A stretch of 64,000 nucleotides of DNA from the IMG/VR virus record IMGVR_UViG_3300035698_003924, positions 3,998 through 67,997 of that record, one strand, 5' to 3'. The position numbers and the translations under genes are program-made. This document shows positions 1 to 64,000 of the stretch, piece by piece. This DNA comes from a virus. How positions within the stretch are numbered: the first letter of the stretch is position 1; every line of letters begins with the position of its first letter. Below the pieces are notes generated by a model, which saw only the letters and a list, made by a program, of their open reading frames with translations, did not search any database and had not been told where the DNA came from.

Positions 1-2532
1 ACTACAGTCGCGCCAACCTCGACGACCACAACTGAAGGCCCGACCACAACGACCACGACAGCCGCGCCCACAACGACCACAACGACCACTACCGGTGCAC
101 CGACCTCGACGACTACGACAGTCGCACCGACCTCGACGACCACCACGGCAGCGCCGGACTGCAACAGTTGTAATCCTGCTCTACCGAATCAAATGTGTAT
201 CACCCTCGTGGGTCTCGCAGGCGATCTAGCCGTTTGGAATGGCGCCAATACCGTGACATTCACCACTGGGTGCAGATGGCATCTAACTGATGGCACCGCA
301 GATTTGGAGTTATACTATGCCGGCGATCACTGGTGGCTTTATGCGAGTTCGGGGCCGAGCTGTATCAAGACCTGGGTGGGACCATCGGAACCCTCAGATA
401 GCAAACCGTGTGCACCCTGGGATGCAACGTTCAGCGAAGATGACTGCATCGGCAGTCTTTGCGCAGATCCGCAGACCTGTGGTGATAGTGCCGGAGCTAC
501 TGCTGTGGTGGCTTCGGGTGCTTGTACTACAACGACCACGACAGCCGCGCCCACAACGACCACATCAACGACCACCACGGCAGCGCCGGACTGCAACAGT
601 TGTAATCCTGCTCTACCGAATCAAATGTGCCTGACCATCGCAGGCTTAGAGGGTGACCTAGCGCTGTGGAATGGCGAACACACAGTAACCTGGGTATCGG
701 GCTGCAACTGGCTGAAGGATTTGGGCGGCGGCGATGAACTGCTCCTAGAGTATATTACTGATTCTTTGTGGTACATCTCTGCCAATGTTGGCGATGCCGA
801 CTGTTCAATGCAGTGGGAAGATAGCGCTGGCCCGATCCATGATGCTCCCTGCGATCCGTGGAATGTTACATACGTTATCGCAGACTGCATATCTAACTCC
901 TGCAGCGATCCGTCAACGTGCGGCGAGAGTGGGGCCGCAACAGTCTCAGTCGTTTCGGGTGCTTGTACTACAACGACCACGACAGCCGCGCCCACAACGA
1001 CCACAACGACCACTACCAGTGCACCAACGTCTACGACGACCACGACCACGACCACGACTCACGCCCCGACATGTAATGATTGTTGGCCCGACTTGCCGCC
1101 GACACTATGTGTGACGCTAAACGGCTTGGGTACGGGCTTCAGCTACTGGAATGGTGCACATGAGATCACACAGCTGTCTGCCGGCTCATGTACGTACTCG
1201 GCTTCCGATGGTGACAAATACCTGATATTGAGCTATGATACAGGCAGATGGTACACAAAAATCACCGAAGATTTCGGCGGCAGTTGTACCAAGCAGATGG
1301 AACTCGTGGCCGGGGAGCATACCTGCGCCCCTTGGGATGGCGTTTGGAGAGCAGTAGACTGCGGTAACATTTGCTCTTACGGCGACGCGTGTTTGGACAG
1401 CGCAGACGCTACCTTATCAATAGCTAACACGGGTACCTGCACGACCTCCACAACGGCTGCACCCGTATCTACTACCACCACAACCGTTGGCCCCGGCTGC
1501 TTGGGTCAGCAAGTTTTCACTGAGTTCGTTGAGGCTGACCCCACAGACTTCTTGACTATGACACCCACGAAGATTCAAGGAATCGATATTAGCACCCGTG
1601 CAGATGCTTGGGCGTATAAAGACTGCTGCGAGGGCTACTTCAATGAGTTGGATATTGATTTTGAGCTCAGGGTCAATGACGCTACCGGAAGCACAAGTTT
1701 TGGTACTTTCGCGGTGTCGAATGTGGTGGACACTGTTACGCACTGGATTTCTAGTAGCGACCAAGCCCTAGTTGTCTGGGTCTATGCTTTCAGCGGGTCG
1801 GTAGATATCTACTTCTCGAATACTGAACTTGGCACCTTTGACTCCATATCCGTCGGAGTGGGCACCAAGTTTTATCTCTCAGTAATCAGGGAGACAGGCG
1901 CTACCACAGCTGAGTGTAGGATCTATACGGACTTCGCTAGGACGCAACTGGCCGTCACTTTGAGTGTGACTGTGACTGCCGGCAGGTCTTGGAAAAATCT
2001 CTTCGGGTTCGTCAGCTTCAATTCTGGCGCCGGCGGTTACTGTGATGCAGACATTGAGAACATGGTCGTGCACTCAGGTAGTTGTGCTGACGACCTCGAA
2101 GTAGATAGTGTGACGCTGACAGAGGGTACGTTGGCCACTGGCGATCTGGATAGTCTCACGACGGTAGATGCTGACTATTATCAGATCACAGAGGTCACGG
2201 GTACACCCGGCTTTGATCTGCGATTCAATTTTGTCGATGTGTGTTCCGAGATTTTCTATATCAAGTTCGTGGGCCAGTACGACGGCAACCCCGCCCACAT
2301 AGTAAAAGCCCAGTGGTGGAACTACGATACCTCAGCTTGGGTAGATGCAACAGCAGAGTCCACGGACTTCCCCAGTCAGGCGCCTGACTATGTGCGCACA
2401 TTCGATATACCCAGTGCAGATTATGTTGAGGGCTGTGAGGCGATCTTCCGTATTAATCACACCTCTCCGGGCGACACAAATCACGAGTTCTACATCGACC
2501 AGTTGGTACTCTTAGCTGGAGTCGCCCCATAA
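1..2532 (+). CDS. Mucin-like virion/tail-associated protein: Thr/Pro tracts alternating with Cys-rich repeat domains, C-terminal beta-sandwich domains (5' end outside window)
   Basis: Frame 1 is open from base 1 (TTVAPTSTTTTEGPTTTT...) into the listed ORF 193-2532; three ~120-aa Cys-rich domains separated by poly-Thr linkers; lies in the tail gene region. Confidence 0.7.
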   Translation, partial: TTVAPTSTTTTEGPTTTTTTAAPTTTTTTTTGAPTSTTTTVAPTSTTTTAAPDCNSCNPALPNQMCITLVGLAGDLAVWNGANTVTFTTGCRWHLTDGTADLELYYAGDHWWLYASSGPSCIKTWVGPSEPSDSKPCAPWDATFSEDDCIGSLCADPQTCGDSAGATAVVASGACTTTTTTAAPTTTTSTTTTAAPDCNSCNPALPNQMCLTIAGLEGDLALWNGEHTVTWVSGCNWLKDLGGGDELLLEYITDSLWYISANVGDADCSMQWEDSAGPIHDAPCDPWNVTYVIADCISNSCSDPSTCGESGAATVSVVSGACTTTTTTAAPTTTTTTTTSAPTSTTTTTTTTTHAPTCNDCWPDLPPTLCVTLNGLGTGFSYWNGAHEITQLSAGSCTYSASDGDKYLILSYDTGRWYTKITEDFGGSCTKQMELVAGEHTCAPWDGVWRAVDCGNICSYGDACLDSADATLSIANTGTCTTSTTAAPVSTTTTTVGPGCLGQQVFTEFVEADPTDFLTMTPTKIQGIDISTRADAWAYKDCCEGYFNELDIDFELRVNDATGSTSFGTFAVSNVVDTVTHWISSSDQALVVWVYAFSGSVDIYFSNTELGTFDSISVGVGTKFYLSVIRETGATTAECRIYTDFARTQLAVTLSVTVTAGRSWKNLFGFVSFNSGAGGYCDADIENMVVHSGSCADDLEVDSVTLTEGTLATGDLDSLTTVDADYYQITEVTGTPGFDLRFNFVDVCSEIFYIKFVGQYDGNPAHIVKAQWWNYDTSAWVDATAESTDFPSQAPDYVRTFDIPSADYVEGCEAIFRINHTSPGDTNHEFYIDQLVLLAGVAP
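148..1005 (+). repeat. Internal near-identical DNA repeats at domain junctions of the mucin-like gene
   Basis: gcagcgccggactgcaacagttgtaatcctgctctaccgaatcaaatgtg at ~148 and ~580; ggtgcttgtactacaacgaccacgacagccgcgcccacaacgaccaca at ~517 and ~958. Confidence 0.9.
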
Positions 2533-5414
2533 TGGTAAGAACACTCTCGTCAAATCTGGCTACTAAGGTTGCTACGCTCCACGGCACAGAGCCATACTAC
2601 GTTGTCAAGATCGAGTGGACCAGCGGTACTGTGTGCTATGCTAGCAAGGCCAAGGTGTTTGATGGCTTCAACTGTAAAGCATACCTCCAGAATACTGGTG
2701 ACATATCTGCGGTGGCTAACACCGACAACTATGGGGAGTCCTCCACATTTAGTATCGTATTGTTCGGTGAGACTGGCTCATTGAAAGATATACTTGATAC
2801 CGATGTGATGGAGCGTACCACCGCTACGTTGTATATGATGTTTGAGAATATCGACGATGCTGACGCGTTGATCTTAATCAAGGGTGTTGTCTCTGGCGAT
2901 ATAGCTTACTCCGAGATTGACCGTAAGCTGTCGTTTGAAATTGAATCAATCATCGACTCGAATGAAATCGGCTATGCCCCGGCAGAGGACGAGTTCGCCA
3001 ACCTCAATCCAGACGGTGTGGATAAAGCATGGCCTCTGTGTTATGGTACAGTCTTGCGTGTACCGACTGCCCCAGTATATAAGAAAATCCACAGCATCAC
3101 AACTGTCGCGATACAGGGCTTCTTCAGTACCGGCACTATCGTAATGGCTAAGGTATTCGAGGAAGGTCCGACGCTGACATTTACCTGCGGCGGCCTGAAG
3201 TTCACTGGGACCGTGGACGGTACTCTAATAACTTTCGTCACGATGAATGACAGTTATTACACAGATGTAGCCATCCTAGACCGCCCACTCCCCGCTGATG
3301 ATCCTAGCTACTTTGACGCCTCGGTCTGTTGGGTCAGCTCTGACGTAGACCTTACGAACAAATACTGTACCGTGTTCGATCTGGCTATGGGCGGTTGGGC
3401 GGTCAACTGGTGTATCCGTCAAGAGGGCACGAAGTGCCACTTTGTGAAGCCCTGGGGTTCCGTGAATCAGCAGAAGGCACTTGATTCTACTAACGTCATG
3501 ACTGACGTAGCCGGATTCCCCAAACCAAGTTGGCCGGCCGACATGACCGTACCGTCGTCACTGTATGATTACAACTGGCGGCTCGGTTCTTGGGAAGTAA
3601 ACGGCGACTTCTCTGGCTATATCCTGACGCCAGACAGCTACGAGATACTCCCGCACAGTGTCTTTCTGCAGCTCACGGGTGTCGATGATGTGTACGTTTG
3701 TAACCTGGGCGCGACCACAGCTATACTGGAAGTATTCAGTCACCGCCCCGTCAATGGCGAGAAAGCCCTAGCACCCATACCCTCTCGCTATTATGCCACG
3801 AACTTGAGTGACACCATCAACGGTAAGAGTTGTACTACTCTCACTTTCTATGTACCTCTGGCACAGCGCGACGATGGTGCGTGGGAAGATGAGATTTATG
3901 TATCATTGACCTCAGCTAAATCCTCGAGTACCCCGGCCATCATTGAAGATTTACTGACAACCTACACGAACATCACTGTAGATGCGGCCAGTTTCGCGGC
4001 GGTGGCAGCTGACCTAGCCACCTACCCCTCGCATGTAGCCTTCTTGGAGCAAGAAGATGCGTTGAGCTTATGTGAGGAAATCGCATACGAGGCTCGCTGT
4101 GCGCTGTACGTATACAATAATGTGGCGTACCTGAAGTATCTGTCTAAGGCACCGGCATCCACCGTAGCTATCAGCGACGCTGATACTATCGACGGGTCTG
4201 TGCGCATGATGTTCACGACCTACGAGGACGTCGAAACGCGGGTTGATGCAAACTGGAAGTTGGACTACTCCGGTGAAGAAGATACGGAGTGGGTCTATAC
4301 TTACAAGAATAACATAGAGGCGTATGGTCTCCGTGAAGAAGAGCGCACCTACAAGATTTACAACATCAAGGCCTTGGTCAAAGCCTCCGTGGACTTTTGG
4401 GGTCACAGGGATTCAAACATCTGGCGTGTTGTATCATTCAGTACGCCGCTACAGACTACGGCCCTGCAACTGTTTGACGACGTATCTCTGAGCCTAGCCA
4501 TCTTGAGCAGTAATACAATCGATGGTATCGTGATCGACCAGAAGTTTGCAGTAGCCGGGGACACGGTCACATATAAGGTGCTACTCGCCTCCCGCGCGGG
4601 TGTTTCCGATGGTGGTGGCCAGCCCCTGGAAGAATCAGATTTTTGGTCTGTGGCAGCCGTATCAGTCACTAACCCCGGCCTCGGCCTGTCACAGACCGAC
4701 TACATTGTAGACTTCGTAGAGAACCCCGGCTCTGGCAATACCCACGGTAGCAAGTACACCGAGGGTAACGGCTCTGTGACTGTGGCACCTACCGCCCCGG
4801 CTACGCCGACTCCGACTACACCGCCCACTACATCGGCGCCCGGCTGTAGCTATAGTGACCCATTCACCCGCGCCAATGAGAATCCACTTTCGACGCCATA
4901 CGCTCTTATCAACACCGATGGCACCCCTGATAACATGCAGCTCATTACTAATCGTGTGGTCAAGTCAATCAGCACCGGCGAACAGTTCGCTGTGTACTAC
5001 CGTGTTGCGTGTGACGCGGACCATTATGCACAGGTAGACTATAATATAGTATACGGGGGATCGCCAACAGGGTGGGGTGCCGTTGCTGTTCGTTTTGCCG
5101 CTACTCCTGATGCTTACCCTGCTTACTTGGCCAGGATCACTGGTAACGGGATTCTTACTATAGATAGACTCACGGACTACGGGCCGCCAGCAACCTACGA
5201 TACCCTGGGCACCATTTATGGCCAACCGTCAGCGGGCACACTGAAGCTGACGGTTATCGGCGATGAGCTGCGGGCATACATAGACGGCAACTTGAAGCTG
5301 ACTATAACCGATACAGCCATAGCTGGCGAACCTGCTACAGCTTTTGGTGCCGGCAATACCGCTGGTAGCAGTTCGGCTACCTTCCTAGATAATTTTGAGA
5401 CAGGTGACTTATGA
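2532..5414 (+). CDS. Tail tip / baseplate hub-like protein with Pro/Thr linker and C-terminal lectin-like domain
   Basis: 960 aa acidic beta-rich protein; WPLCYG motif typical of tail tip proteins; translationally coupled (TAATG) to the upstream gene. Confidence 0.6.
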   Translation: MVRTLSSNLATKVATLHGTEPYYVVKIEWTSGTVCYASKAKVFDGFNCKAYLQNTGDISAVANTDNYGESSTFSIVLFGETGSLKDILDTDVMERTTATLYMMFENIDDADALILIKGVVSGDIAYSEIDRKLSFEIESIIDSNEIGYAPAEDEFANLNPDGVDKAWPLCYGTVLRVPTAPVYKKIHSITTVAIQGFFSTGTIVMAKVFEEGPTLTFTCGGLKFTGTVDGTLITFVTMNDSYYTDVAILDRPLPADDPSYFDASVCWVSSDVDLTNKYCTVFDLAMGGWAVNWCIRQEGTKCHFVKPWGSVNQQKALDSTNVMTDVAGFPKPSWPADMTVPSSLYDYNWRLGSWEVNGDFSGYILTPDSYEILPHSVFLQLTGVDDVYVCNLGATTAILEVFSHRPVNGEKALAPIPSRYYATNLSDTINGKSCTTLTFYVPLAQRDDGAWEDEIYVSLTSAKSSSTPAIIEDLLTTYTNITVDAASFAAVAADLATYPSHVAFLEQEDALSLCEEIAYEARCALYVYNNVAYLKYLSKAPASTVAISDADTIDGSVRMMFTTYEDVETRVDANWKLDYSGEEDTEWVYTYKNNIEAYGLREEERTYKIYNIKALVKASVDFWGHRDSNIWRVVSFSTPLQTTALQLFDDVSLSLAILSSNTIDGIVIDQKFAVAGDTVTYKVLLASRAGVSDGGGQPLEESDFWSVAAVSVTNPGLGLSQTDYIVDFVENPGSGNTHGSKYTEGNGSVTVAPTAPATPTPTTPPTTSAPGCSYSDPFTRANENPLSTPYALINTDGTPDNMQLITNRVVKSISTGEQFAVYYRVACDADHYAQVDYNIVYGGSPTGWGAVAVRFAATPDAYPAYLARITGNGILTIDRLTDYGPPATYDTLGTIYGQPSAGTLKLTVIGDELRAYIDGNLKLTITDTAIAGEPATAFGAGNTAGSSSATFLDNFETGDL

Positions 5415-5854
5415 GCGCATACTTAGAATACTGGGTGGCCGCCACCGATCTGCCGAAACTAGCAAAAGCCGAGATAGGCTATGTCAGTAATAACTTACAA
5501 AGAATCGGCGGCACGGTGAACATACTCATACTGTTCAGCGATATGCACAGACTGCGTAAGGCCGGCGTCGCGCTAACAACTTTTGAAGATGGGTCACCCG
5601 AAGGTGTGTGTATGATTAACATCATACGGGCGGGCCTCAAGAATGGTAAGTGGCGGCGCCGTACCGTTCGGCGCATGGCACTGGATGCCATGAATCATAT
5701 CACTGTTGAAGCCATAGTTAGGATAGTGGTTAATCTGTATGAGCGCGGGCTGGACATTGAGATATGCTTGCTTATAGTCAAAGATGCCGGAATCGAAGCA
5801 CCTTTTATGAGAGAGATTGATGCCCGACTCGCCAAGCGTGGAAGCACAACTTAG
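5411..5854 (+). CDS. Hypothetical protein
   Basis: ATGA overlap with upstream gene; 147 aa. Confidence 0.6.
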   Translation: MSAYLEYWVAATDLPKLAKAEIGYVSNNLQRIGGTVNILILFSDMHRLRKAGVALTTFEDGSPEGVCMINIIRAGLKNGKWRRRTVRRMALDAMNHITVEAIVRIVVNLYERGLDIEICLLIVKDAGIEAPFMREIDARLAKRGSTT

Positions 5855-7592
5855 GCAGAAACTTATGGAGTTGCGGTTTGGGGTTACCACAACTACGCCC
5901 AAGCCCATATTAGCGCCGGTGCCGCGCCCGCCCAATAAGACAAGTGGCTGTGGGCCGTGTCAGGCTAAGATGCTGGCTGCTACAAAAGCGGCTAGCGGTA
6001 GCCCGATGCGGCTGTCTGTGATTGCAGCGGCGGCTAATGAGGGCAACTGGGTTCGCAGCACCTTTGCCAACGTCGAGGCCGACATGCCAGAGGCAGAGCG
6101 TATTGTCTGTGATGATGCTTCTACGGACGGGTGCTGTGACGCGCTAGGTGACGCCACTGTCCTACGCTCTAATGTTCGCCGGGGTGCTGGCATGTCCCGT
6201 AGCATAGCAATGGCGGCAGCCACAGGTAACGTTCTTGCCAGTATCGACCCACATGAAGAATACTCCCCCGGCCTATTTCAGGGCATGGCACAGTTTGTTT
6301 TAGAGAATCAGTGCATCGCCTGTCCGTCAGTAGCCTCTATGGAAGATAGGGCTGCACAGGGATGTGGTGCACATCTGAAGTATGTTGATGAACATGGCTT
6401 CCCGGTTATCAAGTATAATTCAGTCCCGCAGGATAAGAGTCCACGGTTGACCGAAGCCGTAGTTGGTGCCGCGTACTTCATGCCGCGAACAATCTATAAC
6501 AGGCTGCCGAGCTGGCCGTCTATCATAGACATATGGGGCTACGAAGAAGAAACGCTGGCTATCTGGGCGTACATGCAGGGGATCAAGACGTATGCCCTAC
6601 CTGAACACACGGTGTACCATTACTACCGGGACGGGAAAGTTGTGCCGTGGGGAGGGCCAACAACTGAGGGCATCCTACTCAATGCTCAGGCTGCGCTATT
6701 CATGCTGTTCGAGCGCGGGACCTATGACGAGCATTTCGCGAAGAATGAGTCACGGATCATTACACCCGCGTTGAAGAACAAATTGGCTTTACTCAAAGCC
6801 GGGACAGCTTATGATACAGGCCAGTGGAAGATTGGAAAAATCCGCTCGGACGAACAGACTCTAACTGAGTTGCTTCAAATGACTGCCCCGGCCAACCCCA
6901 AAGTATCTGTCATTGTCCCCACATATAATAGAGACGAGCTACTGCAACACGGATTGAAATCATTACGCAGCCAGTCGCTCGACGCCGAGATTATCGTAGT
7001 CGATGATGGTGGGTCGCACCCGAGCACCACGCGCAAACATTGTGAGACATACGGCGCGAGATACATCCGACTGGAGTCTCCAGACAGACGGGTACCTAGT
7101 GTCCCGATCAATGCCGGGGTTAGGGCTGCGACAGGCGATATCATAGTGCTGACTTGCCCTGAGATTTATCATCTACAGCCCGATACGTTATCCCTACTCG
7201 TAGAGCCGCTGTATATCAATGATACAATACACACAACATGCAAGGGTTGGGATGACTCCGGCGCTGTTCTAACGGCGGTACGGAACGGGGAGACTGTTTC
7301 CGCGCAGATATACAAAAACATGGGCGTGTTGCAAACAGACTTCCCGTTCTTTTTAGCCCTGCACAAGAAACATTTTGAGGCTATCGGCGGCTACGATGAA
7401 GGCTACTTGGGTTGGGGCTTCGAGGATTACGACTTCATCACTCGCATACAGGCACATGGCCTCCATAAGAAAGTTACAGGCGCTGAGATTATCCACTTAT
7501 CCCACGAGCGATTCAATGATGCAGAGTTGCTGAAGCTGAACACCGATAGATTCAATGCTATGAAGGGTACGATTGTGAGGAATCAAAAGTGA
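5817..7592 (+). CDS. Bifunctional glycosyltransferase: N-terminal polypeptide-GalNAc-transferase-like domain plus C-terminal GT2/GT7-like domain
   Basis: Domain 1: NEG, DDAS, DPHEE (DxH), IDIWGYEE, VYHYYR; domain 2: VSVIVPTYNR, VVDDGG, IGGYDEGYLGWGFEDYDF. Confidence 0.85.
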   Translation: MMPDSPSVEAQLRQKLMELRFGVTTTTPKPILAPVPRPPNKTSGCGPCQAKMLAATKAASGSPMRLSVIAAAANEGNWVRSTFANVEADMPEAERIVCDDASTDGCCDALGDATVLRSNVRRGAGMSRSIAMAAATGNVLASIDPHEEYSPGLFQGMAQFVLENQCIACPSVASMEDRAAQGCGAHLKYVDEHGFPVIKYNSVPQDKSPRLTEAVVGAAYFMPRTIYNRLPSWPSIIDIWGYEEETLAIWAYMQGIKTYALPEHTVYHYYRDGKVVPWGGPTTEGILLNAQAALFMLFERGTYDEHFAKNESRIITPALKNKLALLKAGTAYDTGQWKIGKIRSDEQTLTELLQMTAPANPKVSVIVPTYNRDELLQHGLKSLRSQSLDAEIIVVDDGGSHPSTTRKHCETYGARYIRLESPDRRVPSVPINAGVRAATGDIIVLTCPEIYHLQPDTLSLLVEPLYINDTIHTTCKGWDDSGAVLTAVRNGETVSAQIYKNMGVLQTDFPFFLALHKKHFEAIGGYDEGYLGWGFEDYDFITRIQAHGLHKKVTGAEIIHLSHERFNDAELLKLNTDRFNAMKGTIVRNQK

Positions 7593-8167
7593 TTAAGCAA
7601 CTGTATATCTTAGAGGGAGATATTCATCTTGGACCGACTGAAGGTGAGGGCGCGTTTCGTTGTAGTCTTGGTGATATTGTGGGTACTTATGGCAATTCAA
7701 TATGGTGGCTGCCGCTGGAGTATCTCACAGGGGTAAAGATTCTAAATACGCACCCAAGCAAAACTGAACGGGGCGCGTGGCGGGATATCTACGCGCGGCA
7801 GATTGCGCTTGCTGATGTCCTGCAAGGATTGAAACACTCTATAAAATACTGGCCCAATATCCAGGGCGTTACGGTGGTCCGCCATACCGGAACGTATACG
7901 AACTATGAGTATATTCGTGGTAGGGCAGACGTCGAGACCCTAACCAATCTGGATACCTACTACCCGGCGTGGATCATGACGGAGTACATATCAGACCCCA
8001 CTAAGGTGATGCATTCTCTGCCTTGGGAGACGATGTGTGATGCTTTCAGTGCCGACGGTATCGAGCTTCACCATGATTGTATATGGGGACGTCAATACAG
8101 CGCGGATGTTTGGGGTAATATAAAGCTGCTTGATATAACCGACACGGCTGGTAAGAAATACCTGTAA
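7589..8167 (+). CDS. Protein-kinase-like fold enzyme (possible glycan kinase)
   Basis: GEGAF Gly loop, GVKIL lysine, IMTEYI hinge, HHD catalytic loop, IKLLDI metal-binding strand. Confidence 0.5.
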   Translation: MIKQLYILEGDIHLGPTEGEGAFRCSLGDIVGTYGNSIWWLPLEYLTGVKILNTHPSKTERGAWRDIYARQIALADVLQGLKHSIKYWPNIQGVTVVRHTGTYTNYEYIRGRADVETLTNLDTYYPAWIMTEYISDPTKVMHSLPWETMCDAFSADGIELHHDCIWGRQYSADVWGNIKLLDITDTAGKKYL

Positions 8168-8184
8168 CTTCGAGGGAGCAAATT

Positions 8185-8799
8185 GTGGCTAAGAACGCTG
8201 GCGTACACTATCAAGGATTGGACCTGAAGGGCGTGAAGCACGAAGGCCGGGACCGTAGACCAGAGTATGATCTGATTTTCCCTGACGGTGTGGTGGGTCA
8301 GAGCATCTTGGACATTGGCTGCAACATCGGCTACTATGTCTTTGAGGCATGGGCCAACGGCGCTTCACGCTGTATGGGTGTTGATCGCTCTACGGAGTAC
8401 CATCTCAAGTCGCTGCAGCTACTTGCAAAACTAGGCAACCCCGACACGCTGGCTTTCACATTGGCGAACACGCGCGTATGGAATCCGGATCAGCTCTACG
8501 ATACAGTCCTGTGTCTGAATGTTCTACATCACTGTGTAACCAAAGATAGGGCTGTTGTTCTACTGAAACAGTTGGACAGCTGGTCAACGAAGCGTATCGT
8601 CTTAGTCCTCACACCCGTAGGCGAAACACCGCCAGCTATCGAGGGCGGAGACACCTGGGCTATCGAACGTTGCGCTAAGGATATTCCCCGCGTGAGACTG
8701 ATGCCTGAGTTCATGCAGGAGTTGTGGCCCAACTATACCGTAACATCCTGCCCGTCAATCGTCAACGAGGGCCGGACGATTGTGAGTATCGTGAAATGA
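8185..8799 (+). CDS. Class I SAM-dependent methyltransferase
   Basis: ILDIGCNIGYY motif I, MGVD, YDTVLCLNVLHH. Confidence 0.85.
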   Translation: MAKNAGVHYQGLDLKGVKHEGRDRRPEYDLIFPDGVVGQSILDIGCNIGYYVFEAWANGASRCMGVDRSTEYHLKSLQLLAKLGNPDTLAFTLANTRVWNPDQLYDTVLCLNVLHHCVTKDRAVVLLKQLDSWSTKRIVLVLTPVGETPPAIEGGDTWAIERCAKDIPRVRLMPEFMQELWPNYTVTSCPSIVNEGRTIVSIVK

Positions 8800-9038
8800 A
8801 ACTCGGCCCGGATTCCACATTGATAGCTCCGCACAGAGGTAAGCCGCCTGTGTGCCCCGAAGGCTATATACGCGACGGTGATCCCTTTGTGTTCATACCT
8901 ATACTACCGGCTTGCAGCCACCGTATAACTAAGAAAGTCAAGTCAGCCTGTTGCCCCGGTCAGGGATTGAGGTGGTGTTCTTTGAAAGAATGTACCCGCT
9001 GTAATACACTGTGTCTGGAGTGTGTGGACTATGCATAA
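8796..9038 (+). CDS. Small Cys-rich hypothetical protein
   Basis: ATG at 8796 overlaps the upstream stop; multiple Cys. Confidence 0.5.
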   Translation: MKLGPDSTLIAPHRGKPPVCPEGYIRDGDPFVFIPILPACSHRITKKVKSACCPGQGLRWCSLKECTRCNTLCLECVDYA

Positions 9039-9783
9039 ATGCACTATACTTATGACCACATACCAGCGTGATGCCCTGCTGGAGTTGGGCCTACAGAGCC
9101 TAGCCAATCAGGACTTAGCCAGCAAAGACGTAGAAATTCTCGTGTTGGACGATTGTGCGAATCCCGATACGAGTACCAGAGCTATTGCTACGCAGCATGG
9201 CGCACAGTATCTAGCCACATCATCCGGCGATCCTAACTGGAGGATACCCGGATTCGCATTGAACATTGGTGTACAGCGCAGCGATTCAGAGTATATTATC
9301 ATATCTTGTGCCGAGATGTATCATGTCGATGAAGAAACAGTCTCGGATCTAATAGGTATCCTCGATCAGGATAAGGACGCCATTGCCATAACCGGCGGCA
9401 AGAACGACGTGCGCGGTAGGTATCTGGCTGAACTCACTACGACAGGTAAGCATGATCTGTCAGCATACCAAGATTGTGCAGATCTGAAAACACATCTGCC
9501 GTTCTTCATGGGTATGCACCGCAATGTTTTCATGAGCGTACGCGGCTACGACGAGGACTTCACAGGTCAGGCTTGGGACGACAATGATTTAGTTGATCGG
9601 CTGCTGCTTTACGGCTGCGAGTACACCCAAGCAGAGTCCCGTGTCGTACACCTGTATCATGGCCGGCAGTCATTAGGCCGTGAGGAAGATCATAAGGAAC
9701 GGTGGGCGCGTAACTTGCGCCTGTACACTGAACGTAAAGGTGTTATACTCCGCAACATCGGCAAACATTGGGGGACATTGTAA
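9031..9783 (+). CDS. Glycosyltransferase family 2 with GT7-like C-terminus
   Basis: ILMTTYQR, VLDD, RGYDEDFTGQAWDDNDL, VVHLYH; paralogous to the C-terminal domain of 5817-7592. Confidence 0.85.
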   Translation: MHKCTILMTTYQRDALLELGLQSLANQDLASKDVEILVLDDCANPDTSTRAIATQHGAQYLATSSGDPNWRIPGFALNIGVQRSDSEYIIISCAEMYHVDEETVSDLIGILDQDKDAIAITGGKNDVRGRYLAELTTTGKHDLSAYQDCADLKTHLPFFMGMHRNVFMSVRGYDEDFTGQAWDDNDLVDRLLLYGCEYTQAESRVVHLYHGRQSLGREEDHKERWARNLRLYTERKGVILRNIGKHWGTL

Positions 9784-9784
9784 A

Positions 9785-10318
9785 ATGTTCATCTCTCTTC
9801 CAGACTGGATACAATACGAGACTGAAGGCCACGACGTTGTTGTGGAGTTTGGCGCGGGTCTTTTCAAGCGTATCAACCTCGTGGACTGCCCCTACCGCAT
9901 CGGTATCGAAATCTCTGAGAAGTATATTGCAGAAGCCGGAAAACTCGGGCGGCTAAAAGACTGTGCAGCCGTCTGCGGTGACATACGGGAATACTACAAA
10001 CTGATACCCCACTGTACGTATGACTGCGCTATGATTATTGACGTACTAGAACACCTGCCCGCCAAGGATGCTAAGCAGTTCATAGCCAGCTTGCAACGAA
10101 ACTTCAATAAAATCTTGTTGATGATACCCGCTGGCAGGTATATTCAGCAGGGCGACCCCACTGGCTTCGGCGAGCATGAGTACCAGACGCATCGGAGCTA
10201 CTGGAAAGTTCCCGATATTGTGAAGATGGGCTTCCAGGAAATTATACTCATGCCCGGTTACCATAAGATCGCACCCAAAACAGGTTGTATATTTGCCACT
10301 TGGAGGAATGATGGATAA
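9785..10318 (+). CDS. Class I SAM-dependent methyltransferase
   Basis: VVEFGAG, IGIE, GDI, DVLEHL motifs. Confidence 0.8.
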   Translation: MFISLPDWIQYETEGHDVVVEFGAGLFKRINLVDCPYRIGIEISEKYIAEAGKLGRLKDCAAVCGDIREYYKLIPHCTYDCAMIIDVLEHLPAKDAKQFIASLQRNFNKILLMIPAGRYIQQGDPTGFGEHEYQTHRSYWKVPDIVKMGFQEIILMPGYHKIAPKTGCIFATWRNDG

Positions 10319-11264
10319 CAAGCAAGCATTTGTATCTGCCGGGCAACTCCCTTGGAAGCTTATCAAGAATCATCCAGACATGGTGTCAGCTGATGGGGTA
10401 ATCACACCGGTACATTTGCAGTTCAGCCCGACGAATAAGTGCAATGGCAACTGCACATGGTGCTCATGCTGTAACGAGGACAGGTCGCTAGAGTTGCCGA
10501 TAAGCGAGATTGCGGATATCGCTGAGTACTTCGGCAGCTTGGATACCCAGGCGGTGACTATCACGGGCGGCGGCGAACCCACTATGCACCCGGAGTTCGA
10601 TGCTATCATACGGCTATTCGAGCAACAGTCTATCGCCGTGGGACTGGTGACCAATGGTATCATACTGTCTAAGACTACAGATGATCTTACGTACCTCGAT
10701 GAAGCTATGACGTGGATGCGCATATCCGTGACAGATACCGAGGGCAATTACGACTATAACCGGATTGTCAGAATCTGCAATAAGCTGCCCAACGTAGACG
10801 TTGGTATCAGCTTTGTGGTTGGCCATGAGGTCAACATGTCCACGGCTCGTGGTGTCTGTAACATCGCTACCGCGATTGACAACATCACGCATATCCGTTT
10901 CGTCCAAGATATCATGGACCCAGACAATGTGCAGATGCGGCGAGTACAGCGGGAGTGCAGCGGCATCACTGATAAGGCAATCTTCCAGTACCGAGATACC
11001 TTCACCGGTGGCTCAGAGTGTTGCGGCATAAGTCTACTGAAGCCCGTGCTTTGGGCTGACGGTTACATCTACCCATGCTGCGGGGTGCAGTATGCATCAG
11101 ACGATCTACACCACATGCCAGAATCCTACCGTATGTGCAAGTGGACACAGTTTGAAGGTGCGGCCTCCTTCAACGGTACCCGCTGCAAGAAGTGCTACTA
11201 TAAGAGCTACAATGATTGTCTGGAATCATTGCAAGGGGAGTTGAAACATGAAGCCTTCGTGTAA
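10308..11264 (+). CDS. Radical SAM protein with SPASM/twitch-like C-terminus
   Basis: CNGNCTWC (CxxxCxxC), TGGGEPTMHP, VTNG, DGYIYPCC...CKKC. Confidence 0.9.
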   Translation: MMDNKQAFVSAGQLPWKLIKNHPDMVSADGVITPVHLQFSPTNKCNGNCTWCSCCNEDRSLELPISEIADIAEYFGSLDTQAVTITGGGEPTMHPEFDAIIRLFEQQSIAVGLVTNGIILSKTTDDLTYLDEAMTWMRISVTDTEGNYDYNRIVRICNKLPNVDVGISFVVGHEVNMSTARGVCNIATAIDNITHIRFVQDIMDPDNVQMRRVQRECSGITDKAIFQYRDTFTGGSECCGISLLKPVLWADGYIYPCCGVQYASDDLHHMPESYRMCKWTQFEGAASFNGTRCKKCYYKSYNDCLESLQGELKHEAFV

Positions 11265-13725
11265 GCCAATATTCTGGACATGTTGTGACACAGCGGTGCT
11301 AGAGTTCATCGACGCGAATAGGGTACTACAAGACCTGAGTCGCGAGTATGACTTCTACTTCATGTGCTCAGGTACCAGTCTCCCACGCGTACGGGAGCTG
11401 TACCGAGGCCACCACATCAAGTGTATCAATGACTTCTGTGTGAAGGCTAACACGCTGTTCACGCTACTGCGACGCCGCAACGACTATGATGTGGTGATCC
11501 GCGTGGACATGGATGCTATACTTTTCAACGTGCCGGATTTGCTGAACCGGGCACAGGCGGCTGTAGACGCTAAGGTAATCATCGGCAACCAGTCACCCGA
11601 CAAACGCTACGACTATATCCGAGGCGGCTGCAACATTAGCTCCCGTGCTGTGATCGAGACGATAGGTCGTCTATACTCGGACAATCCGCTAGAGTTTGAT
11701 CCGGTGTATAGCGACGCAGCGGTAGCGGCAGGTGCTGTCCTTGATAGGCAGCCGATCTTTGAGGAGAGCTTGGTCTATGGCGGTACCGCCCCGACGTGGC
11801 ACCCGTTGAAGTACGGCGGGAACCCACCCACGATAGCTCAGTTCAAGACCAACATCGCTGGCTACGTCAAGCCCGAGCCAGTGGCTGCACCTGCACCCGC
11901 GCCCACCGGGAATAAGATACCGAAACACATGCACTTCTTTTGGGGCGACAGCCCTATGTCGTGGATGAGGTATATGACGTTGCAGTCCTTCTGTAAAACG
12001 AATCCCGACTGGGAGACTACGCTACATACGTCCGCCGCAGCGATAACAAAGAAGCCCTGGCATGAACACAACACCCAGGATTTCTTCAATTACACCGGCG
12101 AGGATTATCGTAGCCGCCTAAGCGACTTGCCCATCAACATCGAGACTGACTGGAAGCCGCCAGCAGGATTCAGTGAAACACCCATCAATGTCTGTGCCTC
12201 ACATCAGAGCAACTTCTTCAAGTGGACTACACTGGCCACTCAGGGCGGCTGGTACTCCGACATGGACATACTCTTTGTCAAGAGTCTGAATCCACTGGCC
12301 GAACGCATGGAGGATAGGTCAGTAGACACTGGCATCTGTTTCGATGGCCGGAGTCTACTCATCGGCTTCATGTGTTCCACACCTGATAACAGATTCTTTG
12401 CTGATATAGCGAAGGCCGCACACGAGAGTTACAATGTGAACAACTACCAGTGTGCGGGTGTCCACGCTGCGTATGCGGCGATATACGGCATGGAAGGCCG
12501 TAAAAAGATGAATGGCGCAGAGATACTCCAGGATATTGAAAGCAGGTACCCCTACCTGGAGCTGTATAGTATCCCGACGCAGTACGTGTACCCCTGGTAC
12601 TATAATAGTTTGGATAAGGTCTATCAGGAGAGCCACGACCTGCCCGAAGATACACTGGGTATCCACTGGTACGGTGGCGACCCACTATCGCAGAAGTACA
12701 ATAGCGTTCTGACGGATCAGAACTATGGCATCTACAAGAGTACATTTTGCAGGTACGCGCGTGAGGTGATACCGATTGACGCACGGGTCGCCCCGGTCAA
12801 AGATACCGAGATTAAGTTAATCAGGCAGCCGGTATTCGCGGCTGAAGTGGAACCTATCCCCAAACATATGCACCTATTTTGGGGTAGTAGCCCGCTGTCT
12901 TGGCTCCGGTATCTGACACTCGAGTCCTTTTGTAAAACGAATCCCGACTGGAAGGTCACGTTGCACACGTCCTCCAGTTGCAACGACGTGGATAAGCCCT
13001 GGGGTGATGCTAATTTTCAGGACTTCTTCGCGTACACCGGTCCAGACTATATGCCACTGGCATCGAAGCTGCCCATCACGGTGGACAGCAACTGGGGTCC
13101 ACCTGCGGGCTACGAGCCATTGCCCGATACGATGGGGCCATCGCATAAGAGTAACTTCTTCAAGTGGATGACACTCGCGGAGCAGGGCGGCTGGTATGCT
13201 GACTTTGACATCCTGTTTCTACGCAGTTTGAATCAGCTGCATGATAAGGTAACAGCATCTAAGGCCACAACCGGCATGACCTTTGATGGTACGAATCTGC
13301 TTATCGGTTTCATGTTCTCCGTGCCAAATAATCCATTCTTCCGTGAGGTAGCCAAACACGCGTATGGTTGTTACAACCCGGCGAAGTACCAGTGTGTCGG
13401 TGGGCGCTCGATATACTGGATGCTGTACGGTACAGGCTTCGGCGGTGTAATCGGTCACCGTTCGATATGGGATGATCTGACTGTGCTGTATCCGGATTGT
13501 AACTTTTACAACATACCCATGCACATCGTGTACCCCTGGCCGCATAACCGGATGCGTTGTGTCTTTGAGCGTCGCTACAACATGGGTCAGCTCAACGAGG
13601 AGACCGTGGGTGTCCACTGGTTTGGCGGCTGTGAACAGGCACAACAGTACAACAATGAGATGTTAGATACCACTATCGGCGACTACGATAACACCTTCAC
13701 GATCCTGAGAGGCGCGCAGCCATGA
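11248..13725 (+). CDS. Three-domain glycosyltransferase: N-terminal DxD GT-A domain plus two tandem GT32 (alpha-1,4-transferase-like) domains
   Basis: RVDMDA; two copies of IPKHMHxFWG..SFCKTNPDW..HxSNFFKW..QGGWYxDxDILF. Confidence 0.85.
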   Translation: MKPSCKPIFWTCCDTAVLEFIDANRVLQDLSREYDFYFMCSGTSLPRVRELYRGHHIKCINDFCVKANTLFTLLRRRNDYDVVIRVDMDAILFNVPDLLNRAQAAVDAKVIIGNQSPDKRYDYIRGGCNISSRAVIETIGRLYSDNPLEFDPVYSDAAVAAGAVLDRQPIFEESLVYGGTAPTWHPLKYGGNPPTIAQFKTNIAGYVKPEPVAAPAPAPTGNKIPKHMHFFWGDSPMSWMRYMTLQSFCKTNPDWETTLHTSAAAITKKPWHEHNTQDFFNYTGEDYRSRLSDLPINIETDWKPPAGFSETPINVCASHQSNFFKWTTLATQGGWYSDMDILFVKSLNPLAERMEDRSVDTGICFDGRSLLIGFMCSTPDNRFFADIAKAAHESYNVNNYQCAGVHAAYAAIYGMEGRKKMNGAEILQDIESRYPYLELYSIPTQYVYPWYYNSLDKVYQESHDLPEDTLGIHWYGGDPLSQKYNSVLTDQNYGIYKSTFCRYAREVIPIDARVAPVKDTEIKLIRQPVFAAEVEPIPKHMHLFWGSSPLSWLRYLTLESFCKTNPDWKVTLHTSSSCNDVDKPWGDANFQDFFAYTGPDYMPLASKLPITVDSNWGPPAGYEPLPDTMGPSHKSNFFKWMTLAEQGGWYADFDILFLRSLNQLHDKVTASKATTGMTFDGTNLLIGFMFSVPNNPFFREVAKHAYGCYNPAKYQCVGGRSIYWMLYGTGFGGVIGHRSIWDDLTVLYPDCNFYNIPMHIVYPWPHNRMRCVFERRYNMGQLNEETVGVHWFGGCEQAQQYNNEMLDTTIGDYDNTFTILRGAQP

Positions 13726-15059
13726 ACAACATACGCGTCGTAGCTTTCTACACAATCGACACCCCGTACGAACAAGAGGTGGAGGTCTTACGCGCATCGT
13801 TAGTTGAAAATGGTGTCCGGCATCATATAGCGGGCTACCCGTCACGCGGGAGTTGGGTGGCAAACTGTGGGGTCAAACCTGAGTTTCTGCTGAGTGTACT
13901 GCGGCTGTTCCGCAACGATGATTTATTGTATCTCGATGCGGATGCCGTGGTGCAAGGGTCACTGGATTATTTTCGTAGACTCAGCACGGATGTCGGCGTA
14001 CACTACAAGGACGGCAAGGAGCTACTCAGTGGCACGATCTTCTTGAAGAATAATATCCGTGTAGAGGCGTTGCTAGAGTGCTGGCTAGCCGAACAGCGCA
14101 AAGCCCCGACAGAATGGGACCAGCGTGTTTTAGCCAAGTTGCTGGCCACATATTATACCAGCGGGCTAATGATTGAAGATATACCGCCGGAATACTGCAA
14201 GATTTTCGATAAAGATATGGGCATCGGGGACACCGAGCCTGTCATCGTACACAATCAAGCTAGCAGACGGTTCAAGGAGGCCGTGAATATGTCAAAAGAG
14301 AAGCCCGTACACACATTCAAAGACGTTCCTGTGGAGTTGTTTGGTCTGAGGATTCGACGTGGCGGGGATGGCACGATCTGGATATCGCGGAAGAACAGGC
14401 AAGTCATCGACTACCTGGACCAGCGATACACGCGGGTGCCGGGAACCTTGAAATGGTACCCTAAGGCTGAGGCCGCTCAACCGTTTGAGTCCGAGAGGGT
14501 TCACTTTGACGGGGTGGGCTGTTACTTGGTGGGTAAAGGCCCAAGCCTGGATGAGCTGACTCGGGCAGATTTTACGAATCCTACGTGGCCCATCATCGCG
14601 ATCAACGATGCGATCCACAAGGTAGAGAGTCTGGAGTTGTCGAATCCCATGTACTGTGCCCAACAGGATACGAGCCTACAGGATACATGTAAGCCCGCGA
14701 CGGGTAAGCTATTCGTGGCTCACCAGTCGAGACACTTCTACGCAGACTTCCGAAACAAGTTTGTGTTCCATCCAGTAGACCTGGAACTCAGCTCCAGTTC
14801 GCTGACAGTCTTGTGTGCTATCAAGATTGCGAAAATCTTAGGTACAAAGCAGTTCACGATGCTGTGTTTCGATGCTTGCGTAAATCGAGAGACAGCCTAT
14901 GCAGAGTGCATAGGCTATTCTCCCGACCATCATGGTGGACCGCCGTCGCGGTTCCTTGTACACCGTGAGAAAATTGATAAGCTACTCGACAAGACGTCTG
15001 CAATCTGGCTTACACCCAGACTCCCTGTGAGCAGAGTAGACGATATACCTCCGCAGTAG
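13722..15059 (+). CDS. Two-domain glycosyltransferase: nucleotide-diphospho-sugar transferase plus Maf/DUF115/sialyltransferase-like domain
   Basis: LLYLDADA and WDQ motifs; C-terminal YLVGKGPSL...IIAIND. Confidence 0.7.
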   Translation: MNNIRVVAFYTIDTPYEQEVEVLRASLVENGVRHHIAGYPSRGSWVANCGVKPEFLLSVLRLFRNDDLLYLDADAVVQGSLDYFRRLSTDVGVHYKDGKELLSGTIFLKNNIRVEALLECWLAEQRKAPTEWDQRVLAKLLATYYTSGLMIEDIPPEYCKIFDKDMGIGDTEPVIVHNQASRRFKEAVNMSKEKPVHTFKDVPVELFGLRIRRGGDGTIWISRKNRQVIDYLDQRYTRVPGTLKWYPKAEAAQPFESERVHFDGVGCYLVGKGPSLDELTRADFTNPTWPIIAINDAIHKVESLELSNPMYCAQQDTSLQDTCKPATGKLFVAHQSRHFYADFRNKFVFHPVDLELSSSSLTVLCAIKIAKILGTKQFTMLCFDACVNRETAYAECIGYSPDHHGGPPSRFLVHREKIDKLLDKTSAIWLTPRLPVSRVDDIPPQ

Positions 15060-15639
15060 TGATACAGTCCTGAAGGGCATCGTGTGCTCGTAATGTCTGC
15101 ACACCAAGCTTCTTCGCCAGCGCCTGTAGACCTACTTTGGAGTAGGGAACTTTGGCTCCGTGCATGGCTGCCCGGTCATTCAAAAACTGGGCGGTCAGCA
15201 TGGAGTCTTTGTAATGGTAGTGGAAGAACTCATCGTATACGTCTGCCGTGAGCCACCGCTGGATGAAGCCACGGTCGAACGCATAGTTCTGACCAAGCGG
15301 GATGATTTTGTGTGGGTTACCCCAACGGGTAACGGGTAGCCCTAGCTTCTTGACCCACTCCCGTAGCATGTCGATAGCCTTGAGGGGATCGTGGCCGGTA
15401 TCCATAGCTCTAGCCATCTGTTCCCGATTCATCCTGATAGCTTCGGGGTCAATGGTATGCTCATTCTCGATCTTCATCTCGATGTAGAATGGTGCTACGT
15501 CCTTACGGGGTTTGAAGTTTGAATCCAGCGCCAAGATACTGAGTTGCCAAATCTCGTGGCGCGTGGAGTCCAGACCCGTAGTCTCAGTGTCGATAGCGCA
15601 CACCTGATTCCCGTTCCAATGCTGCATACACTTAGCCAT
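15010..15639 (-). CDS. DEDDh 3'-5' exonuclease
   Basis: AIDTETTGLD, NYAFDRGF, HDALQD. Confidence 0.9.
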   Translation of the reverse strand: MAKCMQHWNGNQVCAIDTETTGLDSTRHEIWQLSILALDSNFKPRKDVAPFYIEMKIENEHTIDPEAIRMNREQMARAMDTGHDPLKAIDMLREWVKKLGLPVTRWGNPHKIIPLGQNYAFDRGFIQRWLTADVYDEFFHYHYKDSMLTAQFLNDRAAMHGAKVPYSKVGLQALAKKLGVQTLRAHDALQDCITTAEVYRLLCSQGVWV

Positions 15640-15833
15640 TAGGTTACTCCCCTATGCAGGACGATCTGGAAGGCTTGTTCCTCGGAGAAACCGGCCTCGA
15701 TGTAGCCTTGGTACATTGTATGTAGCATCCTCGCCATATTTCTGGCGGACTCCTGTATCATATCCTGGTTGCTGGCGATTGACAGCAACGCTTTTTCCAT
15801 CTCTGCGCGTTCCTCCGGCGTCGGCTCTGCCAC
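15639..15833 (-). CDS. Hypothetical protein
   Basis: GTG start at 15833 with AAGGAG RBS; YQGYIEAGFSEEQAF tail. Confidence 0.55.
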   Translation of the reverse strand: MAEPTPEERAEMEKALLSIASNQDMIQESARNMARMLHTMYQGYIEAGFSEEQAFQIVLHRGVT

Positions 15834-15837
15834 GGTG

Positions 15838-16713
15838 TTACTCCTTGATCCAAAGACACTCTGTTTGCGGGGTACGTTCTTGCAAGTGAGCCACATGCCC
15901 CTTGTTATTACCCTCGCTACCATTGACACCTTGTATCGAACTGTGAACGTCCCAAGTATATTTCGTGTCCCAGTCATACCCATCGTACAACGGATTCGAG
16001 AAACCAGATACTGCTACGAACCCCTGCATATCCATAACAGTGTTGAGCAACTCGCGGTGCTGGTCTTTCGTGAGTTCGTTGCCATACGATCCTGAGTAGG
16101 CACCAAGATACGGCGGGTCCAGATAGAACACAGCATCCGGCCCGTCGTAATCGTGTAAGCAACCCGCGTAGTCCCTGTTCTCTATCTGAACATGGCGGAA
16201 GCGAGTGTGTATCTCAGGGAATAGTCCAAGTTTGCCTTTCGCGATTCCCGCAATCCGTGCAACGGCGCTAGTGGCCCGTCCCCAGTTACGACTGAGCTGA
16301 CCAAAGGACGTCTTGGTCATGTAGTACCAACGGGCAGCGCGTTCCACATCATCTTGACACCCTTCCCATGTGGCTTTACACCAGACGAACTCCTCTCTGC
16401 TGTGTACCGTCAAGTCCAGTCTGTCTATGAGGGCGTTCAATTTGGTAGCGTCACGGATACATCTGTAGAAGGCAACAACACCCGCGTAACGGTCATTGAA
16501 TACCTCCAGCTTCGACCGTTCCCGCGCTATCAGTACCGCGCCAGAGCCACCGAAGGGTTCGATGTACGCGTCACGATAGGGCAGTAACGGTAGTATCTGC
16601 TTCACGGATTTGGACTTCCCGCCAGGGTAACCGAATGGTGCACGTAGCACCTTCTTATCGGTAGACGCAGCGGTCTGATTGTCCAAATCATTGAAGGCAT
16701 CAAGTAGACTCAT
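15838..16713 (-). CDS. DNA adenine methyltransferase (Dam/D12 class)
   Basis: YPGGK, YIEPFGGSGAV, FYLDPPY. Confidence 0.9.
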   Translation of the reverse strand: MSLLDAFNDLDNQTAASTDKKVLRAPFGYPGGKSKSVKQILPLLPYRDAYIEPFGGSGAVLIARERSKLEVFNDRYAGVVAFYRCIRDATKLNALIDRLDLTVHSREEFVWCKATWEGCQDDVERAARWYYMTKTSFGQLSRNWGRATSAVARIAGIAKGKLGLFPEIHTRFRHVQIENRDYAGCLHDYDGPDAVFYLDPPYLGAYSGSYGNELTKDQHRELLNTVMDMQGFVAVSGFSNPLYDGYDWDTKYTWDVHSSIQGVNGSEGNNKGHVAHLQERTPQTECLWIKE

Positions 16714-16922
16714 ACGCGGGCCTCCCTGAGTATCCTTTGACAGATGACACCGGATTTTTCTAGCTGGCCGGTGTCGGTGAACCCGGCATTATTACCCATG
16801 TAGTCGATACCGTGGTCCTCGTAGTAGACCATCATTGCTTCTGCCAGTTTTATAACTGACATGAACGCTGGAATATCCTTGCGCTCCAGCTCGATCCTAA
16901 GCTCGGCGGGGTAGATTCTCAT
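16710..16922 (-). CDS. Hypothetical protein
   Basis: Coupled overlaps in the leftward operon. Confidence 0.5.
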   Translation of the reverse strand: MRIYPAELRIELERKDIPAFMSVIKLAEAMMVYYEDHGIDYMGNNAGFTDTGQLEKSGVICQRILREARV

Positions 16923-17128
16923 AACGCCTCCGACAGCCGGCTACAGAATGACTCAATCGCTCCGGCGTCTGCGACTGTGGGTACACCGGCATCAATACAG
17001 ACGCTATTCACCTGTTTGTTTTGTAGCGAGTTATTCAGTGCCGGTATAGCGATTTTCACAATCGCCCGCAGCATCGCTACTTCGTTAGCTTCTAAGCTAA
17101 GGTCGATACCCTTGGTCTTGATCTTCAT
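16919..17128 (-). CDS. Hypothetical protein
   Basis: Coupled overlaps in the leftward operon. Confidence 0.5.
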   Translation of the reverse strand: MKIKTKGIDLSLEANEVAMLRAIVKIAIPALNNSLQNKQVNSVCIDAGVPTVADAGAIESFCSRLSEAL

Positions 17129-18027
17129 GATGTCTCCTCGTTGAATCTCCGCTGGCAGTTCGGGCAGAAACGGAATGCCTGGAAGTTATTGACTGACTCC
17201 CGTTCGTAATGGTGTTCATGCCCCTCTTGGTGTGCTTGCTCGTACCGGATACCATCTGTATCGAACCAGTAGTCTATACCGTCGATACAGTTCGGACATC
17301 GCTCGATCACTGGCTCGACAGGCGGGGCATCACCATGTTTCAGGAAGTGTGCCAAGAACATTGCGTTGCAGAGCATGTGCGCCCAGTGGGGCAAGTCGCT
17401 CTCCCCGTCTCGGTGCCCACCTGCCATAGCCGCAGCGTAGTGGCGCATCATTGCAGCAAAGTATCGTTCCTTGCCGTTCTCAACCTTCTGCCAATTATCA
17501 GCAGCATACTTCTGTGCGCCAAAGGTCAGTACCTCTGCGACGCCCTGCAACACCGGCAGATTCAGCAAATCCCAACGGGCCTTATCGTCGTCGAACTTCA
17601 TACCCGATTCCATGTCGCGCCTTTCTAGCTCGTCCAGCCGTGACTGTTCAATCATTTTATACCTCAGTCTCCAGTATTCGGTCAATATGTTCAAGGCACT
17701 CGCCTGACGGAGCTTATCACCGTCAATCGGTGCGGGCTCCTTGGGCACATATTCGTATAGTTCGCGCATACCGTTGATTATGGCCTGTTCATAGATGCCC
17801 TCACCGTAGTTAGTAATATCCGTATCGGTTATTGTGACCCTGTAAGACTGGCCACTGGCCTTGTGGGTCACCTCACAGTGGCATACCCGCATGTCTTGGA
17901 CACGCTCCCACGGGCTAACGTCAAACAGCTTTCGGAATTCATAGTCCTTGAAGGAGGCCGGAGTCCCAATGTAAGAGCATCGCCGGTCTTTGGACATTTC
18001 ATGCCGGTCTAGTACAGGTTCACTCAT
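17125..18027 (-). CDS. dATP/dGTP diphosphohydrolase (DUF5664-like) domain protein
   Basis: KFDDDKARWDLL..VLTFGAQKYAADNW..RH..DGESDLPHWAHMLCN; probable start 18027. Confidence 0.8.
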   Translation of the reverse strand: MSEPVLDRHEMSKDRRCSYIGTPASFKDYEFRKLFDVSPWERVQDMRVCHCEVTHKASGQSYRVTITDTDITNYGEGIYEQAIINGMRELYEYVPKEPAPIDGDKLRQASALNILTEYWRLRYKMIEQSRLDELERRDMESGMKFDDDKARWDLLNLPVLQGVAEVLTFGAQKYAADNWQKVENGKERYFAAMMRHYAAAMAGGHRDGESDLPHWAHMLCNAMFLAHFLKHGDAPPVEPVIERCPNCIDGIDYWFDTDGIRYEQAHQEGHEHHYERESVNNFQAFRFCPNCQRRFNEETS

Positions 18028-18215
18028 TCCACCACCCTCCCACAGGCCCATTGATTTTTCTTATCAAGTATCTCAAGGTTCGGTATCCCGGCGACGTTCA
18101 CGCCGATGAAGTGTGTCTCGCCTACACGTATGTACCGAGAGGCACCTTCCTCTAGCGAGTACAGCAATAACTTCTGCTGCTCCGCTGTCAGCTTATCGAG
18201 TAGTTCTCTCAGCAT
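18024..18215 (-). CDS. Hypothetical protein
   Basis: Coupled to both neighbours. Confidence 0.5.
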   Translation of the reverse strand: MLRELLDKLTAEQQKLLLYSLEEGASRYIRVGETHFIGVNVAGIPNLEILDKKNQWACGRVVE

Positions 18216-20896
18216 TAGTCTTGTACCTCCAGGAATACGCCCCGTAGAATATACTTACCCGGCTTGACATCTACGGGTTCTACACCCTTCCACCAGATGT
18301 TACCAATGTAGTGCTGGCCATCCTTGTGCTGCCGGCCTTTTGGATACTCCGGTGGCAGCTTACGATCCATAGTCTGCTTCGACCACTCCGGCCGGTCATT
18401 AGGATCAAGCCATGTGTGGAACTGCTTGTGAAAATCACCGACCTTAATCTTAGCTCCTGGCATATACTCACAGAACTCGTCGATGAAGGAAGCGAGTGCG
18501 GATTTATTATATTGTTGTGCCCGTTCTTTTTCTACCGTCGTTATGACAGGTACATTGAGGCGGTCTGGTGACACTGGTAGCTCTAGCGACAACACCGCTG
18601 CTAGAAAGTCTGGTGCCTCTTTCTCCAGCTTGGGTATGATCGCCTTCTTCGGGATCACTTCCAGCGGATCGAGAGCCGGGACATAACACATAGTGATACG
18701 GGTATCGCCGGGGAACACCGGACAATACTCGCTACTGTTAGCACACTGAACCCAATGTGACGTGTTCGGGATGTGGTAGGGCGCACGATACATATGCCGG
18801 ATGTTCAGTTGCCTAGATGTCACCCAGTCTTTGATGCGATTGTATGCTTGCTTGTTACTGCTCAAGTCCACTTCCTCAACGACGCAGATAATGGCACCTT
18901 CAAGCTCACCGTTGAATCCCGACTGTGTCGTTAGCGCCAAGTCAGCCCGTTGGTAGCCACTGGTCACCAATAGACTCAGCGCCTCATGGAAGATAGACTT
19001 ACCGGAGTTCTCGCTACCGTAGAAGAATAGGTATGGCAGCGGTTCTGTTGGCTCCTGGAATAGCGACGCTATCCAACATTTTAGGTAGTCCGCGCCCGTG
19101 AGGATACCGTTGGCTTGCGCCCAGGTGTTACGCTTGACAGCATCATCGAGGCCCAGGCCACAGTGATTCAGAATACCGAGCCATGTATCGTATTTGAGAT
19201 TGTCGCTAGACTCGGTGGGACTATACCTGAACTGCGCGGCATTTCGATTCCACTCACGGTCACCTGGATACTCGGATTCAAAAGGTTTGTTCACAAGCTG
19301 CCATGCTCTTGATACCGATGACCCTAGCACAACATCGATGTCTTTCGCAACCATACCCGTGGCTTTTAGCCCAAGCTTGACGTGCACGATAGGCTCGAAA
19401 CGCCAGTTGTCATCTGAGAACATGACCCACCCGGAGTCCTCGTTGTTGGACGTTATCAGGTGACGCACAAGATCGTCGTAGTTGCCCATGTCCGGGTCTT
19501 TGGTAGCCACCGTAGTACAGTTGTAGATACGTGCCCATGGCTTCTTGCCATCAGTCAACCATCCGGGCATCTTATCGGCGGAGTCCATTGGGTCGTGGTC
19601 GATTTCGATAATCAGTCTGCCGTCACGGTGCTCGCGTAGCGTGGCTTTACGGCTGTGCAGCGAGGGGTCAACGGACACCGTTATACCCAACAACAGCGCA
19701 GCGGATACAGCCAGCTCTGCTTCACGGAAATTGAATCCGCCCTTCTCATCTTCGAGGCCACCGTATGCGCGACATGCTGTACGCAAGTCCGGTAGCTTAT
19801 TGAAGTAGCAATGTGTCCAGCCTTGACCATCTTGAATCCATGACGGATCTTCTGATACCCCGCGTGAGTACCTACGTAGCGACCATGAGCCGTTACGCGT
19901 AGGGAACAAGAAACAGTTGTGGTCTGCACCAATCTCTTTACCCCTGGATATGGTTTTATAATAACCGGTAAGGCCCAGCTCCGCGTGGGCCTGTGTCAGG
20001 TGTACCGTGTGTGTTACCAGCATGTTCTTATCTTGATCCCACCACCAAACCGCATCGGTCTGTCTGAGGAACTCAATCAGTTTCTTGTGGCCCTCGTCCA
20101 GCTTGGTCGTAGATCGTTGGCCGGCCAGTGTTGTTAGCGGGTCAGCGTCGATATCCTGATTCCCTGAAACATGTGACCGCCGTTTCAGTACGGCCAGATG
20201 GTCACGCCAGTTCGGGGGTATTTGGGCCAGTGGCTCACCCTGTTTGATTAACTCCAGGCCGCTAGTCCCGGCCATTTTGCGGTGCCATACCCACATGTTA
20301 CTCCCGCACACGTCTACGCGTGAGCAGAAATCGTAACCCGTAAGCGCAGCCAACTGTCCGAGTATAGCTCGCGCTAGTGCGGCATGTTCCGTGTGATTGT
20401 CCGTGGGTACAGGTGGGTCTAGGCTTATGTACAGGTGTATGCCGTGGCCTGATGTAGACCTGCGTATCGTGAGGTAGGGTATAGTCTTGGCAGTATCCTC
20501 AAGACTCTGCAATTCCATCTTAGACAAATGGTTGCCTGAATCCCCGTGGTCTACTATAGCATCGAAGTCGAAGGCCACCCATCTGCTGACACGATTCTTC
20601 CAATCCCATCCGGTCATACCGATACCTTCAGCGTGTAGCTGAAGGTCGAACCTCATATCAGTATCTTCATAGTGTGCATCTTTGTTGGCGGAGTACGGGA
20701 TACGGAAAGACTTCCAAGTCGTTAGCCCGTCCGTCCATCCGTGCCACTTGCGCCCCTTGTAATCACCGTCGATGCGTTCGCCCGAATCTTGGCCCACGTT
20801 GACTTGACATTCCATATCAAACGAATACAGGTTTGCCAAATCAGCGTGTGTTGCGTGGTTCAGTAAAGCAGATATGGCTTGCGTCCGGGTCGGCAT
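18215..20896 (-). CDS. Primase-helicase (AEP prim-pol N-terminus plus SF3/D5-like helicase)
   Basis: FDFD and STSGHGIHLY primase motifs; GSENSGKS Walker A, VVEE Walker B. Confidence 0.85.
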   Translation of the reverse strand: MPTRTQAISALLNHATHADLANLYSFDMECQVNVGQDSGERIDGDYKGRKWHGWTDGLTTWKSFRIPYSANKDAHYEDTDMRFDLQLHAEGIGMTGWDWKNRVSRWVAFDFDAIVDHGDSGNHLSKMELQSLEDTAKTIPYLTIRRSTSGHGIHLYISLDPPVPTDNHTEHAALARAILGQLAALTGYDFCSRVDVCGSNMWVWHRKMAGTSGLELIKQGEPLAQIPPNWRDHLAVLKRRSHVSGNQDIDADPLTTLAGQRSTTKLDEGHKKLIEFLRQTDAVWWWDQDKNMLVTHTVHLTQAHAELGLTGYYKTISRGKEIGADHNCFLFPTRNGSWSLRRYSRGVSEDPSWIQDGQGWTHCYFNKLPDLRTACRAYGGLEDEKGGFNFREAELAVSAALLLGITVSVDPSLHSRKATLREHRDGRLIIEIDHDPMDSADKMPGWLTDGKKPWARIYNCTTVATKDPDMGNYDDLVRHLITSNNEDSGWVMFSDDNWRFEPIVHVKLGLKATGMVAKDIDVVLGSSVSRAWQLVNKPFESEYPGDREWNRNAAQFRYSPTESSDNLKYDTWLGILNHCGLGLDDAVKRNTWAQANGILTGADYLKCWIASLFQEPTEPLPYLFFYGSENSGKSIFHEALSLLVTSGYQRADLALTTQSGFNGELEGAIICVVEEVDLSSNKQAYNRIKDWVTSRQLNIRHMYRAPYHIPNTSHWVQCANSSEYCPVFPGDTRITMCYVPALDPLEVIPKKAIIPKLEKEAPDFLAAVLSLELPVSPDRLNVPVITTVEKERAQQYNKSALASFIDEFCEYMPGAKIKVGDFHKQFHTWLDPNDRPEWSKQTMDRKLPPEYPKGRQHKDGQHYIGNIWWKGVEPVDVKPGKYILRGVFLEVQD

Positions 20897-20950
20897 GATT
20901 TTGATTCTCCATTATCGTCGAAGTGCTGAACCATAATCATATCTGTGGGC

Positions 20951-21112
20951 GACTGACTGACTGACTGCCCTATATAATGATATACTATTATAAGGCGCGT
21001 ACGGGGGGAATAATAAATAATTCTCGAAAAACTTTTCCTGACTGACTAACTACTAACAGACATGTTATACATTGAAGAAGAAGAAGAATAATAATTGTAT
21101 ATAAGAGATGGG
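20951..21112. other. Putative replication origin region
   Basis: (GACT)4 at 20951, AT-rich tracts, lies between divergent primase and ParB genes; related element inverted at 46497-46570. Confidence 0.45.
20985..20995 (-). promoter_or_regulatory. CCTTATAATAG -10-type promoter facing the primase operon
   Basis: Same 11-mer as at 21172 and 51203, preceded by an AT tract. Confidence 0.6.
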
Positions 21113-21171
21113 ACGGCGGATAATTAGTCAGAAATTTTTTTTATTTTTATTTACTTTTCGATAGGCTGCCG

Positions 21172-21182
21172 CCTTATAATAG
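21172..21182 (+). promoter_or_regulatory. CCTTATAATAG -10-type promoter for the replication operon
   Basis: TATAAT core, upstream T tract. Confidence 0.6.
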
Positions 21183-21314
21183 AGTAACATTTATATAGCC
21201 TTGCGCCAACGCCTATACATGGAGGGCAGGAAAGTAGCTTATTGCAAAAAACCAGAATCAAGTTACGATATGATTCATGATTCAGCAGTACACGCCAAAC
21301 TGATTCGGAGAAGC

Positions 21315-22343
21315 ATGATGGGTGAGCTGAAAAAGCTGGACATTTCGCTGGTTCGTGAAAACCCGATTGCCTTGCGTACCTGTGACCGTACCCGCGAAGA
21401 TTATCTTGGTCTCGTCGATTCTATGAAGCAACTCGGCTTCCAAGGTGCTGTCACGGTTCGCGCGTCCAAAGACCCCGAAACGGGCGAGGACTACTACGAG
21501 TTGATCGACGGGCTCCACCGCCTCAACGCTGCGAAGGATGCGGGGATTCAGGAAATCAACGTCGATGTGGCAAGCATGACGGACGCACAGGTTTTGGCCG
21601 CGCAGCTTATGGCAAACGTCCATAAGATCGAGACCAAGCCCGTCGAGTATTCGCAGCAGCTCAGTCGTATCCTCGCGAACGACATGATGCTGACCGAGGC
21701 CGAGCTTGCGGCCCGCTTGGGTAAGAGCCCCGCATGGATCGCTCAGCGCCTCGGCCTGAACAAGATTCAGAACGAGGAAATCGTCAAGCTGATTAACGAA
21801 GGCAAGATCAACCTCTCCAACGCTTACGCCCTTGCGCGTCTGCCAGAAGAGGAACGTGCCGACTTCGTTGATGAAGCCATGACGCTCGCGCCCAACGAGT
21901 TTGTGCCCAAGGTGCAGGCTCGCGTGAAGGAACTCAACGAGGCCCGTCGTAAGGGCAAGGACGCGGCACCCAAGGTGTTCACGGCCATCGCATACATGCA
22001 GTCCAAGAAGTCCATCGAGGATGATTTGGCGAACCCGGAGATCGGTCCCCATCTCATCTCCGCCACCGAGACGGCCACCGTCGAGGACGCCTTCCAGCTC
22101 GCGCTTCAGTGGGTGTTGCATCTTGATCCCGAAAGCATCAAGGTCCAGCAGGCCAAGTACGACGAGAAGGAAGCGGCCAAGGCTGCGAAGAAGGTCGAGT
22201 CGGACGCTAAGAAGGCTGACAAGGCCGCCGCGAAGGCTAAGAAGGCCTCCGAGGAAGCCGCCGCTGCCGCTGTGAAGGCCACGGCTGTCTTGAACGGCGA
22301 GGAAGTCGCTGAAGAGACGCCCGTCGAGCCTGTCGAGGCGTAA
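21315..22343 (+). CDS. ParB/Spo0J-like protein with Ala/Lys-rich tail
   Basis: YELIDGLHRLNAA, HTH LAARLGKSPAWIAQRL; GGAG RBS before 21315. Confidence 0.85.
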   Translation: MMGELKKLDISLVRENPIALRTCDRTREDYLGLVDSMKQLGFQGAVTVRASKDPETGEDYYELIDGLHRLNAAKDAGIQEINVDVASMTDAQVLAAQLMANVHKIETKPVEYSQQLSRILANDMMLTEAELAARLGKSPAWIAQRLGLNKIQNEEIVKLINEGKINLSNAYALARLPEEERADFVDEAMTLAPNEFVPKVQARVKELNEARRKGKDAAPKVFTAIAYMQSKKSIEDDLANPEIGPHLISATETATVEDAFQLALQWVLHLDPESIKVQQAKYDEKEAAKAAKKVESDAKKADKAAAKAKKASEEAAAAAVKATAVLNGEEVAEETPVEPVEA

Positions 22344-22358
22344 GGTTCACTGAATCAT

Positions 22359-22391
22359 GGAACAGGCAGCGGGATACCCGTTGCCTGTTCC
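22359..22391 (+). terminator. Stem-loop after ParB-like gene
   Basis: ggaacaggcagcggg/cccgttgcctgttcc inverted repeat. Confidence 0.6.
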
Positions 22392-22444
22392 ACATTACTA
22401 TCTAGGATTCACCAAACCATCCACATCAACTGAAAGAGACTACT

Positions 22445-23119
22445 ATGACTGAGCTGGAAAAGACGCCCGAAGCCGCTGTCCCCGCGACCCTGGATATGGG
22501 CAGCGCGGTTCAGAAGCACAGCGCCGAGGAGTTCGATAAGCTGGCTGCATCGACGTTCATGCCGCGTCTGCAACTCATGACGTCCAACTCGGAGAAGTGC
22601 AAGGCGGGCGAGTTCCCGATCAACCATTACGCGTTGGTCAAGGGGAGCGAGTTTGTGGACATGGGCGGCGAAGTGGACGTGCTGGTTATCATCTGGAGGC
22701 CCAAGGCGTTGCGTATGGGCGATCAGGTGCTGGCTTACTTCGACACCGAGCATGAGGAGTTCAAGCGGATCGAAGCTGATTCAACGAAGCCGAACTCGAA
22801 GTGCATGTATGGCCCGGAGTTCTTGGTCTGGATCCCTGAGGCCAAGACGTTCGCGACATTCTTTATGGGCTCTATCTCAGCCCGTAATGAATCCGGGGCT
22901 GTTCTGGCAAATCTCGGGCAGGCCATGACCATTGCTGCCCAGAAGATCAGCAACCCCAACTTCACTTGGTTCGCACCTCAAGCGAAGAAGTGTTCGAATC
23001 CGATTCAGCTCCCGGACCAGGACATCTTCGACGCCGCTGCCGAGAAGTTCAACAATCCCGTACAGTCGGACGTCGAGACTGCTGACGCCCCGGCGGACGG
23101 TGAGGAACGCGCTAGGTAG
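22445..23119 (+). CDS. Probable single-stranded DNA-binding protein
   Basis: Position in the replisome cluster, aromatic beta-rich core, acidic C-terminal tail. Confidence 0.5.
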   Translation: MTELEKTPEAAVPATLDMGSAVQKHSAEEFDKLAASTFMPRLQLMTSNSEKCKAGEFPINHYALVKGSEFVDMGGEVDVLVIIWRPKALRMGDQVLAYFDTEHEEFKRIEADSTKPNSKCMYGPEFLVWIPEAKTFATFFMGSISARNESGAVLANLGQAMTIAAQKISNPNFTWFAPQAKKCSNPIQLPDQDIFDAAAEKFNNPVQSDVETADAPADGEERAR

Positions 23120-23176
23120 AGTAGATGGCCTCCTCGACCGAAGTAGTCTGACGAGACGAAAAGGCGGGCGGCGACG

Positions 23177-23210
23177 GGTACCGGGGAGGATTCTCCCCGG
23201 TGCCTTATTT
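23177..23210 (+). terminator. Intrinsic terminator
   Basis: ggtaccggggag-gatt-ctccccggtgcc followed by ttattt. Confidence 0.65.
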
Positions 23211-23246
23211 ACAACCAACGTAAGCATAACGAGAGACGATCACGAC

Positions 23247-23750
23247 ATGCCCAAGGTTACACCCATACTGGCTACCCAGGTCAACTGGGGCACGTTCATT
23301 GAATCTGCCAAACGCTACACGGGAGTATCCCCAACAAGATGCCTTGACGACTCCAACATTGAACTGCAGGATGCTGGCGCACTTGTGCATACCATGAATG
23401 ATCTTCTGAATCAGGGCCGGGTACCCCGTCTGGGGTGTCCGGCCCTACGTTATGTATCCTATGGATTCCTGATCGAGGCAAGTTGGGACGCGGTATCTAC
23501 ACTGATGGATGATACTGACCTGGACGTGACCCGGCTATCCGGTGACAGGCATACCGCCTGTGTAGCGACGGGCACCCTGCAACAATGGCTTATGGCGTTC
23601 CTTGGCCTACAAGATTACCACATTAGCGACTATCGCCAAGCCATGAACCAGTGTCAGTCATACCTGGAACAGTCCAAAGTGATTCGAGGAATCCTAGATA
23701 CCCGTAGCAAATTGTATAGTGTTGACGGTACCTACACATTGAGAGGATGA
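23247..23750 (+). CDS. Degenerate ThyX-like (FAD-dependent thymidylate synthase fold) protein
   Basis: ALRYVSYGFLIEAS and TACVATGTLQQW resemble ThyX segments, but the RHR motif is absent. Confidence 0.4.
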   Translation: MPKVTPILATQVNWGTFIESAKRYTGVSPTRCLDDSNIELQDAGALVHTMNDLLNQGRVPRLGCPALRYVSYGFLIEASWDAVSTLMDDTDLDVTRLSGDRHTACVATGTLQQWLMAFLGLQDYHISDYRQAMNQCQSYLEQSKVIRGILDTRSKLYSVDGTYTLRG

Positions 23751-23753
23751 GTC

Positions 23754-24251
23754 ATGATCCCGTCGTTCTATGAAAATACACCGTTCGAGTACAGAGGCTA
23801 TCATGCTTATGGCTGGCACCCAGGTAACAGAGTAAACGAGTATGAGTGCTACCTGGACAAAGGCTATGACACCCCGTGTCTTGTGGCCCGTGTCTTGCTG
23901 CCAGAGATATCGCTATACGGGTTCCAGTACGAGCAGTTAGCGGCACTCGCACTAGACGGAGCAGTATATAATCCGCCGCTGATTCAAGTACAGTCGAAAC
24001 TGGTGCCCAGAGGTACGCACACCTACACTCATGCACATATGGATCCGATGGAACTCGTGTGGCGGGGTGACATAGATATTACGGTAAAGGATAATTGCTG
24101 CCTGTCACCCGCATACCAGTCCATGTATAAGTGGGTATACACAATCGGCAGGAAGTGTTGGATATATTATTCGGCAACAACGCCCTGTGAGGAATGTGGC
24201 TTGATGCCCTACACACTACCTGAAAGGTACGACAGATGGCTGACCGTATAG
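23754..24251 (+). CDS. Hypothetical protein
   Basis: 165 aa, in operon. Confidence 0.55.
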   Translation: MIPSFYENTPFEYRGYHAYGWHPGNRVNEYECYLDKGYDTPCLVARVLLPEISLYGFQYEQLAALALDGAVYNPPLIQVQSKLVPRGTHTYTHAHMDPMELVWRGDIDITVKDNCCLSPAYQSMYKWVYTIGRKCWIYYSATTPCEECGLMPYTLPERYDRWLTV

Positions 24252-26206
24252 TCCATACGAAGTTCATCGCTGGTGGCTATAAGTTACCTATCACGCTGAC
24301 ATATAAAGGTGCTCGTATCTTTGTCCAGTTCCCGTTCAGCCGGATTATGATTAGCGAAATCAAACAGATGGAAGGCCACAAGTGGCATGGCTTTGAAGAT
24401 CCGCCCCGTAAGGTTTGGTCAATCGCTGACAGTACCCGTAACGCGTTCCAGATGGCGTATCTTGAGGGCAAGAACCCGTACGCTACATACGAGGCACCGA
24501 TAGACCTGGAGCAAGTATCATCCGACCGACCGCTGTACAACCACCAGCTACAGATGAAAGCCACGGGCCTCCAGTATCATTATGTGATCTGGGGCTGCGA
24601 GATGGGAACAGGCAAGACCCTCTCGGCGATTGAAGTAATCGAGGCGGCCGATCTTGGTGGGTACGCTGTCTGGTATGTCGGTCCCCGTTCCGGTGTGATC
24701 GCCGTGGAACGTGAGATACGCAAGTGGAAGTGTACTGTACCCATCGAACTCATGACCTACGAGCGTCTAACGAAGCGCGTAGCTGAATGGGAAGATGACG
24801 CTCCAGCCCCGCGTATCGTGATCTTCGATGAATCCTCCAAGATCAAGAACCCTACCGCGCAACGCTCCCAGGCTGCTAAGCATCTAGCTGATGCTATCCG
24901 TACCGAGCATGGTGACATGGGCTACGTGATCCTCATGTCTGGTACACCTGCTCCAAAGAATCCGGTTGACTGGTGGTGGCAATGCGAGGTAGCGTGTCCG
25001 GGCTTCATCAAGGAAGGTTCGCAAGGTAAGTTTCGTACCCGCTTGAGTGTTATCGAGACACGCGAGAACATGATAACAGGTGGTAGCTACCCGCATATCG
25101 TGACATGGCTCGACGATGCCAAGAAGTGTAACATCTGTGGCGAGTTCGAGGACCATGAGAAACATGACCCGTCTAAGCGGTTATTCAAGGGTAAGACTGG
25201 AACCAAGACGGCAACAGAGCAACCGTCCTTGGGGCCACATGCTTTCATCGCGTCCAAGAATGAGGTCGAGTACCTATACAAACGTATGATGGGTCTGGTG
25301 CTGGTACAGTTCAAGAAGGACTGTCTCGACCTGCCGGACAAGCAATATGTGGTTGAGAAAATCAGACCGACACCGGACATCTTACGAGCAGCCAAGCTGA
25401 TTAAGCAAACCGCCAACAGGGTCATTGAGGCTTTGACCCGTATCCGTGAGTTGTCGGATGGCTTCCAGTATTCCAAGGAACAGGACGGTACAGAACAGTG
25501 TCCGAACTGTCTCGGTACTGGACAAGTTCAGATACCAGAGATGGCTGAAGGTGCAGTACCCGAAGAAGTCAAGACCGAGAACTACACGATGGTCGATGCC
25601 TGTTGTGACTACTGCGGTGGCGATGGCGAGGTACCCCGGTATGTGCGCCCGACCATCGAGACTGGTAGCCCGAAGGATGCTTTCTTCGTGGATCAATTAG
25701 ATTTGCATGAGGACATCGGGCGCTATGTCGTGTGGGGAGGATTCACCGGGACTATAGACAGGCTCGTAGCCCTGGCCCACCAGCAGGGCTGGTGTACGTT
25801 GCGTGTCGATGGTCGAGCGTTCGCCGCACAGTCGCCGATGGGTGACATAGCTGACGTGAACGAATACTTCGATGCGATGGACCTGTCGCACCCGGACCAC
25901 GAGAGACTGCTGGAGAAGATTCCTAAAATCTGTTTCGTGGGTCACCCGCAAGCTGGGGGTATGGCGCTCACTTTGACGTCCAGTCCTACCGCCCTGTACT
26001 ATAGCAACTGCTTCGACGGCGGTGCGCGTATGCAGTCTGAGGATCGTATCCACCGTGCTGGCATGGACGTGAACCGGGGAGCAACGATCATTGATCTGGA
26101 GATGCTACCTACGGACAGGCTGGTACTGGAGAACCTGCGTAAGAAGAAACGTATGCAGGACTTGACGATGGGCCAACTTGAGGAGGTAATGGCAGATGCG
26201 AGTTAG
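24236..26206 (+). CDS. SNF2-family helicase with zinc-finger insertion
   Basis: EMGTGKT, FDES, SGTP, QSEDRIHR; CPNCLGTG..CDYCGGDG insert. Confidence 0.9.
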   Translation: MADRIVHTKFIAGGYKLPITLTYKGARIFVQFPFSRIMISEIKQMEGHKWHGFEDPPRKVWSIADSTRNAFQMAYLEGKNPYATYEAPIDLEQVSSDRPLYNHQLQMKATGLQYHYVIWGCEMGTGKTLSAIEVIEAADLGGYAVWYVGPRSGVIAVEREIRKWKCTVPIELMTYERLTKRVAEWEDDAPAPRIVIFDESSKIKNPTAQRSQAAKHLADAIRTEHGDMGYVILMSGTPAPKNPVDWWWQCEVACPGFIKEGSQGKFRTRLSVIETRENMITGGSYPHIVTWLDDAKKCNICGEFEDHEKHDPSKRLFKGKTGTKTATEQPSLGPHAFIASKNEVEYLYKRMMGLVLVQFKKDCLDLPDKQYVVEKIRPTPDILRAAKLIKQTANRVIEALTRIRELSDGFQYSKEQDGTEQCPNCLGTGQVQIPEMAEGAVPEEVKTENYTMVDACCDYCGGDGEVPRYVRPTIETGSPKDAFFVDQLDLHEDIGRYVVWGGFTGTIDRLVALAHQQGWCTLRVDGRAFAAQSPMGDIADVNEYFDAMDLSHPDHERLLEKIPKICFVGHPQAGGMALTLTSSPTALYYSNCFDGGARMQSEDRIHRAGMDVNRGATIIDLEMLPTDRLVLENLRKKKRMQDLTMGQLEEVMADAS

Positions 26207-26375
26207 TGAGCTGATAAGCAAACTACAAGAGGCACAAGCAGAGTCTGGCGATCGGATGACTTGGTGCAATACCTTCTGCCCGGTATGCGATGCCGAGTTT
26301 GACAATCATCATGTCAGTGAGATCAACTTCACTGAGGGTAAGGGATTCGAGCTACTTTTTGAAAGGATGGACTAA
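26196..26375 (+). CDS. Small hypothetical protein (59 aa, not in ORF track)
   Basis: MRVSELISKLQE...; GGAGG RBS. Confidence 0.5.
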   Translation: MRVSELISKLQEAQAESGDRMTWCNTFCPVCDAEFDNHHVSEINFTEGKGFELLFERMD

Positions 26376-26377
26376 TC

Positions 26378-27220
26378 ATGGCCGGACCGACGCTACACAC
26401 TATCAACGTGAAGGACTTGCACATCGACGCCGCCTTCAATTGTCGCGGTATGATTGCGCCAATCGATGTCGTCGAATTGGCTAAGGACATCGAGGCCCAT
26501 GGCCTCATCCAGCCCGTGACAGTCTCGCCATATAATGAGGAAATGCGGCTCAAGACCGGCTATAAGTATAGGCTAGTGGCAGGATTCCGTAGAGCTACGG
26601 CGACGTTTGTGGTGCTGAAGCGCACCGTGATTCTGGGAATCGTCAACGATAACATGCAGGATGATGCGACAGCCCGTATCTTCAACTTGGCCGAGAACAT
26701 CCAGCGCAAGGACTTGAACATCTTGCAGGAAGCCCTTGCTATCAAGTCCCTGTATGATATGGGTATCGGTGAGGAAGCTTGTGCCGCGCAGCTCGGCAAG
26801 TCACGCGGTTGGGTGCAGGTACGTGGCATGTTGCTACGGCTGCCCAATGATATCCAGGTCCAGTGTGCTGCCGGATTCATCAAGCAGACACAGATCCGCG
26901 ACCTCACTACGGTCTTGAATGACAGCGGCACAGATGCCTGCATCCTCGTGGCCCGTGACATGAAGGCCGCCCGTATCAAGGGTGAGGTACTGGGACCGGT
27001 CGTGAAGAAGCGTAGTCCCCTCAAGTCCAAGTGTGTCCGTAAGCGCCCAGAGATTCAAAACATGATCGACCACATTGCAGCTAATGTCGGTATGGGCATC
27101 CAGACACGGGCGCTCGCATGGTGTGCCGGTGAGATCACGACCGGAGAGATTTGTACTGACATCAAGGAGCATATGCACGGACTAGGTTTGCTCTACGCCC
27201 CGCATGAGGATGAAAGCTAA
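26378..27220 (+). CDS. Second ParB/Spo0J-like protein
   Basis: GLIQPVTV, LVAGFRRA, NLAENIQRKDLN, HTH QLGKSRGWV. Confidence 0.9.
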   Translation: MAGPTLHTINVKDLHIDAAFNCRGMIAPIDVVELAKDIEAHGLIQPVTVSPYNEEMRLKTGYKYRLVAGFRRATATFVVLKRTVILGIVNDNMQDDATARIFNLAENIQRKDLNILQEALAIKSLYDMGIGEEACAAQLGKSRGWVQVRGMLLRLPNDIQVQCAAGFIKQTQIRDLTTVLNDSGTDACILVARDMKAARIKGEVLGPVVKKRSPLKSKCVRKRPEIQNMIDHIAANVGMGIQTRALAWCAGEITTGEICTDIKEHMHGLGLLYAPHEDES

Positions 27221-27477
27221 TGGCCGACCCTGACCTGATTGAGAAAACCACCTCCGCATTGGTAGAAGAACTGGCTAATAGGCTAGATCTTTTTGTTGTG
27301 GCCGGCGTGAAGATGCGAACAGCCAAAGAGTCTATAGAATTCAAGTTCTACAGGGGCGATACCACCAGCTGTGCGGGCCTTTGCTCTGGCTTGACACATG
27401 TAATCTGGCAAGATCACGCTGCTGAGGATGCCCTCGACATGGAGGAAGAAGGCAATGAGTCAGATCACATGGGTTAA
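27220..27477 (+). CDS. Hypothetical protein
   Basis: TAATG coupling. Confidence 0.55.
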   Translation: MADPDLIEKTTSALVEELANRLDLFVVAGVKMRTAKESIEFKFYRGDTTSCAGLCSGLTHVIWQDHAAEDALDMEEEGNESDHMG

Positions 27478-27595
27478 GATGTTAGCTGTTGTAGCAATTG
27501 CCGTAGGTTTCGGATTTATGTCCAGGTGGATGGGCTACGATGAGGGTACCTGCTACATTGTAGCGATGGTCGTTTATTTCAACATGATTGGGTGA
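27455..27595 (+). CDS. Small membrane protein (46 aa)
   Basis: Two hydrophobic segments; read manually. Confidence 0.4.
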   Translation: MSQITWVKMLAVVAIAVGFGFMSRWMGYDEGTCYIVAMVVYFNMIG

Positions 27596-27598
27596 ACC

Positions 27599-27757
27599 AT
27601 GAAGAAGAAAACAAGAAAACTACTGTGCAGTATCGCGATACCCGTGGCAACCGGAATGTTCTTCATGACTATTACTACCCTCATAGGATACACTGAGGAT
27701 ACTGCGTTATTGGTGGGGCTAATAACTTCTTACGCAGCGAACGCGGAGTTGACATGA
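27599..27757 (+). CDS. Small membrane protein (52 aa)
   Basis: Basic N-terminus, hydrophobic segments, ATGA overlap with polymerase. Confidence 0.4.
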   Translation: MKKKTRKLLCSIAIPVATGMFFMTITTLIGYTEDTALLVGLITSYAANAELT

Positions 27758-37556: not shown

Positions 37557-37743
37557 AGGTAAGCAGCACTTGACCTCACAGAACTATGAAGGACTACGCT
37601 CATTGGTGCGTAACGGCGCAATAGGCTCACGGTCTGAGGGTTATATCCCTGATCCACCTACGGCCAAGCCTATAGTACGGCAACTTGTCATAGGGTCTTA
37701 TGGCCCGTCCGAGTGCGAAGGCACGAGCTGCATGAAAGGGTAG
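37543..37743 (+). CDS. Hypothetical protein
   Basis: In operon. Confidence 0.4.
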   Translation: MMVTRGKQHLTSQNYEGLRSLVRNGAIGSRSEGYIPDPPTAKPIVRQLVIGSYGPSECEGTSCMKG

Positions 37744-37747
37744 GAAC

Positions 37748-38023
37748 ATGGCGCTTGAACGATTCGTAGAGGCCGCTGGTGCTGAGGTGTTTGGGCAACG
37801 CAACTTGCCGCGTGGTGGGCTGCGTATACAGCTTAGGCTGATGGGCGTGACCCGTGGTGTGACGGGTACGACCACGGATAACCTCGCCAGTAATGTGGCG
37901 CTAGCATGTCTGGACATACTCGGACGTATAGGTAACGATGGCAACGATAGCCGGTGGCCCGCTGCCTCGGAAGCAATGGATAAGATTCGCGCAATCTTGG
38001 ATAAGGAAGGAGCGTTAGCATAA
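37748..38023 (+). CDS. Hypothetical protein
   Basis: In operon, RBS. Confidence 0.5.
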   Translation: MALERFVEAAGAEVFGQRNLPRGGLRIQLRLMGVTRGVTGTTTDNLASNVALACLDILGRIGNDGNDSRWPAASEAMDKIRAILDKEGALA

Positions 38024-38415
38024 TGGGTATCAAGTATGTCTCGGAGTCCGAGTGCCCGAAGTGTGACCTGTGTAAGGTGAACCCCGCTGCGTTCGATGCC
38101 CCGATGGGGGTGGGTATGCCGTGGGCATACCAGTGCATGGACTGTGCATCACCTGAGGTGGCTAGGTATGCAGACAAGGGTGGCACGGTGTACAAAATCC
38201 GTGAGCCGGTAGCGCCGAAGGCTGACAGTACGGCGGTGCAGGGCATCGAGCCTGCATACACTGACGTGGACTACTGGGCGGGTGCGTTCGATGGTGATCG
38301 ACACATCGAGTGCCCGTCGTGTGGCGAGGAACGCTCCGTTGAACCAGATGCTGACTATAAGTATACGTGTGAAGGCTGTGGAACCAGGGTCCAGGTACCC
38401 GCGCCGATTTGCTAG
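38023..38415 (+). CDS. Zinc-ribbon hypothetical protein
   Basis: Four CxxC pairs. Confidence 0.6.
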   Translation: MGIKYVSESECPKCDLCKVNPAAFDAPMGVGMPWAYQCMDCASPEVARYADKGGTVYKIREPVAPKADSTAVQGIEPAYTDVDYWAGAFDGDRHIECPSCGEERSVEPDADYKYTCEGCGTRVQVPAPIC

Positions 38416-38432
38416 TATAGGAGAGCAAGAAT

Positions 38433-38630
38433 ATGGCGAAGTGCAAACATTGCGGCGTAGACTATGAAGTTTGTTTCGGCTGTAGACAGACGTTCCTGGA
38501 CACCGACATGGCCGGTAGGCTGTGTTATGAGTGTGCGGAGAAACCAGATGCCAAGGACGTGGCACCCAGTGCCGGCTTCGTGCCACTGTCTGAAGTGGCT
38601 TGTCCCGCGTGTAACAGAAAGGCTGGATGA
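38433..38630 (+). CDS. Zinc-finger hypothetical protein
   Basis: Four CxxC; GGAG RBS. Confidence 0.5.
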   Translation: MAKCKHCGVDYEVCFGCRQTFLDTDMAGRLCYECAEKPDAKDVAPSAGFVPLSEVACPACNRKAG

Positions 38631-39190
38631 TTATGAGAATCTATGCATGTCGTGATGACAGTGGCAAGAAGCGCGTGTTCAAGGGTAGGGTGCGTAAGCG
38701 CGGTGGTCGTTGGGAGATGGACACCAATGGCTGTTCGCTATCAGTTTTCAATGTGCCCGACGACATCTGGGCAAATGTGCCGCCCGGCAGAAGTCTCGAG
38801 TGTCTGTTGCCCGAAGCTGTAGTGGCCCACGGTAAGCCGAAGCCCGGTGATGTCGTGGTATACGACGGTAAGTTTGCGATCTTTTGTTGCATGGTACCCG
38901 ATAGCCTGGATGCCTCTATCCTACTGCTGGATTGCGGCCACGAGTTCGTTGATGCCTTCAAGCTGACACTCTATGCCCGTCACGAATCAGCGAGGAGCCT
39001 AGAACCGCCGGAACCCGTGCCGGAGGCGTGTTGCTGGTGTCCGGGTGGCAAGACACCGGTATTGGTAGGAGACGGCGCGTATGCCGTTCATTGTCCCCGT
39101 TGCAAGAGTCACGGTCCCCGTCGCCAGTCCAAAGAGGAAGCCGTGTTGCACTGGGACATCCAGAATAGTAGTGGTGACTCTCATGAGTGA
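38627..39190 (+). CDS. Protein with C-terminal Lar (restriction alleviation)-like zinc finger
   Basis: CCWC...YAVHCPRCKSHGP...EEAVLHW. Confidence 0.55.
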   Translation: MIMRIYACRDDSGKKRVFKGRVRKRGGRWEMDTNGCSLSVFNVPDDIWANVPPGRSLECLLPEAVVAHGKPKPGDVVVYDGKFAIFCCMVPDSLDASILLLDCGHEFVDAFKLTLYARHESARSLEPPEPVPEACCWCPGGKTPVLVGDGAYAVHCPRCKSHGPRRQSKEEAVLHWDIQNSSGDSHE

Positions 39191-39392
39191 GAGCCCAATA
39201 CCGATGGAGAAGTGTACGAAGTGTGGCTGCACAGCTATGGCCGGGTACCTGGACCGTGGTCTGTGTAACTATTGTGCTAAAAAGAAGCAGGACGCATACC
39301 TTGACCGCTTCTGCCCGACTTGTGGGCAGGAGTACGAGGACTGTGACGACGGTAACGATACCGGGTACCTGGACTGTGTGCCCGAATACTGA
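39183..39392 (+). CDS. Zinc-finger hypothetical protein
   Basis: CTKC, CNYC, CPTC. Confidence 0.45.
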   Translation: MSESPIPMEKCTKCGCTAMAGYLDRGLCNYCAKKKQDAYLDRFCPTCGQEYEDCDDGNDTGYLDCVPEY

Positions 39393-39412
39393 AGAAGAAA
39401 GGTTAGGTTATT

Positions 39413-39976
39413 ATGAGTGACGATTACGGCTACGCTGTAGAGGATAAGTTGGCTGAGCTGGGGCGACACATTACGGACGCCAAAGCGGCTGACGAAGGCA
39501 TCAAACAGGTTCTGAAAATCGCTGAGGATACACTGGAAGGCTACGGTATCAAGACGAAGAGGGAGTTCACGATACCTGAGGCCAATGGCCTGTACGTGGA
39601 CGTCCGCTGCGGGATACGGCGTACCTGTGCGTTCAGCGTACGTATCTGGAACATCGTGGATATGAACACGATCAAGAAGTTCTTGACCCGGCTACTGACA
39701 CAGGGCTACCACCTCTCCTGCCATGATGACTACCCCAATTCCGGTAGTCGGGTGTACACCTACTGGTATTGCCCGGACGGCGGGAATCGTTTCGACTATG
39801 ACAAAGGTGCCTATAGCTTCACAGTCGAGGCGTTCTTGGATGCTACAAATAAGATCTGCTCGTACGTCAAGGTCGGGGAACAAATGCAGCCCATCATGGA
39901 GCTGCAATGTGGGGGTACCAACGTGCCTGAGTTGGGTGAGGCGTTTGTTGCTCCAGATACGGGAGACGAGGTATGA
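39413..39976 (+). CDS. Hypothetical protein
   Basis: 187 aa in operon. Confidence 0.55.
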   Translation: MSDDYGYAVEDKLAELGRHITDAKAADEGIKQVLKIAEDTLEGYGIKTKREFTIPEANGLYVDVRCGIRRTCAFSVRIWNIVDMNTIKKFLTRLLTQGYHLSCHDDYPNSGSRVYTYWYCPDGGNRFDYDKGAYSFTVEAFLDATNKICSYVKVGEQMQPIMELQCGGTNVPELGEAFVAPDTGDEV

Positions 39977-40248
39977 GTGACGATGAGAAGGCAGCCGTGC
40001 CACCGAAACTCAATGAGCTAGCGGAGGCTGAGGCTGAGGCTGAGGCCGTGCGTAAAGCCAAGAGCCGCGTGGTTCATGGCCTCGCAGCCAGAGCCATGCA
40101 GGGTCTGTTAGCTGGTGGCTACTGTACCGTTGTGACCGGTGAGATGCGGCGGATCGACATACGTCAGCTGCGTATCGTTGCGTATGAGGTCGCGAATGAG
40201 ATGATGGTTCCCATACTCGAGGAGGCACCTGATGGGCTACAACGATAA
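39973..40248 (+). CDS. Hypothetical phage protein
   Basis: AARAMQGLLA...AYEVANEM motif common in phage small proteins. Confidence 0.6.
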   Translation: MSDDEKAAVPPKLNELAEAEAEAEAVRKAKSRVVHGLAARAMQGLLAGGYCTVVTGEMRRIDIRQLRIVAYEVANEMMVPILEEAPDGLQR

Positions 40249-40687
40249 GTGTGTAGACATATCGGCGCTGTTAGGCGTGACGTTGGTACGTTGCGAGCGT
40301 TGTACCACCCGCAGCCCCTATAGATGGGGCGATGACACCATCGTCTTCGAGGCCACGGATGGTCGCAAGTGGATCATGCTGCATAAGTACGATTGCTGTG
40401 AATCCGTGACCATCGAGGACATCTGCGGTGACCTATCTGATCTGGTTGGCACCCCGTTGCTTATGGCTGAGGAGGTTAGCAACGAGAAGGAGCCGGCGCC
40501 ACTGGATGCGGGTAACGACGCGTCATACACATGGACGTTCTACAAGTTGGCTGCAATGGCCGGCGCTGTCACGATACGGTGGTACGGTACCAGTAACGGG
40601 TACTACTCGGAAGGTGTGAGTGTCTTGGAGTTCGAGGCCGGTGATACCATAGTGGAGGAGAAATACTGTAACGCGTGGGTAGGTTAA
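40232..40687 (+). CDS. Conserved phage hypothetical protein
   Basis: HKYDCCESV.IEDICGDL, TWTFYKL, RWYGTSNGYYSE. Confidence 0.7.
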   Translation: MGYNDKCVDISALLGVTLVRCERCTTRSPYRWGDDTIVFEATDGRKWIMLHKYDCCESVTIEDICGDLSDLVGTPLLMAEEVSNEKEPAPLDAGNDASYTWTFYKLAAMAGAVTIRWYGTSNGYYSEGVSVLEFEAGDTIVEEKYCNAWVG

Positions 40688-40712
40688 TCGAACCAGAATA
40701 GGAGAGACGCAG

Positions 40713-40994
40713 ATGAAATGGTTGAATGGACTACGTGTCGTACGTTGGATCAGTAACCCGTCCGCGGGCAACATCGGTAAGCTGGTGGGCTTCATCTTGG
40801 GTACCGTGGCCAACCCGCAGACGTTCGTCGTGGCTCTGATCACAGATCTGGTCTTGATGGTGGACGGTGATGACGCTGACGTCATCAAGCAGGTCGCGGC
40901 CAATGTATTGGTGCGCAGGCATAAGGGTGAGGGTAACGGCGGTAACGACTACATCAAGGCTCGCCTCGGCTCGCTGCTTGATGCCCTGAAGTAG
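40713..40994 (+). CDS. Hypothetical protein
   Basis: AGGAG RBS. Confidence 0.5.
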   Translation: MKWLNGLRVVRWISNPSAGNIGKLVGFILGTVANPQTFVVALITDLVLMVDGDDADVIKQVAANVLVRRHKGEGNGGNDYIKARLGSLLDALK

Positions 40995-41002
40995 GGTAGC
41001 CC

Positions 41003-41037
41003 GGCCTCTGGTCGCCTGTTGCTTGTGGCCAGAGGCC
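41003..41037 (+). other. Intergenic RNA hairpin with 9-nt loop CUGUUGCUU
   Basis: 13-bp stem with G-U pairs; sister hairpin at 44926. Confidence 0.6.
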
Positions 41038-41055
41038 CGTTACAAGGAGACGGTC

Positions 41056-41244
41056 ATGTTGATTATGCAAATCGTCGGGCTGTTAGTAGGCTGCAACGCG
41101 TGTATCGCTGGTGCCGCGTGGCTAGCGAACGTGAACTACCGCGATAATCCCAGATGGGTAGAGTATGCCGCCATAGCGGGGTGCCATACCTTTCTCACCG
41201 TTGCCCTGTTGTGCATGGCTGTACTCGTTAGGCTGGTGACATGA
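41056..41244 (+). CDS. Small two-TM membrane protein
   Basis: AAGGAG RBS, hydrophobic. Confidence 0.55.
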   Translation: MLIMQIVGLLVGCNACIAGAAWLANVNYRDNPRWVEYAAIAGCHTFLTVALLCMAVLVRLVT

Positions 41245-41669
41245 AATACTGTGCAGACTGTAAGTACCGGACGCTGGCTTACTACACAACAGAGACCGGG
41301 CCGTGGTGGTGGTATTGGTTCAAGTACAACTTCGGGCGCTCGCCTAACTGCAAGTGTCCCGCGGTACTGCTGCCCGAGACCATCAATGACGTGACGGGTG
41401 AGCCCACACGACGGGAGTACCCTTGTTGTGGGAACGCTCGCACAAAGTACAGTAACGAGGAGGAACTGAAGCAGTCCACCTGTGAGGAGGGCGCGTATCA
41501 TGTGCCCGTGGATACGGGTGACGGTGGGAGGCAAGGTGTACCCCGTTGGGTGCTGCTGGCTAACGTGGCTGTTACTGGTGGTACTTGTATCATGCTGCCT
41601 TGGTATCTCGGTATCCCGTGGCTTGTGGCAGACCTGTTTGTGATTACCAAAATCTATAAGGAGGCATAA
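41241..41669 (+). CDS. Hypothetical protein with C-terminal hydrophobic segments
   Basis: ATGA coupling. Confidence 0.5.
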   Translation: MKYCADCKYRTLAYYTTETGPWWWYWFKYNFGRSPNCKCPAVLLPETINDVTGEPTRREYPCCGNARTKYSNEEELKQSTCEEGAYHVPVDTGDGGRQGVPRWVLLANVAVTGGTCIMLPWYLGIPWLVADLFVITKIYKEA

Positions 41670-41670
41670 C

Positions 41671-42195
41671 ATGCTAGCTACAGTATGGTTGCTGCGACGT
41701 ATGGAGGGCGGGCACGAGGTCCGTAGGATCTGCGTCACTGAACCCAAATGGGGGTCCCGGTGCCGCGTATGGAACGTGGGTAACTGCGAGTTCATGGATA
41801 ATAGGCTGGTGCCCGATGCACAGTGGGAACAGCTGAAATTCAATAAGCTGGCTGAGTGTAGTGTACTCATGCACTGGTCCGACAACGCACGGTATGTGAT
41901 GCGGAAAATCGCAGAGCGTGGTGGTGTGGCTGAATGCCACGGTGCAAGCGGCGCCAAGTACGGCGACATACGGCTAGTGTTCAAGCCGGTGCTGGCCAAC
42001 TGTCAACACTGTGGTGTCGGGCTGCCGGAACTTCGAAGCCCGGAGCCCGTGGCGGGGCCGCTGGATGGCAAACTGGCGCAGGTGAATCACTGGTATGTGG
42101 TTTGCGAGACACTAGGATGTGGTCAGCATGGCCCCATCCGTGACACTAAGAATCAGGCCGCCAGAGCCTGGGCGAAACAGAACGAGGGAGCGTGA
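41671..42195 (+). CDS. Protein with C-terminal Lar-like zinc finger
   Basis: CQHC...WYVVC...CGQHGP...AARAW. Confidence 0.55.
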   Translation: MLATVWLLRRMEGGHEVRRICVTEPKWGSRCRVWNVGNCEFMDNRLVPDAQWEQLKFNKLAECSVLMHWSDNARYVMRKIAERGGVAECHGASGAKYGDIRLVFKPVLANCQHCGVGLPELRSPEPVAGPLDGKLAQVNHWYVVCETLGCGQHGPIRDTKNQAARAWAKQNEGA

Positions 42196-42713
42196 TGATT
42201 AAGACACTATGGTTGTGCAAGACTCGAGGGGCTATACACTATGTATTGGAGCAAGATCCCGGTGAGCTGGATGGTTGTGACTTCCGCGCCCATGCTAAGC
42301 TGGCCAGCCGTCTGATACCGGACAGCGTGTGGGATAGCATGGAGCCGCACAGCAAACGCATGTACCAGATCCTGGTGCCAGAGAGCGCGGCTGAGGCGGA
42401 CCTGATAACGGCGCTGACTAACGGTCACATCGTGCAGATACAGACGGATAGGGGTCGCGGTGAGGAGGATCGTATACTGGTACAGCTGGAACTACAGCGA
42501 CATGCCCCGGTGCCTGTTGCCTGTGAGTACTGCGCTGGCCGCGACCTACCTGACCGTACTGAGATAGCGGTATACGGTGGAGGCTACGCCGTGGAGTGTC
42601 GCCGATGTAAGCAATGTGGGCCAGCTAAAGCTGCCAAGAAGTATGGCATCGCGGCCTGGAATACGCAACAAGCGGCTATTGATTTTCTGAAACAGAATAG
42701 AGAGGACGTCTGA
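42192..42713 (+). CDS. Protein with C-terminal Lar-like zinc finger
   Basis: CEYC...YAVECRRCKQCGP...IAAWN. Confidence 0.6.
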   Translation: MMIKTLWLCKTRGAIHYVLEQDPGELDGCDFRAHAKLASRLIPDSVWDSMEPHSKRMYQILVPESAAEADLITALTNGHIVQIQTDRGRGEEDRILVQLELQRHAPVPVACEYCAGRDLPDRTEIAVYGGGYAVECRRCKQCGPAKAAKKYGIAAWNTQQAAIDFLKQNREDV

Positions 42714-42896
42714 TATGAGCATCGGCTACACCGAGACCAACACGCTTGTAGCAACGTGCGCCACTAATAGCTACGTTAACCTAGTTGTTATCATCAAGCG
42801 CATGTTGAAGGAGCAGTACACGATTGTGGAAATCCAAGAGACGGCTGGCACGACAACCGTTATTGGCGAGAAGTAGCACAATGAAAGGGTAACAGT

Positions 42897-43916
42897 ATGC
42901 GCACACCAAAATACTTGAGTCCGACGTCGCTGTCGAAGTTCTACGGTGACCGTACCGCGTTCTACTTGGACTACCTCGCGGAGAATAGGGTACCACGTAT
43001 GCCGCAGACCAAGCCGATGTCTATTGGCTCGGCGTTCGATGCCTATGTCAAGGCGTACCTGCACTCCAAGCTGTATGGTAAAGGGTACGACCCGGCGTTC
43101 GAGTTTGATGCGCTGTTTGAATCCCAGGTGGAGGCGCACAATAGGGACTGGGCGAGAGAACACGGGAAGTATGTGTTCACGTCGTACATCTTATCCGGTG
43201 CGTTAGCTGACCTGATGCTAGAGCTAGGGCGCGCGTTCGATGCACCCCGGTTCGAGTTCACCGTGGAGCACAGAGTCGGGCACTCGGCGGTGGCGGGTGG
43301 CGTACCTATCTTGGGTAAGCCTGATGTCTTTTTTAGGACGGAAGACGGTACCCCCGTTATCGTGGACTGGAAGGTCAACGGGTACTGTTCGAGGTCGGCG
43401 ACGTCGCCTAAGCCTGGATACATTATGATCCGGGATGGGTGGGGTGCTGATGTGGCGAAAGAATCCCGTGGCTGTGGACAGGCACACAAGGACTGTGTGC
43501 TCGGGTCGCATGAAGGGCTGTCGTATAATACGGCAGGTTGTCTGAGTATGGTTGATAGAACCTGGGCTGCACAGTGTACCATGTATGGGTGGTCACTCGG
43601 CGCGGCGCATGGCGAGGACATCCTTGCCGGTATCGACCAGCTGGTGTCGAAGCCGCGGGCCAGTGAGCTGCCACTGGTACGTGTAGCACGGCACCGGACG
43701 CTTGTTAGTAAGGCGTGGCAAGACGAGTTGTTGGAACGGATAGTGTGGGCCTGGAAGTGTATTGAATCCGGATACATCTTCGACGAGCTGACTAGGGCCG
43801 AGTCCGACGACCGGTGTGGGATTCTGGATGACTACTATAAGGTGTACGAAGGTACGACACCGGCGGACAAATGGATACAGGGTGTGATGCAGCGAGGCGC
43901 ACCGTATCGTGGCTAA
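42897..43916 (+). CDS. PD-(D/E)XK exonuclease (RecB/Cas4-like fold)
   Basis: YLSPTSL, GSAFD, GKPD, IVDWK, Q..MY. Confidence 0.8.
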   Translation: MRTPKYLSPTSLSKFYGDRTAFYLDYLAENRVPRMPQTKPMSIGSAFDAYVKAYLHSKLYGKGYDPAFEFDALFESQVEAHNRDWAREHGKYVFTSYILSGALADLMLELGRAFDAPRFEFTVEHRVGHSAVAGGVPILGKPDVFFRTEDGTPVIVDWKVNGYCSRSATSPKPGYIMIRDGWGADVAKESRGCGQAHKDCVLGSHEGLSYNTAGCLSMVDRTWAAQCTMYGWSLGAAHGEDILAGIDQLVSKPRASELPLVRVARHRTLVSKAWQDELLERIVWAWKCIESGYIFDELTRAESDDRCGILDDYYKVYEGTTPADKWIQGVMQRGAPYRG

Positions 43917-43928
43917 GGAGGCGGAAAT

Positions 43929-44150
43929 ATGTACGTGTATGTTTGGCAAGAAGTAGCAGAGTGTAGTGGCCATTACCATGCCTCGGGTGGCGTGGTCGTG
44001 TTTGCGAAATCACAGGCACGGGCTCGCGCATTGGCGAACAACGAGGCGGGCTGTAACATTGGCGTAAACGAGGAGCCTGATACCACGCGGAAGCTTGCAG
44101 GCGAGGGCAAAGAAGCCGTGTACATTATGCCCGATGCCGGGTGTTGCTGA
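43929..44150 (+). CDS. Hypothetical protein
   Basis: GGAGG RBS; ends PDAGCC. Confidence 0.55.
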   Translation: MYVYVWQEVAECSGHYHASGGVVVFAKSQARARALANNEAGCNIGVNEEPDTTRKLAGEGKEAVYIMPDAGCC

Positions 44151-44182
44151 GTCCGAGACACGGGCCTAGATAAGGACGTACT

Positions 44183-44914
44183 ATGACTGAGATGATTAAC
44201 GATACCATCACCGTAGGTGAACGTATCCTACGACCCGTTGTGATCGAGCAGGATGAGTTGAGCTTGACTACACCCCGGTACGGCAAGAAAGTCGGCGACG
44301 TAGCCTTCGAAGATTACAAGAATCAGGGGCAGAGTGTGGTGTTCCGTGCGATACGGTTAGCCAACTGCCGTGACCAGTATGTAGCCTTTGCGAACGACGT
44401 GCGTGGGCTGATCTGTTTCTGTGAGGTGGAGATACCCGCGGACTGGACGCATATGGTGGTGGATTCAGTGAAGTCCGGTGGCCGGTGTTGCGTGACGCAT
44501 CCGGTGTGCGGTGATACCTCGGAGCTACTGGGGTGTTTTGGTACGCCCGCGACCGAGGCGGAGTACCGCGCACGTATGTATCGAGAGGTAGCTGCCGGTA
44601 TGCCTGATGCGCTCCGAGCGATACCTACGGAGACACTGGTACAAGGACTTACCGGTGACAAGGCACGGTCGCTGTATTATGCTTGGCTGGATCGGGACGC
44701 GGAGACGGGAGCCAGTGGCTCGGTGCCCGTTAACCTGCTCGTCGCAGTCGAGGACGTGCTCGGCATGACGCGTGAGCTGATCAATACGGTGCAGCTGCTA
44801 CTTGTCATGGACGAGGTGCAGAACTGTGGTAAGGATGACGTGCTAACGGACGTACTCAAGTCCTTGGGTGACAGCTACGATGGCATCGTGGCCTTCACCA
44901 AGGAGATGATTTAG
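44183..44914 (+). CDS. Hypothetical protein
   Basis: 243 aa, AAGGA RBS. Confidence 0.6.
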   Translation: MTEMINDTITVGERILRPVVIEQDELSLTTPRYGKKVGDVAFEDYKNQGQSVVFRAIRLANCRDQYVAFANDVRGLICFCEVEIPADWTHMVVDSVKSGGRCCVTHPVCGDTSELLGCFGTPATEAEYRARMYREVAAGMPDALRAIPTETLVQGLTGDKARSLYYAWLDRDAETGASGSVPVNLLVAVEDVLGMTRELINTVQLLLVMDEVQNCGKDDVLTDVLKSLGDSYDGIVAFTKEMI

Positions 44915-44925
44915 TTAATCATGGT

Positions 44926-44966
44926 ACGGGAGGCCTGTCACCCGTAGCTTGTGGCGGGCCTCCCGT
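44926..44966 (+). other. Intergenic RNA hairpin with 9-nt loop CCGUAGCUU
   Basis: 16-bp stem with G-U pairs. Confidence 0.65.
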
Positions 44967-44988
44967 GTCCGGCCTGATAGGAGTGTAC

Positions 44989-45507
44989 ATGGATATACGG
45001 ACTTGCTACAAAGTAGCCTTTATACCTTGGGATACGGATGTGCGGATAGGCAGGAGTTGGGGTGCCGGGTGTGGGTTGGGCCTTGATGATGCGGCCGTGT
45101 GTGATTACAGGGTGGGCGTGACGACGTTGGCGCCAGCGGGGACACTACTATTTGTATATAAGACGGTGGTTGACGCAATGGAACTGGGTAGCTATGGCCG
45201 GTCACTGATATACCGGTGTATAGCGCCTTGGCTAACGCGAGCAGAGTACCAAGGCCCGCCCGACGTGGACGGACGGCGAGCCTTTTGGGCACTATATGAT
45301 GTGTCCCCGGAGCCTGGGCCCGGTACCCGAGGCCAGAGGCCCGTGGCTTGGGGGCCGGAGTTGATGCATAGAATCGATAGCGTGTGGGATGGGAGTGTGT
45401 ACTGGGTGCCCTCGGTGACGCCGATAAGCATTGAGTATGTAGCCAAGCACGGATTCACCACTACTGAACGGAAGGTGTTACGTGAACAGCAAGAGGAGGT
45501 CTCATGA
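44989..45507 (+). CDS. Hypothetical protein
   Basis: AGGAG RBS before ATG 44989. Confidence 0.5.
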   Translation: MDIRTCYKVAFIPWDTDVRIGRSWGAGCGLGLDDAAVCDYRVGVTTLAPAGTLLFVYKTVVDAMELGSYGRSLIYRCIAPWLTRAEYQGPPDVDGRRAFWALYDVSPEPGPGTRGQRPVAWGPELMHRIDSVWDGSVYWVPSVTPISIEYVAKHGFTTTERKVLREQQEEVS

Positions 45508-45794
45508 CTGAACCAACACGACGGCTATGTGTAAGCTGTGTGCGTAAGCATTTAGCACACGCTTCGGTGCTGCTGGGCGAGGCTTCGACGCCGGAGTATA
45601 TGGGCACACACTTGTGGCTAGCGATAGCGCATTTGGGTGAGGCGGTTAGCGAGTGTCCCTCGGCAGAGATACGTGATAGGATTGAGGGAATCAGGCGTGA
45701 GTACGTGACCTTCGGTACTGAGTACGTTGGCGGCACTTGGTACTATGATATCATGAAGATGATTGACTTGGTTGAAGCGGGAGATTTAGTATGA
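45504..45794 (+). CDS. Hypothetical protein
   Basis: CVSCVRKHL..HL.LAIAHL.EA motif. Confidence 0.55.
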   Translation: MTEPTRRLCVSCVRKHLAHASVLLGEASTPEYMGTHLWLAIAHLGEAVSECPSAEIRDRIEGIRREYVTFGTEYVGGTWYYDIMKMIDLVEAGDLV

Positions 45795-46192
45795 TTAACA
45801 TATCGTTGGACCGAGGACGTATGCTGATAGCTAACGCGGAGTTGGTGGTCCGGGGTAAGGCATGGGCCTTGGTGTATGCGGATGGGGATGCCACGGGGAA
45901 CGCGACGCTTATGTTACGTGTATCGCGGATTGGGGTGGGTATGGCGCAGGTGAACCGGCTGGTATGCCGAGTGCAACGGGAGACAGGCCTTACGCTACGG
46001 GCTTGGGCATACGATAGTAGCGGGGACAAGGTGGTACTGGGAACCGTGGGGAACTTACCTGGGAAGGTGTCGAGGTACGGATTCGAAGATGTACTACGCA
46101 CGGCCTTAGAGTATCCGGTTACAGTTAGTGGGGTGCTGGTACTACGGCCTGGGTCTGACGTGCAACACAACGGGATGGTGACTCCGGGGTGA
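45791..46192 (+). CDS. Hypothetical protein
   Basis: ATGA coupling; last gene of the rightward block. Confidence 0.45.
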   Translation: MINISLDRGRMLIANAELVVRGKAWALVYADGDATGNATLMLRVSRIGVGMAQVNRLVCRVQRETGLTLRAWAYDSSGDKVVLGTVGNLPGKVSRYGFEDVLRTALEYPVTVSGVLVLRPGSDVQHNGMVTPG

Positions 46193-46203
46193 CGGGCCAT
46201 TGG

Positions 46204-46245
46204 TATCGGGCATCGGGCATCGGGTATCGGGTATCGGGTATCGGG
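46204..46245. repeat. Tandem heptamer (YATCGGG)x6
   Basis: Read directly. Confidence 0.95.
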
Positions 46246-46613
46246 TATGCGATTTATACAATCATATACTGGTATGCCCGGTGCCTTGTAGCCAGAGGCC
46301 CGGTATGCCCGGTGCCTGTGACATGATTCACGAATGTGGGCGAAGGCTTATCTCGTGGCTGCGGGGTCGGTTTTTGTGCCCTAACGTCACACCACGGCGA
46401 TACACGATGCTCCACAGCGGCCTGAGAATGGGCACACGGAGAGATTAGCGGTGGCTTGCTGCCAGTGACCGACCTTGGCATAACGGCTTGAATTCCTATC
46501 TCTCTTATACATATATTATTATTATTCTCTCTCCATGTATAACATGTAGGTTCGGAGTCAGTCAGTGAGTAGGCATTTCGTCGAGAAACGTGAATCATAT
46601 TACACCTCAGATT

Positions 46614-46650
46614 CAGAGTATCTGGTTCAGATGCAGAGTATCTGGTTCAG
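46614..46650. repeat. Direct repeat cagagtatctggttcag x2 (20-bp period)
   Basis: Copies at 46614 and 46634. Confidence 0.9.
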
Positions 46651-46708
46651 GTTCAGCCATTTGCTGTAAGTTACGGGCTACCTCGATTCCATGAATCTGT
46701 GCAGACAC

Positions 46709-46753
46709 AAAAATAGCCTTGCTCGCCCCGTTGCCGGGATAAGCAAGGCTATT
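46709..46753 (-). terminator. Intrinsic terminator of the leftward module
   Basis: aatagccttgct/agcaaggctatt stem with T tract on the minus strand. Confidence 0.75.
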
Positions 46754-46817
46754 CGTGTCTCCGTATACGTTGTGGCATCAAGCAACGAGCAACGAGCAAC
46801 GAGAGGCCCGTTGCCCG

Positions 46818-47033
46818 TCACCATTCGCGCATCCTATCTAGTACCCGTTCGAGCAGTTCCAGGTGCAGTCGGGCGGGTTCCACTTGACCCTCACGTATTG
46901 CCCTCCGTAGGCTCGCCATTCCGGTGGCTGTATGCTCCCGTAGGTGCTTTGCCTTTGCGTCTGGCGTTGGAAGCACCGATTCACTACATATCGGACATCT
47001 GGTTCGCTGAATCAGAGTTTCCACTAGTACCAT
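46818..47033 (-). CDS. Small C2H2-like zinc-finger protein
   Basis: CPIC-x13-HLREH. Confidence 0.5.
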   Translation of the reverse strand: MVLVETLIQRTRCPICSESVLPTPDAKAKHLREHTATGMASLRRAIREGQVEPARLHLELLERVLDRMREW

Positions 47034-47248
47034 CCTTTCAGTTGTCGTACGTCCGTCGTAGCCAGAGGCCCGGTGCCGATTACCGTGTGGCCGTGGCCGT
47101 TAGTGTTCGGGTAGACCTTGGGTGTCAGCCCGACTGATTCTAAGAACCGCCCTTCGCTGCCTACCGCAGCATACGGGGCGCGGGAGGACACGACACATAT
47201 TGTCAGTATGCCCGCCGTATCCTGCGTCATTCGTCGCTTGAATAGCAT
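47024..47248 (-). CDS. Hypothetical protein
   Basis: AGGAGG RBS. Confidence 0.55.
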   Translation of the reverse strand: MLFKRRMTQDTAGILTICVVSSRAPYAAVGSEGRFLESVGLTPKVYPNTNGHGHTVIGTGPLATTDVRQLKGWY

Positions 47249-47297
47249 TGAGTATCACCTCCTTTCCTTTCGCTGCGTCGTTGATGGTTCGCTGAAC

Positions 47298-47576
47298 CTA
47301 GCCCCGTTCCGCCTTACGGCGCAGCAGGAGCGCATCCATCTTGAGGTTACGCTCGAAGCCTACGGCCCGGACTTCGTAGCCTTGCCCGTAGGCATTGACT
47401 TCGATACATGGTTTGCTGAACCCTACCCGATACAGCCATTCCGACTGGAGGCGGGCATTGAGGGCCGAGGCGCGGGGTCCGCCCGCACATATGATGCGAA
47501 CGTCGAGTTGCGCCAGCGTACTGTATCGCCCTTGTCGGGACGTGCTACGCACCATCGTCATTTTTACGCCTGCCAT
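47298..47576 (-). CDS. Hypothetical protein
   Basis: AAGGAG RBS within duplicated leader. Confidence 0.55.
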   Translation of the reverse strand: MAGVKMTMVRSTSRQGRYSTLAQLDVRIICAGGPRASALNARLQSEWLYRVGFSKPCIEVNAYGQGYEVRAVGFERNLKMDALLLRRKAERG

Positions 47577-47617
47577 CGCTTCACTCCTTGCAAAAGGTTC
47601 GCTGAACCATCATCGGA

Positions 47618-47872
47618 CTACTTGTACGCGGTGATGCTGATGATGCCTTCGGTGGCGGCACCACATGGCGCACATTCGCAGGCATCGCAGAACAACTCGT
47701 AACAGCAGGTCGGGTCAGCGGGTTGGGTATGCTCCACTGTTTCGATGCCGTCGAACCCGGCTTTTTCCAGCCTTGCGAACTCGCCGCAGGCGGCCTTACG
47801 CTCCACGTCCGTGATGACGGGCGCGGTGATGTGCGCTGTTGCGCGAGTCATTTGTGATCGCGTGATCTTCAC
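47618..47872 (-). CDS. Hypothetical protein
   Basis: GTG start with the same duplicated leader. Confidence 0.55.
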   Translation of the reverse strand: MKITRSQMTRATAHITAPVITDVERKAACGEFARLEKAGFDGIETVEHTQPADPTCCYELFCDACECAPCGAATEGIISITAYK

Positions 47873-48002
47873 GGCTTCACTCCTTGCAAAAGGTTCACAA
47901 AACCATACCCCACAAAGAGGCATTTCAGTGTGTGTGATATTGGGCCTTTGCCGAATTGTACTGTAACTGTGCTAATGCCCGATGGCATCAGCGAAAACGG
48001 CA

Positions 48003-49124
48003 TTACGACTTCGCGGCTGCGAGTGTCGCGGCGTTCTGTTCGTCACAGATCGCCTTGTACTTCGCTTCGACGGCAGCCCAGAGCTTTTTGTCCATGCGGC
48101 TGACGGTCTCGGCGACCACGGCCAGATGCTCCAATGCCGCGTATTCGGCATTGTCCACGCCCTGCGTGTACTGCAAGGCGGCCTGCATGATGGCCGAGTC
48201 CGACGACTGCACCTTGTCGTCAACGTCCGACGCCTTGCGGCGCTTGGGCGTATCGTCCTTCGGTGCCGTCGCGGCCTTGAGCGCATCATCTTCCAACTTC
48301 TTCCACGCGGTGAGGTACTGGACACCCGGCGTGTCCAACTTGGGGCTTGGGGTGCCTTTGTCCTCAACGTCGGCATTCCAGGCCTTGTTGAGCGCGGCGA
48401 TCTGAGTCTCGTTGATGCTGAGTCCCTTCTCGCCGTTGTAGTTCCGCAGGAACGCCGAACGCACCTGCACCGGCAGCTTGGGGATCATCCGCAACTTCTG
48501 GATGCTCCCACGGCGAATGTCAAACAGCTTACCGTCCCACAACTTCTGAGCGGCGTTCACTGTCTGAGCGATCACCAGTTTGTCCGTGATGCCCTCAAGG
48601 GCGGTGTCGCGCTCGGTGAAAACGGCGTCGAGCTTGTCTTGCACCTTCTTGGACAGCGGACAAACGCTGTCGAGCAACGTCGCCAAGTGCATGATAGTTT
48701 CCTTCTCCGGCCTGCCGAATGCTTCCAGCTCAAGGAACAGCTCGCCCTTATTTGACAGGGGCTTGCCATTACCGTGATCGGCCAGCAGGATCATCTCTTC
48801 GGCGAGGGACAGTCCCGTGAGAACTTTCGCGGGAATACCCTTCTTGAAGTGAAGGGCGAACGCCTGAGCGTTGGTCTCGTGAATTTCCGTCAATGCGGCA
48901 TGGCGGAGATGCCCACGAACGCCAACGATGCTACCGTCCTCACGCTGTGACAGAACCAGTTCCTTCTCCAGGCCAACTTCGACGATGGAGGGAACTAAGT
49001 TCCCGTACGTCTTGTCAATACGCGAGTTCCTGTCCTGATCGAACGTGAAAGTCTCGAACTTGGGATGGGTGACGGGGGTCTCAAGCACCTTCTTGTTCAG
49101 GAGGGCGATGTTGATGGTAGACAT
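48003..49124 (-). CDS. Third, divergent ParB N-terminal-like domain protein
   Basis: NSR..LVPSIVEVGLEKEL..VRGHLRHAAL resembles the ParB GxxRxxA motif; AAAGGAAAG RBS before 49124. Confidence 0.6.
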   Translation of the reverse strand: MSTINIALLNKKVLETPVTHPKFETFTFDQDRNSRIDKTYGNLVPSIVEVGLEKELVLSQREDGSIVGVRGHLRHAALTEIHETNAQAFALHFKKGIPAKVLTGLSLAEEMILLADHGNGKPLSNKGELFLELEAFGRPEKETIMHLATLLDSVCPLSKKVQDKLDAVFTERDTALEGITDKLVIAQTVNAAQKLWDGKLFDIRRGSIQKLRMIPKLPVQVRSAFLRNYNGEKGLSINETQIAALNKAWNADVEDKGTPSPKLDTPGVQYLTAWKKLEDDALKAATAPKDDTPKRRKASDVDDKVQSSDSAIMQAALQYTQGVDNAEYAALEHLAVVAETVSRMDKKLWAAVEAKYKAICDEQNAATLAAAKS

Positions 49125-49381
49125 AGTGACTTTCCTTTGCATTGAGCAAAGGCCCAATATGTCACACACTGTAGCCTAATTTGACGTGATATGGTTAGAA
49201 AAACCATCACGCCCTTATTGGCCTAGACCGGGCGACCTGCATAGCCGGCAGGTTATCGCCTCAAGCGTCCACATACATACTTTGACTATATCGTCGGCTT
49301 GTCGCCATGCCACAAGGCGACTACCGGGTAGAAAGACTAGCGGCGCCATAGTCCACATATAGGGGCTATGGTGTCGGCAGT

Positions 49382-49756
49382 CTAGGCTAACAGGTTACCG
49401 TAAAGGACAGCGGCAGACTTCGGCATAGCTCGGCAATGGCTGTTGAAATGCGCCAGTTCACGGTCTAACTCTTTACGGCATCGTCGTACCGTCAATTCAT
49501 CGACCCGCATGGGGTACAATGCCGCTTTTTTGTCAATGGCAGACCCTACGGCAGCCACCGGAACTGGCACATATGTCCCATCTCGTTTGGCTTGTGCGTT
49601 GACAAGCCCTAGCATGCGCTTATGTGTAGCGGTATCGGCGGAGCGTTGGAATAGTACCGCTCTATCTGCCCGCTTGATCTTGCGCGTCAATGCATCCTCA
49701 GACTTGATCTTCAGCGTCAATAATCCGGCTCGACTATCACGGTGTACTTTTGCCAT
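49382..49756 (-). CDS. Basic hypothetical protein
   Basis: AAAGGA RBS. Confidence 0.55.
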   Translation of the reverse strand: MAKVHRDSRAGLLTLKIKSEDALTRKIKRADRAVLFQRSADTATHKRMLGLVNAQAKRDGTYVPVPVAAVGSAIDKKAALYPMRVDELTVRRCRKELDRELAHFNSHCRAMPKSAAVLYGNLLA

Positions 49757-49772
49757 CGGGGTATCCTTTCAG

Positions 49773-50018
49773 TTATACAATACCATACTCGTTGACGATA
49801 CTTTCCAACTTCGCACAAGCCAACTTACAGAGCCGGAGTTGGTGGCCACGTTGACAGGCTAGCATCTTTGAATAGTAAGGTATCTCGGTATAGAGATACC
49901 TATTGCGTAGCAGTAAAATTTCGCGTAGTAGCTCGTTGCTACGGTGTATCTGCATATAGTCTTCAGACTGACTGCGCAGACTCCGTATCTTTGCAAAGCG
50001 TTTGCGCCAGAATAGCAT
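49773..50018 (-). CDS. Hypothetical protein
   Basis: GGAG RBS within duplicated leader. Confidence 0.5.
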   Translation of the reverse strand: MLFWRKRFAKIRSLRSQSEDYMQIHRSNELLREILLLRNRYLYTEIPYYSKMLACQRGHQLRLCKLACAKLESIVNEYGIV

Positions 50019-50066
50019 GCCAAAACTCCAGAAAAGTGTTTTCTTGTATGCTTCTTTGGCCTATCC

Positions 50067-50264
50067 TCAGAAGGATGCTAGAACGCTACGCGACGTGGCG
50101 ACGCCCCGGCGGTTACAGTCTGCAACATACTCGTCAATTTTGCGGCAGGCATCGTCACAGCGTTTCTGAATATCTGCAATGGCTCGCCGCTCGCGAATAA
50201 CATACTCGCGTCGCGCTATCTGCGTTGCCAACTCATCTTCGGATAATTCGCAGAATATCATCAT
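50067..50264 (-). CDS. Hypothetical protein, first gene after the sigma54-like promoter
   Basis: GGAG RBS within duplicated leader. Confidence 0.5.
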   Translation of the reverse strand: MMIFCELSEDELATQIARREYVIRERRAIADIQKRCDDACRKIDEYVADCNRRGVATSRSVLASF

Positions 50265-50328
50265 GCCGAAACTCCATAAAAAGTGTTTTCTTGTATGCTT
50301 CTTTTTCTCCTTCTTACGACTTACCTAT

Positions 50329-50344
50329 AGCAATGCCCGTGCCA
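50329..50344 (-). promoter_or_regulatory. sigma54 (-24/-12) promoter
   Basis: Minus strand TGGCACGGGCATTGCT matches TGGCACG-N4-TTGCW; ~65 bp upstream of the first leftward gene. Confidence 0.75.
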
Positions 50345-50381
50345 AAGAAATAATTATCTGAGAATGTTTCAGAAAACCAGA

Positions 50382-50429
50382 CCACAATATGTAGTGGTGA
50401 CGGAAAACTGACACCCCTACATATAGTAT
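50382..50429. promoter_or_regulatory. Tandem NrdR-like boxes
   Basis: CCACAATATGTAGTGG (50382) and CCCCTACATATAGTAT (50414), 32 bp apart. Confidence 0.6.
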
Positions 50430-50849
50430 TTCTTCGCCAACTTTCATAATCATATTACAGATAGTCAACCGAGTTTACCTCATAAGCCACTGGTATCAAA
50501 CGACTTAGGACAATTAACCAGACTTCTTTTGTCCAGGTATCTGGACACGCGAGTCCAGAATTCTGTACTACACGTTACGGGGGGACTTAGGAAACGGTTG
50601 TCCTAACATGTTGGTACGACACGAGTTACGACACGCCGACCGACCTACATAAAATGTAGCTCGACCTACAATCCATGTAGGTTTCGAGAGAAAAGTAAGG
50701 AATTGTAACTCACTGGTATCAATGGACTTATGACAATCACTTTGTTATCGGACGCGACTTGTCGTAAAACCTACAAAACAAACAACTTGTGACAAGACAC
50801 AAGTTTCCAGTGTCTTGTGGCATGATATGTGCGTACCGTCCCCGGTGGG

Positions 50850-50865
50850 TGCAAATACCGTGCCA
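50850..50865 (-). promoter_or_regulatory. Second sigma54 (-24/-12) site
   Basis: Minus strand TGGCACGGTATTTGCA, consensus match. Confidence 0.7.
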
Positions 50866-50956
50866 GGTTCAAAAAAATCTTGGGGTGGCCCGATTCCCCT
50901 ATTGACCGAGAATTTTCGGATTTTTTGGATTTGGGATTGGTGCGGTGAATCAGCAC

Positions 50957-51085
50957 CGGGTAACGGGCCTCTGGCTACAATATACGGGTAACGGGCCTCT
51001 GGCTACAATATACGGGTAACGGGCCTCTGTATGCGGGCCTCTGTATGCGGGCCTCTGTGTACGGGCCTCTGTACGCGGGCCTCTG
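50957..51085. repeat. Array of CGGGCCTCTG x7 in 28- and 14-bp units upstream of the terminase genes
   Basis: Cores at 50964, 50992, 51020, 51034, 51048, 51062, 51076. Confidence 0.95.
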
Positions 51086-51202
51086 GCACCGGGTAGCCCG
51101 TGTCTTGTCACCCGGTCCCCGCACCATAACTGTGTAGACGTGATTCCGTATTCTCGACTAAAAATTTTCCCAAATTTTTATTTATATTATTCAACCCCCC
51201 TA

Positions 51203-51213
51203 CCTTATAATAG
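51203..51213 (+). promoter_or_regulatory. CCTTATAATAG promoter for the morphogenesis operon
   Basis: Identical to the 11-mers at 20985 and 21172. Confidence 0.65.
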
Positions 51214-51283
51214 TATGTAAGGTTGCCTTGTCACGGCGGCCAAGAGCTGATTTTAATCTTCGACGAAGAATCGGAAGCATATT

Positions 51284-51919
51284 ATGAGCGAGCATGATTC
51301 AGCAAACCCAGTACCCGCACCCGAAAGCGACGCGGTACCCATGGAGACTCACTCCTCCGCTTGGGGCGACATCACTGAACCAGTAGACCCCACCCAAATA
51401 AAAAGAGCCGAGCCTGATTCACCTAATCGTTGTCAGGCCGCCGTGGCTATGGGCCAGTGTCCTAACGAAATTGCGCTCGGCGCCACAACCTGTCGTGTAC
51501 ATGGTGGCGCGGCCCAACAAGCTAATGCCGCTAAAGCCTCACTCCGTAACTATCAGGTCGGCAAGTATCAGGCCCGTCTCGAACGTTTCTCCAGCTCCGA
51601 CGTGATTAAATCGCTGCGCGAGGAGATTGGTATCTTGCGACTGTTGATCGAGACAATGTTTGAGAAGTGCCAGGACAGCCACGACTTGCTCCTACAGTCG
51701 GGGCCGATTGCTGATTTGGTAATGAAGGTCGAGAAAACCGTTGTCTCGTGTCACACCTTAGAGGGCAAGTTGAAGCAGGTCCTCGACAAGCAGGCACTGA
51801 TTCAGTTCGCCGGTGAGGTAGTTGGCATCGTCGGCGACGCGCTACCCGAAGCTCCCGATAAGATTGACGAAATCTCTAATGGCATTTTGGCCCTAATTGG
51901 CCGTCTAGGTGAGGAATAA
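51284..51919 (+). CDS. Probable terminase small subunit
   Basis: RC..C..CRVHGG motif, SLREEIGILR; position before TerL. Confidence 0.65.
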   Translation: MSEHDSANPVPAPESDAVPMETHSSAWGDITEPVDPTQIKRAEPDSPNRCQAAVAMGQCPNEIALGATTCRVHGGAAQQANAAKASLRNYQVGKYQARLERFSSSDVIKSLREEIGILRLLIETMFEKCQDSHDLLLQSGPIADLVMKVEKTVVSCHTLEGKLKQVLDKQALIQFAGEVVGIVGDALPEAPDKIDEISNGILALIGRLGEE

Positions 51920-51922
51920 CCG

Positions 51923-52243
51923 ATGTGTAAGTGTAACGACGTCAACGTATACGAACTGCCCGACTCAATTCGTGGCGTGAACAAGACTCACTCCTCAGCA
52001 GGTACTGCCGAGGAAATCATCGGTACCCCGCCGTTCACCGAGGGTGCGACGATTCGTATCTCTGACGGTGGCGCGGCCCCGATCTTCGTGGGTTCCACGA
52101 AAATCGAGGCCCAGGCGCATAAGCTCGGCACCGATGCCGTAGGCCTGCTTACCTTCCGCTTACAAGGCAACAAAACCACATTCTGGGTCGATACGGCCAC
52201 AAGCAACAATTATCAGGCCACTCAGATTTCTATCGTGAAGTAG
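51923..52243 (+). CDS. Hypothetical beta-rich protein between TerS and TerL
   Basis: GAGG RBS. Confidence 0.55.
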   Translation: MCKCNDVNVYELPDSIRGVNKTHSSAGTAEEIIGTPPFTEGATIRISDGGAAPIFVGSTKIEAQAHKLGTDAVGLLTFRLQGNKTTFWVDTATSNNYQATQISIVK

Positions 52244-52257
52244 CCCAACGGTAACCC

Positions 52258-53943
52258 ATGACCCAACTCGCGCCCACAAAGAATACCAGCGTGTTATACA
52301 AGCTCATGGCTGAACGTATACACTCTGGTCTCAAGCGTAAATCGACTACGACGTGTAGCCGGTGGGCCAAGAATTATCGAATCATGGGCCAGCCGTTCCC
52401 GGGACCGTGGACCTTTGACCATCACCCGTGGGCTAAAGGGATGCACGACGCCGACGAACAGCTCATTGTGGGTATGAAGGCCGCCCAGATGGGCTTCACT
52501 GAAGTCTGCTTGAATAAATCATTCTTCAGTATCGACGTGCATGGGTATTCCGTGCTGTATGTTCTCCCGGCGCTGAACCCGGATGCCTCTAACTTCTCAA
52601 CATCTCGTTTCGACCCCGCACTAGAGATGTCGCCGTACCTGTCCAGCTTATTCTCCAACGTCAAGAACGTCGGTCATAAGCGGGCAGGTAACGCTAATCT
52701 CTTCATCCGTGGCTCTCGTTCCCGCGCGAATCTCAAATCGCTACCGGTCGCCCGTCTGGTGTTCGATGAAGTCGATGAGATGGTTCAGGCGAACATACCT
52801 CTCGCCCTGGAGCGTCAGTCTGGCCAGACTCAGAAGTGGGTAGATATGATTTCCACGCCTACCGTAGATGGTATGGGCATCGACGTCTATTATAATGAAT
52901 CAACGCAGGATCACTTCTTCTTCAGGTGTCCGGGCTGTAGCAAGTTCATCGAGCTGCTGTTCCCAGATTCGCTGGTCATCACCGCTGAGAGCCTACACGA
53001 CCCCAAGTTACAGGACACGCACATCATTTGCACCTCATGCTCGAAAGTCTTGGACCATAAGGCTAAGTCCGAGTGGCTCACCCTAGATAACACGAGATGG
53101 ATCCCGACATTTGAGGGCCGGGCCTCCAGAGGCTTCTACGTGAATCAGCTCTACTCGTTCACGGTCTCTCCGCAAGAGCTGGCCGTATCATACCTCAAGG
53201 GCCAGATCAATCCGGCCGACGAGCAGGAGTTCTTCAACTCCAAGATGGGCGTAACCCACGTCACACAGGGTGCGCGAATCATGGAGACAGACATTCAGAG
53301 CTGTATAGGCTCCTACATCTCCCCGCTTACTGTGGACAGCTCGGAGCTTATAACGATAGGGATTGACGTCGGTAAGTGGCTCCACTATGAAATCACGCAA
53401 TGGTCCTTTCCCGATGGTAATATCCATAACGACCTTTCTTTGTCCGCCGTACCTCGTGTCCTTACCGCTGGCAAAGTTCTCGAGTTCCACGAGCTGGATG
53501 ACCTGCTGATTGACTACCGCGTGGTCTTTGGTGTGATTGACGCGAATCCGGAGAAGCGCAAAGCGTTGGAGTTCGCGAAAAGATACGAAGGCCGGATCAA
53601 ACTCTGTTACTATACACGCGGGAAGTCCGGTCGGAGTATCACGACACATGCGGAAGAAGAATACACCATCTCCGTAGACAGATCATCGTGGATGGAGGCG
53701 GCCCTCGGAAGATTCCGGGCCAACAGAATCACCATCCCAAGAGACATATCCCAGGAATACCGGGACCATCTGCAGGCCGTAGTGAAAATCTACGAGAAGG
53801 ACGCCGATGGTAACCCCACCGCCAAGTTCGTAACAGGCCAGAATGTCCCCGATCACTTTGCACATGCACGGACGTATAGTGAGCTGGCATTACAGTTCGC
53901 GGCCAGCATGTCCGCCTCAGAGTCTATAACAGGTGTCTACTAA
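52258..53943 (+). CDS. terL: Terminase large subunit (lambda GpA family)
   Basis: KAAQMGFT, FDEVD, ISTPT, RCPGC, GIDVG, DHFAHA. Confidence 0.92.
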   Translation: MTQLAPTKNTSVLYKLMAERIHSGLKRKSTTTCSRWAKNYRIMGQPFPGPWTFDHHPWAKGMHDADEQLIVGMKAAQMGFTEVCLNKSFFSIDVHGYSVLYVLPALNPDASNFSTSRFDPALEMSPYLSSLFSNVKNVGHKRAGNANLFIRGSRSRANLKSLPVARLVFDEVDEMVQANIPLALERQSGQTQKWVDMISTPTVDGMGIDVYYNESTQDHFFFRCPGCSKFIELLFPDSLVITAESLHDPKLQDTHIICTSCSKVLDHKAKSEWLTLDNTRWIPTFEGRASRGFYVNQLYSFTVSPQELAVSYLKGQINPADEQEFFNSKMGVTHVTQGARIMETDIQSCIGSYISPLTVDSSELITIGIDVGKWLHYEITQWSFPDGNIHNDLSLSAVPRVLTAGKVLEFHELDDLLIDYRVVFGVIDANPEKRKALEFAKRYEGRIKLCYYTRGKSGRSITTHAEEEYTISVDRSSWMEAALGRFRANRITIPRDISQEYRDHLQAVVKIYEKDADGNPTAKFVTGQNVPDHFAHARTYSELALQFAASMSASESITGVY

Positions 53944-55646
53944 TGGCTACGAACTTCAAGATTAACCAAATCGTGCACCCCGAGTATGCCGCAAACATCG
54001 CGAGTTGGGAGAAATACCGGGATACGTATGCTGGCGGTTCCCAGTTCGTAGAGAAGTACGTCAAGAAGTTCAGTCTCCGCGAGGAACAGACAGATTTCAC
54101 AGCTCGTAAGGCACTAAGTTACTGCTCCGCCCACGCGAAGGCCGCTTTGATCGACGTTAGGAACGCTATTTTCCAGCGTATGCGGGATATCACGCGCGAA
54201 GGCGGCTCACCGTCGTTCCAGGAGGCCGTTGTCGGTGAAAGTGGCGGCGTGAATCGCTCTAACAGTACAATGAATCACTTCTTGGGCAAAGAAGTGCTCC
54301 CAGAGCTACTGGTAGAGGGCAAAGTAGGCGTATACCTGGACCGTGGCACCCAGTCTGCGGATACATCACTACTTGAGTCCCGTCAGAACATGCCGTATAT
54401 GTACATTTACCCCGCGGAGTCCATCAGATCTTGGACATACGGCCCCGATCTGGAACTTACGGACCTTTTGCTTGAGGATACGGTCGAGATAGTCGATGAT
54501 GCAACAAATCTGACCGTCGGCACCGAAATGCGTTTCCGCCTGCTCAAACGCACCCCCGCCGGCGTCGAGGTCACATTCTACGATGCAAATGGCGACCCGA
54601 TCCTGGACGACGCGTTACTCACTGGCACCCTAGTCCTCAATCTGCCGCGGATACCTTTCGTGATCTTCGAAATCAGCCAGTCCCTGCTGACAGACATCGC
54701 GGATCAGCAGATCGCCCTAACAAACTTGGTCAGCTCGGACATGAACTACTGTACACGTAGCGGTTTCCCGATCTACGTGGAGCAGTTCAATCCGCTCTCG
54801 AATTTTGAGGATTTACGCCGAGCTGACGTAGCTCGTACTGGGGCAGAAGGCGGCACAGCTGATGAAGCACCGAAAGCCAAGCCGAATGAAATCAATACCG
54901 GCGTAGCTCAGGGTCGCAGGTATCCTAAAGGTCTGGAAGCGCCCACATTCATCCATCCGTCGCCGCAGCCGCTACTCGCGAGCATGGAGAAGCAGGAGCA
55001 GATTAAGCAGGACATCCGCCAGAATATCAATCTCGCCCTCACCAACATCGACCCCAAGCGCGCTTCAGCTGAATCAAAACAGGTAGATGAGCGTGGCTTA
55101 GAGGCCGGTCTCTCGTATATTGGCCTCGTCCTACAACACGGCGAGATGCAATTGGGTGAGATGTGGGCGCGGTATGAGCGTACCGATGCCGTCCCCACCA
55201 TCACCTACCCGTCGAATTACTCACTCCGTACTGATGAGCAGCGCGCCGAAGAAGCTGATGGTCTGCTCGAAATGCTGCCGAAGGTTCCGTCAATCACTTA
55301 CCAGAAGACACTGGCCAAACGCGCCGCTGCACTGGTTATTGGTCACCGTGTCACGACGGATACGCTGCGCGCTATCGAGGGCGAAATCGATAAAGCCCAG
55401 GTCATTGATATTGACCCCAAGCGACTGATAGAGGACCATGAGGCCGGACTGGTCTCCACAGAGACCACCTCAAGTGCCCGCCTCTACCCGGATGGTGAAG
55501 TCGAAAAGGCCAGTAAGAACCACGCAGAACGTTTGGCACGGATTCAGGATGCGCAGACACCTGTTGGCGTCATACCAACTAATCCCGCCGCCCGTGGTAT
55601 CCCGGACGGTGCTGTTACTCCCGTCGCTGAAGCTAAGAAGGAATAA
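53943..55646 (+). CDS. Portal protein
   Basis: HPEY...W..YRD.Y.G N-terminus; follows TerL; 567 aa. Confidence 0.85.
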   Translation: MATNFKINQIVHPEYAANIASWEKYRDTYAGGSQFVEKYVKKFSLREEQTDFTARKALSYCSAHAKAALIDVRNAIFQRMRDITREGGSPSFQEAVVGESGGVNRSNSTMNHFLGKEVLPELLVEGKVGVYLDRGTQSADTSLLESRQNMPYMYIYPAESIRSWTYGPDLELTDLLLEDTVEIVDDATNLTVGTEMRFRLLKRTPAGVEVTFYDANGDPILDDALLTGTLVLNLPRIPFVIFEISQSLLTDIADQQIALTNLVSSDMNYCTRSGFPIYVEQFNPLSNFEDLRRADVARTGAEGGTADEAPKAKPNEINTGVAQGRRYPKGLEAPTFIHPSPQPLLASMEKQEQIKQDIRQNINLALTNIDPKRASAESKQVDERGLEAGLSYIGLVLQHGEMQLGEMWARYERTDAVPTITYPSNYSLRTDEQRAEEADGLLEMLPKVPSITYQKTLAKRAAALVIGHRVTTDTLRAIEGEIDKAQVIDIDPKRLIEDHEAGLVSTETTSSARLYPDGEVEKASKNHAERLARIQDAQTPVGVIPTNPAARGIPDGAVTPVAEAKKE

Positions 55647-55648
55647 TC

Positions 55649-64000: not shown

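Follow-up and report, generated by a model that had tools for sequence, protein, structure and literature searches.

The GT27 glycosyltransferases (GTs) are eukaryotic UDP-GalNAc:polypeptide enzymes of the secretory pathway, held by a type II anchor, which transfer GalNAc to Ser/Thr with retention. Flagellin is O-glycosylated on Ser/Thr by Maf-type MptE enzymes. To our knowledge, virion glycosylation by phage-encoded enzymes has so far been documented in a few mycobacteriophages, where other enzymes and other acceptor sites than those described below are involved; Freeman et al. reportedly described it in 2023, with Che8 gp108-110. In the available part of a later paper citing Freeman 2023, glycans are placed on the C-termini of the Che8 capsid and tail-tube proteins (PMC12619734). 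A survey of GT-A enzymes, in the portion available, gives the replacement of DxD by DxH together with a C-terminal His only for GT27 and GT60, both of which are polypeptide Ser/Thr O-transferases (PMC7185993).

The DNA analysed here (the window, 64,000 nt) is most of the 68-kb genome of an uncultured tailed phage, a siphophage. The genes of interest run in one direction: tape measure, a 122-aa protein, a 1127-aa tail protein, a 960-aa tail protein, a 147-aa protein and then a GT block (5817-15059) containing seven supported GT domains in four genes, two SAM methyltransferases and a radical SAM enzyme. From the tail genes to the last GT, neighbouring genes abut or overlap and all are co-oriented. 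As the Thr-rich tail genes directly precede the GTs, the first of which is GT27-like, the phage probably sugar-coats its own tail. On balance we favour, with modest confidence, the reading that the block is a phage-encoded cytoplasmic O-glycosylation system with the Thr linkers of the two upstream tail-tip proteins as acceptors. The analysis documents which genes are present, the families they belong to, that none has a membrane segment and that other phages repeat the pairing; which residues accept the sugars, which sugars are used, in what order the steps run and what the phage gains are what we infer.

The first gene of the block (5817..7592, + strand) encodes a two-domain glycosyltransferase of 591 aa, as judged by Pfam, HMMER, a family profile and an AF2 model. 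Domain 1 (nt 5994-6851, +) is a GT27-like DxH domain with the residues D144, H146 and H268. The GT27-type motifs that the earlier note had picked out here are real: in the HMMER alignment with human GalNAc-T2, DPHEE corresponds to DSHCE, IDIWGYEEETL to MDVWGGENLEI and VYHYYR (of VYHYYR..PW) to VGHVFR. H268 lies within VYHYYR and is followed by an aromatic residue and Arg/Lys, as in VGHVFR. When domain 1 alone was compared with PDB sequences, all 15 matches at E<=1 were polypeptide GalNAc-transferases. A 54-sequence family profile matched 16 GT27 sequences over the whole domain (E 1.9e-39 to 4.1e-29), the next family appearing at 1.1e-22 and over the first ~100 positions only; GT60 was not represented in the matches, and the GT27-first ranking therefore does not cover it. 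Foldseek searching with the AF2 model (pLDDT 92.2) gave a GalNAc-transferase in all 32 matches listed (ranks 1-50), with E down to 1.6e-16, TM by query of 0.68-0.75 and ~20% identity. The closest solved relatives are GT27 polypeptide GalNAc-transferases, far ahead of any GT2; the grouping check suggested with the original proposal, by AF2/Foldseek and profile, came out for GT27 and not for an ordinary GT2. Sequence, profile and predicted fold thus all support domain 1 as a homologue of the GT27 catalytic domain; the likeness concerns the donor-binding catalytic core, and acceptor specificity is not readable from it.

The family to which domain 1 belongs is large (834 cluster representatives at E<=1e-3), has no name and spans prokaryotes and viruses; its hallmarks are an invariant DxH and a C-terminal His. 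D-x-H was found in 148/148 aligned domains and is also invariant in the family alignments A1 and A2; the His equivalent to H268 is kept in 145 of the 148, the remaining three being gaps. The WGxE-type motif is looser across the same domains (W in 116, G in 138, E in 130 plus 14 with D). With human GalNAc-T2, T10 and T12 and Toxoplasma GalNAc-T3 the phage enzyme shares the GT-A domain, DxH, the WGxE-type Gal/GalNAc-T motif and the C-terminal His, and a Thr/Pro-rich candidate acceptor is encoded beside it. Unlike them it has neither a ricin-type lectin domain (Pfam), a GT2/7C domain standing in its place, nor a membrane anchor (maximum 19-residue mean 1.18); it is fused to this second GT domain and, being phage-encoded, is cytoplasmic.

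The fused domain 2 (about nt 6867-7592, +) scores above the curated cut-offs for both PF00535 (GT2, 97 bits) and PF02709 (Glyco_transf_7C, 42.9 bits). Its best PDB sequence match is E. coli K4 chondroitin polymerase (PDB 2z86/2z87; E 5.4e-10), which likewise has two GT-A domains per chain. The phage domain 1, however, is DxH and GT27-like rather than a second GT2-type polymerase domain, and nothing points to processive polymerisation by the 591-aa enzyme.

The Thr/Pro tracts described earlier in 1-2532, and the PT linker in 2532-5414, are both present. The former belong to the 3' part (843 of 1127 aa; 1..2532, +) of a poly-Thr tail protein whose ORF is open at the 5' end of the window, its gene starting 852 nt upstream in the whole record. 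This protein is encoded two genes downstream of the tape measure, with the 122-aa protein intervening, and its N-terminal 122 aa are a paralogue of the latter (E 1e-6). It contains 18% Thr and 49 Cys, arranged as five poly-Thr linkers (170 aa together, 116 of them Ser/Thr) and four Cys-rich modules of ~120 aa each. Within the window, linkers are found at nt 1-156, 526-588, 967-1068 and 1441-1497, modules at nt 157-525, 589-966 and 1069-1440, and a C-terminal 344-aa region at nt 1498-2529 (all +). The Cys-rich module has a confidently predicted fold (pLDDT 87) with no match in the PDB at E<=0.001. In the 960-aa tail protein (2532..5414, +), for which no family was found in Pfam or PHROG, a Pro/Thr linker, GSVTVAPTAPATPTPTTPPTTSAPG (aa 772-796, nt 4845-4919), links a C-terminal domain of 164 aa to the rest of the chain. 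The GT block is separated from the tail genes by the gene for a conserved 147-aa protein (5411..5854, +; Pfam and PHROG scans), with a 150-aa orthologue at the same position in the close relative L003.

Further into the block, a 204-aa SAM-dependent methyltransferase (8185..8799, +; Methyltransf_25, _12, _11, _23 and DUF1698) is followed by a 253-aa GT2/Glyco_transf_7C enzyme (9022..9783, +; PF00535 at 35.6 bits, PF02709 at 21.5 bits, slightly below its cut-off of 23), paralogous to the second domain of the 591-aa enzyme (32% identity, E 8e-39). The methyltransferase-like protein at 9785..10318 (+; Methyltransf_25, E 2.8e-4, below the curated cut-off) likely starts with the ATG at 9785 rather than at 9680, where the ORF is listed as beginning; its L003 orthologue begins MFTTLANW. 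After a 323-aa radical SAM enzyme (10293..11264, +; PF04055, E 2.2e-13) comes an 825-aa protein (11248..13725, +) consisting of an N-terminal domain (11248-11910) and two GT32-type domains (11911-12807 and 12808-13722), 48% identical to each other (E 1e-100) and matched by PF04488 in two stretches at 54.9 bits against a cut-off of 23. The last GT, of 445 aa (13722..15059, +), has an N-terminal PF03407 nucleotide-diphospho-sugar transferase domain (24.8 bits, cut-off 22) and a C-terminal half (14409-15059) resembling MptE/Maf/WaaZ enzymes. The family assignments made previously for these later domains (GT2/GT7-like, tandem GT32, Maf-like) are confirmed by Pfam, except that the Maf-like half has a putative match by Atlas structure. 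About eight GT domains in four genes had been proposed; the four genes and seven of the domains stand, and for the eighth, the N-terminal domain of the 825-aa protein, no GT family match was obtained.

By predicted structure, this C-terminal half resembles MptE-like, Maf_flag10_N-associated and WaaZ_KDO_III clusters (TM 0.65-0.72), one aligned part of the match reaching the naming bar, and an MptE-like protein also occurs in the GT block of the phage L050 (see below). It differs from the Maf (PF01973) and WaaZ Kdo transferases in having no Pfam match to MptE, and the window showed no genes for making nonulosonic acids or CMP-sugars.

Che8 had been cited as a precedent, and it is one in so far as phage-encoded GTs decorate the phage's own virion proteins, which for the present phage is a proposal from its genes. 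A GT2/7C-type C-terminal motif is also common to Che8 gp109 and 9022..9783 (BLASTP E 4e-4, 68 residues). The enzymes, however, are otherwise unrelated: gp108-110 are not of the DxH family, the A1 family profile matching gp109 alone, weakly and in part (17.5 bits), and where DxH would stand gp109 carries ESD. The C-termini of the Che8 capsid and tail-tube proteins are not Thr-rich, and the Che8 GT genes lie at the far right genome end rather than behind the tail genes.

L003 keeps both the fibre and the GT block, its orthologue of the 960-aa tail protein being 64% identical. A DxH GT together with a poly-Ser/Thr virion protein was found in three further unrelated phage lineages (L004, L050 and L010/L336), adjacent in two; L004 is the sole lineage whose discovery did not depend on poly-Thr content. 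It was picked up purely by GT homology (31% identity for the DxH GT); at least four of its virion proteins contain Ser/Thr tracts, and the last of their genes runs into the 5' end of the DxH GT gene. In L050, two DxH GTs, a methyltransferase and the MptE-like protein (224 aa; E 1.3e-5, below the curated cut-off) come after a tail-module protein with a ~104-residue Thr tract. The L010/L336 record encodes four virion-module proteins ending in poly-Thr tails, one of them likely the capsid protein by its position, with the DxH GT and a methyltransferase ~27 kb away. Our literature searches turned up no paper describing such a pairing. The earlier note had raised poly-Thr/GT co-occurrence as a check, and this is borne out by the three lineages but not as a general rule: 11 of 14 heavily poly-Thr phage loci lacked any GT, regardless of family, within 7 kb, and a DxH GT was present in 2/31 poly-Thr viral records vs 0/40 control records, an enrichment that is not significant (one-sided Fisher ~0.19). 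Accessory genes commonly sit downstream of phage tail genes anyway.

The poly-Thr phage loci with no GT nearby lend something to the possibility that the block makes or alters a host glycan (lipopolysaccharide, capsule, S-layer or spore-type) during infection, which may serve superinfection blocking or receptor change, the Thr linkers being plain flexible spacers. Around 69 bacterial DxH-GT loci, Ser/Thr-rich ORFs were rare both within 2.5 kb (4/423) and farther out (2/727). In the four bacterial loci whose neighbours were scanned, the DxH GT is surrounded by other GTs (GT4, GT2), joined in two of the four by UDP-glucose dehydrogenase or GDP-mannose dehydratase, so that these neighbourhoods look like ordinary glycan clusters; PHROG also labels the GT2 parts of the phage proteins as moron or host-takeover genes. 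We nevertheless consider this explanation unlikely. None of the genes from the tail genes to the last GT encodes a hydrophobic segment (maximum 19-residue Kyte-Doolittle mean 1.48), and a Pfam scan of the block found neither a flippase nor a polymerase nor an initiating phosphotransferase. The ORFs scanned included no integrase, and the phage carries its own replication genes, which makes a conversion role unlikely. Nor does a host glycan account for the DxH signature or for the poly-Ser/Thr pairing in four lineages.

Glycosylation might instead fall on virion proteins away from the Thr linkers, on the capsid or tail tube as in Che8, with the adjacency to the fibre genes incidental. The Che8 C-termini, as reported in what is available of PMC12619734, carry glycans without being Thr-rich, and the coat protein in the window has just one short tract, TTVTGSPTT. 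This seems quite improbable, as the Ser/Thr tracts of L004 and L010 sit exactly on capsid/connector/tail-type virion-module proteins, and therefore point to being tags, and the Che8 GTs fall outside the DxH family. Very improbable indeed is hypermodification of the phage DNA with sugars, even though DNA-glycosylating phage GTs are well known (PMC12619734, in the part available) and the window contains enzymes of the nucleotide pool, namely a PF18909 diphosphohydrolase, NT5C and a Dam-type methylase. Pfam scanning of 51 window ORFs found no thymidylate-synthase-like hydroxymethylase or other maker of a hydroxyl-bearing base, seven GT domains with methyltransferases suit an oligosaccharide better than a base modification, and the block abuts the tail genes in the same orientation.

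If the tail linkers are indeed the acceptors, the DxH domain of the 591-aa enzyme would bind a UDP-sugar via Mn2+ on D144, H146 and H268 and transfer the first sugar onto linker Thr/Ser before or during tail assembly. The chain could be extended by the fused GT2/7C domain, the 253-aa GT, the tandem GT32-type domains and the PF03407 domain; the MptE/Maf-like domain may attach an ulosonic-acid-type sugar, and the two methyltransferases, perhaps with the radical SAM enzyme, would modify the sugars. The product would be a beads-on-a-string fibre in which Cys-rich modules alternate with stiff, protease-resistant, glycan-coated spacers. The strict initiate-extend-cap sequence and the shielding or host-glycan mimicry put forward in the earlier note would be conjectural additions to this scheme, as would GalNAc as the sugar. 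A broader proposal from the same sequence comparisons, which we put forward tentatively and hold to be doubtful as yet, is that the phage and bacterial DxH enzymes are true polypeptide Ser/Thr O-glycosyltransferases, that poly-Thr tracts are encoded virion glycan tags and that the family is a sister or source of eukaryotic GT27. Tailed phages would then run cytoplasmic mucin-type O-glycosylation, a second and widespread route to glycosylated virions, with poly-Thr tracts as portable acceptor tags on tails, connectors and capsids. Prokaryotic and viral homologues of the animal mucin-initiating enzymes would bear on the origin of that pathway and might supply soluble O-glycosyltransferases, free of a lectin domain, for the bacterial production of mucin-like glycopeptides, and glycan-coated fibres would alter the protease resistance of environmental phages and their adhesion to hosts or mucus.

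Several genes inside the block had gone unmentioned in the earlier note, these being the two SAM methyltransferases, the radical SAM enzyme and a 192-aa protein (7589..8167, +). No family was found for the last of these in Pfam or PHROG; an Atlas feature search gives a weak protein-kinase-like lead, the nearest named clusters being YrbL-PhoP_reg, Phage_T7_kinase and APH at 0.89-0.90. L003 holds two copies of this protein.

The first domain of the 591-aa enzyme encoded at 5817..7592 had been proposed in the earlier note to carry motifs like those of the polypeptide GalNAc-transferases (GT27), and alignment bore this out: HMMER pairs DPH with DSH, DIWGYEEE with DVWGGENLE and VYHYYR with VGHVFR. 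When residues 60-345 alone were compared with PDB sequences, all 15 matches at E ≤ 1 were polypeptide GalNAc-transferases (best E 7.9e-5), the chain titled "Glycosyl transferase" being Toxoplasma GalNAc-T3. An AF2 model of the domain had a pLDDT of 92.2 and a pTM of 0.91, and in the fold check only GalNAc-T entries were found among the matches listed from ranks 1-50 (32 of 32, E 1.6e-16 to 2.4e-13).

Searched exhaustively, a set of 1.84 billion cluster representatives yielded 834 relatives of this domain at E ≤ 1e-3, 169 at E ≤ 1e-10 and 12 at E ≤ 1e-30. In an alignment of 148 domains (the query and its matches, leaving out the window's own protein and matches covering fewer than 150 query residues) the D and H of the DxH motif were present in every sequence, and 145 also had the C-terminal His. 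A profile built from 54 members of the family matched 16 distinct GT27 sequences over almost the full domain (E 1.9e-39 to 4.1e-29); chondroitin synthase followed at 1.1e-22, over only about the first 100 positions. No NCBIfam model naming bacterial glycosyltransferases (GTs) of the DxH type was found, every match lying far under its cut-off. Taujale et al. (2020, PMC7185993) state that DxH takes the place of DxD only in GT27 and GT60, which have polypeptide Ser/Thr O-glycosylation in common. By the sequence comparisons and the model, domain 1 is homologous to the GT27 catalytic domain and would work like it. GT27 enzymes, however, have a lectin domain and a membrane anchor. As domain 1 is without both, it is not filed as a GT27 member.

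The genes from 2532 to 15059 lie on one strand and overlap or almost abut, the widest gap being 17 nt. Pfam assigned PF00535 twice and PF02709 to the 591-aa protein, PF00535 to a 253-aa protein (with PF02709 just below its cut-off), PF04488 twice to an 825-aa protein and PF03407 to a 445-aa protein. The 253-aa GT and domain 2 of the 591-aa protein are paralogues (E 8e-39), and the GT32-type domain pair shares 48% identity (E 1e-100). The C-terminal half of the 445-aa protein had no Pfam match; its Atlas model aligns with MptE-like, Maf-associated and WaaZ Kdo-transferase clusters (TM 0.65-0.72). Of the roughly eight GT domains in four genes counted previously, seven are thus supported, while the N-terminal domain of the 825-aa protein gave no family.

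Besides the GTs, the block encodes an evident SAM methyltransferase (at 8185), a second protein with a weaker likeness to methyltransferases (probably starting at 9785) and a radical SAM enzyme (at 10293). A 192-aa protein (7589-8167, +) with an HHDC...RQ...LLDI motif is duplicated in the close relative phage L003 and gave weak Atlas leads to protein-kinase-like families. No membrane-type hydrophobic segment was found in any block protein. A 104-aa ORF (8724-9038, +), which overlaps the reading frames on either side and lacks an L003 counterpart of at least 100 aa, is probably not a real gene. In two matches of the closest subfamily, P0004 and P0014, a radical SAM domain is fused to the DxH GT, but an argument from this fusion was dropped, as their domains have no significant similarity to 10293..11264.

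Upstream of the enzymes the gene order in the whole record is tape measure, a 122-aa protein and the poly-Thr protein, whose N-terminal 122 aa are a paralogue of the preceding protein (E 1e-6). The poly-Thr protein has 1127 aa (18% Thr, 49 Cys), of which the last 843 lie inside the window. Its five linkers, of the TTTTTTAAPTTTT type, comprise 170 aa in total, 116 of them Ser/Thr, and alternate with four homologous Cys-rich modules of 120-126 aa, the protein ending in a 344-aa C-terminal region. The seven module copies of the window phage and L003 show 38-53% mutual identity, and each has 10 to 12 Cys, of which 8 are invariant in all seven (window 157-1440, +). A confident all-beta fold was predicted for one module (pLDDT 87.3). 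The PDB gave nothing similar to this model at E ≤ 0.001 (the top match had E 0.08, with TM below 0.5), and the predicted module may represent a novel fold of an adhesin or binding domain. Gene 2532..5414, which comes next, codes for a 960-aa protein with a 164-aa C-terminal domain tethered by a Pro/Thr linker at aa 772-796. Neither Pfam nor PHROG gave a family for these two proteins or for the 122-aa protein before them; from their position, the 1127-aa and 960-aa proteins would be tail-tip proteins.

Thr-rich proteins and DxH GTs were also found together in other phages. L003 keeps the complete arrangement, at 62-71% identity to the window phage. A different siphophage, L004, was found solely by its enzyme (31% identity across residues 65-443). 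Its Ser/Thr tracts are in a tail-completion fusion protein, at the C-termini of a small protein and a tail-protein paralogue, and within a 540-aa protein bearing a sialidase-type CBM, whose gene overlaps the DxH GT at its start; another DxH GT and a methyltransferase come next. The C-terminal domain of the 960-aa protein was considered as kin of this CBM-bearing protein and showed no similarity to it.

Phage L050 was picked up by scanning for nine Thr codons. Downstream of its baseplate/fibre module, a 191-aa protein (9661-10236, -) combines a Thr tract roughly 104 residues long with a C-terminal domain rich in Cys, and is followed in order by a GT2, a DxH GT, a methyltransferase, a second DxH GT, an MptE-like protein, a GT64-like protein and sugar-nucleotide enzymes. 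In a further phage record, L010/L336, four virion-module proteins have runs of 5 to 17 Thr at their C-terminal ends (L010 9997-13843, -); by position, one is likely a capsid protein and another a tail protein. A DxH GT (MDGHV, YGGGEN) and a methyltransferase lie about 27 kb from these genes. The mycobacteriophage Che8 differs, its own enzymes being outside the DxH family and its capsid and tail C-termini not Thr-rich. At a separate locus, L025 (3226-11827), genes for a sulfotransferase, an APS kinase and two 2OG-Fe(II) oxygenases lie close to that of an 882-aa poly-Thr protein; a search of this record gave no DxH GT, and sulfation or hydroxylation may occur there instead of or besides glycosylation.

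Further relatives were few. No match was obtained by tblastn of the 960-aa protein and domain 1 against 50,697 phage records, or in a genome scan with family alignment A2; alignment A1 proved too variable to be scanned as a pattern. IMG/VR scans with the 591-aa and 960-aa proteins, the family representatives P0010 and P0005 and the L050 GT returned L003's contig only, nothing, or the query's own contig, and a metagenome scan gave L003's contig once more and one 2,983-bp fragment.

The suggestion that poly-Thr virion genes and these GTs co-occur was also examined by counting. The Thr scan gave 80 loci, and 58 of them have an in-frame run of at least 9 Thr. A DxH GT lay within 10 kb of one of the 80 poly-Thr loci (L050) and of none of the 80 control loci; each set had one extra match at this distance, both without DxH (L015, poly-Thr; L255, control). 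Among whole records, with controls picked via acidic-tract codons and 12 poly-Thr and 9 control handles excluded, a DxH GT was present in 2/31 poly-Thr and 0/40 control records, the only control-record match being a DxD GT2. By our own calculation this is a trend and is not significant. The Ser/Thr-tract metric was rough, missing the TTTVPP linkers of L003 and counting antisense artefacts of the control pattern. Near the 14 loci with the heaviest tracts, GTs of other families were found within 7 kb in three and none in the other 11.

Bacterial members of the family occur in Bacillota, Planctomycetota, Acidobacteriota, Actinomycetota and others. A full-length member was present in 71 of the 80 bacterial loci fetched, 69 of these having the DxH and C-terminal His signature. 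Ser/Thr-rich ORFs were rare there (4/423 within 2.5 kb, 2/727 farther out). Other GTs were seen in all four bacterial loci whose neighbours were scanned, and in one a CotZ spore-coat gene adjoins the enzyme. In the Fervidibacillus halotolerans locus L149 (9944-12188), a DxH-type GT (PF00535 and PF02709) lies between a CotZ gene and a group made up of GT4-type genes and a UDP-glucose dehydrogenase, a possible spore-surface protein glycosylation locus.

The function that we consider somewhat better than an even bet for the block is cytoplasmic O-glycosylation of the Thr linkers. The DxH domain would start the glycans on the linkers, the remaining GT domains would lengthen the chains, and modification of these would fall to the methyltransferases. 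Against this reading stand the low number of poly-Thr loci with such GTs nearby, the scarcity of Ser/Thr-rich neighbours in bacteria, and Che8, with its enzymes from outside the family and its C-termini poor in Thr tracts. The literature search found no description of poly-Thr virion proteins occurring with a GT27-like enzyme in a phage. The same enzymes might instead act on a host-surface glycan, or glycosylate virion sites other than the linkers. DNA is a third candidate substrate, against which stands the absence of a hydroxymethylase-type gene from the 51 window ORFs scanned with Pfam.

The virus record is 67,997 bp long with 127-bp direct terminal repeats, the window being bases 3998-67997. 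PHROG and Pfam scans gave a siphophage layout, with large terminase (52258), portal (53943), scaffold (56067), P22-type coat protein (56905) and tape measure (from 61702, continuing into the record start). No integrase was found among the scanned ORFs of the phage. The replication module, on both strands, includes primase, helicase, DNA polymerase, ligase and ParB-like proteins. A 308-aa protein (17125-18051, -) has an N-terminal dATP/dGTP diphosphohydrolase domain (PF18909, E 1.7e-28). Taken with a D12 adenine methylase (15838-16713) and NT5C (34324-34917), it is a hint of a role in the nucleotide pool or in base modification.
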